Below are positions 1 to 64,000 of a stretch of 64,000 nucleotides of DNA, piece after piece. Every line of letters begins with the position of its first letter. The stretch's first letter is position 1. Origin of the DNA: Nitrosopumilus sp. (GTDB lineage Archaea; Thermoproteota; Nitrososphaeria; Nitrososphaerales; Nitrosopumilaceae). The translations under genes and the position numbers were made by a program. The notes below the pieces were generated by a model, which saw nothing but the letters and a program-made list of their open reading frames with translations, was not told the DNA's origin and ran no database searches. The stretch lies in NCBI GenBank assembly GCA_965223425.1, contig OZ245003.1, forward strand, positions 960,001 to 1,024,000, in the 5' to 3' direction.

Positions 1-86
1 ATTAATCAAAGCATCAAAAAACCGACAAGGAAATCTTAATTTCCCATATTTCATTTAAATGAGGGTGCATAATTTTTCCATTCATA

Positions 87-1166
87 TTGGCCGCTTCTAA
101 AACTAAGAAACCTACAGCCAAACAAACCGTAAAAAAAGTTGCTAAAAAAACTCGAGCAAAAAAAGTTGCTAAAAAAACTGTCAAGAAACAGCGAACAAAA
201 ACAATCTGTATTTCTCACAAGGAAGATGCAGATGGAATCAGCTCTGCAGCACTAATCAGACAAGCATTTGGCGGTGATGCAATACTAGTTGATTATCCCG
301 GTCAAATGGAAGCGCTGCAACAAGTGGTTTTAGATGAAAAACTAAAAACTTTATTCATTTGTGATCTGGGTTTGAGCAAAAAGACACAAGATGAGTTTAT
401 TGACATCATGGCTACTTTGCGAAAAAACAAGGTCTCAGTTACTTACATTGATCATCACGACATTGATCCTAATGTTGTAAAATCTCTCAAAAAACTCAAA
501 GTCAAAGTAGTTCATGACATCAACGAATGCACTGCCGTACAAGTCTATTCTGCATTCAAATCAAAACTAAACGATCATGCTTCATTTGTTGCAGCATGTG
601 CTGCAATTACTGACTATATGGAAAACAGGCCAATTGGAGCAAAACTACTTCAGATTTATGACAGACAATTTGCATTGATTAATGCAACAGTGCTCACTTA
701 CAACATTGTAGGCCGTCAAAAAGAACCCGACTATTTGTTGTATTTGGTAGAAGAGCTCGCAGATTCTAAATTCCCGCATGAAATTCCACATGCTTTTGAA
801 TTTGCTCAAATCCAAGTCGATAAACTGGCGCAGATGATTGCCAAAGTAAAGAAAGGAATGAAGACCATGAAGAATCTCGGATACATGGAAATCCTAGATG
901 CAGGTGCCAGTGGCGCAGTTAATTTTGTTATGGGCTTGTCAGGAAAAAATGTCGGTGTTGCATACAAAGAGCGAGTTGATCATGGCATTTATGCTGTCTC
1001 AGTTAGAGGTTCAAAAGACTGCAAAGTCCATTTGGGCAAGATTGTAAATATATTGGCAACTGATCTTGGTGGCTCTGGCGGTGGACACGATAAGGCATGT
1101 GGCGCAGTAGTCCCAAAACCAAAAATAAAAAAATTCATTACAGAATTAAATAAAAAAATAAAATAA
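87..1166 (+). CDS. DHH/DHHA1 family phosphoesterase (RecJ-like) with Lys-rich N-terminal tail
   Basis: Motifs HKEDADG, ICDLG, YIDHH and C-terminal GGSGGGHDKACG. Confidence 0.9.
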   Translation: MAASKTKKPTAKQTVKKVAKKTRAKKVAKKTVKKQRTKTICISHKEDADGISSAALIRQAFGGDAILVDYPGQMEALQQVVLDEKLKTLFICDLGLSKKTQDEFIDIMATLRKNKVSVTYIDHHDIDPNVVKSLKKLKVKVVHDINECTAVQVYSAFKSKLNDHASFVAACAAITDYMENRPIGAKLLQIYDRQFALINATVLTYNIVGRQKEPDYLLYLVEELADSKFPHEIPHAFEFAQIQVDKLAQMIAKVKKGMKTMKNLGYMEILDAGASGAVNFVMGLSGKNVGVAYKERVDHGIYAVSVRGSKDCKVHLGKIVNILATDLGGSGGGHDKACGAVVPKPKIKKFITELNKKIK

Positions 1167-1340
1167 TCGCGCAAAAATCTAGGAATCTTTTTTACGACAT
1201 GTGAAGTTGACACTCTTCTGGTTCTGCAACAACAACTGCAAGAACTGCAGCTGTGTATTCCAATGCTGACTAACCTTTATCCAAATCCAAGTAAAGTTGG
1301 AACAATTTTTTAATATTTTAAATACTAAAACTATTCAAAA

Positions 1341-2453
1341 TTGAATCTAAAGGTTATTGCATCTGTTCTTGTAATTGGTGTGGCACTTGCGATATTAGCT
1401 GTTTCTTTTCAAGACGAGTCTGCCAAGACAGTTATTGCTAGTTCTACTACGACAACTGATTCCCAGCCCTCCGAACTAATCATAATGAAGACAGATGGCG
1501 TAAAACATAGTATCCCACTTGATAAGATCAAAGGAGGCGGCCCACCAAAAGATGGAATTCCATCAATTGACAATCCTGTGTTTGCCAATATAGAAAATTC
1601 CCAATTCATGTCTGATTCTGATACTGTAATTGGATTGGAAATTAATGGTGAATCAAAAGCTTATCCTCTCTTTATCTTGGTTTGGCATGAAATAGTTAAT
1701 GACAAAGTAGGTGAGACTCCCGTCTCTGTTACCTACTGTCCATTGTGTTATACTAGTCAAGTCTTTGAGAGAATCATTAATGGACAAGAAGTAGAATTTG
1801 GAACTTCGGGGAAATTATACAACAGTAATTTGTTGATGTATGACAGATTTACCGAGTCTTATTGGAGTCAAGCGCTTGGAATGGCAGTAAAAGGTGAGTT
1901 AACTGGCCATCAATTAGATTTAGTCCCATTTGATGTGATTACTTGGGGTGATTGGAAGGCACTTCATCCTGATACATTGGTATTGACAACTGATACAGGT
2001 CATATTCGTTCGTATGCCACTGATCCTTATGGGGACTATTACGCAGAACCACGAATAATGTTTCCAGTAGAGCACAGCGACGATAGAATGCACCCTAAAG
2101 AAATTATTCTTGGGTTTAAACAAGATGAAATCTACAAAGCTTACAAACAAAATGATGTTGAATCAAATGTGATAATCAATGATTCTATTGGGTCTGTTCC
2201 TATGCTGCTGGTATCGCTGTATCCAGAAAACTCTCGTGCATTTGAGAGAACCATTAATGATCAAGTATTGGATTTTGTATATGCTGATGGAAAAATTGTT
2301 GATACACAAACTAATTCTGAATGGAACTATGATGGGCTGGCAATATCTGGTGAATTTGGAGGAAAGCAGTTAGAAAGACTGCCTATTGAGCCTGGATTTT
2401 GGTTTGAATGGATTGCGTTTCATCCAGAGACTCTAGTTTATGGCGGTGTTTAG
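1341..2453 (+). CDS. DUF3179 family secreted/membrane-anchored protein
   Basis: N-terminal hydrophobic helix; GGPPKDGIPSID, WHEIVND, TYCPLC, FGTSGKLYNSNLLMYDR, FWFEWIAFHPET. Confidence 0.85.
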   Translation: MNLKVIASVLVIGVALAILAVSFQDESAKTVIASSTTTTDSQPSELIIMKTDGVKHSIPLDKIKGGGPPKDGIPSIDNPVFANIENSQFMSDSDTVIGLEINGESKAYPLFILVWHEIVNDKVGETPVSVTYCPLCYTSQVFERIINGQEVEFGTSGKLYNSNLLMYDRFTESYWSQALGMAVKGELTGHQLDLVPFDVITWGDWKALHPDTLVLTTDTGHIRSYATDPYGDYYAEPRIMFPVEHSDDRMHPKEIILGFKQDEIYKAYKQNDVESNVIINDSIGSVPMLLVSLYPENSRAFERTINDQVLDFVYADGKIVDTQTNSEWNYDGLAISGEFGGKQLERLPIEPGFWFEWIAFHPETLVYGGV

Positions 2454-2933
2454 TTGAAATCCACTCAAAAAGCAACGCTGGTTGGGGTAATTACCATGGC
2501 TGTGTATCTTTTGGTAGTTGTAATAACAACTCCTGCATTAGAGCCACTTGTTGCAGTAAGTGCAGCATTTCAACTAAACTCTATAGTGATTGTTGGAATG
2601 GGAATCGGAATCGGCTTGCAAGTTTTCTTGTCTGAGAAAAGCAAGTCGTTAGGATGCAAACTTTCTGTAAAGAAAAAAGCCTTTGGAGGAAATTCTGGGA
2701 GTACAGCTGCCACATCTTTCCTTTCATTTTTCTCTCTAGTTCCGTTAGGGTGTTGTGGTTGGTGGCTTTATGCACTGTCTTTGCTTCCAAGTGTTGTTGG
2801 AACAGGAGTGTCTGCTGTATTGATAGAGCATAGCCAGGTTTTGGCCTATGTGGGATTGGTAACCATCTTTGGATTTGCAGTATTAACTGCATACAAACTA
2901 AGACAAGAACAAAAATTACAAAAAATTGCCTAG
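2454..2933 (+). CDS. Multi-pass membrane protein with Cys pair (GCCG)
   Basis: About 4 hydrophobic segments; abuts the DUF3179 gene. Confidence 0.7.
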   Translation: MKSTQKATLVGVITMAVYLLVVVITTPALEPLVAVSAAFQLNSIVIVGMGIGIGLQVFLSEKSKSLGCKLSVKKKAFGGNSGSTAATSFLSFFSLVPLGCCGWWLYALSLLPSVVGTGVSAVLIEHSQVLAYVGLVTIFGFAVLTAYKLRQEQKLQKIA

Positions 2934-3298
2934 TCTATTTTGATTGAAAATGCAAAGAGTTCTCCCTTGCTTTTACTCATGAATTTTGCAATTTTAGCTA
3001 TGAATCCATACTTTTTGTCTCTCTCCTTTACTGCCGTTTTGGTTTGAGATTCATCTAAACTTGTTGCAGTACCTGCTATCCATTCTCCTGTAACTTTTCC
3101 CTTTATGGTACATAATGCAAATTTTACTTGTAGGTTATTTCTAAGGCGTTTTGCTTTTCCTGTTTGATCTCTAGTTACAACATAGACCAGGCTATCTTTT
3201 ATGAAAAACCAGACTGGAGTTCTTACCGGATTCCCGTTTTTTCGATACGTTTCAAGTGAAATGTATTTTTCTGATTTAATCTCTTCTAAATTATACAT
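2930..3298 (-). CDS. PPOX class F420-dependent oxidoreductase
   Basis: YISLETYRKNGNPVRTPVWF...TGKAKRLRNN signature. Confidence 0.85.
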   Translation of the reverse strand: MYNLEEIKSEKYISLETYRKNGNPVRTPVWFFIKDSLVYVVTRDQTGKAKRLRNNLQVKFALCTIKGKVTGEWIAGTATSLDESQTKTAVKERDKKYGFIAKIAKFMSKSKGELFAFSIKID

Positions 3299-3446
3299 AT
3301 TGTATGATGTTTTCTAGATCATTTAGACTTTCTTTTTTGAAGGAATTTCTTGACTTGCTATGGCCTAAGCTGGAGGAGCGCAATAAACACGTCCTATTTG
3401 TGAAATTGAACAGCAACAAAGACGCTGACATCTTCCTTTTTCATGA

Positions 3447-3659
3447 TTACATTCTTGACAAATCATGTTTTTTATTTCTTGGTTTTGATCTTAATCTAGT
3501 TTTACAACATGGACATGAAATTTCTTCAGTAAGCAAAAACAATGCGCACAAAGAACACCACTTTTGACCTATTTTGTACCGCAGATTATTTGTAAATGAA
3601 GTTGATTTCAAACGCTCACACACCCCATTACACGTTTGAATCATGAGTAAAACACTCAA
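3447..3659 (-). CDS. Small Cys-rich zinc-binding protein
   Basis: CNGVC, CSLC, CPCCKTRLRSKPR; the true start may be a few codons downstream. Confidence 0.7.
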   Translation of the reverse strand: MSVLLMIQTCNGVCERLKSTSFTNNLRYKIGQKWCSLCALFLLTEEISCPCCKTRLRSKPRNKKHDLSRM

Positions 3660-3689
3660 AAAAAAATCTATTTAAGAAAATTTCCAAAT

Positions 3690-4145
3690 CTATTCTTTGA
3701 ATTCTACAATTGCATCAATTTCAGTCATAGAGTCTAATGGTAAGCTGGAAACTCCTACTGCAATTCTGGAGTGTTTTCCCTTGTCCCCGAATATTTCAAA
3801 AAACAAATCCGAAGCTGGATTGATAATTTTTGGCTGTGCTGCAAAACCTGGAACAGAATTCACAAATCCTGACAGTCTTACTATCTTTGATACCTTATCC
3901 AAACTTCCAAGCTCCCTTTTGATTTGGGCAAGTAAGTTAATTGCACACATTCTTGCAGATTTTTGAGCAGTCTCTAAATTCTCATCTGAAACTTTTCCGG
4001 TAAAGACTACTTTGCCGTCCTCCATTGGAATCTGTCCGGAGATGAATAGCAGGTTTCCTGTTCTTACTGCTGGAACATATGATCCTGCCGGTGTTGGGGG
4101 ATTTGGTAATTTTATCCCTAAAGACTCTAATTTTTCTTCAATCAA
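3690..4145 (-). CDS. RidA/YjgF family protein
   Basis: PAGSYVP, LFISGQIP, GKHSRIAVGVSSLP, EIDAI. Confidence 0.9.
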   Translation of the reverse strand: MIEEKLESLGIKLPNPPTPAGSYVPAVRTGNLLFISGQIPMEDGKVVFTGKVSDENLETAQKSARMCAINLLAQIKRELGSLDKVSKIVRLSGFVNSVPGFAAQPKIINPASDLFFEIFGDKGKHSRIAVGVSSLPLDSMTEIDAIVEFKE

Positions 4146-4172
4146 GAATATTTTGCATAATTTTGTCTGATT

Positions 4173-5333
4173 TTAGTTTTTACTTATCTTGATGTGGACT
4201 TTTTCGCCCTTGTTGGAACTGTTTTGAAAGACGGTTCTTGTCCTGTATCCTTGTTTTTGAAGGCATCCATCCAAAATAGAAACCCATGGCAGGGAATGTC
4301 CGCTATTTAGCTTTGATTCTATTGTGATGTTCTTGGTGTTTGCCTCAAAATTAACATGTCCTGAGCATGTTATCTGCATGATTACATCCATTATCTCTAT
4401 GACATCATCAAGTGATTTTGATTTTAGTGAAATCCCATTTTTCTCTAATAATTTGAACATGTCTGATTCGGGCTTTTTTGATATCATCATGGAGTTTAGC
4501 ATATACATTAAACCAGTATCATTGACTGTCTTGATAATTTTGTAGATTTCTTGGGCTTCTGTTTTTGTCATATCTGCAAGAGCTTTAGTCTTTGTTGCAG
4601 TTTTCCATATGTTGGAGAATATCTTTTCCTGATTTACTCCTAAGACATCCGTTGATGAAAATATTGCGCCTTTTCCATTTGTGTTGTTTACCATTAGTAA
4701 TTCTGTTTCATCAAAGACAAAGCAATTCTGAGTAATCTCTGATGCTCTAATATCCACTCCGTCGGGAATTGCTCTGTATGCTTCAGAGCAAATCTGTGTT
4801 GGTGAAACTAGAAGTTTGACTTCTAGGTTTCTGCGTAAGACAGCTATCAACTGTTCTTTGCACTCAGCTAGTAATCCCAAGCCCCATTGGTCTGCTATTA
4901 TCTTAATTGATGATTTTGAGCCTTCAACCATTGTTTGAAGTTGGGTTACAACATTGTTTGCACTAATGTGAAAGTATCTTTTTTCTTCTGAACCCCTTGA
5001 TTTTCTACTCTCCTCACTTGCTTTTTTCAAATTTGATACTAGCGTATTCATTGCGTTTACTTTGTTGATTTGCTCATGAATTATTCCATCAAATGCATCT
5101 TCAGGTGCAATTGCAGTGCACATTATTGGTTTACTTTTTGAGATAATTGCTAGTTTCTTGTTTTCAAGTTTTAGTAAAGTAGGATAAATTTTGGTTCTTG
5201 GAATTTCTGAATAGTATGCTAATTCTCCGGCTGAAATTGTCCCCCTGGCAACCAAGGCAACATATGCCTGAGCCTCGTATTTGCTTAATCCAAATTCTTC
5301 TAAGCTGACTGTTAATGCGTGTTCATTTATCAT
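4173..5333 (-). CDS. TrmB family transcriptional regulator
   Basis: N-terminal FGLSKYEAQAY...SEIPRTKIYPTL winged HTH. Confidence 0.9.
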   Translation of the reverse strand: MINEHALTVSLEEFGLSKYEAQAYVALVARGTISAGELAYYSEIPRTKIYPTLLKLENKKLAIISKSKPIMCTAIAPEDAFDGIIHEQINKVNAMNTLVSNLKKASEESRKSRGSEEKRYFHISANNVVTQLQTMVEGSKSSIKIIADQWGLGLLAECKEQLIAVLRRNLEVKLLVSPTQICSEAYRAIPDGVDIRASEITQNCFVFDETELLMVNNTNGKGAIFSSTDVLGVNQEKIFSNIWKTATKTKALADMTKTEAQEIYKIIKTVNDTGLMYMLNSMMISKKPESDMFKLLEKNGISLKSKSLDDVIEIMDVIMQITCSGHVNFEANTKNITIESKLNSGHSLPWVSILDGCLQKQGYRTRTVFQNSSNKGEKVHIKISKN

Positions 5334-5492
5334 GATTTTACTCGATTTGTTATTAGGTAAAATTGAGAGCTAAATTCCTTTACACAAGTACTCAAAAAAA
5401 TTCAAAATTGTATCTGCACGTGGGTGTAACTGTGGTTACTAAATTAATTGTTACAATGTCCTCAAATACAAAATTTTGATCAGTAAACTGGT

Positions 5493-6056
5493 ATGTTGGT
5501 TAAATGCGAAACTAACGCATTAGAAGATGAAAACATCTCCCATTCAGTTACGCTGGTTCCAAGATTGGGATATTCTTTGAATTTGTTAGATGAGATTACT
5601 GGAGTTCTCAAGAAAAAAAGAGATGTTATAAAAAAATCAAACAAAGACTTGATTGTAGATTTTGATGAATCAGACAAAACCCATCTTGCTGCAATCAAGC
5701 TAGAGCAAACAGTATCTGTTTCTTTTGAAGTTTTATCTCAAACAAAGAAGAAAATAACCCGAATATCTGGCATAAATAGCATTCCCGAAGTCCTTCCTTC
5801 GTTAATTCCAATGATTAGAACAGTTAGTGCACAACTCTATGATGTAATTCCTCACTGCAGTCAGAAACTATCTGAGCTATCTGTTCATTTAGGCAGTATA
5901 GTGCTGGATTCTGCTGCCCTAACAAAGGCCAGATTTGATTTTAGTCTCTCCAATGTGGAATCTGCAATCCTGCTTAATGAAGTAAAATTGATGGTAGACT
6001 CTAAAATAAGTAAGCAGTACCCTAATCTTGATTTTTTTAAAATATGCAACACATGA
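5493..6056 (+). CDS. Divergent ESCRT-III / CdvB paralog
   Basis: Helical protein with CdvB-like pattern (LEQ...LPSLIPMIRTVSAQL...ILLNEVK...KQYPNL), two genes upstream of cdvC. Confidence 0.65.
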   Translation: MLVKCETNALEDENISHSVTLVPRLGYSLNLLDEITGVLKKKRDVIKKSNKDLIVDFDESDKTHLAAIKLEQTVSVSFEVLSQTKKKITRISGINSIPEVLPSLIPMIRTVSAQLYDVIPHCSQKLSELSVHLGSIVLDSAALTKARFDFSLSNVESAILLNEVKLMVDSKISKQYPNLDFFKICNT

Positions 6057-6544
6057 CAATACTGAGTTCTAAACGGAGTTTCACAAAGGATATTGAACGT
6101 GTAAAAGCAATATCTTCAAAAATTGATAAAAAATTATCTGAGGTCAAATCATCTGATGCTAAAAAAATAGACAAGCTTACTCTAGACGAATTACAGGATT
6201 TGAATAAAATTGTTGGAATTGCTGATTTTATGCTATGCAAATACGCTGACAATAAAGAGATGCACTCAATTCTGAAACATTTTGCATCTATTATTTCTGA
6301 TACTGCAAAATCCCTTGATGATATAGATGATGAAATCTCTGAATTGATACTCTCAGCTGAAGATTCTATTAACAAAGTAAAAGATATTCATGCCCACGTT
6401 TCTGACAGATCTCAAATCAAAAAGAAGTTTCATCACGGGCCTGAGTATGATGAGCGTGAAACAAGTGGAATTAATTTAACCAATTTTGCGACAGAGATTA
6501 ACACACCTGAATACCAACAAAATTCTCAAGAACAGACTGCATAG
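6044..6544 (+). CDS. Hypothetical helical protein in cdv cluster
   Basis: 166-aa ORF between the CdvB paralog and cdvC, host-like composition. Confidence 0.7.
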   Translation: MQHMTILSSKRSFTKDIERVKAISSKIDKKLSEVKSSDAKKIDKLTLDELQDLNKIVGIADFMLCKYADNKEMHSILKHFASIISDTAKSLDDIDDEISELILSAEDSINKVKDIHAHVSDRSQIKKKFHHGPEYDERETSGINLTNFATEINTPEYQQNSQEQTA

Positions 6545-6553
6545 GTAATTAAG

Positions 6554-7747
6554 ATGAGTTTGGCCCCACAAGAATTAGAAAACACTGCTAGTAAATATGC
6601 CTCTGAGGCTATCAAATTTGATTCTCAGGGTGCACGTGGTATGGCAATTACCCATTACCAACAGGCTATAGATTCACTTGTAAAACTATTACAACTTTAT
6701 CCTAACAGTAAACTAAATCCAATTTACAAAGAAAGATGTAACTCTTATCATAACCGAATTCAGGCATTACAACAGGCTCATGGCGTAGACCCAGCAGTTG
6801 ATCCTAAAGCATCTCCAGAAGAGCAAAAGAAATCTGTTCAAAGACAAGAAGTAGAAAATGATTTTGAGGATCTTGTAATGAAAGAAAAGCCAGATGTTGT
6901 TTGGAACCAGGTAATCGGTTTAGAGGACGCTAAAAATGCATTGTGCGAATCAATTGTTTATCCTACAAAAAGGCCCGACTTGTTTCCGCTTGGATGGCCA
7001 AAAGGAATGCTACTCTATGGCCCGCCAGGTACTGGAAAGACAATGCTTGCAGCTGCTACTGCAAACGAGATGGATGGCTACTTTATCAATGTTGATGCAT
7101 CATCCATGATGAGCAAGTGGTTAGGCGAAGCAGAGAAAAATGTTTCAAAATTATTTGACATGGCAAGACATTATGCAGAAAAAGAAGGCAAGCCAGTTAT
7201 TCTGTTTGTAGATGAAGTTGATTCTTTGTTGGGTTCTAGAAACAGTGAAGTTGGTGGGGAAGTAAGAACCAAAAACCAATTCCTAACTGAAATGGATGGT
7301 ATTAATGACAAAGGAAAAGACTTGATGTTGTATGTTATCGGGGCAACAAACAAACCGTGGAGTCTTGATTGGCCATTTTTGAGAAGATTTCAAAAGAGAA
7401 TCTATGTCTCGCTTCCAACCCAAGAGGCCAGACAGAATCTGTTTGAGCAATACACTGCACCTCTAAGAAAAGATCTTAAAGTTAATCCTGCCGAATTAGC
7501 AAAACTCTTCGATGGATACAGCGCAAGTGACATCAAAGACGTGTGTCAGGCAGCACAAATTAAGACAGTCCATGAAATCTTCAAATCTCCAGACTACCAT
7601 GAGCCAGTTGAGGGTGAAGAGCCGGTGCAGCCAAGGGAACTAACCACGACTGATTTCAAAGAAATCATGGCAAGAAGAAAACCAAGTGTCTCATTAGAGA
7701 TGATTCGTGCCTATCACAAGTGGAGCGAAGAGTACAAAGCACTCTGA
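6554..7747 (+). CDS. cdvC: Vps4-like AAA+ ATPase CdvC (MIT + AAA)
   Basis: N-terminal MIT helices; GPPGTGKT, FVDEVD, ATNKPWSLD, RRFQKRIY. Confidence 0.92.
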   Translation: MSLAPQELENTASKYASEAIKFDSQGARGMAITHYQQAIDSLVKLLQLYPNSKLNPIYKERCNSYHNRIQALQQAHGVDPAVDPKASPEEQKKSVQRQEVENDFEDLVMKEKPDVVWNQVIGLEDAKNALCESIVYPTKRPDLFPLGWPKGMLLYGPPGTGKTMLAAATANEMDGYFINVDASSMMSKWLGEAEKNVSKLFDMARHYAEKEGKPVILFVDEVDSLLGSRNSEVGGEVRTKNQFLTEMDGINDKGKDLMLYVIGATNKPWSLDWPFLRRFQKRIYVSLPTQEARQNLFEQYTAPLRKDLKVNPAELAKLFDGYSASDIKDVCQAAQIKTVHEIFKSPDYHEPVEGEEPVQPRELTTTDFKEIMARRKPSVSLEMIRAYHKWSEEYKAL

Positions 7748-7827
7748 TCATCGGCGATCATATGTTCTCATTTCCAGATTGAACAAAAACTTAAATTCAG
7801 ATTGTTATCGACTTTACGAGGGTCACA

Positions 7828-8967
7828 ATAACCACAAAGAAATCAATCCACGCAAAAAAGTATGGAAAGCTGATCTTTGATGATGGGACTGTTCTTGATG
7901 GCCAGGGTTTTGGTTATTCTACAACTGTTTTTGGTGAAATTGTATTCAATACTGGAATGGTTGGATATACAGAAGCACTCACTGATCCGTCTTACAATGG
8001 CCAAATCCTTACGTTAACTTATCCACTAGTCGGAAATTATGGGGTTCCAGATCCTTCTGAAGTTGATGAGGATGGAATATCAAAATTCTTTGAATCCGAT
8101 AAGATGCAAATCCAAGGTTTAGTAGTCCATGAACTATCACTAACTGCTAGTCATTGGAATCTCTCAATGACTCTTGACGAGTGGATGCATAATGAAAAAG
8201 TCCCTGGACTTTCTGGAATTGATACTAGGGCAATTACTAAGAAACTTCGAAGTGGCGGTGTCATGATGGCTGCCCTTGTTGTATCAGATTCTGAGATTGA
8301 TGTTGAAGCAGTCAAAAAGGAATTGGCATCAGCTACTGACTACAATTCTGAACAATTCATGGATAAAATCTCTACAAAAGAAGAAAAAGTCTATGGAAAT
8401 GACAAAGAAGCAGTTGTAGTGATCGATACTGGTGCAAAAAATGCGATACTGCGAAATGTTCGTGAGCTTGGCTACAAGGCAATATTGCTTCCTTGGAATA
8501 CTACATATGAAAAAGTAATGTCTTACAAACCAAAAGGCGTAGTGCTTAGCAGCGGACCTGGAGACCCACAAAACTGTCCTGACACGATTGACACAGCTAA
8601 AAAATTAATCGAAAACAATATTCCAACACTTGGAATTTGTTTGGGTGCACAAATAATTGGCATTGCAGGAAATACTGAAACTTACAAACTAAAATATGGG
8701 CATCGAGGACAAAACAAACCTTGTGTTAATTTAGAAAATAGCCAAGTCTATGTTACAAGTCAGAATCATGGTTATGGAATTAAACCTGAATCTCTAGAGA
8801 AATCTGATTTTAATTTATGGTTTACAAATGCAGATGACAAAACAATTGAAGGAATAAAACACAAAAAACAGAGTTGTATTGCAGTACAGTTTCATCCCGA
8901 AGCTGCACCTGGCCCTTTTGATTGCAAGTTCGTCTTTGAAGAGCTAAAACACCTTATGGAGAAGTGA
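7828..8967 (+). CDS. carA: Carbamoyl-phosphate synthase small subunit (start probably non-canonical, upstream of ATG 7957)
   Basis: LTDPSY, SSGPGDP, GICLGAQ, QFHPE; conserved LIFDDGTVLDGQGFG...GEIVFNTG is in frame upstream of 7957; start at 7828 is inferred. Confidence 0.92.
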   Translation: MTTKKSIHAKKYGKLIFDDGTVLDGQGFGYSTTVFGEIVFNTGMVGYTEALTDPSYNGQILTLTYPLVGNYGVPDPSEVDEDGISKFFESDKMQIQGLVVHELSLTASHWNLSMTLDEWMHNEKVPGLSGIDTRAITKKLRSGGVMMAALVVSDSEIDVEAVKKELASATDYNSEQFMDKISTKEEKVYGNDKEAVVVIDTGAKNAILRNVRELGYKAILLPWNTTYEKVMSYKPKGVVLSSGPGDPQNCPDTIDTAKKLIENNIPTLGICLGAQIIGIAGNTETYKLKYGHRGQNKPCVNLENSQVYVTSQNHGYGIKPESLEKSDFNLWFTNADDKTIEGIKHKKQSCIAVQFHPEAAPGPFDCKFVFEELKHLMEK

Positions 8968-8971
8968 ATAA

Positions 8972-11900
8972 TTGCCAAAGAATGAATCGTTAAAGAAAAT
9001 TCTTGTGCTGGGAAGCGGGGCTATCAAGATTGGGGAAGCTGGAGAATTTGATTACTCTGGAAGCCAATGCCTCAAAGCAATACGTGAAGATGGACTGAAA
9101 AGCGTGCTAATCAATCCAAACATTGCAACAATTCAGACTGATACCAGGTTTGCAGATCAGGTGTATCTTCTCCCAGTAAACCCTGAGTATGTGGAATCCA
9201 TTATCGAAAAAGAAAGACCAGATGGGATTATGCTGGCATATGGCGGACAGACTGCACTGAACTGTGGTGTTAAACTGGAGGAATCTGATATTCTTAAAAA
9301 GTATGGTGTCGGCGTTCTTGGAACTCAGGTAAAAGGTATTCAGAGTACTGAGGATAGGCAGCTTTTCAAGGACTCTATGAAGGAGGCAGGCGTGCCTGTA
9401 CTTAAAAGTAAAACAGTTACAAATTTTGATGATGCCAAAAAGGCAGCAGAAGCACTACGCTATCCAGTCATTATTCGAGTAGCCTATACGCTTGGTGGAC
9501 GGGGAGGGGGCGTTGCCCATAATGAAATTGAACTTCACGAGATTGTGGAGCGAGGCCTCAAGGCAAGCCTTGTTGGCCAAGTTCTAATTGAAGAATACAT
9601 TGGACACTGGAAACAAATTGAATATGAAGTAATGCAAGACTATGATGGAAACAACGTAATTGTCTGTAATATGGAAAATGTTCTTTCAATGAAAGTTCAT
9701 ACCGGTGATAACATTGTAGTTGCCCCCTCACAAACAATTGATAATCATGAATACCACATGTTGCGTTCTGCAGCACTACGTGCAACAAAACATGTTGGAA
9801 TAGTAGGCGAATGCAATATTCAATATGCGCTAGATCCTGATTCGGATAGATACGTTGCAATTGAAATTAATCCCAGGCTTTCACGTTCTTCAGCTTTAGC
9901 TAGTAAAGCAACTGGTTATCCGCTTGCATACATGTCTGCAAAAATTGGATTAGGATATAATTTGTCAGAATTAGTAAATAGAATTACTAAGAGTACTACT
10001 GCATGTTTTGAACCTTCCCTTGACTATATAGTATGCAAACATCCTAGATGGGATTTTGCAAAGTTTGAACTTGTGAACCGAAAACTTGGCCCTACAATGA
10101 AATCAGTTGGTGAAGTAATGGCAATCGGTAGGACATTTGAGGAGTCACTCCAAAAATCAATTCGAATGTTAGATATTGGAAACGATGGACTGGTTCTAAA
10201 CCGTTCTAATGGAAAGACCTACACTGAAGAGGAAATTGAAAGCAAACTTTCTCATCATGATGATCTAATTTTGTACAATGTGGCAGTCGCATTAAAAATG
10301 GGAATTTCAGTTGAGAGAATTTACAAACTCTCCACAATTGATCCTTGGTTTGTCGAAAAAATAAAAAATATAATAGATATTGAATCAAAATTAAAAGATT
10401 CTGAGCTTGACGAGTCTCTTTTATGGAAAGCCAAAAAAATGGGTTTTTCAGACAAGCAGATTGCCCGCTCTAAAGACAAAACCCCTGATGATGTGCGTGA
10501 TTTACGCAAGAAATTAGGCGTTTTGCCTTCTGTTAAGCAAATTGACACGCTTGCAGCTGAATGGCCTGCAGTCACTAACTATCTGTATCTGACATATGGT
10601 GGATATTCTCATGATATTGAGGTTTCATCAGATGAGAAGGGAATCGTTGTTGTTGGAGCCGGACCTTATAGAATTGGAAGCAGCGTGGAATTTGATTGGG
10701 GTACTGTGAACATGGTTTGGGGTCTACAAGAAAATGGTGAAAAAAATATCTCAGTGGTTAACTGCAATCCTGAAACCGTGTCGACTGACTATGATATTTG
10801 TACGCGACTATATTTTGAGGAACTGACTCAAGAACGACTCTTAGATATCACTGAATTTGAAAACCCTAAGGGCGTTATTACCTGTGTTGGAGGTCAAACT
10901 GCAAACAATCTGACTCCTGGCCTTGCACAACATGGCATCAATATTATGGGAACTAGTGCAGATGATGTTGACCGAGCAGAAGATCGCTCAAAGTTTAGTG
11001 CAGAACTTGACAAACTGCACATCCAACAACCACGTTGGCAAGCATTTTCAAGTCTTAATGAGGCAAAAAACTTTGCACAAGAAGTTGGATTTCCTGTAAT
11101 TGTTCGACCATCTTATGTTCTGTCAGGTGCTGCAATGAAAGTTGTTTGGTCTCAAGACGAATTAAAAACATATGTTAAAGAAGCCACTGATGTTTCACCT
11201 GATCACCCGGTTGTGATATCAAAATTCATGCTAAATTCGCTTGAAGTAGATGTTGATGGAATCAGCAACGGAAAAGAAGTTGTTATTGGTGCAATAGTTG
11301 AACACATTGACAGTGCTGGTGTCCACTCTGGTGATGCAATGATGTGTATTCCGCCATGGCGGCTGAATAATAAAATTATTGAAACCATAAATGATTATAC
11401 AAAAAAGATTGCGTTGACTTTTAATGTCAAGGGCCCATTTAATCTGCAATTTTTAATTCATGATAATCACGTTTATGTAATTGAGCTGAACATTCGGGCA
11501 TCACGTTCCATGCCGTTTGTTTCAAAACTTGTCAAAACAAACCTGATTTCCCTTGCATCTAAGGCCATCTTGGATAAACCATTGCCTAAAATACCTGAAA
11601 ACAAGTGGCAAAAAATTCACAACTATGGAATCAAAGTTCCGCAGTTTTCTTTCATGCAGTTAGATGGTGCTGATATTGCTTTAGGCGTTGAGATGCAGTC
11701 TACTGGTGAGGCCGCATGTTTTGGCAATAGTTTCTATGACGCACTATCAAAAGGATTGACGTCTGTTGGTTACAACTTGCCTGATAAAGGAACTGCGCTA
11801 GTAACTGTTGGCGGAGCAACAAACAAAGAAAAACTTGTTACAACCATTGCTAAACTCAAACATCTTGGATTCAAAATTTTGGCTACTGAGCATACTGCAG

Positions 11901-12214
11901 AATTTTTTGAAGAAAAAATTGGACAAATAGAAATTGTTCACAAAATTTCAGAGCCTGAGCGAAAACCAAACATATCTGATCTTCTTTATGAGCGAAAGAT
12001 TGACTTTATCATAAACATCCCTAGTACTTTGTCTTTAGAAAAATATGTTGGAATGCTGGATGATGAATATCAAATTCGCCGAAAGTCTTTGGAATTGGGA
12101 ATTCCTGTATTGACTACAATTGAATTGGCAGACTCTTTTGTGAAAACTTTGGAATGGTTAAAGGATAATCAAACCACCAAAGATCCAATCGAGTCTTATG
12201 ATAAAATAGAATAA
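8972..12214 (+). CDS. carB: Carbamoyl-phosphate synthase large subunit
   Basis: GSGAIKIGEAGEFDYSG, duplicated ATP-grasp halves, EINPRLSRSSALASKATG, C-terminal MGS domain. Confidence 0.97.
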   Translation: MPKNESLKKILVLGSGAIKIGEAGEFDYSGSQCLKAIREDGLKSVLINPNIATIQTDTRFADQVYLLPVNPEYVESIIEKERPDGIMLAYGGQTALNCGVKLEESDILKKYGVGVLGTQVKGIQSTEDRQLFKDSMKEAGVPVLKSKTVTNFDDAKKAAEALRYPVIIRVAYTLGGRGGGVAHNEIELHEIVERGLKASLVGQVLIEEYIGHWKQIEYEVMQDYDGNNVIVCNMENVLSMKVHTGDNIVVAPSQTIDNHEYHMLRSAALRATKHVGIVGECNIQYALDPDSDRYVAIEINPRLSRSSALASKATGYPLAYMSAKIGLGYNLSELVNRITKSTTACFEPSLDYIVCKHPRWDFAKFELVNRKLGPTMKSVGEVMAIGRTFEESLQKSIRMLDIGNDGLVLNRSNGKTYTEEEIESKLSHHDDLILYNVAVALKMGISVERIYKLSTIDPWFVEKIKNIIDIESKLKDSELDESLLWKAKKMGFSDKQIARSKDKTPDDVRDLRKKLGVLPSVKQIDTLAAEWPAVTNYLYLTYGGYSHDIEVSSDEKGIVVVGAGPYRIGSSVEFDWGTVNMVWGLQENGEKNISVVNCNPETVSTDYDICTRLYFEELTQERLLDITEFENPKGVITCVGGQTANNLTPGLAQHGINIMGTSADDVDRAEDRSKFSAELDKLHIQQPRWQAFSSLNEAKNFAQEVGFPVIVRPSYVLSGAAMKVVWSQDELKTYVKEATDVSPDHPVVISKFMLNSLEVDVDGISNGKEVVIGAIVEHIDSAGVHSGDAMMCIPPWRLNNKIIETINDYTKKIALTFNVKGPFNLQFLIHDNHVYVIELNIRASRSMPFVSKLVKTNLISLASKAILDKPLPKIPENKWQKIHNYGIKVPQFSFMQLDGADIALGVEMQSTGEAACFGNSFYDALSKGLTSVGYNLPDKGTALVTVGGATNKEKLVTTIAKLKHLGFKILATEHTAEFFEEKIGQIEIVHKISEPERKPNISDLLYERKIDFIINIPSTLSLEKYVGMLDDEYQIRRKSLELGIPVLTTIELADSFVKTLEWLKDNQTTKDPIESYDKIE

Positions 12215-12439
12215 TTTTAAAAAACATCAAACATAACTACACTAACAGTTAACGTGGCAGAAAAATTCTCAGATGATGAACCTGGCTAGGTATTAAGCAA
12301 CATGTATCAAAAAGTTCAAGACAACAAAAGCACAGATCAAAAAAAGAGCAAAACAAGTAATATATACAGGCCGTGAAGAAAATTATGAGATTAATCTAAA
12401 TTACGTAATGAAGAATTTTTTCTAAACTCAGAACTATAC

Positions 12440-13687
12440 CAGCTAAGCGAAATCTGCTCTAATTCGGGCCAAATCGGCTACAAAATGCAAACAGATCAAT
12501 GAGGGTACGACCCCATGATTTCTGTTGTTCACACAAAAAACCAGACAGGGCCGCGAACTGTTAAACAATCCACGCATATATGAAGACGTTGCAGACGGCG
12601 CCAAAAACATGCTTGCATGCGCCAACACATCAGACAGGTACAACGCAACGTTTGGACCAGATGATCTGAACTGCGGCATGCTAAAGGCTGCCACCATGAT
12701 TCTTCTGTAGCAGATGCGCAAAGGCGAAGGCACAAACGCTGCAGTACCCCGTCTGACAGGTGGATTGCATCGGCAATCAAGGGAATTGAGCAGGATGCAA
12801 TCCAGCACACGCTTGAAGGCCAGATAGCAAGGCATCTTGAAACCCTCAAAAGACTGGGCAGGTTTCCAAAAAAAGGACTGGACATGGCAATCGACTTGCA
12901 CCTCATACCGCGCTATGACAGGGTACCGGGGGCGGAGCTGACACGTTCCAAATACAAGAACGGAACCAAATACTTTGAGCGTTACATGAGTCCAGTGCGT
13001 AAATGACAAGATGCGTATCGTTCTTGCCGCATCATACCTGAAGATGCTTGAATCCGTGCCTGATTACGTGGATGCCGTCCTCAAAACCATGGCAGGGATG
13101 GGGGCATCAGGATACACCTGGCGTTGCTTGACCGTGAGTTCTTCTCAGTTGATGCGATAAGCAAGCTGCAGGAAAACAACGTAAAGTTTCTGATGCCGTG
13201 CAGGAACACGTACAACGTGGTGGCCGCCTGCGAGAGTTTGCACAGGGGAAAAGAGGAAAGATCTCAGGGAACGTAATTGAAAACAACCTGGGTTCTGCTG
13301 CTGAATATTCCATGATAATAACTGACAGAAAAAAGGCCAAAGACTCTGATGACCCAGAGGGAGGTATACATCGGGTTTGCAACAAACCATCCCGCAGTCA
13401 GGATCGAGGTCTATGCCAAAAGATGGGGGATAAAGATGAGTACGGCAAAATCGAGGAGTGCAGGGCCAAGACACGGATCACAGACATGGAATCGCGGATG
13501 CTGTGCTTTTACCATTCTCGGGTATTGTACAATGAATGGGTGATTGTCAGGGCACTGCTTTCTGATGGCACTGAAAGGCAGAGTGTCATGGCCATGCTGA
13601 CGTTTAAGGTGCAGCTGGAATCGCTTCCCATACGCCAATCCAAACCGCCTACATGATCTCAGGCTTGGGACACATTTCGCTTAGCTG
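12440..13687 (+). mobile_element. ISH3-family insertion sequence (decayed)
   Basis: Perfect 14-bp TIRs at 12440-12453 and 13674-13687 around a fragmented DDE transposase. Confidence 0.88.
12516..13656 (+). pseudogene. ISH3-family DDE transposase pseudogene, multiple frameshifts
   Basis: Motifs in shifting frames: MAIDLHLIPRYD, LTRSKYKNGTKYFERY, LLDREFFSVD, YIGFATN, YAKRWGI. Confidence 0.85.
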
Positions 13688-13694
13688 ACCTCTG

Positions 13695-13711
13695 AAAAAA
13701 ATATATAAATA
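13695..13711 (+). promoter_or_regulatory. Putative BRE/TATA promoter for the giant gene
   Basis: A-tract followed by TATATAAAT just inside the IS right end, about 210 nt upstream of the TTG start. Confidence 0.35.
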
Positions 13712-13920
13712 CCAAAACAAAAGCATCAAGTTGTTGAGTCACACCTTTCAGTTATCTGCTTTCAAGAAGCCGTCGCTAGCCGTATTGCGCTTATGTCATT
13801 CCTGCAGTAATCTTGCCTTCCCTGCCACAATGTTGCCTGACATCGGGGGGGGGGGTGGAGGAAGGATTAGCAGCAGCAGTAATGGTATTGGGAGAAGGAG
13901 AGTACAGGAGAGTCTGACAG

Positions 13921-16900
13921 TTGCGACGATTGATAAAACCGCCGTTGCTTGCAACGACAACAACGACAGCAGCAGCAATAGCGGCACTTGTTCTTCTGAT
14001 TCCCCTTTGCATTCCCCTTGCTGATGCTGCGATAGATTCGCCTGTTCCAGTCGCCTCCTTTGATGACGGAGACACCGTCACAGTCGGCATGACAAACAAG
14101 ACATTTGACGAGCTTGACCAAGCACATGACATCACCACGGTAAGGATAGGCACCGGCACGTACGCCCTGGTCGTATCATTAACTGACTCAGGTGTCCAGA
14201 TAATAGACATTACAGATCCCGCAAGCCCCGTCCCGACTGCCTCCTTTGAGGACGGGGACACAGTCGAAGTCGGCGGGACAAACAAGACATTTGACAAGCT
14301 TTTCAACGGACGGGACATCACCACGGTAAGGATAGGCTCCAGTACCTACGCCCTGGTCGCAGCAACCCTTGACCACGGCGTCCAGATAATAGACATTACA
14401 GATCCCGCAAACCCCGTCCCGACTGCCTCCTTTGAGGACGGGGACACAGTCGAAGTCGGCATGACAAACAAGACATTTGACGAGCTTAGGCAACCATATG
14501 GCATCACCACGGTAAGGATAGGCTCCAGTACCTACGCCCTGGTCGCAGCAAACCTTGATGACGGCGTCCAGATAATAGACATTACGGATCCCGCAAGCCC
14601 CGTCCCGACTGCCTCCTTTGAGGACGGGGACACAGTCGAAGTCGGCGGGACAAACAAGACATTTGACGAGCTTGATGGCGCACGGGGCATCACCACGGTA
14701 AGGATAGGCTCCAGTACCTACGCCCTGGTCGCAGCATACTTTGATGACGGCGTCCAGATAATAGACATTACGGATCCCGCAAGCCCCGTCCCGACTGCCT
14801 CCTTTGAGGACGGGGACACAGTCGAAGTCGGCGGGACAAACAAGACATTTGACGAGCTTGGGAAAGCATTTGGCATCACCACGGTAAGGATAGGCTCCAG
14901 CACCTACGCCCTGGTCGCAGCATACGTTGATGACGGCGTCCAGATAATAGACATTACGGATCCCGCAAGCCCCGTCCCGACTGCCTCCTTTGAGGACGGG
15001 GACACAGTCGAAGTCGGCGGGACAAACAAGACATTTGACGAGCTTGATGGCGCATTTGGCATCACCACGGTAAGGATAGGCTCCAGTACCTACGCCCTGG
15101 TCGCAGCATACTTTGATGACGGCGTCCAGATAATCAACATTACGGATCCCGCAAGCCCCGTCCCGACTGCCTCCTTTGAGGACGGGGACACAGTCGAAGT
15201 CGGCGGGACAAACAAGACATTTGACGAGCTTGATGGCGCACAGGGCATCACCGTAGTGGATATAGGTGCCAGCACCTACGCCCTGGTCGCATCATACGTT
15301 GATGACGGCGTCCAGATAATAGACATTACCAATCCCGCAATAGATCCCCCCAGGTTCGTCTCAGCCGAACTAGACGAATTAACTGGTGTGCTGAGCGTCA
15401 CCTTTGACAAGACAATCGACGCATCCAGCGTCGATGCCACAATGTTCCACATAAGAGAGCCCGAATCCATCACGGGAGGAGTGACCCTGTCTGCACCGGA
15501 GCTTGACACTGCCGCTATTGCTACTACTGACGGCACCGCGCTCTCATTTACGCTGACTGGCCCGAACCGCGACGCAGTCATCGCGCTAGATGACCCGCAG
15601 CTGGAGATAGGGGAGGGCGCCGTGGCCGACGCCAATGGCACCAAGATAACTGCAGCCTTTGATATACGGACTGCCAGGTTCGCCGAGTCTTTTGCTTTTG
15701 GGACGATAGATAATGGTGCCAGAGCCATCGCCTTCTCAAATGACGGCCTGAGGATGTTCCTGGCAGGCATCAATGGTGATTCTAACGCATACCAGTACGC
15801 CCTGCCTGCGGCATTTGACGTGTCAGGTGCCAGCCTTACCCGCTCTGTTACGCTTTCAGACGCTCCTTTCATAAACGGAATCGCCTTCTCAAATGACGGC
15901 CTAAGAATGTTTACGGTCAATAGGTTAACTGATACCGTATACCAGTACGACCTGCCTACAGCATTTGACGTGTCAGGCGCCAGCCTTGCTCAATCCCTCA
16001 ACATCCAATCTCAGCAGACAGGCCCAACTGACGTCGCCTTTTCAAACGACGGCCACAGTATGTTCGTGATAGGGGCTTTCGAATATAAGATAGACCGGTA
16101 CGACCTGCCTACAGCATTTAACGTGACAGGCGCCGAACACGTCGGCGTTTTCTCATTAGAACAAAGGATAGAGGGTAATGTGTATGGCCTTACCTTCTCA
16201 AACGACGGCCACAGGATGCTCGTTACATATGGACTGGGGGACTTCGCAACCAACGACTACAAATCCGTACACCAGTACGATCTGCCTGCAGCATTTAACA
16301 CGACAGGCGCCAGCCTTGTCGGCACCTTTGACCTCTCTCCACATGCGCCGAGATTGAGAGGCACCGCCTTCTCAAATGACGGCCTTGGGATGTTCAATAT
16401 AGACTCCTCTAACAGTACCGTACACCGGTACGACCTGAGGCTGCTCTACGACATAAACAGGCAGCCAGTCGCAGAGGCAGGCCCAAACCAGCACGTGCAG
16501 GAAAGAGACACGGTGACCCTTGACGGGACCAACTCGGCGGATCCTGATGACGGCGACACCACCCTGACGTACTCGTGGTCCCAGACATCCGGCTCCCCTG
16601 CCGTATCCCTGACAAACGCCAACACAACAAGCCCCACATTCACTGCACCGCAAACCGGCAGTACTGCCGCCCTAGAGTTCACGCTTACGGCAAGCGACTC
16701 CTCCTTGTCAAACGGCACTGACACGGTAACTGTCACAGTCTACGACGACCAGACAGTCTTTGCCAGGTCTGCCACGTACTATGAAAACCACGGCATCCTC
16801 GGCATAACCTTCAACAGGGACATCGATAGACTGCCAGGTATTTTATTTGACTTGTTTTCTATCCGCGAGTCCGGCTCTAATTCTGGCGGCTCGGATCTTG

Positions 16901-19900
16901 CCTCCTCTGAATGGCTGGAAAACACGGCAGCGCGCAGCACGATGATCTTCATGCTTGACCCGTCCACGGATGACGCAGTCAGGGCTTTGACATCCCCGCT
17001 GATTGACATAGAGGCTTTTGCCGTGTCTGGCACAAATGGCATCCCATTTATGTACGACCAAGTCGAACTGCCAGTCGTCAAAAGCGGCGCATTTCTTCCG
17101 CGGGTAACCACTGCTGTTGCCTCGGCCCAAAGCGAGATCACCGTGCGCTTTTTGTCCAACGTCGACACGGACATAACCAACGGCACGGGATGGTTCGTGG
17201 GCGCCTCCGTGGACGTGGGCCTGGAAGAAAACCTTGCCGTAGAGTCAAACTCGGATCCCGGCGGGATGACAGACACCATGACGCTTGCGCTAAACGGCTC
17301 GCTGCCAACAGGATTCAGGTCAGGTGCCATCTTCCTTGACTACCAGAGGCCGTCTGATGACGGCACCGGCATCTTCAACGGCACCGAATACCTGGGCAGC
17401 ACCAACCGCATCTTGCTAACTGACGGCATACCACCGGTAATAGTCAATGCCAGCGCAGCTTCTCCAACTGCCACGTCAATAACCCTGACCTTCTCAGAGA
17501 GGATCACAGGCAAGTCTGATGCCGAAAGCTTTTCGCTCTCGCGTACGGCAGACAGCGCCACCACGACGCCGGTGCCTGCAGTGGTGTCGCAGGTGGAAGC
17601 CGGCTCATCCCCCACCATCACGCTTAACCTTAACGGCACCATCGGCAACAACGACCTGGTTATCGGCTACAACCGGGATCTGGGAGGCGACAGCAGCATG
17701 GCAGACATTGCAGGCAACCCCGTGGCAAGCTTTGCAGACATACCGGTGGCCACGCCGCCTGCGGATCCCGTTCTGCCGCCACCACCGGAAGACGACAGCT
17801 ACGCGATAGATTCGCCTGTTCCAGTCGCCTCCATCACTGAAGGCCAGACCCATTCTAACGGCAAGACATTTGACGAGCTTGACGGCCCACGGGACATCAC
17901 CACCGTGGATATAGGTACCAGTACCTACGCCCTGGTCGTATCAGACCGCGAGCTCACTCCTTTCAACGGCGTCCAGATAATCAACATTACCAATCCCGAA
18001 AACCCTGCCCCCGTCGCCTCTATCACTGACGGCCAGACCCATTCTAACGGGAAGACGTTTGACGAGCTTAGCGGCCCACGGGGCATTACCACAGTAACTA
18101 TCGGCACCAGTACCTACGCCTTGGTCACAGCATACTTTGACCAAGGCGTCCAAATAATCAACATTACCAATCCCGCAAAACCCGTCCCGACAGCCTCCTT
18201 TGATGACGGGGACACCGTCCCAGTCGGCAATGCAACCCGGACATTTCACGAGCTTCGAGGTGCACAAGACATCACCACCGTAACTATCAGCACCAGCACG
18301 TACGCCCTGGTCACAGCAGGACTTGACGACGGCGTCCAAATAATCAACATTACCAATCCCGCAAAACCCGTCCCGACAGCCTCCTTTGATGACGGGGATC
18401 GCGTCACAGTAGACAATGCAAACAGGACATTTGACGAGCTTGACGGCGCACAAGCCATCACCACCGTAACTATCGGCACCAGCACGTACGCCCTGGTCGC
18501 AGCAGGATTTGACGACGGCGTTCAGATAATCGACATTACCAATCCCGCAAAACCCGTCCCGACAGCCTCCTTTGATGACGGGGATCGCGTCACAGTAGAC
18601 AATGCAAACAGGACATTTGACGAGCTTGACGGCGCACAAGCCATCACCACCGTAACTATCGGCACCAGCACGTACGCCCTGGTCGCAGCAGGATTTGACG
18701 ACGGCGTTCAGATAATCAACATTACCAATCCCGCAAGCCCCGTCCCGACAGCCTCCTTTGATGACGGGGATCGCGTCACAGTAGACAATGCAAACAGGAC
18801 ATTTGACGAGCTTGACGGCGCACAAGCCATCACCACCGTAACTATCGGCACCAGCACGTACGCCCTGGTCGCATCATTAGATGACGACGGCGTCCAGATA
18901 ATCGACATTACCAATCCCGCAAACCCCTTCCCGACAGCCTCCTTTGATGACGGGGACACCGTCAAAGTCGGCGGGACAAACAAGACATTTGACGAGCTTG
19001 ACGGCGCACGGGCCATCACCACCGTGGATATAGGTTCCAGCACGTACGCCCTGGTCGCATCACTCACTGACAACGGCGTCCAGATAGTCGGCATCTCGTC
19101 AAGATCTATTACAAACCAGCCCACTGTAGCCCCAACCCTCGTATCTGTTGAAAGGCACGACCCTGCCACACAGAGCACAAACGATACCACCCCGACCTTC
19201 AGGGCAACCTTCAGCAAGGCAGTAACCAACGTGGACACATCAGACTTTGAGACCGCAGGTGATGCCACAGCGACAGTCTCTGCTGTCACCCCGGTATCTG
19301 ATACGGTATACCACGTGGAGGTAAACGTGACTGCAGACGGCATAGTCAACCTTGGCATTGATGCAGGACACAACATCCAAGATGCCGCAGGCAACTCCCT
19401 GTCCGGTACTGAGCCTACCGATACAGACGAGCCATACACCATAGATACTGCTCCGCCAACCCTCCTGGCCGTTACAAGGATACACCCTGCAGCAGAAAAC
19501 ACAAACGATCGCAACCCGATCTTCAGGGTCATATTCGGCGAGGCAGTCACCAACGTGGACAAGGAAGACTTTGAGACCTTGGGCAATGCCACTTCAACAG
19601 TCTCTTCGGCCACCCGCATATTTGATACCCAATACGACGTGCTGGTAACGGTAACTGCAGACGGCACGGTCAACCTTGGCATTGATGCAGGACACAACAT
19701 CACAGATGTTGCAGGCAACGCCCTGTCAGACACGACACCTACCGGAGCAAACGAGCCATACACCATAGATACCGTTCAGCCAACCATCCTGTCCATTAAA
19801 AGGCATAACCCCCTCACAGAAAACACAACTGATTCCACCCCGACCTTCAGGGTAACCTTCAGCGAGGAGGTACTTGAGGTGGACAAGCCAGACTTTGCGA

Positions 19901-22900
19901 TCACAGACAGCAGCAGCGCCAACGCGACAGTCTCCACAGTCACCCCTGTACCCGGCAGTACGGTATACGACGTGGGGGTGACCGTAACTGCAAACGGCAC
20001 AGTCAGCCTTGTGCTTGCAGGATCACACTATATCATTGATACTGCAAGCAACTCCCTGTCTCCTGCGGATCCGCCCGTCAGCGAATCATACAACGTCTCC
20101 CTCCTCCCGCAGGCAGAAAACCGGCCTCCGACAATCGACCTAACCGGCGTTAACCCTGCAACTGCAGAAAGGTACGTCGCGTATACAGATGCCGGGGCAG
20201 CCTGCACCGATCCTGACGGCGATACCACAATGCTTGCCAGCTCCTCCAATGTGGACACGGACACAGTATCTTTGCCGGCATCTCCTTACCGGTACACCTA
20301 CTCGTGTACAGACCAACACGGGCTTGCCGCGACAAACAAGACCAGACTCGTCAGTGTGGAGGATACCGTGAAACCTGTGATTACCCTTATCGGCCCGGCA
20401 TCAGTACCGCTGACAGTGGGCGACACATACACGGAAGAAGGGGCAACCTGCACTGACTCTGGCCGTCTGCTTGGTGCTGCCAGTATCGGCGGCGCTACGG
20501 TGGACACGGCTGTCGTCAACGAGTACGATGTGGTGTATGCCTGCTCAGACGGGTACAACAACGCTATTCCGGTAACCAGGACCGTAACTGTTACAGAGCC
20601 CACGCCACCACCACCACCACCACCGGACGTCAACGTCCCCCCATCTGCGTCAATCAGCGCGCCTCCCCGGGCAGCAGAGGGAACGCAGGTAACCCTTGAC
20701 GGGAGCGGCTCTGCTGACACTGACGGCACCATACAATCATACAACTGGACTGCCAGCAACCCGGCAGTAGCCATCACCGGCAGCACCCAGCCAACTGCAT
20801 CATTTATTGCGCCCCAGGTCACAGAGGACACTTTTCTGGCCATCACGCTGAAGGTAACTGACGACGACGGCGCCACAAACTCTGCACAGCACAACATGAC
20901 CATAACCAACGTAAGCCCGCCACCTGACGACAGTGCCGCCCCGACGTTTACTGCCAGGACCGGCCCTGCCACAAACCAGATAACTGTCACCTTCTCCAAG
21001 AACGTCAACAGCACTGCTGACTCCCACGCAGCATGGGGCGTGGCAGGAAGCACGGTCACCGCAATCACCGGCCTTGACGGGACAGGCAATACTGCAACCC
21101 TGACGCTGCAAAGCCCGGTACAGCCGCCTGATGCAACGCCTGCCGTAACATACAATGCCGATGCGGGGAGCGTCTCAGATGCGGCAGGCAACGCGTTAGC
21201 TACTGCAACTGTCACCGCTACTGCGGGACATCCTGCAGGTCTTCACATCCACCTGATCGGCGATGCCTTCCTATACCACACATACGGGGAACCGTACACC
21301 GACAAGGGCGCCCTGTGCCATGACGCAGACGGAAACGACATAACTGACACCGGCGACTATGAAACCCTGCCGTACCTGAATCAGACGCAGACAATAAACG
21401 CCACCCTTCATGCAGATACCGTTCTTAATTTTACCCACCAATCCCAAAACGAGTACCGCCCCTTTGATCCGCAGGAGGTAACATACAAGTGTGCTACCTC
21501 GCCGTCTGAATTCGTAGAGGAGTCCAGGCAAGTAGCCCTGCGTGATGACACACCTCCTGAAATCCGACTAAACGGGCCACGCGACGTGGATCTGGAGATA
21601 GGCGAGACATTTGAGGAGACTGCCACATGCACTGACGCTCCTCTCAAATACCAGACAGAACTTCTAAACGCCGCATTTTATCTGACTTTTCGCATCTCTT
21701 TCCTCCCTGACGGGTACCAAGACACCGCAGGAGAGCACACGATAAGCTACACATGTTCGGACTCTAAAGGCAACGACGCAGAGGATACAAGCAGGACGCT
21801 TCATGTAGGCACGCCTGACAACACGCCACCCGTGCTTGCAGTCAACCCCGGCATAGTGACCACCCTGGCAAACGGCACGCATGTCGTACGGCAGGATGTC
21901 GGCTTTGCAGCAGCAGGTGACGGCGGCGGCCTGCAGTCCGCAGTATCATGCACCGATAACAGGGACAGCACCCCTGCAATCACGCTGGATCCTGCCACGG
22001 TGGACACCTCAGTTAGCGGCGCCCACACCATAACGTACTCCTGCACGGATGCTGCCGGCAACCCATCTAATGATATAACAGTAACCTGGGATTTCGGTCC
22101 TGCAGCCCCCGTGCTTGCAGTAACGCCCGCAGACACCCAAGTCACGCTGGCACTCGACGCGTCATACGAGATCCCCGCAGCATCCTGCACAGACCACAGG
22201 GACGGCGACATCACCGGCACCGGGATTGTAACTGTCATCTCGTCTGGAGGCCAGCCAGTCGACGAAATAGACACCTCCTCTGCAGGCACATACGGTATAA
22301 CGTACTCCTGCACGGACTCTGATGACAACACCTCAGAGCACAACGTGACAGTCACAATCCTGCCTGCCGTAGTTGACAGCACGCCGCTTATCGTAGTGCT
22401 AAACCCGCCTGAAATCATATTTGTTCCAGTCGGGGGCAGCTTTGCAGATGCTGATACCGGCGCCCTCTGCATTGATGGCCAGGGCAATATCATAGAAGGC
22501 AGAACCACCGTGGATGCCACCGCACTTGACACGGCCGTTCTTGGCAACCACACCGTGACGTACTCCTGCACGGTTTCTGAAGAAAACCCCCAGTCTAGCA
22601 CCATATCAAGGACAGTCAGCGTGTACGGATTCACCGTAAACGGAAACATCGCCGACTTTGCAACTGACATCACCACCTCTGATGACTACGAGGAAGGCAT
22701 AATCCAAAACATTACGAATATTGAGAATCCATACCAAAGCATAAAGTATTACGATACAGCCGGGCAAGACACCGACTCTTTTGACAATCAAACACGCCCG
22801 GCAGGAACCTATACCGTACAGTATACCGTGTCTACCCCAATGTCGTCCCCGCCCATAACCTACACCATCACAGAGACAGTAACCGTGGTAAACGCCACCA

Positions 22901-25695
22901 CGCAGCCAGACGGCAACACGCCCCCAATTGTGGCAATCAGCGTAGTACCTGAAGTAGAGGCAGCAGAGGGAACGCTGGTATCCCTTGACGGGACTAACTC
23001 GAGGGATGATGACGGCACCATATCATCATACGCGTGGACCACCGACGATGCGTCCATCGCAATAACTGATGCTGACCGGCCAACTGCATCATTTACGGCG
23101 CCTCAGGTCACAGAAGACACTCCTCTGCTCATCACGCTGCGTGTAACTGACAACGAAGGCGCTCCAGGCTCTGCACAGTATACCCTGATCATAACTGACA
23201 GCGAGTCTCCTGTAGTACCTGACACCACGCCTCCAACATTTACGGTAGACGGCCACACAGGCGACTTTGAGACGTCCCTAACAGAAGGCCAGACCTACAG
23301 GAACGGCAAGATAGATAACATCAACGAGACTGGCAGCCATCCGACCAGCACGGAGATAAGGTACTACAGCGGCACCGGCGATGTCATCACCACCACTGAC
23401 GAAAACAAGATCAGCTCCATTAACAATACCATGCCTGCCATCGGAGGCTACACCATACAGTACCGCGTCTCTGACTCGGCCGTTTCACCAAACACCCACA
23501 CAATCACAGAGACACTCACCGTGCGCGCACCTGCCACGGTAACCATAGGGGCAATCGTCTCGACTACCGGCTCCATCTCGTCACTTGGCATACCTGCAAA
23601 TGACGCCATACACCTGGCAGTAAATGACTTTAACGACAGATACCTTGCGCCAAAGGAGACCTCATGGAGGCTTGCAGTGTCTGGGTATGATGACGGGTCT
23701 ACTTCTGAGGGCGCAATTGCAGCACTGGAACTGCTTGCAGGCAGCAACATAACCTCCATTGTGGGGCCCCTCACAAGCGATGCGCTGTCTGCAGTAAAGG
23801 GCCACGCCCTGTTTGATGAGCCGCCAAGGCTTGCCATAAGCTACGCATCCACTGCGCCTGCGGAGGATCTCAAGCAGAAAGACGACCGCGTCTTTAGGAC
23901 AGTCCCTGATGATTCCAACATCGTCAGGGTATACGTCAGCCTCTTTGAGGCAGACTCTGTGGATTACGTGATTCCGGTGTTCCGCAACGACGCGTGGGGG
24001 ATAGCACTGAACCGGACCCTTGCAGATGAAATTGATGATCATAACAACAACAACAACAACAACAACGAAATAACCGTACACGGCGGAATACTGTACGACC
24101 CTGACACCGTGTCACTTTCTGCCAACACAACGCTTGCCTTGCTGAATGACACGCTAAGTCGGGATTCCGTCAGTGAAAAGGCCCCCGCAGTGGTGGTGTT
24201 CGGATTTAGCGAGACCCTTGACATACTCGACGAGGCTGCAGCCACTGCAAACCTGCCTGCAGCAAAGTGGTACGGTAGCGACGCCGTGGCGCCATCAAAG
24301 CTGCTTGAGGGTGATACCCCACAGGACGAGAATCGCAGGGCATTCCTTGAGCGCACCGACTATAACGTGCTCACCCTTGCAATAGACGAAAACGAGGCAA
24401 ACAAGAGGATAGACAGCTCTGTGGACAACGCTGACGTATACTCTTATGCGGCATACGACGCAGTATACATACTCGGCACTGCCATACACCTCAACGGCGG
24501 CCCTGCAGGCAATATGGTCAACGAGGGCCTGATTGGCAACATCGCGCAGGTAGCAGACAACACAAACGGGCACTACACAGACCCTGCCATGGGCAACACC
24601 GAGCTCAACGAGTACGGCGACCTGAAGCAGGCTGATTACTTTGTCCTCTCCCTTGATCCTGGCAACGACAGAACCCCCGCATCCTTTGAGCCAGAATTCC
24701 GGTATGATCACTCATCAGGCACCCTTGGGAGCCTTGTCTCCTCTGGCGGCGGTGGCAGCAGCGGAGACGTCTCTGCCCCCTCAATCCGCACGGGCTTTGA
24801 TGCAAACCAGTACCCCCTGGTATACGACGGAGTAAAGTACGGCCCTGACACGATTGACTCTCCCCACACTGCCACGGTACGCGCAGGCAGCGGCGAGAGG
24901 CTTTTCAGCACCCTCACAGTATACGAGGACGGCGGGGCGCAAAACGTGCGGCACGTCGACATGTTTGTCGCACACGACGGCAGGACAATACACAACGACG
25001 GCACGGAAACCCACGTGACATACGATTCAGGCAACGTCCGGATAACTGATCCGCACGGCCTGATTGCCAGCGCCACTGTGGATGCGTCTGCCATTGATGC
25101 CACAAAGGCGCAGTTTGAGTTTGCCATAACCTTTGCCAAGAAGGTTCCGCTCTCTGACGTGCTGTACCGCCTGTGGGACACCAGCAGAAACGCGCTTTAC
25201 ATCCACCTTGAGGACGCCCTTGTGGTGTCTGAGGGAAGGAAAGGCGGCAGCAGCAGTGGCGGCGGAGGCGGTGGTGGCAGCGGAGGCGGTAGCAGCAGCA
25301 GCAGCGGAGGCGGCAGCAGCAGCAGCAGCAGCAGCAGCAGTACCGCCACCCCAGCCACCGGCAGCGGCAACGGCACAACAACAACAACCACCACCACCGC
25401 TGGCAACGGCACCGCAGCTGACACTGCAGACAAGCAGCAGCAACAACAACCCCGACAGGGCTTTACCGCAGAACAGCTTGACACCCTAAAGCAGTGGGGC
25501 GGATTTGCGTCCCAGTCCGCATCTGACTCGCAGCTTTTAGCCCAGTTCGGAATAGAGGGCACCAGCATCCCCGCATACTTTAAGCAGACAGCAAAGTGGT
25601 TCCTCGATGCAGATGACGGCGATGGCGGCCTGACTGCGCAGGAGTTTGTCGCAGCGCTGTCGTACCTCGGGCAGCGCGGGCTGCTGCTAAACTAG
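13921..25695 (+). CDS. Giant (3924 aa) secreted multidomain surface protein: two LVIVD-like propellers, SNDG-repeat propeller, PKD/Ig-like and DUF5011-like domains, periplasmic-binding (LivJ-like) domain, thaumarchaeal C-terminal domain
   Basis: Uninterrupted 11.8-kb ORF; signal peptide ending ADA-A; AGGAG upstream of TTG; repeated GVQIIDITDP, AFSNDG, VTLDGxxSxD and YSCTD motifs; C-terminal IPAYFKQTAKWF...EFVAALSYL. Confidence 0.93.
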   Translation: MRRLIKPPLLATTTTTAAAIAALVLLIPLCIPLADAAIDSPVPVASFDDGDTVTVGMTNKTFDELDQAHDITTVRIGTGTYALVVSLTDSGVQIIDITDPASPVPTASFEDGDTVEVGGTNKTFDKLFNGRDITTVRIGSSTYALVAATLDHGVQIIDITDPANPVPTASFEDGDTVEVGMTNKTFDELRQPYGITTVRIGSSTYALVAANLDDGVQIIDITDPASPVPTASFEDGDTVEVGGTNKTFDELDGARGITTVRIGSSTYALVAAYFDDGVQIIDITDPASPVPTASFEDGDTVEVGGTNKTFDELGKAFGITTVRIGSSTYALVAAYVDDGVQIIDITDPASPVPTASFEDGDTVEVGGTNKTFDELDGAFGITTVRIGSSTYALVAAYFDDGVQIINITDPASPVPTASFEDGDTVEVGGTNKTFDELDGAQGITVVDIGASTYALVASYVDDGVQIIDITNPAIDPPRFVSAELDELTGVLSVTFDKTIDASSVDATMFHIREPESITGGVTLSAPELDTAAIATTDGTALSFTLTGPNRDAVIALDDPQLEIGEGAVADANGTKITAAFDIRTARFAESFAFGTIDNGARAIAFSNDGLRMFLAGINGDSNAYQYALPAAFDVSGASLTRSVTLSDAPFINGIAFSNDGLRMFTVNRLTDTVYQYDLPTAFDVSGASLAQSLNIQSQQTGPTDVAFSNDGHSMFVIGAFEYKIDRYDLPTAFNVTGAEHVGVFSLEQRIEGNVYGLTFSNDGHRMLVTYGLGDFATNDYKSVHQYDLPAAFNTTGASLVGTFDLSPHAPRLRGTAFSNDGLGMFNIDSSNSTVHRYDLRLLYDINRQPVAEAGPNQHVQERDTVTLDGTNSADPDDGDTTLTYSWSQTSGSPAVSLTNANTTSPTFTAPQTGSTAALEFTLTASDSSLSNGTDTVTVTVYDDQTVFARSATYYENHGILGITFNRDIDRLPGILFDLFSIRESGSNSGGSDLASSEWLENTAARSTMIFMLDPSTDDAVRALTSPLIDIEAFAVSGTNGIPFMYDQVELPVVKSGAFLPRVTTAVASAQSEITVRFLSNVDTDITNGTGWFVGASVDVGLEENLAVESNSDPGGMTDTMTLALNGSLPTGFRSGAIFLDYQRPSDDGTGIFNGTEYLGSTNRILLTDGIPPVIVNASAASPTATSITLTFSERITGKSDAESFSLSRTADSATTTPVPAVVSQVEAGSSPTITLNLNGTIGNNDLVIGYNRDLGGDSSMADIAGNPVASFADIPVATPPADPVLPPPPEDDSYAIDSPVPVASITEGQTHSNGKTFDELDGPRDITTVDIGTSTYALVVSDRELTPFNGVQIINITNPENPAPVASITDGQTHSNGKTFDELSGPRGITTVTIGTSTYALVTAYFDQGVQIINITNPAKPVPTASFDDGDTVPVGNATRTFHELRGAQDITTVTISTSTYALVTAGLDDGVQIINITNPAKPVPTASFDDGDRVTVDNANRTFDELDGAQAITTVTIGTSTYALVAAGFDDGVQIIDITNPAKPVPTASFDDGDRVTVDNANRTFDELDGAQAITTVTIGTSTYALVAAGFDDGVQIINITNPASPVPTASFDDGDRVTVDNANRTFDELDGAQAITTVTIGTSTYALVASLDDDGVQIIDITNPANPFPTASFDDGDTVKVGGTNKTFDELDGARAITTVDIGSSTYALVASLTDNGVQIVGISSRSITNQPTVAPTLVSVERHDPATQSTNDTTPTFRATFSKAVTNVDTSDFETAGDATATVSAVTPVSDTVYHVEVNVTADGIVNLGIDAGHNIQDAAGNSLSGTEPTDTDEPYTIDTAPPTLLAVTRIHPAAENTNDRNPIFRVIFGEAVTNVDKEDFETLGNATSTVSSATRIFDTQYDVLVTVTADGTVNLGIDAGHNITDVAGNALSDTTPTGANEPYTIDTVQPTILSIKRHNPLTENTTDSTPTFRVTFSEEVLEVDKPDFAITDSSSANATVSTVTPVPGSTVYDVGVTVTANGTVSLVLAGSHYIIDTASNSLSPADPPVSESYNVSLLPQAENRPPTIDLTGVNPATAERYVAYTDAGAACTDPDGDTTMLASSSNVDTDTVSLPASPYRYTYSCTDQHGLAATNKTRLVSVEDTVKPVITLIGPASVPLTVGDTYTEEGATCTDSGRLLGAASIGGATVDTAVVNEYDVVYACSDGYNNAIPVTRTVTVTEPTPPPPPPPDVNVPPSASISAPPRAAEGTQVTLDGSGSADTDGTIQSYNWTASNPAVAITGSTQPTASFIAPQVTEDTFLAITLKVTDDDGATNSAQHNMTITNVSPPPDDSAAPTFTARTGPATNQITVTFSKNVNSTADSHAAWGVAGSTVTAITGLDGTGNTATLTLQSPVQPPDATPAVTYNADAGSVSDAAGNALATATVTATAGHPAGLHIHLIGDAFLYHTYGEPYTDKGALCHDADGNDITDTGDYETLPYLNQTQTINATLHADTVLNFTHQSQNEYRPFDPQEVTYKCATSPSEFVEESRQVALRDDTPPEIRLNGPRDVDLEIGETFEETATCTDAPLKYQTELLNAAFYLTFRISFLPDGYQDTAGEHTISYTCSDSKGNDAEDTSRTLHVGTPDNTPPVLAVNPGIVTTLANGTHVVRQDVGFAAAGDGGGLQSAVSCTDNRDSTPAITLDPATVDTSVSGAHTITYSCTDAAGNPSNDITVTWDFGPAAPVLAVTPADTQVTLALDASYEIPAASCTDHRDGDITGTGIVTVISSGGQPVDEIDTSSAGTYGITYSCTDSDDNTSEHNVTVTILPAVVDSTPLIVVLNPPEIIFVPVGGSFADADTGALCIDGQGNIIEGRTTVDATALDTAVLGNHTVTYSCTVSEENPQSSTISRTVSVYGFTVNGNIADFATDITTSDDYEEGIIQNITNIENPYQSIKYYDTAGQDTDSFDNQTRPAGTYTVQYTVSTPMSSPPITYTITETVTVVNATTQPDGNTPPIVAISVVPEVEAAEGTLVSLDGTNSRDDDGTISSYAWTTDDASIAITDADRPTASFTAPQVTEDTPLLITLRVTDNEGAPGSAQYTLIITDSESPVVPDTTPPTFTVDGHTGDFETSLTEGQTYRNGKIDNINETGSHPTSTEIRYYSGTGDVITTTDENKISSINNTMPAIGGYTIQYRVSDSAVSPNTHTITETLTVRAPATVTIGAIVSTTGSISSLGIPANDAIHLAVNDFNDRYLAPKETSWRLAVSGYDDGSTSEGAIAALELLAGSNITSIVGPLTSDALSAVKGHALFDEPPRLAISYASTAPAEDLKQKDDRVFRTVPDDSNIVRVYVSLFEADSVDYVIPVFRNDAWGIALNRTLADEIDDHNNNNNNNNEITVHGGILYDPDTVSLSANTTLALLNDTLSRDSVSEKAPAVVVFGFSETLDILDEAAATANLPAAKWYGSDAVAPSKLLEGDTPQDENRRAFLERTDYNVLTLAIDENEANKRIDSSVDNADVYSYAAYDAVYILGTAIHLNGGPAGNMVNEGLIGNIAQVADNTNGHYTDPAMGNTELNEYGDLKQADYFVLSLDPGNDRTPASFEPEFRYDHSSGTLGSLVSSGGGGSSGDVSAPSIRTGFDANQYPLVYDGVKYGPDTIDSPHTATVRAGSGERLFSTLTVYEDGGAQNVRHVDMFVAHDGRTIHNDGTETHVTYDSGNVRITDPHGLIASATVDASAIDATKAQFEFAITFAKKVPLSDVLYRLWDTSRNALYIHLEDALVVSEGRKGGSSSGGGGGGGSGGGSSSSSGGGSSSSSSSSSTATPATGSGNGTTTTTTTTAGNGTAADTADKQQQQQPRQGFTAEQLDTLKQWGGFASQSASDSQLLAQFGIEGTSIPAYFKQTAKWFLDADDGDGGLTAQEFVAALSYLGQRGLLLN
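14029..15340 (+). repeat. 7 x 186-bp (62-aa) coding tandem repeat, propeller array 1
   Basis: GACATTTGAC recurs at 14100, 14286, 14472... (186-nt spacing). Confidence 0.95.
15661..16450 (+). repeat. Five diverged AFSNDG-type propeller repeats
   Basis: IAFSNDGLRMF x2, VAFSNDGHSMF, LTFSNDGHRML, TAFSNDGLGMF, each followed by Q/R-Y-x-L. Confidence 0.85.
17803..19095 (+). repeat. 7-unit coding tandem repeat, propeller array 2
   Basis: Same unit family as array 1; opens with the same 30 nt (GCGATAGATTCGCCTGTTCCAGTCGCCTCC); units 4-6 nearly identical at 186-nt spacing. Confidence 0.95.
25243..25449 (+). repeat. Trinucleotide low-complexity linker (Gly/Ser, Thr, Gln runs)
   Basis: (GGC)n, (AGC)n, (ACA/ACC)n, (CAG/CAA)n. 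Confidence 0.85.
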
Positions 25696-26061
25696 GGACG
25701 CCAAAAGGCACCACCTGCCAGTCAAAGACAGATGCCCGCCGCAGATCGCCGGGAACGCGGCCAGGATCCGCTTGTCTGGCACCGCGCACACAAGGTTTTA
25801 TCAAACCCCTGTGCAGTCCCCAGTTGAGCCTGCAACCGGATTGCGGCACATCATCATCATCATCCCATATGCGTTGTTTTCCCTGGCCGTTCCAAACAGC
25901 AATATTCTTTTCAAGATATTTGGCTGCAGTATTCTAGATGCTTTGCAGGCTGCCAAGAGGGGAGACTCTCCACTGCAGAATCACACACGCCCAGAGTCTG
26001 CAGGATCGAATCACTGGTTACAGTTCAGAGGAGAACCTGGTACTTTTGTGAAGGCTTTCTC

Positions 26062-26159
26062 CAGCTAAGTGAAATGAAATGTGCCCTAACTAAGGAACCA
26101 CTCTCATGTGCAGAACCAACCGCTGATCTGATCTCAGATTTGAGGCATTTCGCTTAGCT
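26062..26159. mobile_element. ~100-bp MITE with the ends of the 12440-13687 ISH3 element
   Basis: Left end CAGCTAAGTGAAAT (1 mismatch to TIR), right end ATTTCGCTTAGCT; subterminal AACCGC...TGATCTCAG shared with the IS 3' end. Confidence 0.85.
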
Positions 26160-27228
26160 AGACCTGATCTGTAATTACTAACAAAACCTGACGTTTCACC
26201 AAACTGATTCCTTGTTACGTCATGGTATCACAACGAAATCGCGCGTCTTCAGCTTGTAGTTGATCAGGCCGCAGATTATGGCATTGATGCAGTCATACCT
26301 GCACAGTCTGTTCCTAAACTTGTCCCTCATTATGCCGAATTTCTTGATCCTTGAGATGACATGCTCCACCAGTACCCTTGCTCTGGACAGCTCCCGGTTG
26401 AATTCCTTCTGCGCATCATCAAGCTTGCCGCCCCTTGGCTTCTTGTACGGGATCAACACGTCAAGCTCCGGATAGTCCTTCCGTATCCCCTGATATCCAA
26501 GATCCACAAGGATTTTCAGATCTCCTGAAAGTTTTGGGCACTTTGACTTGAAGACAGAATAGTCATGCCTGCTTCCAGGCGAGTGCGGCGTCCTGTGCAT
26601 AATCATGCCGTCTGCGTTTACAACGTACTGTGTCTTGACCGTATGCATCTTCTTTTTGCCCGAATAGTGTGTCTTTCTCATGGACTTGTTCTTGGGCCTT
26701 TGAATCTGCTGCTCTGATGCGTCAATGATTGCGTGCAGCCCAGGAAAGGCGCATGCCAGCTCCCGAATGTCTGATATCTGTCTGGTCTCTGCAAGCTTTT
26801 TGTCAGGCAGTGACAGTGCAGATTTTATGGCAGGCTCCATGTATCGTATGCCGGTGCTGACATTTGACTGGCTCAGGTCAAAAAGCAGGCTCAGGAGACC
26901 CTGTGTGACGTATGTCCTGTAGTGGATCAGTGCCATCAGGATTCTGTCCCTGCGGCAGTGTTTGAACCTGCGCCCTGCGCCGATGTCTCGGATTCTGTTA
27001 TTCCTGGAGAGGCGTCTTTCCTCCGTTATCTTGTACTGTGACTCTATCTCCGGGCACAGATCATAAAACTGCCCGGGGGTAACTCCCGTCATGGACAGGA
27101 ATAATTTTGGTTTTTTTGCCAGCTTTTTGTGGTTTAACATGACATGCATGGCATTTTGCCTGTTTTGGATCTAGTTGCGAACAAATATCTGGAAAATGGT
27201 AAAATTATGTTAATAACGGATAGGGTCT
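26160..27228 (-). mobile_element. IS5-family (ISL2/DDE_Tnp_4-type) insertion sequence
   Basis: Imperfect 18-bp TIRs (14/18; 26160-26177, 27211-27228); 3-bp TSD GCT at 26157-26159 and 27229-27231. Confidence 0.85.
26220..27149 (-). CDS. ISL2/HARBI-like DDE transposase, apparently intact
   Basis: IIDASEQQIQRP, YSGKKKMHTVKTQ, PGSRHD, DLGYQG, RVLVEHVISRIKKF. Confidence 0.92.
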   Translation of the reverse strand: MHVMLNHKKLAKKPKLFLSMTGVTPGQFYDLCPEIESQYKITEERRLSRNNRIRDIGAGRRFKHCRRDRILMALIHYRTYVTQGLLSLLFDLSQSNVSTGIRYMEPAIKSALSLPDKKLAETRQISDIRELACAFPGLHAIIDASEQQIQRPKNKSMRKTHYSGKKKMHTVKTQYVVNADGMIMHRTPHSPGSRHDYSVFKSKCPKLSGDLKILVDLGYQGIRKDYPELDVLIPYKKPRGGKLDDAQKEFNRELSRARVLVEHVISRIKKFGIMRDKFRNRLCRYDCINAIICGLINYKLKTRDFVVIP

Positions 27229-27446
27229 GCTGTATACACAGATATTTTCATAATATGCTGGTCTTGCCAATTGACTTGTAGTTGATTCTGCAATACTAGC
27301 AAATCCGTTACGGATGACAGCATTGGTGCTCCTAGTAAAGACGCTATATCATCCCAAATGCTTCAACTGCAGATAATTCCAATTCTTGGTATTCTACGAC
27401 ATTGTAGCTAGAATCAATCCCATGCATCTTCTTCCTAATTATCTGA

Positions 27447-28199
27447 TTAAATTACTTGATCAATTATTGATTCGTTTCCAATAATGGAACCATCAAGTGT
27501 AACTATTCTTGCAGTGGATATTGATTTTATCTTGTCAATTATCGGAGATATTGATTTTTTATATTGCCTCCTATGTGTTGCATAAAAATACTTGTTAAAT
27601 GAAGGAATAATTGTAATTTCTAATTCTCCTGACTTGTTTGGAAAAATGTTTTCTTTTTCTGTTTTTAGTGATATCCAAACTCTTTGTCCATTTACCACCG
27701 AGTCTTCTTGAAAAAATACTGGATGAACATGGCCCATGATAATTTTATCAACATGAGAAAAATTCTCTGAAGGCATTGTGTGTCCGTGTGTCAACAAAAC
27801 ATTTTCTTCAACCATTCCAGTTGAACTAATCATGGAAATATTCTCCGGAACCAACCTCTGAATATTTGCATCATGATTTCCAGGAACCAAAATTACGTCA
27901 CATTTTTCTCGAACCTTTTCAAAAAACATTGGAACCTCATCCCATTCATTTTTTGAAATGCTTTTTATGCTTGATTTTACATCACCTAGTAGAATTACTG
28001 AGTCCGGATTTTCTGCATCGATAATTTCTAAAAGATCTTGAATTGTTTCCTTAATTGTAGAGTTTTTACCTATGAAAATCCCATTTGAGCTCATACTACT
28101 TTCAAATCCTATGTGAATATCTGTAACAGCAAGATACTTTTTTCTACCTTCTAGAACTAGTGCTGGCTTTGAGGAAACTAATCTTGTTTGTAGCATCAA
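27447..28199 (-). CDS. Metallophosphoesterase
   Basis: DIHIG, LLGD, GNHD, HGH, GHVHP. Confidence 0.9.
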   Translation of the reverse strand: MMLQTRLVSSKPALVLEGRKKYLAVTDIHIGFESSMSSNGIFIGKNSTIKETIQDLLEIIDAENPDSVILLGDVKSSIKSISKNEWDEVPMFFEKVREKCDVILVPGNHDANIQRLVPENISMISSTGMVEENVLLTHGHTMPSENFSHVDKIIMGHVHPVFFQEDSVVNGQRVWISLKTEKENIFPNKSGELEITIIPSFNKYFYATHRRQYKKSISPIIDKIKSISTARIVTLDGSIIGNESIIDQVI

Positions 28200-28230
28200 A
28201 GTTATACCTCAGGTATGTGATTAAATCCTT

Positions 28231-28533
28231 GTGAATGTAGATTCTGAGAAAATAGAGTCTGTTGTATCTCAAAAACGTGTAAAACTACATATTTTTGAGC
28301 CCAGCCAAAGAAAAATCTGGACAGTTGTGGGTAAAGGAAAGGAATACTGGGTCGATCCCGAATCCGGTTATTGTTCTTGCCCTGCATTCTATTTTGGAAA
28401 ACTAAATGGAAAAGATTCTTGTTACCATCTGGAGTCTGCTCAATTAGCCAACAAAGAAAACAGTTTTGAAAAAATTAATTTTGCTGATGCTGAGTTTTCG
28501 GATTTTATTTCAGGATTACTTTTAGATCTTTGA
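28231..28533 (+). CDS. SWIM zinc-finger protein
   Basis: CSCPAF...CYH. Confidence 0.8.
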   Translation: MNVDSEKIESVVSQKRVKLHIFEPSQRKIWTVVGKGKEYWVDPESGYCSCPAFYFGKLNGKDSCYHLESAQLANKENSFEKINFADAEFSDFISGLLLDL

Positions 28534-28562
28534 TTCAAACGTGTTAATAACTAGAAATTTTA

Positions 28563-28829
28563 TTGAAAATTATGGATGAGGCGCAACACAATTCTGAAAT
28601 TGAAAAGATTGCAAATGAAATGATTCATGATGATCTGCCTGTAGATGAACAAGATACTTCAAAATTAGAAAAATACAAAAATCAAGTCAAAGAAGACTGT
28701 GGTCTTAATGATGATGATGATGATGCAATGAAGCTAGTTTATGAGGCGCTTCTTTACAGGACATTAAAAAATTCTGATTCTGGAGACATATTGGAAAAAG
28801 GTAATGATTTTGGTGCTGGATTCAGCTAA
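28563..28829 (+). CDS. Hypothetical acidic protein
   Basis: 88-aa ORF with host-like composition. Confidence 0.65.
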   Translation: MKIMDEAQHNSEIEKIANEMIHDDLPVDEQDTSKLEKYKNQVKEDCGLNDDDDDAMKLVYEALLYRTLKNSDSGDILEKGNDFGAGFS

Positions 28830-29131
28830 CCTTGTTCTAGCGGTATGGTGTCAATGTCGTCTTTTGAAACACCTTTCCAAAGACCGATCATTCCTTCAGG
28901 CTCTACCTCTTCAACCTTGGTGATTTGTTGAACCTTGATGTGATCTGGGTTTGGCGGCATCCATAACATTGCCATGTAGTCGCCAACATTTCCAACTTTA
29001 CTTGGCAAGGCCATGATGACTTTGTCTTTTACAAATCCTTTTCCAGTTAGTGCATTCATTGCCTTTTCATTTAGATCCATTCTTCCATGTAGGAATAGAT
29101 AGACATCTTTTTCTGTATTGATTTCTGCCAT
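28826..29131 (-). CDS. Hypothetical protein
   Basis: 101-aa ATG ORF, convergent overlap with neighbour. Confidence 0.7.
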   Translation of the reverse strand: MAEINTEKDVYLFLHGRMDLNEKAMNALTGKGFVKDKVIMALPSKVGNVGDYMAMLWMPPNPDHIKVQQITKVEEVEPEGMIGLWKGVSKDDIDTIPLEQG

Positions 29132-29219
29132 AAATTACATGATTTTTCAAACTAAATCAACCTTGCTGATCTGATTGCTGCCAAAAAGGGTTAAATTAGA
29201 ATGGACAAAAATTTCAATT

Positions 29220-29513
29220 GTGAAAATCTTTACTGTGGGAAGCAAATCATTTGTAACTAGTTTTCAACTAGCTGGCGTTCCGGGAATCATATCTGACACT
29301 CCTCAAAATGCTCTACAAGAAATTACAAAATTAACAGATGATTCTGATGTGGGATTAATTCTTGTCAGTGATGATATTACAGAAAAAATCAACGATGAGT
29401 TAACGGCACTTCGAGCTGAAAAATCTACTCTTGTCTTTGCATTGCCTTCAACTGGAAGTGAAAAAACCGAAGTTGATTACAGAGTGATGCTCAAGAAGAT
29501 TCTTGGTGTGTGA
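29220..29513 (+). CDS. atpF: A/V-type ATP synthase subunit F
   Basis: KIFTVGSKSFVTSFQLAGV, DVGLILV, LKKILGV; GTG at 29220 is the likely start. Confidence 0.85.
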   Translation: MKIFTVGSKSFVTSFQLAGVPGIISDTPQNALQEITKLTDDSDVGLILVSDDITEKINDELTALRAEKSTLVFALPSTGSEKTEVDYRVMLKKILGV

Positions 29514-29554
29514 TTCTTTTAATCTACTTATAATCAACATTCTGATGTTTTAGC

Positions 29555-30583
29555 ATGAAAACTGCGTCTGTCAAAGAGCCATCAATAATCTCTGTTGATG
29601 AAACAGAAGAACCAACATTGGGTTCTGGCGATATTTTAGTTCAAATGCAGGCTTGTGGAATTTGTGGTTCTGATTTGGAAAAGGTCTTTGGCCAGTACGG
29701 ACAACCATCCATGCGGTTAGGCCATGAACCTGCTGGAATAGTTTTGGATGTTGGCTCTGATGTAACAGAATTCAAAAAAGATGATAGAGTGTTTACCCAT
29801 CATCATGTACCTTGTTATGATTGCCACTTGTGTAATCATGGCAATGAGACAATGTGTCCAAAATACTATGAAACAAATCTTTCTCCGTGCGGATTGTCTG
29901 AACAATATGTTGTGCCTGCATGGAGTGTTTCTCATGGCGGGGTTCTCAAAATTTCTGATTCTCTAAGTTTTGAAGAAGCTGCAATGGTTGAGCCTCTTGC
30001 ATGTTGTGTACGGGCATGGACAAAATATCCTTATCACGAGGGCGATTCTGTTGCAATTCTTGGCGTAGGGCCTACAGGAATGATGCATGTGATGCTGGCG
30101 CATTCCAAGAAGTTCTCCAAAATCATATGTTTTGATGTTAATGATTTTAGGCTAGATTTTGCAAAAAAATTCAACATTACTGAATCGATCAACTCCAAGG
30201 ATGAAAACAGAAAACAAAAGATTCTAGATCATACTGATGGTAGGGGAGTGGATGTGGCAATTGTCGCAACTAGTAGTCTAAAGGCTCTAGACGATGCAAT
30301 TGATATGGTAAGAAAAGGCGGTGCAGTTATGATGTTTGGCGTTCCTTCAAAAGGAACTAAATTAGATTTGGATATGAGTAAAATCTATTCTAAAGAGATT
30401 ACTCTTGTCACTAGTTATGCTGCATCTGACAAGGATACTAAAGAAGCGCTGGAACTCATCGAATCTTCCCAAATTGATGTTAAAGAATTAATCACTCACA
30501 CCTACCCAATTATTGATTCTCAAAAAGCATTTGATCATGCGCGTACCGGTGATAACGCAATGAAAATAATCATCACAAAATAA
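29555..30583 (+). CDS. Zinc-dependent (MDR) alcohol/sugar dehydrogenase
   Basis: CGICGSD, GHE, CxxCxxC...C, GVGPTG. Confidence 0.9.
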   Translation: MKTASVKEPSIISVDETEEPTLGSGDILVQMQACGICGSDLEKVFGQYGQPSMRLGHEPAGIVLDVGSDVTEFKKDDRVFTHHHVPCYDCHLCNHGNETMCPKYYETNLSPCGLSEQYVVPAWSVSHGGVLKISDSLSFEEAAMVEPLACCVRAWTKYPYHEGDSVAILGVGPTGMMHVMLAHSKKFSKIICFDVNDFRLDFAKKFNITESINSKDENRKQKILDHTDGRGVDVAIVATSSLKALDDAIDMVRKGGAVMMFGVPSKGTKLDLDMSKIYSKEITLVTSYAASDKDTKEALELIESSQIDVKELITHTYPIIDSQKAFDHARTGDNAMKIIITK

Positions 30584-30620
30584 GAAAGGCTTAAGAAAGG
30601 TATTTCAAAATCGAAGAAAC

Positions 30621-31454
30621 ATGGATTGGGGACTAAAAAATAGATTATCCAGCATCATCAAGCCACAAAATAGCCGTGCATTAATGTTGGCAGTTGACCA
30701 CGGGTATTTTCTTGGCCCAACTGAAAAATTAGAAAACCCAAAAAAAGTCATTGGACCTCTTTTGAAATATTGTGACTCTTTGATGCTTACCAGAGGCGTT
30801 CAGAGAACGTCTGTTCCTGCAACAACTAGCACTCCGATGGTATTGAGAGTCTCTGGAGGCTCTAGCATTATTGGTGAGGATTTATCTCAAGAAGAGATTA
30901 CCGTTTCTATCCAAGATGCAATCAGGCTTAACGCCAGTGCACTTGCAATGTCTATCTTTGTTGGCTCAAAATATGAACACCAAACCATTGTGAATCTTGG
31001 AAAATTAGTAAGTGAAGCCGAGCAATATGGAATTCCTGTTTTAGCTGTTACTGCGGTTGGAAAAGAGTTAGGGAAAGATGCACGATACCTTTCATTAGCC
31101 TGTAGAATTGCAGCTGAGCAGGGTGCACATGTTGTTAAGACATACTATTGTGATGATTTTAAGAAAGTTGTAGAATCATGTCCTGTTCCAATCATTGTTG
31201 CAGGTGGTAAGAAGATTCCAGAACGTGATGCATTACAATTAACGTACAACTCAATCAAAGATGGTGCTGTTGGCGTTGATATGGGTAGAAACATCTGGCA
31301 ATCAGAACACCCGGTAGCTATGATCCGAGCAGTTAGAGGCATCGTTCATGGAAATCTAAATGCTGAACAAGCACTCGATCTTTACAAACGTCTATCAAGC
31401 AATAACCCAAAAAAGGAAAAAAATCAAAACAAACCTAATCCTGATAAAAAATAG
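30621..31454 (+). CDS. lsrF: LsrF-like class I aldolase/thiolase
   Basis: MDWGLKNRL, LAVDHGYFLGP, VVKTYY, GVDMGRNIWQS. Confidence 0.88.
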   Translation: MDWGLKNRLSSIIKPQNSRALMLAVDHGYFLGPTEKLENPKKVIGPLLKYCDSLMLTRGVQRTSVPATTSTPMVLRVSGGSSIIGEDLSQEEITVSIQDAIRLNASALAMSIFVGSKYEHQTIVNLGKLVSEAEQYGIPVLAVTAVGKELGKDARYLSLACRIAAEQGAHVVKTYYCDDFKKVVESCPVPIIVAGGKKIPERDALQLTYNSIKDGAVGVDMGRNIWQSEHPVAMIRAVRGIVHGNLNAEQALDLYKRLSSNNPKKEKNQNKPNPDKK

Positions 31455-31456
31455 AA

Positions 31457-31861
31457 CTATCCTTCTACCTTCGATAGATGGATGTGTGCAATCTTCCATG
31501 TTGGCTGCTTTACTAAGACAAATGTTGCACGTCCATTAACTGTCATGTGTTCTCCGGTGTATGCTTTGTTATCCACCAGCATCCCTTTTTGAGTTAATTC
31601 CAATGCAACAACTGCAGCATCTCCAAATATGCTGATTTTTGGATTTTTTATTTCATAAGTATAATCAGATATGCTTACAAATCGCAACTCTTCTAACTCT
31701 ATTGTCGTTTGATAATCTTTTAGATCATATGGTGGCAAGTCACTAAAACTTGAAAACTTTGGATCGTTGAGATGAATGTCTTTTAGTACAGATAGATCTT
31801 TTGTTACTCCAGCCTGAAATAATGCCTCAATAATTTTTATAATCTCTTCACTGTCTGACAA
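31457..31861 (-). CDS. SnoaL/NTF2-like protein
   Basis: FGDAAVV...RATFVLVK..WKIAHIHLS. Confidence 0.8.
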   Translation of the reverse strand: MSDSEEIIKIIEALFQAGVTKDLSVLKDIHLNDPKFSSFSDLPPYDLKDYQTTIELEELRFVSISDYTYEIKNPKISIFGDAAVVALELTQKGMLVDNKAYTGEHMTVNGRATFVLVKQPTWKIAHIHLSKVEG

Positions 31862-32103
31862 TTACTCCTCTCAAATACGGAAATTAGTTTAAATCTTCTG
31901 CATCGTGATGCGCAAATTGCCCTGTTTGTGTGGTTAATACAAATCATATCGCTAAAACTAAGAAAAACAGCCTCAATCACTAATTTTATAAACAATCTTT
32001 CACATGCTATACCCATGTCAGACTCGGTAGAATCAAACAATGTTCTAGTTGTACTGCTGAGTGTCTGTTAAAGCTCCGAACGTTGCCTTAACACATTAAA
32101 ATT

Positions 32104-33816
32104 ATGGAGATTGAATTGATGAATAAAATGGAAACTATGACTGGCGCAAAGGCCCTGATGAAGGCCATGGAAAAGGAAGGTGTCAAACAAGTGTTTGGCT
32201 TACCGGGAGGTGCAAATCTTCCAATGTATGATGAATTTGCTAGATGTGATATTAGACATATTTTGGCAAGACATGAGCAATCAGCTGCTCATATGGCTGA
32301 TGGTTTTGGTAGGGTCAGCAGAAAACCGGGGGTTTGCTTTGCAACATCAGGACCTGGAGCAACTAACATACTAACTGGAATTGCAACAGCACAAGCTGAT
32401 TCTGCACCAATGATTGCAGTAACTGGCCAAGTACCAGTTGAAATGATCGGAAAAGATGCATTTCAAGAAAGCGATATTATTGGAATGGCAAACCCCGTTG
32501 TAAAATATGCATATCAGCCAAGAACAGCTGCTGACATTCCAAAAGCAGTAAGAAAAGGATTTTACATTGCAGAGACTGGCAGACCAGGACCTGTGTTAAT
32601 TGACATCCCAAAAGATGTTCAGACAAACAAAGCTGAGATGGAATTTCCAGATGAATTTAGAATACAAGGTTATAACCCTTGGACTGATCCTGACATTGTT
32701 GACTGTGAAAAAGCAATCGACATGTTACTTAATTCAGAAAAACCAATCATTTTAGCTGGTGGTGGAACTATTATCTCATCTGCATTTGTTGAATTACAGT
32801 CTATTGCTGAAACTCTTCTGCTTCCAGTAGTCACCACTTTCAAAGGAAAGGGCGCATTTCCTGAGAACCATCCTTTGTCATTAGGTCCAATTGGAATGCA
32901 TGGACATGCAGAGGCAAATAAAATGATGACAGAAGCTGATTGTGTGTTGGCAATAGGAACCCGTTTCTCTGATAGGTCAGTTGGAACCTTTGAGACATTT
33001 GAAAAGAGGCTCAAAATCATTCACATGGACGTGGATCCAGCAGAGATTGGTAAAAACCAAATGGCACAAGTTGCAGTAGTTGGAGACGTAAAGGCGTCAC
33101 TTCGAATAATGATAAAATTACTTTTGCAAAGAGCAATCAAAAAAACTGAAGAGAGTACATGGATTAAACATGTCAAAGAGACTAAAGCATACTGGAAAGA
33201 AAACTTGAAACTTCATCCCGGTGAAATGGGAGCTGCAAAAATTTTGCGTAAACTCCGTGAGCTGTTGCCTCCCGAAGCTGTTGTAACTACTGAAGTAGGA
33301 CAGCACCAAATGTGGGCATCATTATTTTATGATGTAATTCAGCCCGGTACTTTCTTTAGTTCCACCGGACTTGGTACCATGGGTTGGGGATTTCCTGCAT
33401 CAATTGGTGCCAAAGTAGCACGTCCTGACGTTCCTGTAGTGGATATTGCAGGTGATGGCAGCTTTGCAATGACTGAAAACTCCCTTGCAACTTGCATGCA
33501 AGAAGACATTCCAGTAATTGTATTTGTCTTAAACAACTCTTCATTAGGAATGGTAGCTCAATGGCAGAGAACTTTCTATCAAAGAAGAATGATTGGAGTG
33601 GAACAAGATCATTGTCCTGACTATGTTAAATTAGCAGAATCTTATGGAGCTCAAGGAATTCGAGCACAATCAATGGATGAACTTGATAAGGCAATAAAAT
33701 CTGCACTAAGCAGTGACGTTGCAACTGTAATTGATATTCCAATTGACCCTGAAGAGGACGTATTGCCATTTGTAGCCCCTGGAACTTCGCTTGAGGATAT
33801 GATCTTACCATCATAG
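32104..33816 (+). CDS. ilvB: Acetolactate synthase large subunit
   Basis: FGLPGG, RHEQ, TSGPGATN, TPP motif GDGS...NN. Confidence 0.95.
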   Translation: MEIELMNKMETMTGAKALMKAMEKEGVKQVFGLPGGANLPMYDEFARCDIRHILARHEQSAAHMADGFGRVSRKPGVCFATSGPGATNILTGIATAQADSAPMIAVTGQVPVEMIGKDAFQESDIIGMANPVVKYAYQPRTAADIPKAVRKGFYIAETGRPGPVLIDIPKDVQTNKAEMEFPDEFRIQGYNPWTDPDIVDCEKAIDMLLNSEKPIILAGGGTIISSAFVELQSIAETLLLPVVTTFKGKGAFPENHPLSLGPIGMHGHAEANKMMTEADCVLAIGTRFSDRSVGTFETFEKRLKIIHMDVDPAEIGKNQMAQVAVVGDVKASLRIMIKLLLQRAIKKTEESTWIKHVKETKAYWKENLKLHPGEMGAAKILRKLRELLPPEAVVTTEVGQHQMWASLFYDVIQPGTFFSSTGLGTMGWGFPASIGAKVARPDVPVVDIAGDGSFAMTENSLATCMQEDIPVIVFVLNNSSLGMVAQWQRTFYQRRMIGVEQDHCPDYVKLAESYGAQGIRAQSMDELDKAIKSALSSDVATVIDIPIDPEEDVLPFVAPGTSLEDMILPS

Positions 33817-33825
33817 TGGTTTATC

Positions 33826-34308
33826 ATGTGGGCAATTCTTTCTTTAGTAGTTGAAAACAAACCTGGAATCTTGTTTAAGGTGACCCATCTTTTCCGTTCA
33901 AGGAACTTTAACATTGACAGTATTTCTGTTGGCGTGATGGAAAATACAGAGTACTCCAAGATGACTATTACTACAATCGGCGATGAAAAACAAGTGGCAC
34001 AGATTGTAAAACAACTCGATAAAATGATTGATACAGTAGAGGTCAAGTATCTAGATGAGCACAAAACCGTGTATAGGGAACTTAGTCTTTTTAAGATAAA
34101 ACTCAGTAATGCCGATGATAGTATGGAAGTAAACAAAATTGCCAATGCATATGGCGGCAAAGTACATGATGTAAAAAAAGATTCCATTATGGTGGAATTG
34201 ACTGCGACTCCCCACCAAATCGAGGCATTTGAGGAGTTAGTAAAACCATTTGGAATCATTGATGTTGCGCGTACTGGTGTTGCCGCATTACAGAGGAGTG
34301 GGGCATGA
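33826..34308 (+). CDS. ilvN: Acetolactate synthase regulatory subunit
   Basis: ACT domain VENKPGIL...FNIDSISVG, C-terminal ARTG. Confidence 0.93.
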   Translation: MWAILSLVVENKPGILFKVTHLFRSRNFNIDSISVGVMENTEYSKMTITTIGDEKQVAQIVKQLDKMIDTVEVKYLDEHKTVYRELSLFKIKLSNADDSMEVNKIANAYGGKVHDVKKDSIMVELTATPHQIEAFEELVKPFGIIDVARTGVAALQRSGA

Positions 34309-35819
34309 ACATTAGAATATTTGACACAACATTAAGGGATGGAGAGCAAACCATCGGGGTTTCTCTATCGCCGGATCAAAAACTATCTATTGCAAAAAAA
34401 CTTGATGAGCTTGGAGTTGATGCAATCGAAGCTGGTTTTCCAGTAATTTCTGAAGGTGAGTTAAAAGCAGCAAAAATGATTGCCGCTGAAGGATTATCAT
34501 GTGAAATTGCAGGGTTGACCAGAACTATCAAAAAAGATATTGATGCTGCAGTTGATGCTGGATTAAACTATGTACACACATTTATTGCAACATCTGATAT
34601 TCATTTAGAGCACAAGCTCCACATTAGCAGAGAGCAAGCATTAGAAAAAGCAGTTGAAGCAGTTGAATATGGAAAATCCCGCGGACTTCAAGTAGAGTTT
34701 TCAGCCGAAGATGCCACAAGAACTGACGGAGAGTTTTTGAAAAAAGTGTTTGGCGCAGTTGCAGAGGCAGGGGCAGACAGAGTTAACATTCCAGACACTG
34801 TAGGATATTGTACTCCTGAACACATGGCAGAATTAACTAGAGACACAATTAAAGTGACAAAACTTCCAGTAAGTGTTCATTGCCACAATGACTTTGGACT
34901 GGCAGTTGCAAACGCGTTATCTGGAATTCATGCAGGAGCTGCATGTGCACATGTTACAATTAATGGAATAGGTGAACGTGCAGGAAATGCGTCATTGGAA
35001 GAATTCTCTATGGCGTTGAAATGTCTTCCATATGAGCAAAAATACGAAACCAACATTAAATCTGAGTTAATCTATGGCACTTCACGATATATTTCAAAAA
35101 TTGTAGGCATCAAGGTACAGCCAAACAAGGCAATTGTTGGCGATAATGCATTTGGACACGAGTCTGGAATTCACACCCATGGCGTGCTAAACAATCCCCT
35201 TACATACGAACCAATAAGCCCAGAATTAGTTGGAAGAAAAAGAAGACTTCGTGTTGGAAAACATGCAGGAATCCATGGAATGAATGCAATGCTTGCAGAA
35301 TTTGGAGTCAAACCAACAGGTGGACAATCACAAGAAATTCTTGAAAAAGTCAAAGTATTAGGCGACCAAGGAAAACAAATCACTGATGTTGAATTGCTTT
35401 CTATTGCAAGTAAAGTTTTAGGTGAAGAAGGAATAAAAAGAATTGTTCAGTTAACCGGATTTTCAGTATCCACTGGAATTGGAACAATGCCTTATGCATT
35501 TGTAAAGCTAAACATTGATGGAAAAGAGTATACTGGAACCGATCACGGCGTTGGTCCAGTTGATGCATCGCTTAATGCAATTCAAAAGATCACTGGAAAA
35601 ATTTCAGAGATTAGAATTAAAGATTATGCCTTGGCATCAATTTCTGGGGGTTCTACCGCACTATGTGAAGTTACAATTAGTGTAGAGGATGCACAAGGAA
35701 ATCGAGTTTCTGCAAAATCAGTGGGTGAAGATATTGTAACTACAAGCGTCCAAGCAGTCATTGATGGCATTAACAGAATTATGCTCAAAAAAATGTTAAA
35801 AGAAAAACAGCTAAATTAA
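34305..35819 (+). CDS. leuA: 2-isopropylmalate synthase / citramalate synthase family
   Basis: DTTLRDGEQ, HCHND, GERAGNA, regulatory domain GVGPVDA; LeuA versus CimA not resolvable by eye. Confidence 0.8.
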   Translation: MNIRIFDTTLRDGEQTIGVSLSPDQKLSIAKKLDELGVDAIEAGFPVISEGELKAAKMIAAEGLSCEIAGLTRTIKKDIDAAVDAGLNYVHTFIATSDIHLEHKLHISREQALEKAVEAVEYGKSRGLQVEFSAEDATRTDGEFLKKVFGAVAEAGADRVNIPDTVGYCTPEHMAELTRDTIKVTKLPVSVHCHNDFGLAVANALSGIHAGAACAHVTINGIGERAGNASLEEFSMALKCLPYEQKYETNIKSELIYGTSRYISKIVGIKVQPNKAIVGDNAFGHESGIHTHGVLNNPLTYEPISPELVGRKRRLRVGKHAGIHGMNAMLAEFGVKPTGGQSQEILEKVKVLGDQGKQITDVELLSIASKVLGEEGIKRIVQLTGFSVSTGIGTMPYAFVKLNIDGKEYTGTDHGVGPVDASLNAIQKITGKISEIRIKDYALASISGGSTALCEVTISVEDAQGNRVSAKSVGEDIVTTSVQAVIDGINRIMLKKMLKEKQLN

Positions 35820-35828
35820 ATTTTAATT

Positions 35829-35997
35829 TTACAGCGCATCTGCTCCGGCTTGACTGTCTTTTATTTTTACTAATTTGTTGATATTGAATGTAAATATCAC
35901 GCCATCCCCATCTGAAAAAGTGGGAATTTCAATTTCGGCTAAAGCATATTGTGCCTCATGTAATGTTGAACTCCTAACAATTGCCTCAATTTAGCAT
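35829..35997 (-). pseudogene. P-II nitrogen regulatory protein (GlnB/GlnK-like) relic
   Basis: ML-frameshift-IEAIVRSSTLHEAQYALAEIEIPTFS joined directly to DGDGVIFTFNINKLVKIKDSQAGADAL*; central half missing. Confidence 0.78.
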
Positions 35998-36091
35998 CTT
36001 ACTTTCTTGCTTGCATAATAATTATGATTTTTTGTTATTTATGCTGTGTTTTCTGGTAATCATTTAAAATTCCCTTGTGACATTCCAAATC

Positions 36092-37105
36092 ATGTACAAA
36101 ATTTCATTAATTACCGGGGATGGAATAGGTCCTGAATTATCTGACTCTGCAATTTCTGTACTTGATACCATTAATGACCGATTTGATGTAAAATTCGAGA
36201 TTACAAAGTTGCCTGCAGGGGACAAGTCTCTTGCAGAAACAGGAAAAGCGCTTCCTGATGAAACAGTAAATACAATAAAACAATCTGATGCGTGTTTGAA
36301 AGCCCCTGTTGGTGAAAGTGCAGCTGATGTCATTGTAGTGTTGAGAAGGATACTTGATCTTTATGCCAATATTCGACCGGCAAAATCTTATCCTCACATG
36401 CCTGCATTACGTGGTGATGTTGATATGGTAATAGTGCGAGAAAACACTGAAGACCTTTACACCGGTAAAGAATTCAGCGTTGGGGATTCTGCAGTTGCAT
36501 TGAGAATAATTTCAGAAAGTGCTTCTAAAAGAATTGCAAAATATGCATTTGAAACTGCCAAACAACGGGATTCTATGAAAAAAGTAACTTGTGTTCATAA
36601 ATCAAATGTAATGCGAGTCACAGACGGATTATTTGCCAAGGCTTGTACTGATGTTTCCAAAGATTATCCTGATATCTTATTTGAAGAGATGTATGTTGAT
36701 GCGTGTGCAATGAATTTAATTCGTCAACCAGAACAGTTTGATGTTGTAGTTACCACAAATCTGTTTGGTGACATCTTATCTGATGAATCGTCCCAAGTTG
36801 TGGGTGGGTTGGGAATGGCCCCAGCTGCTAATATCGGCGATACTTTTGCATTATTTGAACCAGTTCATGGAGCAGCATTTGATATTGCTGGACAAAACAT
36901 TGCGAATCCTTCATCGTTTTTACTTTCTATCAAAATGATGCTTGATTGGCTTGGCACAAAAAATAATGATTCAAAATGTTTTGAAATAGGTCAAAAGTTG
37001 GAGTCAACGATATTTGATTTAGTAAAATCAGGTGTTAAAACCAAAGATATCGGCGGAGATAAAACCACGGTAGAATTTACAAAACAAATTACAGATAATC
37101 TCTAA
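36092..37105 (+). CDS. leuB: Isocitrate/isopropylmalate dehydrogenase family protein
   Basis: GDGIGPE, RENTE, HKSN, NLFGDILSD, FEPVHGAAFDIAG; ilv/leu context. Confidence 0.75.
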   Translation: MYKISLITGDGIGPELSDSAISVLDTINDRFDVKFEITKLPAGDKSLAETGKALPDETVNTIKQSDACLKAPVGESAADVIVVLRRILDLYANIRPAKSYPHMPALRGDVDMVIVRENTEDLYTGKEFSVGDSAVALRIISESASKRIAKYAFETAKQRDSMKKVTCVHKSNVMRVTDGLFAKACTDVSKDYPDILFEEMYVDACAMNLIRQPEQFDVVVTTNLFGDILSDESSQVVGGLGMAPAANIGDTFALFEPVHGAAFDIAGQNIANPSSFLLSIKMMLDWLGTKNNDSKCFEIGQKLESTIFDLVKSGVKTKDIGGDKTTVEFTKQITDNL

Positions 37106-37262
37106 TGTCTAATAAAATCTGAGGATATAGGATCCAACGAATATTTTTTTACTGGAAAGCAGTACGATGGTTCTAAAGAAGGAGAGCTGTTATCAGGAAA
37201 TCATCAATCGAATCCGATGGCAATACAAAATCCTACAATACAATCACACCCCAGAAAAAAGC

Positions 37263-37634
37263 ATGCAAGACGCAATTAGAGACAACGCGTTTCTGTTTGC
37301 GATAGTTGTATCAGGAATCGTGATTCTCGGCTTTGGATATGTTCCTCCGCACTCAGAGATGCTAATCGCGCTGGGAGCTGCCTTTATTATTGCAGGTGCT
37401 GTAGGCATATACATGATGCTCGCAACAAGACAGGTAGCCAGAAAGCTGCATGAGAGGTTCAACGAGCAAAACGACATCCTCAAGGAAATAGCATCGTCTC
37501 AGAAGGAAATAGCATCGTCTCAGAAGGAAATGACATCATCTCAGAAGGAAATGACATCGTCTCAAAAACAAAACCATTCAGAGATGATGGGTATCCTTAA
37601 GAGCATAAGCAATACGCTGGAGAAAAAGCTTTAG
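37263..37634 (+). CDS. Two-TM membrane protein with heptad-repeat coiled coil
   Basis: Two hydrophobic helices then (KEIASSQ)2(KEMTSSQ)2; ATG 37263 preferred over 37167. Confidence 0.75.
   Translation: MQDAIRDNAFLFAIVVSGIVILGFGYVPPHSEMLIALGAAFIIAGAVGIYMMLATRQVARKLHERFNEQNDILKEIASSQKEIASSQKEMTSSQKEMTSSQKQNHSEMMGILKSISNTLEKKL
37482..37565 (+). repeat. 4 x 21-bp coding tandem repeat
   Basis: AAGGAAATAGCATCGTCTCAG x2 plus two variants. Confidence 0.92.
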
Positions 37635-37714
37635 CAAAACACAATGCGAGCTAGTTTGTTGGTCAGTTTAAACTGCGTGGTAGATTTTAGGCGTGTTATG
37701 CAACAAGCTAGAAC

Positions 37715-38188
37715 CTAGTCTTTGTGATCAAGTTTGTTGTTGACCTGACCAAGTGATTCGACAATGTTGTCCTGAGACTTTGCGATGTTGTCCTGAGACT
37801 TTGCGATGTTGTCCTGAGACTTTGCGATGTTGTCCTGAGACTTTGCGATGTTGTCCTGGAGATCACCAAGTAATTTGGCAATGTTGTCCTGAGACCTTGC
37901 TATCCTCTCAGTTGACTCGGAGAGCTTTATCAGCGCCTTTCTATTCTCTATTCCCACGTCATGTATTGCCTCCTTGATGCTAGCTCCGATATCCATTGTA
38001 GTCCAAGACATTAGTATTCCTACGAATCCGACGATAATAAAGGCTATGCCCTCGCTTAGGAGTCTTTGGTCTACTAGCTGGCTCAGTGTAATCAAGGATA
38101 TACCAACTGCGATCATTGCAACAAATATGATGTGCTGTCGTCGAATCAGACCGGTTTTTATTTTGGTTGTTGTGTCTTTTTCTTGCAT
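37715..38188 (-). CDS. Two-TM membrane protein with heptad-repeat coiled coil
   Basis: Two hydrophobic helices then (QDNIAKS)n; ATG 38188 preferred over 38209. Confidence 0.75.
   Translation of the reverse strand: MQEKDTTTKIKTGLIRRQHIIFVAMIAVGISLITLSQLVDQRLLSEGIAFIIVGFVGILMSWTTMDIGASIKEAIHDVGIENRKALIKLSESTERIARSQDNIAKLLGDLQDNIAKSQDNIAKSQDNIAKSQDNIAKSQDNIVESLGQVNNKLDHKD
37764..37858 (-). repeat. 4.5 x 21-bp perfect coding tandem repeat
   Basis: ATGTTGTCCTGAGACTTTGCG x4 plus partial; a further variant at about 37881-37900. Confidence 0.93.
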
Positions 38189-38415
38189 ATTTTTTCCTAA
38201 ATGCCGCAAGCATTTTTACCTTTCCCACACCCATCTACCTGTCAGCAGTACATGGAAATGCGTTGCCACAACACGCCCGGTGGTTAACATATGCTGTCAC
38301 TCAAAAGTTCTTGAGGTCAAACATGTTAGATGGTAATACATTTTGATCACCTAGTACCACGCATTACAATGCCAGCAGCAAACCGGAAGACCTCAGGAAG
38401 GCGTACAAGAAAGAG

Positions 38416-38486
38416 GTATGAGTTTAGGTAGCCACTAACACCTTTAACAGCTCATCCTGAACGTTCCTGCCCTGAATCTTCCATGT
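38416..38486 (-). pseudogene. IS66-family transposase 3' end and terminus, split by ISH3 insertion
   Basis: Minus strand reads TWKIQGRNVQDELLKVLVAT*, similar to TWQKRGTSIQEEILRLY* of the IS66 in this window; end GTATGAGTTTAGG is 10/13 to GTAAGAGGCTAGG. Confidence 0.6.
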
Positions 38487-39852
38487 CAGTAGTTCCCAGA
38501 TGTAGATTTGTGCCCAGATGTAGGTTTATGCCCAGATGCCGGTGCGTTACCGCATAATAACTGCAATGCAAAGATCCAGATTAGGCTACGGCGTGCAATA
38601 TGTCATGAAAGTCGAATTACAAGACGAACTGATCGCACGCCAGTACAATATAACATCAAACCGGTTTAAAATCCTGCGCTCGTCGTTTCAAAAGCTTGGC
38701 ATGCCAATGTCTGAGAGGCACAACGCCGTATACGGATGCGGCGACATACTGGACGTGCTAATCAGGGCGTCTGAGAGAAACACGTTTGTAGAATCCCTCG
38801 TACGGCACAACAGGCTTCAAGACACGGGTGCACGTACGCCTGATGCAGACCTGGTCATGTCTGCAGTCCGTGGCGTCAAACCGGCAGACGTGCAGGCCTG
38901 GTGTGCAAGGACGCTGGCACGCACGGTGCGGCACGCCCGCCATACAGGAATGCTGCAGGACATCGACGCCATTGCAATAGACGTTACGGACATACCATAC
39001 CATGGGGAGCAGCTGCAGGAGCATACAAGAAAGTCGCGTCCAAAGGCAGGAACATCCACGTTTCTCTCGTATGTCGCAGTGCACGGAGTCGGCAGGGACT
39101 CCTCGCAGATTGTCCTGGAATCGCAGCTGCTGCCGGCAAAGGAGAAACTGGCCGATTTTATAGCCAAAACACGCACGAAAATCCTCAGAGGAGGGGGCGC
39201 ACACTCAAAGACTGTGTTCCTGTACGACCGCGCCTTTTACAACGTTGACTGCATGACAGAGGCAGGAAAGGGCGGGTGCCGCTACATTATGCCTGTCATC
39301 ATGAACTCCAAGATCAAGAGGATAGTCAAGCTGTATGAGGGCAGAAAGGCAAACCAGGTATCGCAGCAGTCAATGACCAACAAAGACGGCGTAACTGTGA
39401 CCTACAACCTTGTAATTGTCAAAAGAGACAGGAAGAAGAAGAAGAAGGAAGAGGAGGAAGAGGAGCAATACATTGCGTTTGCAACAAACATTCCCATCAG
39501 GAGTGCCACAGAGCCATGACAGGCATCATACCGGAGCAGTACCGCAAGATGGGGCATCGAGACGGGACTTCGCGTCATAAAGGAGATCATGGGCAGGACA
39601 TGCAGCAACTCCCTGTCTGTGAGGCTGCTGATGTTTTACCTGCCGCTGCTGCTGTACAACCTGTGGAGGATTGCCAGGTTCTGCCTTGATGCGGGAAAGA
39701 GGCATGGAAGAGTGTCTTCTGCGGGAAAAAAACTCACCATGGCGTTGTTTATCGTGTACATTACAAGCAGAAACGAGTTGTTTGTCAATGATCGAGGCAA
39801 GTAGAACCGATGCCAGTTGCGGTTGCGGTAAATCCACATCTGGGAACTACTG
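38487..39852 (+). mobile_element. ISH3-family insertion sequence (second lineage)
   Basis: 23-bp TIRs with 1 mismatch (CAGTAGTTCCCAGATGTAGATTT; 39830-39852); 4-bp TSD ATGT at 38483-38486 and 39853-39856. Confidence 0.92.
38536..39804 (+). pseudogene. ISH3-family transposase, disrupted near the catalytic E motif
   Basis: IAIDVTDIPYHG, YDRAFY, YIAFATNI, then stop at 39517-39519; IPEQYRK in a shifted frame and RWGIETG back in the first frame. Confidence 0.85.
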
Positions 39853-40086
39853 ATGTAGGGGAGCAGGTGCATGGATCCTGGGACGAACGGGATGTGGTCA
39901 GGCCGAGTTATGCAACACACTACCGCATGCGCGTCTTGTTGCACTATCGGCGCGGCGCTCAGGGAAGCAGTGTTAATTGATCGCTGAGCGTATAGATTTT
40001 CAATCCAGAGAAGATCCATATTTCAGGTCACCATAACGTTACAGAACCAGCAAAACTAATAATTAAATACAGATTTTACCTAATAT

Positions 40087-40218
40087 ATGGTAGTTTGTTG
40101 TATTTGTAAAATTGCTAAAGGTAATCTCAAAATTACTGACGGCAATCCAAAATACAAAGGAAAACCAATCTGCAAAGAATGCAGTGATTATCGTAAATTA
40201 CTAAAAGAAACCAAATAA
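40087..40218 (+). CDS. 43-aa zinc-finger microprotein (below ORF-track cutoff)
   Basis: MVVCCICKIAKGNLKITDGNPKYKGKPICKECSDYRKLLKETK*, two CxxC pairs; stop abuts the next gene. Confidence 0.7.
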   Translation: MVVCCICKIAKGNLKITDGNPKYKGKPICKECSDYRKLLKETK

Positions 40219-40219
40219 T

Positions 40220-40465
40220 TTACTCTGTTTTTGGTTTGTTCTTTTCTACCCATTCTTCATACATCTTGATTAATTCATCTACATCTTTTCCATCTTCTGA
40301 ATATGTGAGAATTACTCCAAACGTCCCTTTTTTATCATGGCCTCTTGCAAAATACCCCCAAAAAGAATCTGGTAGTTTCTGAAAACTGTTTGAATCATGA
40401 GATACTCCGATTAGGTTATTTCCAATTACTTCAACCACTTTTTTTGCATCATCTGACTCTATCAT
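40220..40465 (-). CDS. Hypothetical protein downstream of aspS
   Basis: 81-aa ORF 2 nt after the aspS stop. Confidence 0.7.
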   Translation of the reverse strand: MIESDDAKKVVEVIGNNLIGVSHDSNSFQKLPDSFWGYFARGHDKKGTFGVILTYSEDGKDVDELIKMYEEWVEKNKPKTE

Positions 40466-40467
40466 AA

Positions 40468-41754
40468 TTATGGACTCAACCTATCAGGGTCTCTTGGGTA
40501 TAACACCACTTCACGAACATTATCAATTCCAATAAGCGTGGTCATCAATCTGTCTAACCCCATTCCCCATCCTGAATGTGGAGGCATTCCCCAGTCAAAT
40601 GCTTTAAGATGGTCTGTAAACTGTGCGGGATCCAAGTCTTGCTCTTTTAATCTGGCTTTTAACATCTCTGGATTATGAAGTCTGGTTCCACCAGATGATA
40701 ATTCTAGATACCCAAATTGCAAATCAAATGAACGTGACAGTGTCGCATCTTCATCTTTTTCTCTAATGTAAAATGGTTTTAGTTTCATTGGCCAGTCAGT
40801 CAAAAAGAAGAATCCCGGGTGACTGTCTCCAATAATTCTAAGATGTGAATCAAGTAAATCCCCTCCAAACTCTATTTTTTCATCTGCTTTTTTGAGCTCC
40901 TCTACACACTGATTGTATGTGATTCTCTCAAATGGTGGTTTTGGAACCTCAATAGTGTGACCAATGCTTTCTTGTTCTGCTTTACAGTTTTCTGCTGCAA
41001 ATTTGTAAACATCCATCACTGTGGATTCTAATACATCCATAACGTCGTTGTAATCCATAAATGCTGCTTCAATGTCAATACTGGTGAATTCATTTAGGTG
41101 TCTTCCTGTGTGAGAATTTTCTGCACGATAAAAGTTTGAAATCTCAAACACCCTCTCTAACCCTATTGTCATCTGTTCTTTGTATAGTTGTGGGCTTTGT
41201 GCAAGATATGCAGTCTTTCCAAAATAATCCAACGAAAACAAGTTTGCGCCTCCTTCACTTGCGCTGCCTATAATTTTGGGAGTTGTAATTTCTATGAATT
41301 TTTTTTCAGTCAAAGTTTTACGTAATGATTGCAGTACATGGTGTCTAAGTTTAAAAATTGAAGCAGTTTTTTGATTTCTCATGTCTAGTGCACGATGATT
41401 TAGTCTTGTGTCAATGTTACTTTCAAGCCTTCCAATAGGGTCTACTGGCAATGGGTGAACGGCTTTTCCTAACACTTCTACTTTTTCTGCCTTGATCTCA
41501 AATGAAAAGTCTCTTGCTTTAGTTTCTTGCACAATTCCTCTTACGCTTACAACGCTTTGACGATTAATTTCGCCAAGATTGTCATTGAGTTTGCCTTTTA
41601 CAACTACTTGAGATATTCCTGACACATCGCGTAAAGTGATAAATGACATTTTACCTAGTTTTCGAAGATCCTCAATCCATCCGCCTAACACAACTTGCTT
41701 TCCAATTAACTCTGATGTAAGATCTGCAATGTCATGAGTCTTCACAAAAACCAT
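40468..41754 (-). CDS. aspS: Aspartyl-tRNA synthetase (archaeal type)
   Basis: OB-fold FITLRD, LAQSPQLYK, RAENS, GMPPHSGWGMGLDR. Confidence 0.95.
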   Translation of the reverse strand: MVFVKTHDIADLTSELIGKQVVLGGWIEDLRKLGKMSFITLRDVSGISQVVVKGKLNDNLGEINRQSVVSVRGIVQETKARDFSFEIKAEKVEVLGKAVHPLPVDPIGRLESNIDTRLNHRALDMRNQKTASIFKLRHHVLQSLRKTLTEKKFIEITTPKIIGSASEGGANLFSLDYFGKTAYLAQSPQLYKEQMTIGLERVFEISNFYRAENSHTGRHLNEFTSIDIEAAFMDYNDVMDVLESTVMDVYKFAAENCKAEQESIGHTIEVPKPPFERITYNQCVEELKKADEKIEFGGDLLDSHLRIIGDSHPGFFFLTDWPMKLKPFYIREKDEDATLSRSFDLQFGYLELSSGGTRLHNPEMLKARLKEQDLDPAQFTDHLKAFDWGMPPHSGWGMGLDRLMTTLIGIDNVREVVLYPRDPDRLSP

Positions 41755-41757
41755 CTT

Positions 41758-42272
41758 CTATCTTTTATCCTCAAATTCCATCTCAATGTCAAGGTTTCGG
41801 GCATTTTTTACAATTTGTACAGCTTTTCCGGCATCTATCGGAAATCTAGGCGTCCATTTGCCAGAAATCACGGCTTTGGTTTTTTGAACTCCGCCTATGC
41901 CCATACTGAGTTTATTGATAGAACCTTGGTTGGGAAAAACAGGTCTTCTATGAATTTTTTATCTGTCTCATCTGGGCCTCAATTAACCAAATCTTACCCA
42001 CAAACTGGTCTTGTAATAACCTATACAAAGTACGACTTTGTCTTATTTTCATTATATCATTTTTGGCTAATGTCAAAACAAAACCTTCTTCCACTTTTTT
42101 GCAAGAATGCATGGTAAAATCTTCAACTTTATTGTTTGATTCTGCAATTTTTGCAAGAATAATTGATGCATCCACTTCTGCCTGCGTGATGTCTCCAAAC
42201 CCTACTTTTTTTTTCACATTGAGGGCATAAAACAGCGTTTTTTGCATCAAAACCACAAATTGGAAGTTTCAT
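41758..42272 (-). pseudogene. NusA-like KH-domain protein, three frameshifts
   Basis: MKLPICGFDAKNAVLCPQCE / KVGFGDITQAEVDAS...IWLIEA / DETDKKFIEDLFFPTKVLSINSVWA / GGVQKTKAVISGKWTPRFPID...EFEDKR* in successive frames. Confidence 0.8.
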
Positions 42273-42355
42273 TTGAATCGACTTTTATCATTCTGATGGT
42301 GTTGCTTATATCCCCTAGTGCAAAACAAAAATCCTAGTTTGGATCTAACAAATAC

Positions 42356-43288
42356 ATGACTTTTCTCTCAGTTAGTGGGCTATCTGCCAAATATCATGCA
42401 TCTAAAGGACCAGTCTATGCAGTTGATGACGTAGATTTTGAGTTAGAAGATGGGAAATCAATAGGAATTGCAGGTGAGAGTGCATGTGGAAAAAGCACAT
42501 TGGGGTTGTCTATTATACGAATGCTTTCAGGAGGAAGGACAGACGGCAAAATTCTCTTTGAGAATGAATCAATTTTAGATATGGACGAGTCTGATTTTGA
42601 TAAACGATATCGATGGAAAAAAATTTCCATGATCTTTCAGGGTGCAATGAATTCATTAGATCCTGTATTTACCATCAAGGAGCAATTCCTAGAAATTCTA
42701 AAACAACACAACTTTGATGGTGATTCTGATAAAGTAGTTTTAGATGCAATGAATTCCGTTAATCTAGATAACCTTGTTTTGAAAAAATATCCACATGAAC
42801 TTAGTGGAGGAATGAAACAGAGAGTGATTATTGCCATGGCCTTGCTTCTTAAACCAAAATTTGTAATTGCAGATGAACCAACAACTGCACTTGACGTATT
42901 GATTCAGGCTCAAATTGTAAACTTGCTCAAATCCCTCAAAAAAGATGGCATGTCTTTTATGCTAATTACGCATGATTTGGCAGTATTATCTGAAATTGCA
43001 GATAAAATCGGAATTATGTATGGTGGGCAAATGGTGGAATTTGGAACTTCTCAAGAAATTTACAAAAATCCAAAACATCCATACACCCAAGGACTTTTAG
43101 AATCAATTCCAACATTAAAGGGAGATGTTCCAAAATACATTAAAGGAATTCCGCCTAGTTTACTTGATGTCCCAACTGAATGCAGGTTTATAGAAAGATG
43201 TCCTTTGGCAATCGAAAAATGTAAACAGCTTCCTCCTAAATTTAAAACAGATACTGGTTATGTGAGATGCTGGTTGTATGAAGAATAA
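42356..43288 (+). CDS. Oligopeptide/dipeptide ABC transporter ATP-binding subunit
   Basis: GESACGKST, YPHELSGGMKQR, IADEPTTALD, HPYT, C-terminal Cys cluster. Confidence 0.92.
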   Translation: MTFLSVSGLSAKYHASKGPVYAVDDVDFELEDGKSIGIAGESACGKSTLGLSIIRMLSGGRTDGKILFENESILDMDESDFDKRYRWKKISMIFQGAMNSLDPVFTIKEQFLEILKQHNFDGDSDKVVLDAMNSVNLDNLVLKKYPHELSGGMKQRVIIAMALLLKPKFVIADEPTTALDVLIQAQIVNLLKSLKKDGMSFMLITHDLAVLSEIADKIGIMYGGQMVEFGTSQEIYKNPKHPYTQGLLESIPTLKGDVPKYIKGIPPSLLDVPTECRFIERCPLAIEKCKQLPPKFKTDTGYVRCWLYEE

Positions 43289-43296
43289 ATCTAATT

Positions 43297-43602
43297 TTAT
43301 TTTGAACTGAGGTATTCCCTATCAATTTTATCTAAATATATTTCTTGAATGCATGTAATTTCTCTTTTAGTTGTATTGCGACAAATCATCTTTGCATAAT
43401 TTATTAAATCTGGATTATCTTGGGTCCTTTCAAACTCTTCTATTTTTTTAAATGATTCTTGTTCAAACTTTATTATGTCTTTGAGTTCCTTACTGATTTG
43501 CTCTATATTCATTTTTTTATAATCCTTCGAGTTTGACTTTCTAAAACTAATGCCATCAATTAATTCTTGAATCTCATCGGATTGTTGCATATTTTTTGTC
43601 AT
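43297..43602 (-). CDS. Hypothetical protein
   Basis: 101-aa ATG ORF. Confidence 0.6.
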   Translation of the reverse strand: MTKNMQQSDEIQELIDGISFRKSNSKDYKKMNIEQISKELKDIIKFEQESFKKIEEFERTQDNPDLINYAKMICRNTTKREITCIQEIYLDKIDREYLSSK

Positions 43603-43726
43603 GTGTAGTTTTTAAAAAAGTTAACTTTGATTTTTCTTTTTATGCCCTAAAATGCTTTAACCCATCTGTCATGCTAAGTGAGTCTAAACCAACTTCACAA
43701 TATGGACATTCCAAATTATTCAACAC

Positions 43727-44101
43727 TCAAGAGTGTTTTTTTACAATTGGCAGACATGCATCTATGATTCTTAACATTTCAGATCTGATTACTTTCTTAT
43801 CAATTGATATCCACACTCTTGACTTGTTTATTGCAAAAGAAATAATCTGAACCTTTTCTCTCTCCTCCCAAACAAATTCAATTTCTCCTAGATTTTTATC
43901 AAAAAATCCTTCCAAATCTGTCTTTATGGCAATATGTGAAAACTGGTATTGGGTGTTTTTCTCATCTAAAAGTGGAATCAAATCTGACCTCCTTCTATAT
44001 GCTAATAGCTCTCCGCTCTCACCAATCACGCCTACAAACCTGATAAATGGACTGATGGTGCTAACTGCATCACAAATTTGTTGCAAGTTTTTGTTTGTCA
44101 T
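43727..44101 (-). CDS. Conserved thaumarchaeal hypothetical protein (roadblock/profilin-like)
   Basis: IRFVGVI...GELL...PLL...LGEIEF..EEREKV pattern. Confidence 0.65.
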   Translation of the reverse strand: MTNKNLQQICDAVSTISPFIRFVGVIGESGELLAYRRRSDLIPLLDEKNTQYQFSHIAIKTDLEGFFDKNLGEIEFVWEEREKVQIISFAINKSRVWISIDKKVIRSEMLRIIDACLPIVKKHS

Positions 44102-44192
44102 TTGATTGAGTTGTAAAAATATGATATTTTAATGATTACTGTACGCTTTGTTCCAGTTTTAATTAAATAAAGCCTGTAAAACACATTGATTT

Positions 44193-44831
44193 GTGGATTT
44201 TGTTGACCTATTTCCATTTGCGCCAGAAGTAGGTTATCTGAGTTTAGCACTAGTCAACTTCCTTGGTTCTTTAGTTCCGTTTGTACCATTACCTGGATTT
44301 TTGTTGTTAGCTACAATGTCTGTTGGTGATCAATTTGATCTACATGTTCTGGCAATACTGTCCGCACTTACGGCAACTGCTGCAAAACAAATTATCTTCT
44401 ATGCAAGCTATGGTGGAAGAAAGATTGTCAGTGAAAAAACCAGAAAGAGAATGCGCCCGTTTCAAAGATTAGTTAAAAGATATGGTGCAGGCGCAGCTTT
44501 TTTTGCAGCTGCCACCCCGATTCCAGATGATTTGGTGTATGTTCCATTGGGATTGGCAAAGTATAATCCAAAAAAATTCTTTATAGCAACTCTTACTGGT
44601 AAATTTGTCCTAAGTTATACTATAGTTTTTGTCTCTCATTATCTCGGATTATCTTTGGCTGAACCCCTCCTAGAAAATATTGACGATGCAACACCAGTTT
44701 ACATTGGAATTACTGTCTTTGGCGCAACGATGACTACAGTTATAGTTTTATTATTAAGACTAGATTGGCATAGAGTTCTGGGACGATTTGCTCCCTGGAC
44801 ATTAGATGAAAACAACGAAGACGAAAATTAA
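44193..44831 (+). CDS. VTT/DedA (SNARE-associated) membrane protein
   Basis: PFVPLPG, AATPIPDDLVYVPLGL, FFIATLTGK. Confidence 0.85.
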   Translation: MDFVDLFPFAPEVGYLSLALVNFLGSLVPFVPLPGFLLLATMSVGDQFDLHVLAILSALTATAAKQIIFYASYGGRKIVSEKTRKRMRPFQRLVKRYGAGAAFFAAATPIPDDLVYVPLGLAKYNPKKFFIATLTGKFVLSYTIVFVSHYLGLSLAEPLLENIDDATPVYIGITVFGATMTTVIVLLLRLDWHRVLGRFAPWTLDENNEDEN

Positions 44832-45385
44832 ATTTTTATTTTAAAATTCCACAATTTGTCAGTTGCCTCTTTAATTCCAATTCTGGATGATGAAACAATC
44901 TTCTTTGGTTTTATTCCGTCTGTAATGAATAGTTTGGAATGTTTTGTCAGATCAATTCCGTAATGTTCTCTTGTAATTTCTAATGCCTGAGTTAGTTTTG
45001 CAGGACCGTTTGTCAGAATTCTCACATCCTTATTTTTTCTGTTTTTTTGCATAATTTTGATTCCTTTTTCAGGTTCAATTGCACGAACAAGCACCGCTCC
45101 TGCTGCAGTTCTTGGATGTCTTGCCACTACATTAAAGCAGTAATACATCCCATATGTAAAATAAACGTAAGCCATTCCTACATCTCCGAACATGGCCTTG
45201 TTTCTGTCAGTAATTCTTCTAAATGCGTGACTTGCAGGATCATCTTTGTGTTTGTATGCTTCAGTTTCTGTAATTATCCCCGAAATCTCCTGATTTCCTA
45301 TTTTTCTTACAATTTTTTTTCCTAAAAGATTTTTTGCAACTTTGACCGTATCTTGCAGATAAAATTCTCTAGGCAGTTTGCTCAA
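44828..45385 (-). CDS. mpg: DNA-3-methyladenine glycosylase (MPG/AAG)
   Basis: ETEAY, DPASH, YVYFTYGMY, AVLVRAIEP, NGPAKL, RIGI. Confidence 0.92.
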   Translation of the reverse strand: MSKLPREFYLQDTVKVAKNLLGKKIVRKIGNQEISGIITETEAYKHKDDPASHAFRRITDRNKAMFGDVGMAYVYFTYGMYYCFNVVARHPRTAAGAVLVRAIEPEKGIKIMQKNRKNKDVRILTNGPAKLTQALEITREHYGIDLTKHSKLFITDGIKPKKIVSSSRIGIKEATDKLWNFKIKI

Positions 45386-45956
45386 TGTCTATTGTGATCT
45401 TTTTACCATTTTTTAATTCTCTGATCAATTCAAAGAGTTTTATGATGTCCTCCTTTAGCACTTTGATTAGTTCTTGATTGTAAATTGTTGCCGCTGGATG
45501 AACTGTTAGAAAATACAGCTGATTGTTTTTTCGAGCTACCTTGCCTCTGTATTTTGTAATCTCAGAACCTCCCAAAATAGAATTAAACGCAGTATTGCCC
45601 AAAATACAGATTATTTTTGGTTTGATTATGGAAATCTCTTGTTTTAGATAATCTTGACACGTATTCCGCTCTGTTGTATTTGGAACTCGATTATTTGGCG
45701 GTCTGCATTTTACCACATTTGTAATGTATATCGCATCTCTTGAAACCCCAGCTTCTTCTAATGCCATTGATAGTCTCTTTCCTGCAGCTCCTACAAACGG
45801 CTCTCCGTTTTTATCTTCATTTCTTCCTGGTGCTTCCCCCACAAAAATTACATCTGACTGAAAATTCCCATTGCCTGGAACTGCATTGGTTCTTGTTTTA
45901 CAAAGATCACACTTTGTACATTCTATAACTTGTTGTTTTATTGTCTCTAGGCTCAT
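45369..45956 (-). CDS. udg: Uracil-DNA glycosylase family 4
   Basis: CxxCxLC, GEAPG, KCRPPNNR, HPAA. Confidence 0.92.
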   Translation of the reverse strand: MSLETIKQQVIECTKCDLCKTRTNAVPGNGNFQSDVIFVGEAPGRNEDKNGEPFVGAAGKRLSMALEEAGVSRDAIYITNVVKCRPPNNRVPNTTERNTCQDYLKQEISIIKPKIICILGNTAFNSILGGSEITKYRGKVARKNNQLYFLTVHPAATIYNQELIKVLKEDIIKLFELIRELKNGKKITIDIEQTA

Positions 45957-47369
45957 TTAATTTACACTCTTTACTGTTGCTGTCCCTCGAATTGATGGTC
46001 CGCCATTGCCCATTATCATTGGTTGCATGGGATCCCCTTTACCGCAATTAGTTATTGGTCTTACAGTAAAATCATCCCCGCATGCATCAATTGATTCAAA
46101 AAATTCCGGCGCTGTACCCATTACAATTACGTCTCGTAATAGGTCAGTTACCTCACCATTATCTATTTTTTGCGCGTATTGGCACGAAATACTCCAACTA
46201 TGCCGCTTCATGTCAATTGAAGGGATTTTCATATTTGATATCAAATAACCATCTTTGACTTCCTTTATCATCTCTGATACGCTCCAATCTCCATTGCCAA
46301 TACATGTACATGCCATTCGAATTAAGGGCATGAATCTGTAGTTTGTTGCTCTCATGTTTCCAGTTGGTGGGGTATCAAAAATTTTTCCAGTTTCCCTACT
46401 TTGCATATGATTTTTTAAAATTCCGTCTTCTACTAGGATAGTCTTTTTAGCTTTGACTCCCTCATCATCATAATAATACCATCCTAAACTTTCTTTGATG
46501 GTGGGATCATCAAATACATTTAATTTTTCAGAACCGATTTTTTCCCCAATTTTTCCTCTCCACCACGCACCTCCGGCCCAGGCCATCTCCTTTCCTAAAA
46601 CTCTGTCCGCCTCTGATGGATGGCCTAATATCTCATGTGTAAGCAGCGATACAAAATCTGGATTCATTACAACTGTAGCCTTTTTTTCTTTTGCAGGCTT
46701 TGCATTTGTTAGTTGTGATGCTTTGCTAGAAACCTCTTTTGCGCTTTTTATAATTTTGTCATCTCGTATAATTTGCTCCATTCCGCCTCTTCCCCCCTCT
46801 GTGATGTTTACTGATTGAGTTAATCCTGATTCATGTGCAGTAGCTATCATATCAACTACTACATCTGTAAAGTTTTGTACAATTTCTGAGCCTTCACTAT
46901 TTACAAAATATTTTGAATTATTTGCATACCGTGAATTTACAATTGATTTGATGATTCTTGGCGTATCTGAAATAATTTTGCTGCATTCAAACCCCATTCC
47001 TATTAATTCATCTAATTCCGGTTTTTGTAAAACTGGAAAATCTATCTTGATTTTATTGCTAGGATTGGGGTAGAGGTTACTTTCGTTTTTTGTATGATGT
47101 AAAGAACTTCTAAAAGCCTCATCTACTGCATTTCTGATTTGTCCAAAAGAGTTTGGATTTGTAATTGAACAAAACCCCCATGTTCCTCCTTTTACCAGTC
47201 TAATGCCAATGCCTGAATCCCTGTTAGTTCTAACATGCTCAATTTCCCCGTTATCAATTAGCACTGATCTGCTTTCTTGTTGTTCTGCCCTTGCATCACA
47301 GTATTGGGCTCCAGATTCAGACGCATATGTTACTGCTTTGTCTGCTAGGTCTTGCCGGCTCAAATCCAT
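45957..47369 (-). CDS. tldD: TldD/PmbA family metalloprotease
   Basis: HEILGHPSEAD, YDDEG, CGKG..Q....GGP. Confidence 0.88.
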   Translation of the reverse strand: MDLSRQDLADKAVTYASESGAQYCDARAEQQESRSVLIDNGEIEHVRTNRDSGIGIRLVKGGTWGFCSITNPNSFGQIRNAVDEAFRSSLHHTKNESNLYPNPSNKIKIDFPVLQKPELDELIGMGFECSKIISDTPRIIKSIVNSRYANNSKYFVNSEGSEIVQNFTDVVVDMIATAHESGLTQSVNITEGGRGGMEQIIRDDKIIKSAKEVSSKASQLTNAKPAKEKKATVVMNPDFVSLLTHEILGHPSEADRVLGKEMAWAGGAWWRGKIGEKIGSEKLNVFDDPTIKESLGWYYYDDEGVKAKKTILVEDGILKNHMQSRETGKIFDTPPTGNMRATNYRFMPLIRMACTCIGNGDWSVSEMIKEVKDGYLISNMKIPSIDMKRHSWSISCQYAQKIDNGEVTDLLRDVIVMGTAPEFFESIDACGDDFTVRPITNCGKGDPMQPMIMGNGGPSIRGTATVKSVN

Positions 47370-47410
47370 GATTAATGAAATCTAAAGGTATTCGTAAATC
47401 TTTTGTATTT

Positions 47411-47551
47411 TCACTGATTTGAGATTGCAGGCATTGTAAAGTAGTATTCGTCCTCAAATTCATAGTCAGTTGCATCTTTTTTGCGCAAAAACTCAAAATA
47501 TTTGGCACAGTTTTCATAAAATTCCCTGTTTGTATTGCCTTTGCGACTCAT
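47411..47551 (-). CDS. 46-aa small protein (below ORF-track cutoff)
   Basis: MSRKGNTNREFYENCAKYFEFLRKKDATDYEFEDEYYFTMPAISNQ*; fills the gap upstream of tldD on the same strand. Confidence 0.55.
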   Translation of the reverse strand: MSRKGNTNREFYENCAKYFEFLRKKDATDYEFEDEYYFTMPAISNQ

Positions 47552-47744
47552 GCTCTCAATGTCTAAATGTGCATTTTTTCAAGAGTGTGAGTAATTTTAG
47601 TTCTAAATGTATGTTTTCTTTAAACAGAACCTACTGGAGATTTTGGCTGTTTAGATGTGTGCATCCTTTGGTATAGATTTTTTAAACAAAAAGTCAACAA
47701 AACTATAACTATGCCAAAATAAAATAATCCTATAATGCTTCTTT

Positions 47745-49262
47745 ATGAAGCACTACAGTTTGTTGTTGTTGTCAATAATTATTATTACAAGCACCAGTGT
47801 TGCATATGCACAAGGCGCACAACCTTCATTATCACTTGGCGGTTCATTATCGTTTGTTCTTATAAATACAGAATACGTTGATGGTGCTGCGTGTACCTCC
47901 GGTACTGGTGATGCCTTGGATATTACAACTAGTGGAGATGCCATAGATACCAGTAAAGTTGGTGTATACAGCATTACTTATTCTTGCACTGATGGTTCTT
48001 CAGACCCCGTATCTGCTAGCAGAACCATAGTTGTATTTGATAACGTCCCACCAAAAATTACAATAAATGGGAGCGCTAGACAAACAATTAACATCAACGA
48101 CGTATATGTGGACAAAGGTGCTACTTGTCATGATAACCTAGAAGGTATGCTAAGCGTTACAGCCAAAGGTGCAATATTTAGCACTGCATCTAGTAAAATA
48201 CATGATATTGTATACTCTTGCTATGACTCTTCAGGAAACACGGCGCATAAAACCAGAGCCATCTATGTAAACGACCCTTCTCCGGGAGCACCGCTCCCAA
48301 CTAGACCAGTTGATCCGACTTTGCCTGTAATTGAGATATCAGGTCATAATCCAGCTAAAATATTACAAGGCCAACACTATAGTGATGTGGGTGCCAGCTG
48401 TTCTGATAATAAAGGCACAAGTCTAACTGTATACATTTCAGAGTATCAAGTAGATACAAGTACGCCTGGTCAAGGCCATGTAACTTATTCTTGCACTGAT
48501 AAAGATGGCAACAGGGTTGTCAAGACACGAACGGTAACTGTTTCGGATCTTCCGCCGGTAATCACACTAACAGGTGATGCTGTTGTACATGTTCACCTAA
48601 ATACTGACTGGACTGATGTGGGTGCCACTTGTACTGATTCAGGCGGCGCAACGCACCCAACTACTCCTAGAGGAGATACTGTGGATACTGGAGTTGATGG
48701 CGCTTACTCTATAACTTATGATTGCATTGATTCGAATGGCATGCCCGCTGTGCCTGTAACTAGAACTGTAACTGTCTCAGATTATGAGGTACCTGTGGTT
48801 ACCCTAAACGGCCCTGATTATGTCAGGCTAAACATTGGCGACATATATGATGAGCAACGCGCCCAATGTACTGATGATATTGACGCAAACCCCCGTCTTG
48901 TAATTGGTGGCGATACTGTAAGTACATCTGTTGCAGGCCAACATGTTGTAAAGTATCTTTGCATAGATGACGCAGGAAACGAGGCAAGCCTTCATCGTAC
49001 CATACACGTTTATGATCGTTCTGCGCCCTCAATTACAATGAATGGCCTGTCAGAGGTACGCGTGAACGTCGGTGATACATATGAGGACGCAGGCGCAACT
49101 TGTTATGATGGTGTAGATGGGGACCTATCAGTAATGACGATTGGGCTACCAATCAGTACAAAATATATTACCGCCACATATCCATATGACGTAGTTTACA
49201 TATGCTTTGACTCTAATTCCAATTATTCAATTGAGACTAGACTGGTGCATGTAGTCCAATGA
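47745..49262 (+). CDS. Secreted protein of about six tandem DUF5011-like Ig domains
   Basis: Signal peptide ending AYA-Q; repeated PVITLxG...YxDxGAxC...VDT...YxCxD...RTV. Confidence 0.85.
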   Translation: MKHYSLLLLSIIIITSTSVAYAQGAQPSLSLGGSLSFVLINTEYVDGAACTSGTGDALDITTSGDAIDTSKVGVYSITYSCTDGSSDPVSASRTIVVFDNVPPKITINGSARQTININDVYVDKGATCHDNLEGMLSVTAKGAIFSTASSKIHDIVYSCYDSSGNTAHKTRAIYVNDPSPGAPLPTRPVDPTLPVIEISGHNPAKILQGQHYSDVGASCSDNKGTSLTVYISEYQVDTSTPGQGHVTYSCTDKDGNRVVKTRTVTVSDLPPVITLTGDAVVHVHLNTDWTDVGATCTDSGGATHPTTPRGDTVDTGVDGAYSITYDCIDSNGMPAVPVTRTVTVSDYEVPVVTLNGPDYVRLNIGDIYDEQRAQCTDDIDANPRLVIGGDTVSTSVAGQHVVKYLCIDDAGNEASLHRTIHVYDRSAPSITMNGLSEVRVNVGDTYEDAGATCYDGVDGDLSVMTIGLPISTKYITATYPYDVVYICFDSNSNYSIETRLVHVVQ

Positions 49263-49470
49263 TCCACCTGTCTCATAACTATGCCTAAACTGTGAAAAGC
49301 AAGGTGAATTTCGTGCTTGAAATCCGAGTTATGAAACAGACCACAATCTTTAGAATATTAATACCCAACACACGATAACACAACAGAATCGGTTTTAATG
49401 GTGTCTTAAAAGCAATTAGCGGTAATTTAGCAAAGTAATTTATGGAATTAATTTACAATCTAACTAAACA

Positions 49471-51291
49471 TTGTCAAAAATTGTCGCTGATACTAGTGTT
49501 ATAATTAACGGCCAATTAATTGCCCAAATAGAAGCAGGCTCGATTAAAAATTCTGAAATTATAATACCCCAGGCAGTTTTTGATGAATTACAATCCCAAG
49601 CTTCTAATAAAAAAGAACAGGGATTTGTAGGATTAGAAAAAATTCGAAAGCTCAAAAAACTGTCTGGAAGCCACGGTTTGGAGATTGTTTTAAAGGGGCC
49701 ACATCCATCAACTGATGACATTAAACTTGCTGGGAGTGGTAGAATTGATGCACTCATTACTGATATGGCTAAACAAAATGATGCTATTCTTTACACCTCA
49801 GACAACGTACAACACCTAGTATCTCAAGCAGAAGATGTGGAAACAGTTTTTCTTAAATCCATAACAAAACATGAAAAATTGGAATTTCTAAAATTTTTTG
49901 ATGCTAAAACAATGAGCATTCATTTAAAAGAAAATCAACACCCTTTGGCCAAAAAAGGAAAGCCGGGTACTTTTTCGCTTGCTAGGATTAATGATGAGCT
50001 GCTTTCAAAAGACTATTTAGAATTGATTTCATCACAAATACTGGACGCGGCAAACGTATCTGATTTGAGCGCGATTGAAATATCCAAAACTGGAGCCTCG
50101 GTAATCCAGCTTGATGACTATCGCATTGCTATAACTCATCCCCCCTTCTCCGAATCTTTTGAAATAACAGTAGTTCACCCGATCGTCAAATTGTCCCTTG
50201 AGGATTACAAAATTTCTGATGAACTGATGAAACGTTTTTCTGACGGAGCTGAGGGAATTGTCATTTCTGGCGCTCCTGGTTCTGGGAAAAGCACTCTTGC
50301 CTCGGGACTTGCTAATTTTTATCACGGCACTGGAAAGATTGTTAAAACATTTGAATCTCCGCGTGATTTACAAGTTGATCCTGGAGTTACTCAATACAGT
50401 AAACTAGATGGAAGTTTTGATAACACTGCTGATATCTTGTTACTTGTTCGTCCAGATTATACAATTTTTGATGAAGTGCGAAGGCGGGAGGATTTTAGAA
50501 CGTTTGCCGACTTGCGATTAACGGGAGTTGGGATGGTTGGCGTGGTTCACGCAAATTCACCAATAGATGCAGTCCAGCGTTTCATTGGAAAGGTTGAACT
50601 CGGTATAATTCCGAGTGTGCTGGATACTGTAGTCTTTGTAAAGGATGGTAAAATTGAAAAAGTCTATGATTTGGAGCTGAAAGTTAAAGTTCCTTCTGGT
50701 ATGACTGAGTCTGATCTGGCTCGACCCGTTATTGAAATAAGGAATTTTGCAGACAACGTACTGGAACACGAAATCTACACGTTCGGAGAAGAAAACGTCA
50801 TTGTTCCAATTGCTAAACGGTCTTCAAAAATTGGAATTGAAAAACTGGCCGGAGACAAAGTGCGAGAAGCCTTCCAAAGATATGATCCTCGCGCTGAGGT
50901 TGAAATTTTATCTGATGACCGAGTCAAAGTTTTCGTAGATGAACAATGCATTCCCTCAATTATAGGAAGAAGGGGCGCCAACATTAATGACATTGAAAAG
51001 TCTCTTAACGTTCACATTGATGTTGTTCAAAGGGACTCTGATAACACATCACAAATAACAGATGAGCTGCCTTTTACTTTCTCAGAATCAAAGACTGCCT
51101 TGCTTCTGACTGTTAATAGAGAATATACTTCGATGCATGCTGATGTCTTAGTTAATGACAAATATGTTACATCTGTACGTGTTGGAAAGAAAGGCCAGAT
51201 AAAAATTCCAAAACGGTCAGATGTTGCAAGAAATCTTATGAACCTTGCATCCTCTCAAAATGATATTCAGCTTTGCCTCAAAGATTTTTAA
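49471..51291 (+). CDS. PINc/VapC-domain ATPase with KH domain (PINA-like)
   Basis: IVADTS PIN start, GAPGSGKST, ESPRDL, DEVR, IIGRRG. Confidence 0.9.
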   Translation: MSKIVADTSVIINGQLIAQIEAGSIKNSEIIIPQAVFDELQSQASNKKEQGFVGLEKIRKLKKLSGSHGLEIVLKGPHPSTDDIKLAGSGRIDALITDMAKQNDAILYTSDNVQHLVSQAEDVETVFLKSITKHEKLEFLKFFDAKTMSIHLKENQHPLAKKGKPGTFSLARINDELLSKDYLELISSQILDAANVSDLSAIEISKTGASVIQLDDYRIAITHPPFSESFEITVVHPIVKLSLEDYKISDELMKRFSDGAEGIVISGAPGSGKSTLASGLANFYHGTGKIVKTFESPRDLQVDPGVTQYSKLDGSFDNTADILLLVRPDYTIFDEVRRREDFRTFADLRLTGVGMVGVVHANSPIDAVQRFIGKVELGIIPSVLDTVVFVKDGKIEKVYDLELKVKVPSGMTESDLARPVIEIRNFADNVLEHEIYTFGEENVIVPIAKRSSKIGIEKLAGDKVREAFQRYDPRAEVEILSDDRVKVFVDEQCIPSIIGRRGANINDIEKSLNVHIDVVQRDSDNTSQITDELPFTFSESKTALLLTVNREYTSMHADVLVNDKYVTSVRVGKKGQIKIPKRSDVARNLMNLASSQNDIQLCLKDF

Positions 51292-51742
51292 AATTTTCAA
51301 TTATCTTGGGATTTGCTTTAAGAAAAGTAATGAATTTTCTTAACTGTTTTATCGTTTTTGGATTTAAATGATGCTCGATACCTTCTGTATCTTGATTTGC
51401 AGTATCATACCCCACTCCTAAAATTTCAAAAAATTCTAACAAAATTCCGTGTTTTTGTCTAATTCCGTCTGCTACTTGTGAGCCTTTGCCTGTAAGATTA
51501 ATTCCGTGATATTTTTCATACTCTAAAAATCCTCCTTCATCAAGTCTTTGCAGCATCTTAGTTACGCTTGGCGCACTAACTCCCATGTATCTTGAAATGT
51601 CTAACGTGGTTGCGTAACCCTTCAATTCAACTAGTTCTGAAATTATTTCCAAATAGTCCTCCATTCTTGTACTTGATTGGGTTCTTTCTGATTGGTGTGC
51701 TGCTTTTATTGAATCTAGCCTCTTGGAGTTTTTAGATTTCAT
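51278..51742 (-). CDS. DtxR/MntR family metal-dependent regulator
   Basis: MEDYLE, VSAPSVTKMLQRL, KHGILLEF, IEHH. Confidence 0.9.
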   Translation of the reverse strand: MKSKNSKRLDSIKAAHQSERTQSSTRMEDYLEIISELVELKGYATTLDISRYMGVSAPSVTKMLQRLDEGGFLEYEKYHGINLTGKGSQVADGIRQKHGILLEFFEILGVGYDTANQDTEGIEHHLNPKTIKQLRKFITFLKANPKIIENFKNL

Positions 51743-51877
51743 CTAATCTTTGTATCTAAATTCAATCTAGTATAATTGAATGTCTTTTCAACTAGTTTTA
51801 GTTATTCTTTGTTGACTTGGATGTAACCGTAATTGATCTTTGAATCTTAACTAATCTCTTCTAAATTACAGGCTGGA

Positions 51878-52228
51878 ATGGCTGATCCCCTAAAGGCACG
51901 ACTAGAGCAATTAAAGAAGTTCTCAGATTCTGCTAAACGTAGAGCGAATTTGTATGCTGAAATGACTCAGATGGATAGCAAGCATACTGCAAATTCATTG
52001 GGCGCCTTGCAGAAAGCTCCCGCACCTGGCAAAAAACTTCAAAAAATTGGGTTTTTGATGTTATGGGTTCCTGAACCTACCGGTGTTACTTGCGCAGTTG
52101 GCGGCCCTATGATCGTTGCAGGGAGATATCTTGACAAAAAATACAACGGCGCTACCATTCATGATATTGGTCATGAAACAAAAAATACACTTTCATCAAT
52201 TAATGATTTTAAGAATTCTGTAATGTGA
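51878..52228 (+). CDS. Hypothetical protein
   Basis: 116-aa ORF with PEPTG hydrophobic hairpin. Confidence 0.65.
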   Translation: MADPLKARLEQLKKFSDSAKRRANLYAEMTQMDSKHTANSLGALQKAPAPGKKLQKIGFLMLWVPEPTGVTCAVGGPMIVAGRYLDKKYNGATIHDIGHETKNTLSSINDFKNSVM

Positions 52229-52758
52229 CACTCTTAGTTTTTAAAAGGTTCAAACTAAACCAACTTATGACAACTAGAACTCAAGTAATAATTCCTATCT
52301 TCATTGCTGCAGTAATAGTGGGCATCGTTGGTATGATATCGCTTCCAAGTGATAGTAAATTAGAGTCTGTCGAGTTTCCTAGAGGTACAATTAAGGTTGA
52401 TGATGTCCCTCTTCAGGTACAAATCGCAGATTCGGAACCCAGACGTGTCCGTGGATTAATGTTCCAAGATCCGTTACCTTATGATCAAGGAATGATCTTT
52501 GTATTTGATCAACCCGGCTTACACTCACTATGGATGCTTAACATGCAATTTTCACTTGACATGATTTGGTTTGATAAAGATGGCAAAGTTGTGCATATAG
52601 AAACAGATGTTCCTCCATGCAAAACTGCTTTAGAAATCGCGGCTTGTCAAAGTGTCGTGCCTGATGCTGAGGCAAGTTATATTTTAGAGGTTACCTCTGG
52701 GTTTGTTGATCAAAATAACATCACAAAAGATTCAGTTTTGAGCATAATCTCAATTTAG
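52225..52758 (+). CDS. DUF192 family protein
   Basis: RGLMF, GMIFVF, WMLNMQFSLDMIW, ILEV; start likely ATG 52267. Confidence 0.88.
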   Translation: MTLLVFKRFKLNQLMTTRTQVIIPIFIAAVIVGIVGMISLPSDSKLESVEFPRGTIKVDDVPLQVQIADSEPRRVRGLMFQDPLPYDQGMIFVFDQPGLHSLWMLNMQFSLDMIWFDKDGKVVHIETDVPPCKTALEIAACQSVVPDAEASYILEVTSGFVDQNNITKDSVLSIISI

Positions 52759-52799
52759 AATTGCAAAACCTTATCTTTGAATGTACTAATTTGTAATTT

Positions 52800-53432
52800 A
52801 TGAACAAGTTTGTCATTCCAATCTTAATTGGCGCTGTAGCTGCCGCCTCTGTATCTTTAATTTCTGTTTATGAAGAACCTTCTAAAGTACCATCAAACCC
52901 AATCTATGATGCTGGTTTCACTTATTATGATATTGAAAGAATTCAAGAAACTTTGGCAGAACAAAACATCGTCGTGTCTGCACCCACGGCAATTACTGAT
53001 CAAACCATAGGTCAATACTGTACATACTTTGATGGTAGTCTTCCTAGGACAGTCGACTATTGTACTACCACTGCTGTGTTGGACTTTGAAGGAAACGCTA
53101 TAGGGAATATCAACATTGGCGGTGACACAAATTCACCAATTATGGCAGTGGCTAATCTTGAAACTGCAACTTTGGAATCAAATAAAGCTGAATCTCTTGC
53201 AATATTTGAGACTATGATTGAGACACTTGTTTGTGACTGTTGGGAAGAAGAGAAAGCAGATGATGATATTGAATCCATTCCCGCCTGGATAGATCTTGTC
53301 CACAAATTTTACTATGACTCTGGCACACGTGGCATTACGTCCCAAGTTGACGATTTAGGAAGTTCTGTAATAACCTTGGAAATCACACCTAAGGAAAAGT
53401 CCATCTTACAGACATTAATTATTCTAAAGTAG
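52800..53432 (+). CDS. Hypothetical secreted/membrane-anchored protein
   Basis: N-terminal hydrophobic segment; CDCW motif. Confidence 0.7.
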   Translation: MNKFVIPILIGAVAAASVSLISVYEEPSKVPSNPIYDAGFTYYDIERIQETLAEQNIVVSAPTAITDQTIGQYCTYFDGSLPRTVDYCTTTAVLDFEGNAIGNINIGGDTNSPIMAVANLETATLESNKAESLAIFETMIETLVCDCWEEEKADDDIESIPAWIDLVHKFYYDSGTRGITSQVDDLGSSVITLEITPKEKSILQTLIILK

Positions 53433-53473
53433 CCTAATTATATACGGCAGACTTCTTTGATTGACGAATTACA

Positions 53474-54244
53474 ATGATTGATCAATTGTGGCTAATTCCT
53501 TTAGGGTTTGCTGCTGGAATATTGGGTTCTGTGATTGGATTGGGTGGGGGAATTATTGTTGTTCCTGTGTTGATATTTTCGGGGTTTTCCCCAACGGCTG
53601 CTGCAAGTAACAGTCTCTTTGCCGCATTAAGCAATGCTATAGCATCAACTATCTCTTATTCTAAACAAAAAAGAATTGAATATTCATTAGGCATAAAATT
53701 AGGATTGCTCTCAATTCCTGGAACCATTTTGGGCGCAATAATTTCTACTGATGCAACTCCGGGCATTTTTAAAATATTGTTTGGACTGGTATTGATTGCA
53801 TCAGCAGCTTATATTTTTTTGAGAAAAAAATTCGAGAGCAAAGACAGGACATTATCCAAACAAATGATTGTGTTTGCAATCGGCGCTAGCTTTTTTGCAG
53901 GAATCATTTCTTCATTTTTTGGGATAGGCGGCGGGACTGTCTTTGTTCCATTAATGGTAGTTGGAATGGGAATGGCCATGAAAAAAGCTGCTCCCACTTC
54001 TCAACTGATCTTATTGCTTGCATCACTGTCTGGTGTGATCGTTCATAGTCTTTTGGGACATCCTGATTTTCTTCAAGCAGGATTTTTGGCAATTGGCTCA
54101 TTTTTTGGTGGATTGCTTGGAGCAAGATTATCGCTAGATATCAGAGAGCGTTATTTGCAAATCATAGCGTCTGTTGTAATTTTGACTGCAGCTGTAAAAT
54201 TGTTCTTTGATTCGGCAACTGAGAATCCTATGTTGGGTTTTTAA
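53474..54244 (+). CDS. Sulfite exporter TauE/SafE family
   Basis: Duplicated GxGGG motifs, about 8 TM helices. Confidence 0.88.
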   Translation: MIDQLWLIPLGFAAGILGSVIGLGGGIIVVPVLIFSGFSPTAAASNSLFAALSNAIASTISYSKQKRIEYSLGIKLGLLSIPGTILGAIISTDATPGIFKILFGLVLIASAAYIFLRKKFESKDRTLSKQMIVFAIGASFFAGIISSFFGIGGGTVFVPLMVVGMGMAMKKAAPTSQLILLLASLSGVIVHSLLGHPDFLQAGFLAIGSFFGGLLGARLSLDIRERYLQIIASVVILTAAVKLFFDSATENPMLGF

Positions 54245-54308
54245 CCTCAAATTTTTTCTTGTGCTTTTATAGTAATCTTGTAATTAATGGTGTCCGTTAG
54301 GTCTGACC

Positions 54309-55384
54309 GGGGTTGTCGCCAAATTCGACCAAATGATCTAATTTTGTGATTTTTCACGCATATTGATCAGGGAGGTGTGGGTTTCCCAATGACTTACCAT
54401 AAGAGACGTGATCAGTACTGGAAGTACTATCACGATGCCCACACCCGAGAACTGGATTTTCTCACGTCCCATATAGTTTCTTTGATTGATTGTGGAGAAT
54501 CCGTGTCCCGTACATGCCAGAAGGTCTGGTGCGGGGCGCAAACCGGTACATGACAAAAACAAGCTTGCATTTCTCTGCATACTCACGGTGTGCCTTGACT
54601 TTACATTCAGGGACATGGAGAATCTTGCAGCTCTGCTGAGGATGCCGTGGAACGAACCCCTGCCGGATCACAGCACCATTGCCAGGTTCATGCAAAAGAT
54701 TCCTGTTGCGTGGCTTGAGGACACGGTTGCCGTCACGGCAGCATCGTGCCTTGCAGGATTTGATGCCTCTGATCTCACGCTGGCATCAGACAGCAGCGGC
54801 GTTGCCACTGACAGGTATGAAAGGGTGCAAAAAAATGCCAGAAACAGGCACAACAGGAGGCAAAGCGTCAAAAGAAATACCTGAAATAGCACGTGGCCTC
54901 GGTACTGGGCCTGCAGGTCATACTCTCCTGCCGCATCACATCCAACAGGATGGCAGACACTACAGTCTTTGCCTCGCTGCTAAAGAAGATCAAAAAGACA
55001 GGCATTGCCTTTGCAGGCAGGTTCAACGCAGACAGGGGGTATGACTCTGATAGGAACTGCAGGCTTGTCTTTGGTGCCGGCATGACCCCGAACATAAAGC
55101 AGAGGGGCAATGCCGTGAACAGAACAAAAAAGTTCAGGAAAAAGGCCGCAGGGCTGTTTGACGGGGAGATCTACAAAAAACGAGGCATGATAGAGGGAAT
55201 ATTTGGAGCAGAGGAGACAGAGGGCCACAGGCTGCTGTGCAGGTTCAGAAAGACATCCACAAGAAGGCGGTTTGGACTGTGCAAGACAATAGGATGGAAC
55301 CTTGAGGTGTTAAACCGTTTGGAGTGCGCCGCAAGGCGAAATATTCAGGTGGTGGCAGCTTGATGTGAATTTGGCGACAACCCC
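54309..55384 (+). mobile_element. IS5-family insertion sequence
   Basis: Perfect 18-bp TIRs GGGGTTGTCGCCAAATTC (54309-54326, 55367-55384); no TSD visible. Confidence 0.88.
54486..55363 (+). pseudogene. IS5-family transposase, split (frameshift plus in-frame TAG)
   Basis: PDHSTIARF, DSSG, then KYLK*H in the -1 frame, ADRGYD, YKKRGMIEGIFG. Confidence 0.8.
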
Positions 55385-55587
55385 TGCTGTACAACCTGTG
55401 GAGGATTGCCAGGTTCTGCCTTGATGCAGGAAAGAGGCATGGAAGAGTATCTTCTGCAGGAAAAAAACTCACCATGGTGTTGTTTATTGTGCATATTACA
55501 AGCAGAAACGAGTTGTTTGTCAATGATCGAGGCAAGTAGAACCGATGCTAGTTGTGGTTGCGGTAAATCTACATCTGGGAACTACTG
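55384..55587 (+). mobile_element. Right-end fragment (~200 bp) of the ISH3 element seen at 38487-39852
   Basis: Closely matches about 39649-39852 and ends in TIR AAATCTACATCTGGGAACTACTG. Confidence 0.92.
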
Positions 55588-55636
55588 ATATGATAGTCTT
55601 CTTGTGGACATCCAGGCCGACAAAGACAGATGACAT
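55588..55636 (-). pseudogene. IS110-family recombinase 5' fragment
   Basis: MSSVFVGLDVHKKTII, the first DEDD motif (GxDxxK), cut exactly at the ISH3 TIR. Confidence 0.65.
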
Positions 55637-55810
55637 GCATATCCACGGATCTGGGGTTGTGTGTTTGTTTGCATTTCTGATCTTTGCAGTACTAGCTCTG
55701 TTTTTTGAACCAGAACCATTCCTATCATCTAATTTCCTTGATCGAGGCACGTAAGATTACACTAAAAACAAAGAATCAGTTTAATATGATAAGTTATACA
55801 AAAAAATTCA

Positions 55811-57352
55811 ATGATAGGTAAAACAATGTTAGGATTAATAGTCTTGGCAATCGGATTAAGTACAATTCCTGCATTTGCAGAGACGGAGATACTATCGCCA
55901 TTAGCACAATATAGTCAAGGAGCATCTATACAAGAAATACAGTGCAGGGATTCAAAAGTACTCATGGAGACAACGCGCGGAACACCTGCATGTGTAAACG
56001 AAGAATCCGTGCAAAAGGTCCAGCAAAGAGGATGGGTTGCAGTGCCGGCATTACAGCAGGATGACACTGAGATTCTAGACATACCAACTGAGATCTCTAC
56101 AAAAAAGATAACCACTGGCAACATGAATAATACATATGACGGGATATATGAGCTTGGCCCAATGGCAGATTTTTGGCCGCAATACAGCCTTACCTTTCCT
56201 GAGCAAGTCATAGTCGGGGAGCAATTTGAGGTCGTACTGGATTACACCTTTGTCATACCCTCTGAGGAGGAAGACGATGACGGCGTAGAGTTTCTAGACT
56301 ATGAAGATCCTGAAAAAGTATGTAGTGAAGGATGCTTGGAATACTGGATCTCTACAGATTCAAAGTTCCACATAGGTAGAAATGCATATGTTGATCTTCT
56401 AAACGATACAGACTATGTGTTGCATGGCATTGCAAACGATACCAGATATCTTCCAATCAGAGCATTTGAACACGGTACTATGTTGCCACTATTTAACAAC
56501 ACACAGCCACATCAAAAGACATTCACGTTTGTAATCAACGAACCAGATACAGAGTATCCCTTTGGAGAGATACGCATAGATTTTAGTGGTGACGGAGGAG
56601 GATGGATTTACTTTTACGTGGAGCCAGGCAATACGGTTCGTCTCAGCGATGAGCCAATCATTGTTACAGGCGAAGGTGTTCCACAACTAGTAATGAATCA
56701 CCCTACTAACTCTACTGCAAAAACTCTTCCTCAAGACCCATTAAGTGGCGTAGATGACCCAAAAAAATTAATGCATGAACTAGCAGCGTTCTTCGAAGAG
56801 TATTATTCAGAAGGTGATGTAGAGGCGGAATTGCGACTATCAAACTTTACAGATGCATTCATCGACAGGTTCTTTACACTATATCCAGACCTGAGGACAC
56901 AATCATTTGTTCCATCTCTACAATTCATACTGCCATCTGTATATGCCCAATCCAACCCCACTTCTTTTGTTTATGGAAATGCGTATTATTATGATCTAGA
57001 TAACAGCAAGGTTCTCTTAAAAAATACAGAAATATGTGCTTACACAAAAACTTACCAAACTTATAATCAAGTTATGAATGGCCGAACACATGTATGTGAT
57101 AAAACAGATGCATCTGGTTCCTTTTCGTTGGTCGGTGTCCCGCAAGGCATTAACTTGTATCTGGGGGCACATACTGAGGGAGATGACATCAAAGTTGTCA
57201 AAAACAATAATCTAAATTTACATATTTACTATGCTCCAACTTTTATTTCAGTCAATAGCGGCACAATAAATGCAGGTGACTTTACATTACCTTCAAGTGG
57301 AATACAATCGCTTGCGTTTAAACTGCTAGGAGAGCTTGAGGTAAGAGGCTAG
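55811..57352 (+). pseudogene. Secreted thaumarchaeal protein truncated by IS66
   Basis: Signal peptide ending AFA-E; SPLAQ...C...PACV...RGW N-terminal module; last codons VRG* come from the IS66 TIR. Confidence 0.75.
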
Positions 57353-58808
57353 GTCTCTAGTACAGTCTCAGTATCTCTTCTTGAATGCTGGTTCCCCTTT
57401 TCTGCCATGTCAGCAAGCAGCTCACAAGTATGCCAAATACCTTCATGCCTGCTTCGGTGACAAGACGCTGTCTAATCTTGCGCGATATGACGACCCGGCG
57501 AAGCATCCTTTCTGATTCGTTGTTTGTGGGATCCATTCCGGGATGCTTTAGAAACGTAAACAGGTTTGGTGTGGCCTTTTCCAGCTTGTCTCCGAACTTG
57601 CAGTCCGGACAGCCCTTGTACGAATCCGCAATTGCCGTGCAGGAGATCACAAACGAGTCATAATGCGTGTGCGCGTCAGGCCGCAGCGCAACCTGCTTTG
57701 CATCGTGGTATAGCAAACGCAGTTTCTCATACAGCATGGTTTTTGGTTCATCATCACCATCACCATCATCCTGTTCAAATTCGGCATCACACAGTATGTG
57801 TGACCAGCACCGTTGAATTGTTCTGAAACGATTGTATGCCGCATAACCGTCGACTGTCACGGGAATATCCCAGTGAGGAAAGTGAATATCCAGTACGGCA
57901 GCGGCCCTGCTTCTGTCCACATGAATCAGTACCGCATCATCACCGATGCATACCCAGACATATCCCAGTTTGTCGTATATTGTATATGACGTCTCATCAA
58001 GTTTCAGGTATTTTGATCTGCCAATCTTTTCTTTCCATGACTCTACCTCTGACTCTAACGCTCCTCCTAATGCAAACAGCGCGTTTTGTATTGTTTTTTT
58101 GCAGATTGACGTGTCATACAGGCTTGCTGCCTCCCTGATTGAGTTCAGGCTGCAGCCTTGTTTATACATCGACATGGTTATTGTCATGAGGTTCTTGCCA
58201 ATCGATGTTCCGTCTATTCCGACCTGGGGCGTTGTGACATGTCCGCACCTGCAGGTGCAGTGCTGTATGACGTTGTTTGTGGATACGGTCCTTGGAATCT
58301 CCGGAATGTCGACTGTCATCTTTGTCGTGGTCTTTGTAACTGTAATGCCTTTGCTGCCGCACTTTGCGCATTTCTTTGGCCTGTGCACCGTTGTGTGACA
58401 AGGCCTTCTCTTGTGGGATGCGCCGACGTGGCCTGCACTTGCTCCGCCCTTGTTTGGAGGGGGGGAGGAGGAGGAGGAGGAACCGCCTTTTGCACGGTCT
58501 GCCTTTTTTCGGCGCGTGGGAATGGAGTTTGCCGACGGCGGTGAGTGCGGATTCTCGTAGAACGCTACGCGCCTCTCTAGTTCCGCTATTGTCAAATCCT
58601 TCTCGGCTTCCCTTGCCTGTAATTTTTTTACATCGCCTGCCAACTGGCTGACAATCTTTCGCAAGCTGTCGTTTTCAGCAAATGATTTTGCCAGAGCATC
58701 CCGTAATATCTTGATCTCCGAGTCACTCATTAGACAGAGTCAGGGATCATCGAATTTGGATCAGTATGATCTAGAATGTTTGAGTTCGTGACTAATCTAG
58801 CCTCTTAC
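57341..58808 (-). mobile_element. IS66-family element, single-ORF type
   Basis: 12-bp TIR GTAAGAGGCTAG (57341-57352, 58797-58808); no matching 8-bp TSD. Confidence 0.9.
57357..58730 (-). CDS. IS66-family transposase, apparently intact
   Basis: Leucine zipper, HSPPS, CAKCG...CTCRCG, LDETS, DGY, QRCWSH, TNNESER. Confidence 0.92.
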   Translation of the reverse strand: MSDSEIKILRDALAKSFAENDSLRKIVSQLAGDVKKLQAREAEKDLTIAELERRVAFYENPHSPPSANSIPTRRKKADRAKGGSSSSSSPPPNKGGASAGHVGASHKRRPCHTTVHRPKKCAKCGSKGITVTKTTTKMTVDIPEIPRTVSTNNVIQHCTCRCGHVTTPQVGIDGTSIGKNLMTITMSMYKQGCSLNSIREAASLYDTSICKKTIQNALFALGGALESEVESWKEKIGRSKYLKLDETSYTIYDKLGYVWVCIGDDAVLIHVDRSRAAAVLDIHFPHWDIPVTVDGYAAYNRFRTIQRCWSHILCDAEFEQDDGDGDDEPKTMLYEKLRLLYHDAKQVALRPDAHTHYDSFVISCTAIADSYKGCPDCKFGDKLEKATPNLFTFLKHPGMDPTNNESERMLRRVVISRKIRQRLVTEAGMKVFGILVSCLLTWQKRGTSIQEEILRLY

Positions 58809-58845
58809 GATTAATCTAAAGATTAATCTTTAATTCAGCTACTAC

Positions 58846-59298
58846 TTAGCGAGGCGGCTCTTTTTTAATTCTGTAGATGTTTTTCTTTGAAAGAACGATT
58901 GTTTCTCCGTCCTGAGCAGTTCCTTCATAATCAACTGCAATCTTTCCAAATTCTTCATCAATTTCTTCTTTTTCTGAAATTGTAAATTTCAATTTTAAAA
59001 CCTGATCAGTGGATAATGGCCTGAGAAATCTTGTGTTTTTATTGCCCCATTTAGGATCCCCGTCTGTTCCAAGAAAAATAATATGGTTTCCGTAAATCTG
59101 GCTTAGTCTTGTAAATTCCCCCTCCATTCTTGATAAAATTGCTCTTCCTGAAACTATCTGCTGCTCTCCTTTTTGTTTGTCCTCTAAGAATGCATTTCTG
59201 ACTCTTGAGAAACTCAGATATTCTTTTAATTCTTTGTCTGATATGCTGCATGTTGAAAAAAAAGAATCTCCAACCCTAAACTCGGAAAATTTTTTCAT
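58846..59298 (-). CDS. Hotdog-fold (MaoC-like) protein
   Basis: FSEFRVGD, TRFLRPL..D; start overlaps the SDR stop codon. Confidence 0.65.
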   Translation of the reverse strand: MKKFSEFRVGDSFFSTCSISDKELKEYLSFSRVRNAFLEDKQKGEQQIVSGRAILSRMEGEFTRLSQIYGNHIIFLGTDGDPKWGNKNTRFLRPLSTDQVLKLKFTISEKEEIDEEFGKIAVDYEGTAQDGETIVLSKKNIYRIKKEPPR

Positions 59299-61067
59299 TA
59301 TCTTGACTCGTCAACACAGAAAATAACTTCAGCTGATGAAGCTGCACTATCTGATACAAGGAAATTAAATGCATCTGCAATTTTTTCATTATCTGGCTCT
59401 CCGCCTGCAACTGTGCCAGGAAGTATTGTAAACATTCTAATTTTTGATTTTAAGACATCACTTAGTTCCTGATTAACTGTGGTTGTAAATGGTCTTAGCG
59501 CCCCTCTGAACACTTCCACTTGGGCCCTTTGAGTTCCTGTCACTTTTCTTCCAACTGGCAAATCTGGACCAACTATCATAATTGCACCCCTTGCATCTTT
59601 GTAAAGGCGGGGATCCTTGCTTCCTCCCGGAACAAATTGTTCAAGCGTTCTTTGTGCCACTGTCGCCGGGGTTGAAATGAATTTTTCACCAAGTGCTTCC
59701 CATTTTGCCCTTGATAGTTCAGTCAATTTTGATATCTCTGGCAGTTTGCCCGTAACGTGAATCACACCTAAAATTTCACCAATGTTGGTTTTGGCAGTGT
59801 TTAGCCACTTTTCTACTTTGTCGGGATTCTTGATATCTACTACGTGAGAATGGAATCTGCCACTAATGGACTCTTGAAGTTCTTTTGGTGTTTCTTGTGA
59901 AATAAAACATGCAACTTTTCCACCGTTTTTCTCAACATGCTGTGCCAAAAATTCTACTCGTTTGGCATCTGTTTTGTCAGTGGCATCGACTGTGATTACG
60001 ACTGCTTTTCCACCAAAGTCTGGTTGGTGGACTCTTGGTGTTGCGGTTCCAATATGGGCTTTGACAGGATAAAACACCCTATCGCCTGGAACCACTTTGC
60101 CGTTTAGAATCTTTGCTATTTTGTCATCACACAAGTTTAGAACTGATTCTGCAACTTGTGATTGTGATAGGAATTCTTGATCTGCAATCATGTGTGATGT
60201 GTTGTTCTGAACTTTTTCTGCTATGGCTTGAATTTTATTTAATAGACTTGTAAGTGTCTCAGTTAGTTTAGATACATCTTTTCCATTTGCCAATTTTTCT
60301 GCAGCTTTTGCAACGCCTTCTTTGACTGTATTTTTGTCTTCTCCTAACAATGGAAGTAATTCTTTGTTTGCTGCACTCACCTCTGCTGGATTCAGATCTT
60401 CAAAACCGCTTACCCTCATAAACTCTGATGCAGCTTTTGGATAAACTGTCTTGTAAATTCTATCAGAATGTACTGGTCCTGGATTTGTTGCAATTGACAT
60501 GATTCCTTTATCTACTAGTTCCCATGACATTGCTTCGGCTAATCTATTTTTTGCACCTTGAGAAGCAGTATATGGACTTCTAAATCTGTATGGCCTTTGC
60601 TCTAATGGCCTTTCTTCAGTAAAGAATGTTGAAATTGTGATAATTTTCCCGCCTTCTTTCATAACCTTTAGTGCTTGAACTGAACCCCAGAATGTACCTG
60701 TAAGATGTATTCCTATGGTGCTTTTGAATTCATCTAGTGGCGCATTTGCAAAACATGTGACAGGACCTGAAACTCCTGCATTGTTAATCATGTAATCCAC
60801 AGTAACGCCGTCGTTTTTAAGCGAGTCAAACGTGTTGTTCATTGCAGCCTCATCAGCTACATCGACTCCTGCAAAAATTCTAACTGACGCCCCGCTGTCC
60901 TGGGGAACTTTTCCTTCAAGTTCTTTTGCTGCTTCTTCTAATGGCTCTTTTCTTCTTCCAAGAATAATCACACTTGCTCCATTCTCAACAAATTTTGTGG
61001 CAATGGCCTTGCCTATACCTGTACCACTACCTGTAATCAGAGCAATTTTGTCTTGGAATTTTAGCAT
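59298..61067 (-). CDS. Two-domain SDR oxidoreductase resembling the C-terminal part of malonyl-CoA reductase
   Basis: TGSGTGIG, NNAG, PYRFRSPY (YxxRxxY), PGPVHSDR; ATG 61067 likely start. Confidence 0.85.
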   Translation of the reverse strand: MLKFQDKIALITGSGTGIGKAIATKFVENGASVIILGRRKEPLEEAAKELEGKVPQDSGASVRIFAGVDVADEAAMNNTFDSLKNDGVTVDYMINNAGVSGPVTCFANAPLDEFKSTIGIHLTGTFWGSVQALKVMKEGGKIITISTFFTEERPLEQRPYRFRSPYTASQGAKNRLAEAMSWELVDKGIMSIATNPGPVHSDRIYKTVYPKAASEFMRVSGFEDLNPAEVSAANKELLPLLGEDKNTVKEGVAKAAEKLANGKDVSKLTETLTSLLNKIQAIAEKVQNNTSHMIADQEFLSQSQVAESVLNLCDDKIAKILNGKVVPGDRVFYPVKAHIGTATPRVHQPDFGGKAVVITVDATDKTDAKRVEFLAQHVEKNGGKVACFISQETPKELQESISGRFHSHVVDIKNPDKVEKWLNTAKTNIGEILGVIHVTGKLPEISKLTELSRAKWEALGEKFISTPATVAQRTLEQFVPGGSKDPRLYKDARGAIMIVGPDLPVGRKVTGTQRAQVEVFRGALRPFTTTVNQELSDVLKSKIRMFTILPGTVAGGEPDNEKIADAFNFLVSDSAASSAEVIFCVDESR

Positions 61068-61164
61068 AGATAAACTGTCAAAACTTTTGTGATATTTATG
61101 GATTGATCTCTGTAAAAAACAATTTCTTGATATCTTTATTTGTGGGCATGATTCATGATTTTCA

Positions 61165-61401
61165 ATGCATGACACAGAACCAGATACATTTGTCTATAAA
61201 ACCTGGCCTGAAAGGTTTAGTGACATGTTAAAAGAAATTGGAGTAGACTCCGAATCCAAGGAAATCGGAACCGATGATGTTGAAAAAGGTGATTATTACA
61301 GCAGATATTTTGCTCAAACCCCTAGAATGATAACTAATAGAGGGTGTCTTGATGTCAAGGGCTCTAACATCGATGTAATTCAAATTATTCGAAAGGGGTA
61401 A
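61165..61401 (+). CDS. Hypothetical protein
   Basis: 78-aa ATG ORF, co-oriented with next gene (2-nt gap). Confidence 0.65.
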   Translation: MHDTEPDTFVYKTWPERFSDMLKEIGVDSESKEIGTDDVEKGDYYSRYFAQTPRMITNRGCLDVKGSNIDVIQIIRKG

Positions 61402-61403
61402 AA

Positions 61404-61784
61404 ATGCAAGAATCAAATCCAATTTTCCCTTGGGGCGCAGAAGATAGATTTCAAGCACACTTCATTGTCAGAAGGGATACTGGTGCAGGGGTTGAAAACT
61501 ATGTTGCAAAAACACAACTAACTACTAAGGGACATTTTGCTGCTAAAACTATTGTAAAAGTTGACTGGAATGGACACGGTAAATTGTCTTCTAAACTAAA
61601 CGAAGATTTAGAACTTAATGAAATGATTGCAAAACAGTCAATCAAAGACGCCACTATCTATGTTGAGCCTACAGATAATGCAGTTCGAATTAGAAGTAAA
61701 TGGGATAACCACCTTGCATTTGGTATTACCAAAGAGCTCTTTGAGATCTATGATCGGATAGCTGGTCACATAAAATCAATCTAG
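61404..61784 (+). CDS. Hypothetical protein
   Basis: 126-aa ATG ORF. Confidence 0.7.
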   Translation: MQESNPIFPWGAEDRFQAHFIVRRDTGAGVENYVAKTQLTTKGHFAAKTIVKVDWNGHGKLSSKLNEDLELNEMIAKQSIKDATIYVEPTDNAVRIRSKWDNHLAFGITKELFEIYDRIAGHIKSI

Positions 61785-62317
61785 GCCCTCCACCAATCTA
61801 GGGCAAGAAAATCAACCCTGTCTTTTCCTTTTGGAACCGCCAAAATAAATTGCTTTTTTACTGTAGTTGCAAGCCTGCCGGCAAGAACAATCCCTGTGGA
61901 TGTAATTGACTCGTTTCTGTTATACACCTGAATCAAATAGGGCGCATGATCAATTCCGGGCCCTTTTTCATACACTGCAAAGTCACAACCAAATTTTATT
62001 CCGGGATTGATGATGTATCCTTTATCCCTGAAATTTTTGTAAACTAGGTATTTTTTATCAAAATCATAGTGCTCTTTTTTGCAAATCCCAATCATTTGTT
62101 CTACAGTAACTTTTTGCTTGTCTTTTGTAATGGCTATTTTCTTGCTCTCTAAAAGATACAGACCTTCAATCAGATCTAGAATTAATGGGGCATCAATTTC
62201 TTCAATCTTTGGCTTCGGTATTCCTATGGGCTTTCCGTAGTAGCCTTTGCCAAAGAGCTTGCGCGAGTCATCAATGTTCCAAACTATGATTCTATTTTCT
62301 ATTAACTCACTTTTCAT
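61781..62317 (-). CDS. endA: tRNA-intron endonuclease, catalytic subunit
   Basis: VYKNFRDKGY, GIKFGCDFAVY..GPGIDHA, RLATTVKK; ATG 62317 likely start. Confidence 0.92.
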   Translation of the reverse strand: MKSELIENRIIVWNIDDSRKLFGKGYYGKPIGIPKPKIEEIDAPLILDLIEGLYLLESKKIAITKDKQKVTVEQMIGICKKEHYDFDKKYLVYKNFRDKGYIINPGIKFGCDFAVYEKGPGIDHAPYLIQVYNRNESITSTGIVLAGRLATTVKKQFILAVPKGKDRVDFLALDWWRA

Positions 62318-62414
62318 TACACTTGTCAAACGCCAAGCGTATATGAATTCTTTAGTTAAATCAGACATTATTGAAGAATCAAACAAAGTAAAGATTTGGA
62401 ATAATTTGTTTTGT

Positions 62415-63068
62415 TTATAGGCTCAATGCTAGTAATATGAAGGAATCTGACACCCTTTGACATTTATCTGCCATCTCCTCAATTCCTTCAATCACGTCCT
62501 TGATCAACATCAATTCTTTTGTATTTGACACTTCGGTTAGAAGCTTCAGTGTTGCATCTCTGTATTTGATGTCAATTTCCCTCTCTATTGTTTGCGTCTC
62601 TTGAGCTAATTCAATGGCACTTGCGGTGTTTGTGTTTAGACTTCGAATAATTTCATTTAGCTTGTAAACTTGGTCTACAACCAGTTCAATTAACTTTGTG
62701 ATGTCTTTGTCGAGTTTTGCACTTTTTAATGTGGTGACTTTTACGTTTGAGAGTTTGAAGGAAATGCCTGTAATGTAACCTGCGATTTCGTCCATAGTAT
62801 ATGCCGTGTTGAGAAGGTTTTCCCTATTCATGATCAGCCCTCCTACGTCTGCCACTTCTCGTGTGATCTTTCTTCTTAGATTTTCCACTTCGTCTTCGAT
62901 TGTTGAGATTTGTTCTATTGCATTTTTGATTCCTGTCTTATCTTTTTTCATCATAAGCTCAGGTATTGTTGCAAGTTCTCTGGAAGCGTTTAGAATTCTA
63001 TTTATCTCGTCTTGTAAAACTGCTATGGCCTTCCTTTTTGCCTGAACTTCAAGCTCCCCGCTATACAT
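62415..63068 (-). CDS. DUF47/PhoU-like phosphate transport regulator
   Basis: Duplicated helical IE.E.D/E motifs, IEEMADKC. Confidence 0.8.
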   Translation of the reverse strand: MYSGELEVQAKRKAIAVLQDEINRILNASRELATIPELMMKKDKTGIKNAIEQISTIEDEVENLRRKITREVADVGGLIMNRENLLNTAYTMDEIAGYITGISFKLSNVKVTTLKSAKLDKDITKLIELVVDQVYKLNEIIRSLNTNTASAIELAQETQTIEREIDIKYRDATLKLLTEVSNTKELMLIKDVIEGIEEMADKCQRVSDSFILLALSL

Positions 63069-63134
63069 AACAGAAAACAAAAAATCCTAAGGTAATTTAA
63101 ATCCTCTATGATTTTTGATAATTTTTGAGCACAA

Positions 63135-64000
63135 TTATATCAAATTTTTATCATGTGCAACTTTTTTCTGTCCTTTGTACAGCGTAATGACTTCCTCATT
63201 TGTGGAAGCATCCTCGACTGCTTTTTCAACTCTGATCTTTCCTGTAAACTTTGGAAATCTCAAAGCAAGGCCTGCATCTTTTCTTATAGCATCTTTTGCC
63301 GCTTTGTGAATTGGGCTCAGTGTAATTTCTGATGCTACAACTTCTATCACTAATTCTGGTTCAAACCACACATCAGCTTCCATTTCACTGTAGATCCGTG
63401 GATTTTTCTTGATTGTCACTTTTGGATTTAAAATCTGATATAACTGATCCAAATCTTCATCTGAAAAACCCGTTCCAACTTTACAAATGCTAGTGAAAAC
63501 GTCCCCATCTTCGTCATATGTTGCAAGTAATAACGTCCCATAACTTCCAGTCCTTCTGCCTTTTCCAAAAAATCCCCCTATCACAACAAGATCTAAACTG
63601 TCTCCTAATTCATTTTGATATTCACGCTTTAGTTTTAACCAATAACTTCCCCTTGAACCTGCTTGATATGGCTTGTCAAGCATTTTTAACATCAAGCCTT
63701 CACTGCCTGCATTGATACTATTTTCCAAAAAGTCCTCGATCTCGTTATTGTTTTTGACTGTTGTCATTGGGATGTGTTTTGCAAAATCTCCCTCCTCGAC
63801 AACTTTTTCTAGTTTTTCTCTTCTGTCTTTGTAAGTTGATTCTAAACAGCTTTTTCCATTGCAGTACAAAATATCAAAAAAATTAACTGTAATCGGATAT
63901 TGCGCAACTGCTTTTTCTATTTTGTATTTTCGTCTTCTATGCATTAATTCTTGAAATGGTAAAAACTCACCCGTGCTCTCGTTGATTGCCACTGCCTCTG
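63135..64000 (-). CDS. lig: ATP-dependent DNA ligase (3' part, runs off the window)
   Basis: FDILY, EGLMLK, WLKLK, DLVVIG, LRFPKF. Confidence 0.95.
   Translation of the reverse strand, partial: EAVAINESTGEFLPFQELMHRRRKYKIEKAVAQYPITVNFFDILYCNGKSCLESTYKDRREKLEKVVEEGDFAKHIPMTTVKNNNEIEDFLENSINAGSEGLMLKMLDKPYQAGSRGSYWLKLKREYQNELGDSLDLVVIGGFFGKGRRTGSYGTLLLATYDEDGDVFTSICKVGTGFSDEDLDQLYQILNPKVTIKKNPRIYSEMEADVWFEPELVIEVVASEITLSPIHKAAKDAIRKDAGLALRFPKFTGKIRVEKAVEDASTNEEVITLYKGQKKVAHDKNLI

Follow-up and report, generated by a model that had tools for sequence, protein, structure and literature searches.

Composite transposons such as Tn5 and Tn10 use together the outermost inverted ends of two IS-derived arms, with the passenger between them, and composite or MITE-bounded transposition is a textbook mechanism in bacteria. 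The mobile insertion cassettes (MICs) of the Bacillus cereus group are transposase-less passengers of ~1-3 kb that lie within IS-type inverted repeats and are flanked by duplications. Documented natural composite or MITE-bounded transposons are, to our knowledge, scarce in archaea, and genes for giant surface proteins are generally regarded as difficult to duplicate or transfer. In the Acinetobacter account drawn on here, MITEs flank class 1 integrons, and MITE-297 flanks 76 kb on pA297-3 (PMC6382973). Soil-thaumarchaeal fosmid 19c08 carries amoAB between two near-identical IS and has been proposed to be a possible transposon of the composite type (Bartossek et al. 2012, PMC3379541); in the passages of that paper used here, the proposal rests on the identical flanking IS, with no mention of a target duplication or an empty site. 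A 2019 survey of the thaumarchaeal mobilome states, in the part relevant here, that composite transposons with passenger genes were not detected in archaea (PMC6563490).

The locus described below comes from Nitrosopumilus sp. (GCA_965223425.1, contig OZ245003.1, 960,001-1,024,000 of the forward strand); this stretch of 64,000 nt is the window, and positions refer to it. From left to right it contains a TATAC pentamer, a 1248-bp insertion sequence (IS_A), 12.4 kb of cargo with a 3924-aa ORF, a 99-bp MITE (MITE1) and a second TATAC. We read 12440-27232, which measures 13.7 kb when a nested insertion sequence (IS_B) is left out, as a composite TIR-bounded DNA transposon with IS_A at the left, MITE1 at the right and the giant gene as passenger, and give this reading a probability of about 0.8. 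Its parts and neighbors are as follows.

8972-12214, + strand: carB, carbamoyl-phosphate synthase large chain, left neighbor (Pfam CPSase_L_D2, 338 bits, and further carB domains)
12297-12425, + strand: remnant of a DUF6036 nucleotidyltransferase-like gene, last 42 codons and stop (homology to an ORF of congener G052)
12435-12439, no strand: left target-site duplication copy, TATAC (base-level reading and alignment to congeners)
12440-13687, + strand: IS_A, 1248-bp ISH3-like insertion sequence with a frameshifted transposase gene, left arm
13688-13920, + strand: region upstream of the giant gene, conserved across its family and holding a TATA-like box, AAATATATAAATA, at ~13699-13711
13921-25695, + strand: giant ORF, 3924 aa (ORF call, Pfam, GC3 of 0.62)
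25927-26056, - strand: MITE2, a diverged copy with TIR CAGTCTTCCCAGAAGTAC, inner part of the right arm (aligns end to end with the MITE2 in the left arm of unit B)
26062-26159, + strand: MITE1, IS_A-derived, 99 bp including the G at 27232, right arm (both ends in common with IS_A)
26160-27228, - strand: IS_B, 1069-bp IS5-family-like element inserted into the MITE1 end, with a 309-aa transposase at 26220-27149
27232, + strand: last base, G, of the right TIR of MITE1, displaced by IS_B (intact MITE1 and IS_A ends read ...CTTAGCTG)
27233-27237, no strand: right target-site duplication copy, TATAC (base-level reading and alignment to congeners)
27447-28199, - strand: metallophosphoesterase gene, right neighbor (PF00149, 35.1 bits)

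Like Tn5 (illustrated in PMC10969869) and Tn10, the unit has IS-derived arms, a passenger and a duplication of IS length around the whole. One arm is defective in each case, IS_A here and IS50L in Tn5. Unlike Tn5 and Tn10, the unit has a 99-bp MITE in place of another IS as one of its arms, an archaeal host, an IS that is ISH3-like and a single 11.8-kb gene as passenger, and it belongs to a family that is multi-copy within one genome.

The two ends of the unit are defined to the base. The left 14-mer, CAGCTAAGCGAAAT, occupies 12440-12453 directly after TATAC, and the right margin of IS_A reads ...ATTTCGCTTAGCTG at 13687 before continuing into ACCTC (13688-13692). MITE1 starts with CAGCTAAGTGAAAT... 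at 26062, is preceded by TTCTC (26057-26061), and reads ...ATTTCGCTTAGCT up to 26159, where IS_B begins; beyond IS_B follow GCT (27229-27231), G (27232) and TATAC (27233-27237). All of these junctions had been located in a sequence-only reading of the window, and re-reading every position found its coordinates to be exact. The left end at 12440 and the right end of MITE1 (26159 joined to the G at 27232) are perfect inverted copies of the 14-mer, which occurs four times in the window at up to two mismatches, against 0.49 expected and with none of 100 shuffles reaching four. Because the outer flanks are identical and the inner flanks, ACCTC at IS_A and TTCTC at MITE1, are unlike, the TATAC duplication surrounds the whole unit and not each arm. 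The block also stands apart from its host in composition, with a GC content of 0.49-0.60 inside and 0.34-0.41 beyond, the shift falling at the block ends, and with GC3 of 0.62 in the giant gene and 0.64 in the IS_B transposase, against 0.23-0.30 in four host genes; it is foreign to the host in this respect.

The right arm is interrupted by IS_B, whose target duplication is GCT (26157-26159 and 27229-27231). Its transposase matches PF13359 DDE_Tnp_4 at 107.1 bits (cut-off 24.8) and the NCBIfam IS5 model NF033581 at 95.7 bits, below the cut-off of 140; with a DDE_Tnp_4 transposase, a short duplication, inverted ends and multiple copies, IS_B has the features of the IS5/DDE_Tnp_4 group. Four other full-length copies in the genome are 99.3-99.7% identical. 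Perfect 3-bp repeats flank five of the six IS_B-type copies examined, the window's included, and the sixth matches at two of three bases. Since IS_B makes 3-bp duplications, deleting it together with one GCT, as the sequence-only reading had done, correctly restores the MITE1 end. MITE1 itself is small, non-coding and multi-copy, and it carries the ends and duplication of its parent IS, as expected of a MITE: it starts with the same 14 bases as IS_A in the same orientation, has ~35 bp in common with it at the right end, and has ~14 related copies in the genome, among them five solo copies of 89-120 bp with perfect 5-bp duplications. The MITE2 family in the arms starts with CAGT, unlike the CAGC of IS_A. 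Five pairs of MITE2 TIRs lie ~140 bp apart away from the giant-gene units, and we read these as stand-alone copies.

IS_A is bounded by 17-nt TIRs (12440-12456 and 13671-13687) that are 94% complementary, and the genome holds five full-length copies, 93.8-100% identical. None of the five has an open transposase frame, so the genome probably encodes no cognate enzyme at present; many other ISH3-like transposases are present besides the IS_A copies. The broken transposase fragments give collinear matches to NCBIfam NF033541 (ISH3). An intact 380-aa transposase of the IS_A type was found in genome G018, in an element flanked by a CCGTA duplication, and its best model is NF033541 (E 1.2e-33, model positions 11-298 of 298), at 116.6 bits against a curated cut-off of 225; PF01609 scores 20.4 against a cut-off of 23. 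The ISH3 assignment made in the sequence-only reading is thus right as to the best model and, with the score under the curated cut-off, is worded here as ISH3-like. ISH3 elements, in the family description of De Palmenaer et al. (2008, PMC2266710) as used here, are 1225-1500 bp long with direct repeats of 4-5 bp and terminal bases CRGT. On that description, IS_A resembles the family in its length of 1248 bp and typical 5-bp duplications, and the G018 transposase has the Y-(2)-R-(3)-E signature as YAKRWGIE (PMC2266710). IS_A differs from it in its CAGC ends, where the family has CRGT, and in two duplications of 6 bp (PMC2266710). Across the genome, duplications at matched IS_A-type end pairs are 5 bp long in 10 of 12 cases and 6 bp in the other two.

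The passenger is a giant ORF whose N-terminus is hydrophobic and signal-like (judged by eye from the translation). It contains LVIVD-type repeats of 62 aa, PKD and Ig-like domains and a domain resembling periplasmic binding proteins, and its C-terminal part is conserved and matches no named family. Pfam scores are 131.5 bits for Bact_surface_Ig-like (five stretches), 118.9 for K319L-like_PKD, 64.8 for ANF_receptor, 37.7 for LVIVD and 35.4 for choice_anch_I; Bact_surface_Ig-like, K319L-like_PKD, PKD_4 and LVIVD exceed their cut-offs. The translation has no evident C-terminal membrane anchor. By its combination of a signal-like N-terminus and a repeat array, the product is a putative adhesin-like surface protein. 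The region upstream of it (13688-13920) has nine further copies in the genome, 81-95% identical over nearly the full length, and in two more the match is confined to the final 57-70 bases; the paralogues all become homologous within ~12 bp of 13691, and this region probably serves as the promoter. An Rfam search gave no match on 12150-14000 or on three relatives' loci.

The same ends bracket other cargo in this genome. Among 44 pairs of left and right ends within 30 kb of each other, 12 have matching outward flanks of 5-6 bp, whereas 2000 permutation runs gave a mean of 0.6 and a maximum of 4; for pairs more than 2 kb apart, the observed count is 4 of 21 against a permutation mean of 0.24 and a maximum of 2. 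The match of the outer 5-mers is not due to chance, and the proposal that the duplication belongs to the outer pair holds on this count as well as on the unlike inner flanks. The scan of the genome for further bracketed cargo, suggested with the original reading, recovered two sister units, B and C. Unit B (C1:535292-547957, 12.7 kb) has a MITE1-gene-MITE1 structure and outer flanks TTTAA. Its ORF of 3911 aa is intact, and over 12,423 bp its cargo and that of the window are 91.6% identical, which makes unit B the closest full-length relative of the window's unit (unit A). The site of unit B is uninterrupted in 10 of 11 relatives' loci, where the flanking genes are ~50 bp apart around a single TTTAA in the arrangement ...TTTTGG-TTTAA-AATTAAATATTGATA. 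Unit C (C1:728928-739403, 10.5 kb) is likewise MITE1-gene-MITE1, with flanks TTGGTT and a 3218-aa ORF, though just ~20 bp of MITE1 is left in its left arm; its neighbor genes lie side by side in 9 of 11 relatives' loci. Sequence comparison thus supports at least two further movements of such units in this genome besides the window's, and from three inserted copies with duplications we infer that the unit was mobile.

The sister units differ from the window's unit in their left arms, which in B, C and D consist of MITE1 and MITE2 rather than IS_A. Units B and D are joined in the same way at the left arm (MITE1, 5 bp, MITE2) but lie between unlike outside flanks, which means that the arms move along with the unit. 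With left arms of that kind in the sister units, it is a presumption that the IS_A end was used in the window's jump: the claim that an IS and a MITE served as arms agrees with the presence of both ends in inverted orientation, but the sequence fits IS_A and an earlier MITE left arm alike. It is accordingly an alternative, in our judgment an unlikely one, that a MITE1-gene-MITE1 unit landed at TATAC, that IS_A later inserted just upstream of the promoter, and that the old left arm was lost when the sequence between the 14-bp left ends of MITE1 and IS_A, which form direct repeats, was deleted; the giant gene would still have been mobilized as a TIR-bounded unit, with the IS never a moving arm. 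The MITE arms on both sides of unit B favor this course of events, as do the 14 starting bases common to MITE1 and IS_A in the same orientation and the point at which IS_A meets the upstream region, 3 bp from the MITE2 end point of units C and D and 4 bp from that of B. However, three events are needed instead of two, and the MITE1-MITE2 left arm would have vanished without any trace. In addition, the ACCTC right of IS_A differs from what each of units B, C and D has at the equivalent position, so an IS_A insertion is not tied to this locus over the donor.

The ~35 bp in common between the right ends of MITE1 and IS_A also bear on a route through homologous recombination, which we consider very improbable. 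A circle of cargo with a MITE1/IS_A end, excised by recombination between a donor unit's arms, would have entered a solo IS_A resident at TATAC, the 5-mers being the earlier duplication of that solo IS; the same final structure with matching flanks would be expected. Yet this stretch of homology is very short, and units A, B and C would each call for the same coincidence. In unit C, the ~20 bp of MITE1 leave little to recombine with, and no solo element occupies any of the three sites in the relatives examined.

The composite reading, in turn, would run in three steps. An IS_A-type DDE transposase would first have bound the two outermost inverted ends; as the IS_A gene here is broken, the enzyme would have come from a then-intact copy or acted in trans. 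The enzyme would then have carried the whole 13.7 kb into the carB-phosphoesterase spacer, cutting the target TATAC with a 5-bp stagger 10 bp beyond the stop codon of the decayed DUF6036 gene. Later, the IS5-like IS_B landed in the last bases of the MITE1 end with duplication of GCT, an insertion that hid the right end and probably immobilized the unit. Insertion of ~13.7 kb downstream of carB, as first proposed, agrees with the flanks, the duplication and the sister units, and a single event is the history we infer from them.

Relatives bear out the absence of the insert from this neighborhood, which had been put forward as a check. The carB gene, whose DNA is 80-84% identical in the eleven congeneric loci compared, adjoins the phosphoesterase gene without a giant gene in 8 of the 11. 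Alignment of the 11 carB-phosphoesterase spacers reaches only ~100 bp past the carB stop, so the pre-insertion sequence of this lineage was not recovered; the exact uninterrupted site was not found in these spacers, and the right flank scored below shuffle controls. Loci L055 and L056 have short flank matches of 22-24 nt. Elsewhere, the left flank (12297-12439) and the right flank (27239-27247 to 27310-27356) are contiguous in four congeners (G052, G101, G116 and G159; 73-88% identity), where both TATAC copies align to one pentamer (TTATG, TTACA or TTACG). The expected join at a single pentamer therefore holds for these flanks, but the pentamer is 2-4 bases off TATAC by reading of the alignment, and no carB or phosphoesterase gene lies within 1.5 kb. 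The left flank includes the DUF6036 remnant, of which 38 of 42 residues are identical to the C-terminus of the 169-aa G052 ORF (PF19502 DUF6036, 49.6 bits).

Read support for the junctions is thin. Contigs from public runs X1, X3, X5 and X6 (four of six runs, all short-read) were compared to 11000-28500. The left junction is bridged by contigs from two studies, that of X1 reaching 44 bp inside IS_A and that of X6 covering 63 bp outside and 724 bp inside; the right junction is covered by a contig with just 29 bp on the IS_B side, and no contig piece of the runs compared bridges the MITE1/IS_B junction. No contig in these four runs joins across the insert at TATAC, uncovered parts counting as no evidence, and two exact-pattern scans of metagenome contigs with flank stretches of the window gave 0 matches each. 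A joint of 12027 to 28188 in X1 was disregarded, its shorter side being 26 letters and not at the duplication. These data touch on the least credible alternative, in which no unit moved: IS_A and MITE1 landed separately by a resident giant gene and TATAC is coincidental, or the assembly is at fault. MITE1 does land alone near giant paralogues, since one copy, flanked by a CATGC duplication of its own, lies 144 bp from paralogue E on the upstream side, and giant genes and IS are multi-copy and prone to misassembly, with short-read contigs ending at every repeat. Against this stand the contiguous flanks in four congeners, the lack of the gene between carB and the phosphoesterase gene in those relatives' loci that were examined, a chance of ~0.001 for one 5-mer match (estimated from base composition), the permutation result for the set of end pairs, the bridged left junction and the GC shifts at the block ends.

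With these features, the unit is a well-documented archaeal composite or MITE-bounded transposon, of a general kind already known. Like the Acinetobacter MITE structures as described in the part of PMC6382973 used here, the units have non-autonomous MITE pairs that bracket cargo in a composite-transposon-like manner, presumably mobilized in trans here as well; the Acinetobacter cases are bacterial, mostly plasmid-borne and carry resistance cargo, whereas the units here are chromosomal and archaeal, carry a surface-protein gene, and are represented by three copies that bear duplications and whose sites are uninterrupted in relatives. Like fosmid 19c08 (PMC3379541, in the passages cited above), they are thaumarchaeal genes bracketed by IS-type elements, and unlike it they come with target duplications and uninterrupted sites. 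Units B and C also fit the description of MICs, although MICs are bacterial and ~1-3 kb long and the units here measure 10-13 kb.

The genome holds nine intact giant paralogues of 2872-7841 aa, which are lineage-specific. Units B and C were inserted by the same ends, so transposition is one route to these nine genes, and the spread of giant proteins by transposition, proposed in the sequence-only reading for Thaumarchaeota at large, is upheld only within this genome. Across 100 other congeners, the conserved C-terminal part has its best homologue at 43-47% identity, and no long TIR-bounded units were seen in the four congeners scanned for the ends. More tentatively, and with the balance somewhat against it, these units may form the first family of passenger-carrying DNA transposons proven by sequence in archaea, through target duplications, uninterrupted sites and several independent insertions, and MITE-bounded, foreign, high-GC3 cassettes may have driven a lineage-specific nine-gene burst. 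If so, the burst put nine surface-protein genes of 2,900-7,800 aa, ~4% of the genome, into one ammonia oxidizer. On the main reading, too, the locus offers a concrete route for the expansion of such genes. A single-gene passenger of ~12 kb appears to have moved intact at least three times, given three insertions with duplications and relatives' sites that show contiguous flanks (window's unit), the exact site (unit B) or adjacent neighbors (unit C). The locus also illustrates that a later IS insertion can conceal a transposon end from routine annotation.

Two further candidates were set aside. The end beside paralogue F (C1:1030824) is not a TIR and consists of seven chance bases joined to sequence in common with paralogue G. 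We read the pair at C1:755104-760633 (CTCTT) as an IS_A copy enlarged by nested insertions rather than a cargo unit, because ISH3-model matches and pieces of IS_A lie in its interior. No TIR-bounded structure is seen around six of the nine intact giant paralogues, and the long flanks that the two largest (6309 and 7841 aa) have in common point to segmental duplication for this pair.

Unit A, the block at 12440-27232 of the window, lies between two copies of TATAC. Its left arm is the ISH3-like element IS_A, its cargo is a giant surface-protein gene, and its right arm is MITE1, an IS_A-derived element whose end is split by IS_B, an IS5-like element. MITE2, a separate MITE family, forms the inner portion of each MITE arm in this family of units.

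Features of unit A (window coordinates)
12435-12439, TATAC, left target duplication
12440-13687, IS_A, 1248 bp, with CAGCTAAGCGAAAT at one end and the inverted copy at the other (17-nt arms, 94% complementary)
From 13688, ACCTC, inner flank right of IS_A
13921-25695, giant ORF, 3924 aa
About 25927-26056, window copy of MITE2
From 26057, TTCTC, inner flank left of MITE1
26062-26159, MITE1, 98 bp, with the same ends as IS_A
26160-27228, IS_B, 1069 bp
After IS_B, GCT, then G, then TATAC at 27233-27237

Allowing up to two mismatches, the window contains the 14-mer end four times, where 0.49 occurrences would be expected. The sequence-only reading had proposed that a composite transposon with one IS and one MITE arm carried the giant gene to a site downstream of carB, and the coordinates and sequence features that it gave are all exact in the re-examined window. 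It restored the right end by removing IS_B and one GCT, which yields ...ATTTCGCTTAGCTG followed directly by TATAC; the step is legitimate because IS_B makes 3-bp duplications, perfect at five of the six copies examined in G000, the genome that contains the window. The unit-free form of the locus would read ...CTCAGAAC-TATAC-ACAGATAT...

GC content drops from 0.49-0.60 within the ends to 0.34-0.41 beyond them. GC3 in four host genes is 0.23-0.30, whereas the giant gene reaches 0.62 and the IS_B transposase gene 0.64. At 8 of 11 congeneric loci, the next gene after carB is the convergent phosphoesterase gene, at a distance of 20-500 bp and with no giant gene between them; of the remaining three, one retains a fragment and two are without the phosphoesterase gene. 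The carB-to-phosphoesterase alignment suggested from the sequence alone holds for gene order, but the spacers of the 11 loci compared are too diverged for the exact pre-insertion site to be recovered. The right flank has a match in 6 of 150 other genomes of the genus; the best four of the six loci were compared with the window, the two weakest having matches of 22-24 nt. In all four (G052, G101, G116 and G159), the homologue of 12297-12439 directly adjoins the right-flank homologue, which starts at 27239-27247, with flank identities of 73-88%. Both TATAC copies align to the same columns, where the relatives carry one TTATG, TTACA or TTACG. The predicted uninterrupted site is present in four congeners with a single pentamer, which is not TATAC itself, and none of these loci lies beside carB. 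The left flank at 12297-12425 is what remains of a decayed DUF6036 nucleotidyltransferase-like gene, its final 42 codons; the gene is intact in G052 (38 of 42 residues identical to a 169-aa ORF), and the insertion point lies 10 bp beyond the stop of the remnant. G014, G021, G052, G101, G116 and G159 carry the region homologous to the remnant in different genomic surroundings.

G000 comprises 2.64 Mb in two contigs, C1, which contains the window as C1:960001-1024000, and C2 (123 kb), with a GC content of 46.9% compared with 41.2% for C1. A genome scan for the 14-mer at ≤2 mismatches returned 85 ends. These form 44 left/right pairs within 30 kb, 12 of which have matching 5-6-bp outward flanks (mean 0.6 and maximum 4 in 2000 permutations). 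Of the 21 pairs separated by over 2 kb, four have matching flanks, against 0.24 expected, and three of these four enclose a giant paralogue. The search for further cargo bracketed by matching outer 5-mers, likewise suggested from the window sequence, was borne out by two units beyond the window's own, B and C. The fourth long pair (C1:755104-760633, CTCTT) was considered as a cargo unit and is instead read as a single IS_A enlarged by elements nested within it.

Further end-bounded units in G000
C1:535292-547957, unit B, 3911-aa ORF, cargo matching that of unit A at 91.6% identity across 12,423 bp
C1:728928-739403, unit C, TTGGTT on both sides, 3218-aa ORF, about 20 bp of MITE1 left at its left
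C1:792900-794483, short pair, two MITE1 copies around an IS6-like transposase remnant; outer flanks TCTAA match, inner flanks differ

Unit B reads TTTAA, MITE1, 5 bp, MITE2, putative promoter region, 3911-aa ORF, MITE2 (inverted, diverged), 5 bp, MITE1, TTTAA. Its flanking genes lie about 50 bp apart at 10 of 11 relatives' loci, which read ...TTTTGG-TTTAA-AATTAAATATTGATA with a single TTTAA and are the exact empty site of unit B. The neighbours of unit C are adjacent at 9 of 11 relatives' loci, with spacers reading ...(C/T)TTGG-AAAAAC where G000 has TTGGTT-unit-TTGGTT-GGAAAAAC. To the left of unit C, G000 has about 84 additional bp (C1:728838-728921) with inverted ends CCGTAGTGTCTTTG...CAAAGACACTACGG; this stretch is missing from the relatives' spacers and may represent a third, tiny MITE family. 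The short pair represents another type of unit bounded by MITE1; its remnant (298 aa) matches DDE_Tnp_IS240 weakly. Unit B and the truncated unit D share the MITE1-5 bp-MITE2 junction and differ in their outside flanks, so the arms are inherited with the unit, whose boundary is the outer end of MITE1.

Composition, synteny, the contiguous flanks in four congeners and the sister units support the proposal that unit A inserted as a whole. We consider it about 80% probable that the whole 13.7 kb was moved by an IS_A-type DDE transposase, which would have acted on the outermost ends, the insertion creating the 5-bp duplication and IS_B subsequently entering the right end. Given the two MITE arms of unit B, a MITE-gene-MITE unit might have existed first, with IS_A later taking the place of its left arm; this is unlikely, and the passenger would still have been moved by the ends. 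A quite improbable variant, in which the ends would also have mediated the move, has a circle recombining with a solo IS already resident at the site. Separate landings of the elements, or misassembly, are hardly credible against the empty sites, the flank-match statistics and a left junction bridged by contigs of two studies; read support at the right side is thin, with 29 bp on the IS_B side. There is evidence that the cassette family jumped repeatedly.

IS_A is present in G000 as five full-length copies (93.8-100% identical) and many fragments, the latter collinear with the ISH3 transposase model in profile matches. The transposase frame is broken in all five, with an open forward-strand stretch of 172 aa at most. 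In the congener G018, one copy flanked by a CCGTA duplication retains perfect 18-bp ends and encodes an intact transposase of 380 aa, for which ISH3 is the best family (116.6 bits, E 1.2e-33; under the curated cut-off of 225). ISH3 elements, in the available text of the family's description, are 1225-1500 bp long with CRGT ends and 4-5-bp repeats (PMC2266710). IS_A fits in length and repeat size, but its ends are CAGC, so the earlier ISH3 label is kept only as ISH3-like. At the locus G018:C1:1363694-1367948 (98-1297 and 1508-2755), this copy lies about 210 bp past the stop of a large surface-protein gene, a distant relative whose C-terminal part is 26% identical, so the same neighbourhood recurs in another species. 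IS elements are unusually abundant in G000, where the ISH3 model has at least 100 matches, some 30 of which lie in open frames of 400-437 aa; one of the matches, in the window (38737-39672; C1:998737-999672), covers model positions 1-296 at 121.9 bits and contains a single in-frame TGA. MITE1 has both ends in common with IS_A; around 14 related copies occur in G000, and perfect 5-bp duplications surround five solo copies. MITE2 is about 140 bp long with the TIR CAGTCTTCCCAGAAGTAC, and its ends form five pairs about 140 bp apart that are remote from any unit. The IS_B transposase (309 aa) matches DDE_Tnp_4 at 107 bits. MITE1 also lies within an older IS_B copy (C1:1356101-1357289; 96.8% identical; flanks GTTAT/ATTAT), the reverse of the nesting at window 26159/26160, and since each is found in the other, the two were active in overlapping periods.

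In Acinetobacter, MITE pairs that enclose cargo have been described as 'comparable to a composite transposon' (PMC6382973). The archaeal MITEs in the available portion of a 2024 review come from Sulfolobus, Halobacterium, Haloquadratum and Desulfurococcus, with none from Thaumarchaeota (PMC10969869). As far as the accessible sections of Krupovic et al. 2019 go, 244 IS were recorded across 20 thaumarchaeal genomes, with ISH3 in one species only, and composite DNA transposons with passenger genes were undetected in archaea (PMC6563490). Bartossek et al. 2012 proposed a potential composite transposon around amoAB from identical flanking IS (PMC3379541). In a literature search with thin coverage of subscription papers, no account of either a giant-gene transposon or a MITE-bounded unit from Thaumarchaeota came to light. 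The unit in the window belongs to a known kind of element, of which it is a well-documented archaeal case, and its passenger is unusual.

The giant protein has an N-terminus that reads by eye as hydrophobic and signal-like, Ig-like, PKD and periplasmic-binding-protein-like domains, and two LVIVD-type arrays of 62-aa units, encoded by 186-bp repeats at window 13937-15352 and 17815-19120. Repeat similarity is 85-100% inside the first array and 77-82% from one array to the other; the arrays are probably hot spots where paralogues come to differ in length. The C-terminal 329 aa have no family match in a profile search. The C-terminal part has nine matches in G000, each 91-100% identical and in an open frame of 2872-7841 aa; 28 of 100 other genomes of the genus have any match, at best 43-47% identical, so the family, with about 112 kb of coding DNA in total, is a recent, lineage-specific expansion. 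The TIR-bounded structure is absent at six of the nine paralogues, and transposition accounts for this expansion only in part. The two largest paralogues, of 6309 and 7841 aa (C1:1218353-1237744 and C1:1927725-1951710), have extended flanking sequence in common both upstream and downstream, with a (GACA)n tract in it, which points to a probable segmental duplication of about 20 kb rather than transposition.

Follow-up and report, generated by a model that had tools for sequence, protein, structure and literature searches.

Repeat proteins of the LVIVD family (Pfam PF08309) have been described by Adindla et al. 2004 (PMC2447325), and LVIVD repeats have been reported in sponge-associated Thaumarchaeota (Haber et al. 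2021, PMC7848895). The available portions of these two articles make no mention of scaffold homogeneity or loop variability in LVIVD proteins. In the HNWD/NWD family of Podospora anserina (het-d, het-e), the WD40 repeats show high internal conservation, according to the accessible part of Paoletti et al. 2007 (PMC1805685). Highly repetitive ("recently amplified") propellers, exemplified by the WRAP domain of Nostoc punctiforme Npun_R6612, are treated by Pereira and Lupas 2022 (PMC9218822), whose main text contains zero occurrences of the term LVIVD. Here, one window (the whole stretch of 64,000 nucleotides that was analysed, from a Nitrosopumilus sp.) was studied for a seven-unit LVIVD array (array 1) at the start of a giant gene. 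Archaeal AmoA is encoded on the same contig, and CdvC/Vps4 within the window. Array 1 is likely to represent the propeller head of a giant protein that is secreted to the cell surface, in which the blades are homogenised and the loops are kept different, giving a fixed, inherited binding face.

The 186-bp, seven-unit repeat claimed in the preliminary description was borne out. Tandem Repeats Finder gave a period of 186 with 6.9 copies, 91% matches and zero indels at 14053-15340, and the frame of the 3924-aa ORF sets the units at the positions given in Table 1. The seven blades had been called near-identical, which holds for units 2-7 (86-97% DNA identity) and is overstated for unit 1, the closure blade, whose identity to the other units is merely 73-76%. 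According to the codon table, the variable codons of units 2-6 are solely 4, 21, 28, 30-34, 43 (synonymous), 51-54, 59/60 and 62. The peptides of loop A (DQAHD, FNGRD, RQPYG, DGARG, GKAFG, DGAFG and DGAQG) and those of loop B (VSLTDS, AATLDH, AANLDD, AAYFDD, AAYVDD, AAYFDD and ASYVDD) were found exactly as first listed.

Table 1. Features at the giant gene and its borders, in window coordinates.
Feature	Position	Strand	Description or basis
IS-like element	12440..13687	.	17-nt terminal inverted repeats, without long intact frame; left border of duplicated block
Block common with paralog	13695..26159	+	91.7% identity; mosaic of 72-100% in 300-bp windows
Tract identical to paralog, 982 bp	13919..14900	+	From start codon, blades 1 to 5, loops included
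Giant ORF, 3924 aa	13921..25695	+	ORF list, Pfam
N-terminal signal peptide or anchor (predicted), aa 1-36	13921..14028	+	Kyte-Doolittle scan
LVIVD array 1	14029..15330	+	Seven in-frame 186-bp units (7 x 62 codons); seven-bladed beta-propeller
Loop A	14116-14130, 14302-14316, 14488-14502, 14674-14688, 14860-14874, 15046-15060, 15232-15246	+	Codons 30-34 per unit (codon table)
Loop B	14176-14190, 14362-14376, 14548-14562, 14734-14748, 14920-14934, 15106-15120, 15292-15306	+	Codons 50-54 per unit (codon table)
Second propeller kind (SGL/lactonase-like)	15700..16480	+	Repeated Phe-Ser-Asn-Asp-Gly motif; Pfam SGL 6.6e-10, translation
LVIVD array 2, seven units	17803..19110	+	Second array in giant gene, absent from the preliminary description
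DDE_Tnp_4 transposase gene	26220..27149	-	Right border of block; Pfam 8.6e-31

The fold of array 1 was modelled with AlphaFold2 (pLDDT 97, pTM 0.93). The model has six strands per unit, with the same strand pattern seven times over. All best Foldseek matches were propellers, with a probability of 1.00 to seven-bladed ones, and the top matches included LGI1 EPTP (TMt 0.81), WD40 propellers and the Sphingobium phosphotriesterase Sb-PTE (5hrm, ranked eighth). LGI1 EPTP and the Sphingobium phosphotriesterase are both seven-bladed propellers. The model and the Foldseek matches support the seven-bladed beta-propeller that had been proposed. Within each unit the order of elements is strand D, an extra hairpin, loop A, strand A, strand B, loop B and strand C; since the repeat frame starts at strand D, the first strand completes the last blade (Velcro closure).

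Loop A lies immediately ahead of the innermost strand A and loop B connects strands B and C; by DSSP, the former directly precedes strand 32-40 and the latter directly follows strand 43-50. Because both loops flank one beta-hairpin, they must lie side by side on the same face, and this topology argues for the earlier proposal that the two loops share one face. On the basis of the modelled strand topology and of general knowledge of propellers, the variable residues are predicted to be exposed on that face. It would be the face through which propellers usually bind their partners.

Family membership was assigned with Pfam. PF08309 matched the isolated array in four stretches with 39.7 bits (cut-off 20.2, E=3e-10), and the whole 3924-aa protein scored 18.3 bits, under the same cut-off. 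Among 22 aligned relatives, 18 matched PF08309 and 13 also matched Pfam EPTP. Homologs at E<=1e-3 amounted to 3226 representative proteins; PF08309 is present in most of the large ones, and one source names its protein "LVIVD repeat-containing protein". A sequence search of the PDB returned sub-significant matches alone, and a search of the genome contig collection with the single protein gave no confirmed relative.

The concentration of variation in the two loops, also part of the preliminary description, was confirmed by counting. The loops, which make up 30 bases per unit, hold 18 of the 35 variable bases of units 2-7, where 5.6 would be expected (hypergeometric p=2.4e-8), and among units 2-6 they hold 17 of 25 (p=1.4e-10). 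In array 1 the loop pN was 0.36, and the scaffold had a pS of 0.063 and a pN of 0.031; non-synonymous loop divergence is therefore 5.8 times the synonymous divergence of the scaffold, so that the refuting condition named in the preliminary description, loop divergence no greater than that of synonymous scaffold sites, does not hold. Loop pS is likewise raised (0.18 vs 0.06 in the scaffold), which fits loops that escape homogenisation as well as it fits loops that evolve faster. Diversifying selection on the loops, which had been invoked earlier, is favoured by a loop pN/pS of ~2.0 and by a hand count from the codon table, in which non-synonymous and synonymous events stood at 18:1 in the loops and 7:6 in the scaffold (Fisher p=0.010). 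Compared with the neutral expectation, however, the same 18:1 gave a binomial p of only 0.057. Likelihood site models for dN/dS assume a tree, which exchange between blades breaks, and recombination would bias their outcome. The formal evidence for positive selection on the loops is thus only suggestive. Selection would be the reason why the loops remain different between blades.

At single codons, pN was 3.2-3.9 times the scaffold pS at codons 30, 31 and 33 of loop A (112 within-array pairs) and 3.4-3.8 times at codons 51 and 52 of loop B, which also had the top entropy among 54 units of other arrays. Further variable positions outside the loops (codons 4, 39 and 41-42) belong to the C-D turn, strand A or the A-B turn.

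The genome contains a total of 16 LVIVD arrays in 12 GC-rich giant genes, and each of the 16 has exactly seven units. The most variable positions are the same loop positions in every one of these arrays. Per-position entropy of array 1 correlated with that of the 54 units of other arrays (Spearman 0.66), loop pN exceeded scaffold pS in 11/11 arrays scored, and 96 distinct loop pairs were counted among 98 blades. Since the same loop positions vary in all arrays, loop variation is the family norm rather than a device peculiar to array 1. Position-specific signatures, conserved across arrays, mark the first and last blades in several arrays; array 1 is without the blade-1 and blade-7 signatures common to other arrays.

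The blades evolve in concert. For 33 of 54 units the nearest scaffold neighbour lies within the same array, as it does for all six scored units of array 1 (94-99% identity). Together with a scaffold pS of 0.03-0.06, this bears out the claim that the scaffold is homogenised even at synonymous sites. Exchange also takes place between genes. A paralog of the giant gene is located 438 kb away (C1:535759-547494), and all 14 loops of array 1 are the same in it. The alignment of the two genes has 12514 columns, of which 1058 (8.5%) differ, and 15 differences are present in the 226 bp upstream of the identical tract listed in Table 1. A 982-bp identical tract in a pair that has diverged by 8.5% demonstrates gene conversion between the paralogs. 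Units 4-5 of array 2 share 99.5% identity, which extends over their loops, and the array 2 of the paralog has distinct loops at this point; this indicates a fresh homogenisation event in which the loops were overwritten.

The reading frame of the giant gene is complete and open across all 3924 codons. From its N-terminus, the protein consists of the predicted signal peptide, LVIVD propeller 1 directly after it, an Ig-like domain, the SGL-type propeller, a PKD domain and LVIVD propeller 2, followed by Ig-like and PKD repeats, an ANF_receptor-type ligand-binding domain, a Gly/Ser/Thr-rich linker and a conserved C-terminal module, which is common to nine of the giant genes. The Kyte-Doolittle scan shows a single hydrophobic segment, aa 1-36, besides two windows around aa 2808. 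By tblastn, 11 giant genes of the genome have this leader ahead of the propeller, and cleavage may occur after an Ala-Asp-Ala motif. The surface-type features (the hydrophobic N-terminal leader and the Ig-like and PKD domains) suggest, at the level of sequence, that the giant protein is exposed on the cell surface or secreted.

The GC content of the giant gene is 55-57%, against 36-39% in its flanks; its GC3 is 0.62, and the giant genes range from 0.60 to 0.66 compared with a genome median of 0.34. At least eight further copies of the IS-like element at the left border, of at least 900 bp and with 94-98% identity, occur in the genome. Pfam found no match in the ORF fragments of this element, and Rfam found none in the whole window or in 12100-14000.

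Taking these data together, we propose that the array 1 propeller is the head, at the N-terminal and probably distal end, of a giant, secreted, adhesin-like protein on the surface of an ammonia-oxidising archaeon. Blade-to-blade recombination, by gene conversion or unequal exchange, would hold the blade frame near-identical, silent sites included, and the unit count would stay at seven because the ring must close. Conversion between paralogous genes also shifts whole runs of blades. The residues directly ahead of strand A and those in the connection of strands B and C keep differing from blade to blade. Each head would thereby display its own fixed, inherited binding surface. Secretion, the position at the tip and the binding function are predictions of this reading.

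One-step recent amplification of a single blade, followed by fast loop change under positive selection and without ongoing conversion, could yield the same picture for array 1 taken singly. It would account for a scaffold pS of only 0.03 among units 2-6, for the lack of the first-blade and last-blade signatures seen elsewhere and for the array-specific residues carried by all inner blades (e.g. Glu at codons 12 and 18), a kind of evidence from which independent amplification is argued in the accessible text of Pereira and Lupas 2022 (PMC9218822). This course of events is nonetheless unlikely, since all arrays have seven units, the signatures shared across arrays fit an ancestral array of seven blades that was homogenised internally, and conversion is visible both between paralogs and inside array 2. 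In addition, the threefold higher pS of the loops compared with the scaffold suggests that the loops predate the scaffold and have not just evolved faster. Mis-assembly or collapse of the repeat, as a source of near-identical units, is hardly credible. Short-read unitigs do break within array 1: contigs of four runs from four studies, compared with 13600-16200, covered the array by short unitigs alone, many of which fit two places. Differences in these unitigs, for instance at 14462-14493, are apparently due to cross-mapping from another of the genome's arrays; in a comparison by eye, the altered codons fit array 3 blade 1. Unitigs from two runs, however, match parts of array 1 with zero differences, the array stands in an open frame on a 2.51-Mb contig, its unit number is that of every other array, and a second assembly (P0006, 258,836-bp contig) has the array of the paralog with the same loops.

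The preliminary description had further regarded the propeller as bearing a tunable binding surface, conceptually like repeat-based variable receptors. Programmed diversification, in which a diversity-generating retroelement or an antigenic-variation-like cassette exchange among the 16 arrays targets the loops and makes them variable within the population, is very unlikely. The 16 arrays with their 96 loop pairs are possible donors, the conversion tract between genes 438 kb apart shows that exchange occurs, and Pro-Tyr-Gly ends loop A of both array 3 blade 1 and array 4 blade 3. Every donor candidate, however, is a full-length gene with its own leader and not a silent cassette, and the loops match the paralog in 14 of 14 cases. 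No RVT_1 reverse transcriptase was detected in the 99.99% complete genome, the positive control being detected in three known genomes, and loop changes involve all four bases, adenines not being singled out; these two results speak against a diversity-generating retroelement, which was rejected. No sign of a programmed mutator was found. Identical loops in the paralog, the constant unit number and the lack of a reverse transcriptase speak against the reading as a tunable receptor. It is also quite unlikely that the 12 giant genes with their 16 heads make up a repertoire that recombines, in which ectopic conversion, like that of the 982-bp tract, moves blades together with their loops and cells of one population differ in the binding faces that they display; if true, this would amount to a system of surface variation in an archaeon that oxidises ammonia, and GC-biased conversion would account for the high GC3 of the giant genes. 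An enzyme like the Sphingobium phosphotriesterase, the nearest solved sequence relative, in place of a binding head is highly improbable. It is favoured by the Foldseek rank of 5hrm and by a weak sequence match to 5hrm/5ioj over the motif from strand C to strand D (E=0.019), but this match is below significance and covers a structural motif alone, the residues that face the channel entrance vary most, contrary to what a conserved active site would show, and the propeller occurs 16 times in the genome, on giant surface proteins with multiple domains.

For the preferred reading of array 1 as a homogenised, inherited binding head, no new kind of mechanism is revealed. The 16 different heads in one genome are candidate attachment molecules of this ammonia-oxidising archaeon (to host, matrix or particles), and the fourteen defined loops on a rigid scaffold offer a clean natural example for specificity mapping.

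Compared with known systems, array 1 resembles the LVIVD proteins in repeat family (by profile score), in its predicted cell-surface context and in the occurrence of tandem arrays in archaeal surface proteins. The LVIVD Pfam model covers 42 aa; the unit described here has 62 aa owing to an additional two-strand hairpin that separates strand D from strand A. The best structural matches, LGI1 EPTP (PDB 5y2z, 9kzc) and the Sphingobium phosphotriesterase (5hrm), share 9-15% sequence identity with array 1 and lack the extra hairpin; the former is from a human protein and the latter is an enzyme, neither being a giant microbial surface protein. In somatically assembled repeat receptors (VLR type) an incomplete germline gene is completed from flanking cassettes in individual cells. 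The gene studied here is complete and open. The likeness to highly repetitive propellers, as far as the available text of PMC9218822 describes them, lies in near-identical blade DNA, an excess of non-synonymous over synonymous change and array-specific bases in all blades; direct evidence of conversion between paralogs and a diverged first blade set array 1 apart.

The HNWD family, in the accessible part of PMC1805685, likewise has propeller repeats in concerted evolution within and between paralogous genes, with 55 combinations of a few highly diverse interaction-face codons in 69 repeats (96 loop pairs in 98 blades here). HNWD proteins are cytoplasmic NLR-type receptors of a fungus with WD40 repeats in highly variable number; the present heads are LVIVD propellers of giant, predicted extracellular proteins of an archaeon, fixed at seven units in 16/16 arrays and, unlike HNWD, without a RIP-like mutator. 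An NLR/STAND architecture (NACHT-like NTPase plus effector domain) is absent from the giant protein, in which Pfam gave surface-type domains alone. This style of repeat evolution, with a uniform blade frame and differing loops on one face, is real and already described, and the combination of concerted evolution and a variable face, for which fungal WD40 immune receptors and cyanobacterial propellers are the best-known cases, extends to these archaeal LVIVD heads.

A tandem repeat with a period of 186 bp was delimited at 14053-15340 by Tandem Repeats Finder (6.9 copies, 91% matches, no indels), and it reads as seven 62-codon units, here named array 1 (see table). Translation of these units gave exactly the peptides listed in the preliminary description for loop A (codons 30-34) and loop B (codons 50-54); the rest of each unit is referred to as scaffold. 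That description spoke of seven near-identical blades, which holds for units 2-7 (86-97% mutual identity) but not for unit 1, whose identity to the remaining units is 73-76%. Array 1 consists, then, of six near-identical blades and one diverged first blade. The codon-by-codon table showed that units 2-6 vary only at codons 4, 21, 28, 30-34, 43, 51-54, 59/60 and 62. Among units 2-7, 18 of the 35 variable bases fell inside the 30 loop bases, where 5.6 were expected (p=2.4e-8), and the same was true of 17 of 25 in units 2-6 (p=1.4e-10). This clustering far exceeds chance, indicating that the initial observation is real and statistically solid.

Coordinates of the features (positions in the window)
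Feature	Position	Strand	Description
IS-like element	12440-13687		1.25 kb, 17-nt inverted ends; left border of the gene; without a long intact frame
Block common to the gene and its paralog	13695-26159		12.5 kb, 91.7% identity overall
Longest identical tract with the paralog	13919-14900		982 bp; start codon through blades 1 to 5, loops included
Giant ORF	13921-25695	+	3924 codons
LVIVD array 1	14029-15330	+	seven 62-codon units, in frame of the giant ORF
LVIVD array 2	17803-19110		seven units, same gene as array 1
Ig-like (Big_12) modules after propeller 2	19176-19867		324-bp tandem repeat, 2.1 copies, 78% matches
Asn run	23900-24000 region		eight consecutive Asn codons, ORF aa ~3390
C-terminal module	25396-25692		~95 aa
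21-bp tandem repeat	37482-37564		4.0 copies, 93%
21-bp tandem repeat, distinct from the former	37764-37858		4.5 copies, 100%; ~200 bp from the former
Transposase-like gene	38536-39519		GC-rich; adjoins the 21-bp repeats

Array 1 alone scored 39.7 bits against Pfam LVIVD (PF08309; cut-off 20.2); the score of the whole 3924-aa protein, 18.3 bits, lay under this cut-off. LVIVD was matched by 18 of 22 aligned relatives and EPTP by 13 of 22. In a full HMMER scan of 1.84 billion representatives, 3226 proteins reached E<=1e-3, of which 572 also reached E<=1e-30, and the majority of these hits were very long. The majority of the large homologs in a word-indexed search contained PF08309, and a homolog of a Cenarchaeum symbiont is named 'LVIVD repeat-containing protein' in one source.

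The seven-bladed beta-propeller put forward in the preliminary description was borne out by an AlphaFold2 model computed from an alignment of 22 rows (mean pLDDT 97.0, pTM 0.93), with a six-strand pattern common to every unit. Foldseek returned only propellers from the PDB, with the LGI1 EPTP domain on top (TMt 0.81) and the Sphingobium phosphotriesterase 5hrm among the matches, both of which we take to be seven-bladed. In each modelled unit, strand D occupies residues 6-12 and the two arms of an extra hairpin residues 16-19 and 22-25; loop A (30-34) and strand A (32-40) come next, a turn of two residues joins the latter to strand B (43-50), and loop B (51-54) leads into strand C (55-60). According to the model, the frame of the repeat is shifted relative to the structural blade and the first strand of the array completes the last blade (Velcro closure), which explains why unit 1 is divergent at its start. 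Strands A and B form one tight hairpin with loop A before and loop B after it, so that both loops would be neighbours at one end of the sheet; given the pseudo-symmetry of the ring, this strand topology predicts that all 14 loops must lie on one face, adjoining pairwise. Conventionally, the face of a propeller that carries the D-A and B-C connections is called 'top'. The loop face, as placed from strand topology, would be this one. The structural reading was right.

The giant protein contains a single hydrophobic segment, at the N-terminus, directly followed by the LVIVD propeller. Past it come an Ig-like domain (weak match) and an SGL-type propeller, and further domains are of the PKD, bacterial-surface Ig-like and ANF_receptor (ligand-binding) types, with Gly/Ser/Thr-rich linkers and a C-terminal module bearing a weak EF-hand-like motif. 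The Asn run in the ANF_receptor-like part is kept in the paralog and in the homolog protein P0036. The GC content of the gene is 55-57% vs 36-39% in its neighbourhood. Its right border is a DDE transposase gene (Pfam). Eight or more further copies of the IS-like element on the left, each at least 900 bp long and with 94-98% identity, are scattered across the genome, and a Pfam search of the element's ORF fragments gave no family. Further along the window, two distinct 21-bp tandem repeats were observed.

The genome (2.64 Mb, two contigs, 99.99% complete) encodes an archaeal AmoA on the contig of the window and CdvC/Vps4 in the window itself, and therefore belongs to an ammonia-oxidising archaeon. 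The smaller contig (123 kb, GC 47%) is unlike the larger one in composition and may be a foreign or extrachromosomal element. A tblastn search with one blade detected 112 blades in 16 arrays of exactly seven each, spread over 12 open frames of 1483-7840 codons. Eleven of these 12 giant genes have a common N-terminal leader, and nine end in the C-terminal module (90-100% identity), which may anchor the proteins to the cell. All 12 show a GC3 of 0.60-0.66, the median of 859 other long frames being 0.34; on the 2.51-Mb contig, 16% of the 2-kb windows reach a GC of at least 48%; these form 94 runs, the longest of which mostly correspond to LVIVD giant genes. The high GC3 could mean that the genes were acquired from a GC-rich donor, or that gene conversion within a recombining family is GC-biased. 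Any match was found in 6 of 24 other sampled genomes of the genus, and no genome had more matches than the present one. Loop A and loop B together made 96 distinct pairs among 98 blades, a count in which the anchor rule mis-parsed some rows of arrays 11 and 12 and found no anchor in one unit of array 0.

In units 2-7 of array 1, pS and pN were 0.063 and 0.031 for the scaffold, and 0.178 and 0.360 for the loops. Loop pN was 5.8 times scaffold pS; the outcome that, according to the preliminary description, would refute its reading, with loop codons diverging no more than synonymous scaffold sites, was therefore not observed. The same excess was present in 11 of 11 arrays scored (ratios 1.4-6.3), five of the 16 having too few 62-codon units for scoring. 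When pairs of units from the same array were pooled over 14 non-redundant arrays (112 pairs), pN at codons 30, 31, 33, 51 and 52 was 3.2-3.9 times scaffold pS, and positions 39 (2.6), 21 (2.5) and 16 (2.0) were raised outside both loops. Array 1 and 54 units taken from other arrays were correlated in per-position entropy (Spearman 0.66); which positions vary is a trait of the family and not specific to array 1. Nonsynonymous to synonymous events, counted by us from the codon table, were 18:1 in the loops and 7:6 in the scaffold of array 1 (Fisher p=0.010), and a binomial test of the loop events against a neutral share of 0.22 gave p=0.057. Diversifying selection on the loops is thus likely, though not proven. 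With pS in the loops also elevated (0.18), the excess seems to reflect age in part, that is, escape from homogenisation, and not rate alone.

The nearest scaffold relative of 54 units was located in the same array in 33 cases, in a different array at the corresponding blade position in 11 and in a different array at some other position in 10, indicating that concerted evolution is common yet incomplete. The paralog of the gene is situated at 535759-547494 of the 2.51-Mb contig (C1). Between the two genes, identity in 300-bp windows ranged from 72% to 100%, and 15 differences occur in the 226 bp upstream of the longest identical tract. Identity over 982 bp at a mean divergence of 8.5% is not chance; the tract is therefore the product of a recent conversion in which two genes separated by 438 kb took part. 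All 14 loops of array 1 are identical in the two genes, which speaks against fast, continuous loop change. In array 2 of the window gene, the identity of blades 4 and 5 reaches 99.5% and extends to their loops; a third blade has the same loop A, whereas array 2 of the paralog carries three different loop pairs at those positions. This looks like a fresh homogenisation of whole blades in which the loops were overwritten. The pattern is best explained by homogenisation together with selection acting on one face: conversion would keep sweeping the blades to uniformity, and selection, or time, would restore or maintain the loop differences. From the tunable surface first proposed, homogenisation stands and selection is likely, but the identical loops of the paralog do not agree with a tunable receptor.

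Diversification of the loops by a diversity-generating retroelement is excluded as far as the search allows, since no RVT_1 reverse transcriptase was detected in the 99.99% complete genome, in a search whose control worked, and the loop changes are not restricted to adenines. A cassette-type variation system is a less probable alternative, for which no evidence was found. The propeller is unlikely to be an enzyme, because variability is greatest at the residues of the channel entrance. An assembly error is unlikely as the origin of the array in view of the length of the contig, the invariable number of seven blades and the presence of the paralog's array in an independent assembly.

The definition of LVIVD repeats goes back to 2004 (PMC2447325), and they have been described as components of surface proteins in sponge-associated Thaumarchaeota (PMC7848895). 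Near-identical blades with array-specific bases are reported for many propeller families in PMC9218822, the main text of which does not mention LVIVD. In the fungal HNWD family, WD40 repeats undergo concerted evolution within and between ten genes, and positive selection acts on four codons of the interaction face, with 55 combinations in 69 repeats (PMC1805685). The reading as a tunable receptor is unsupported. The array 1 locus evolves in a manner already described for other propellers and belongs to an established repeat family; HNWD is its closest working analogue. The locus would work like HNWD without being a member of that family, from which it differs in its repeat, in having no NLR architecture, in its predicted extracellular location and in its fixed number of repeats.
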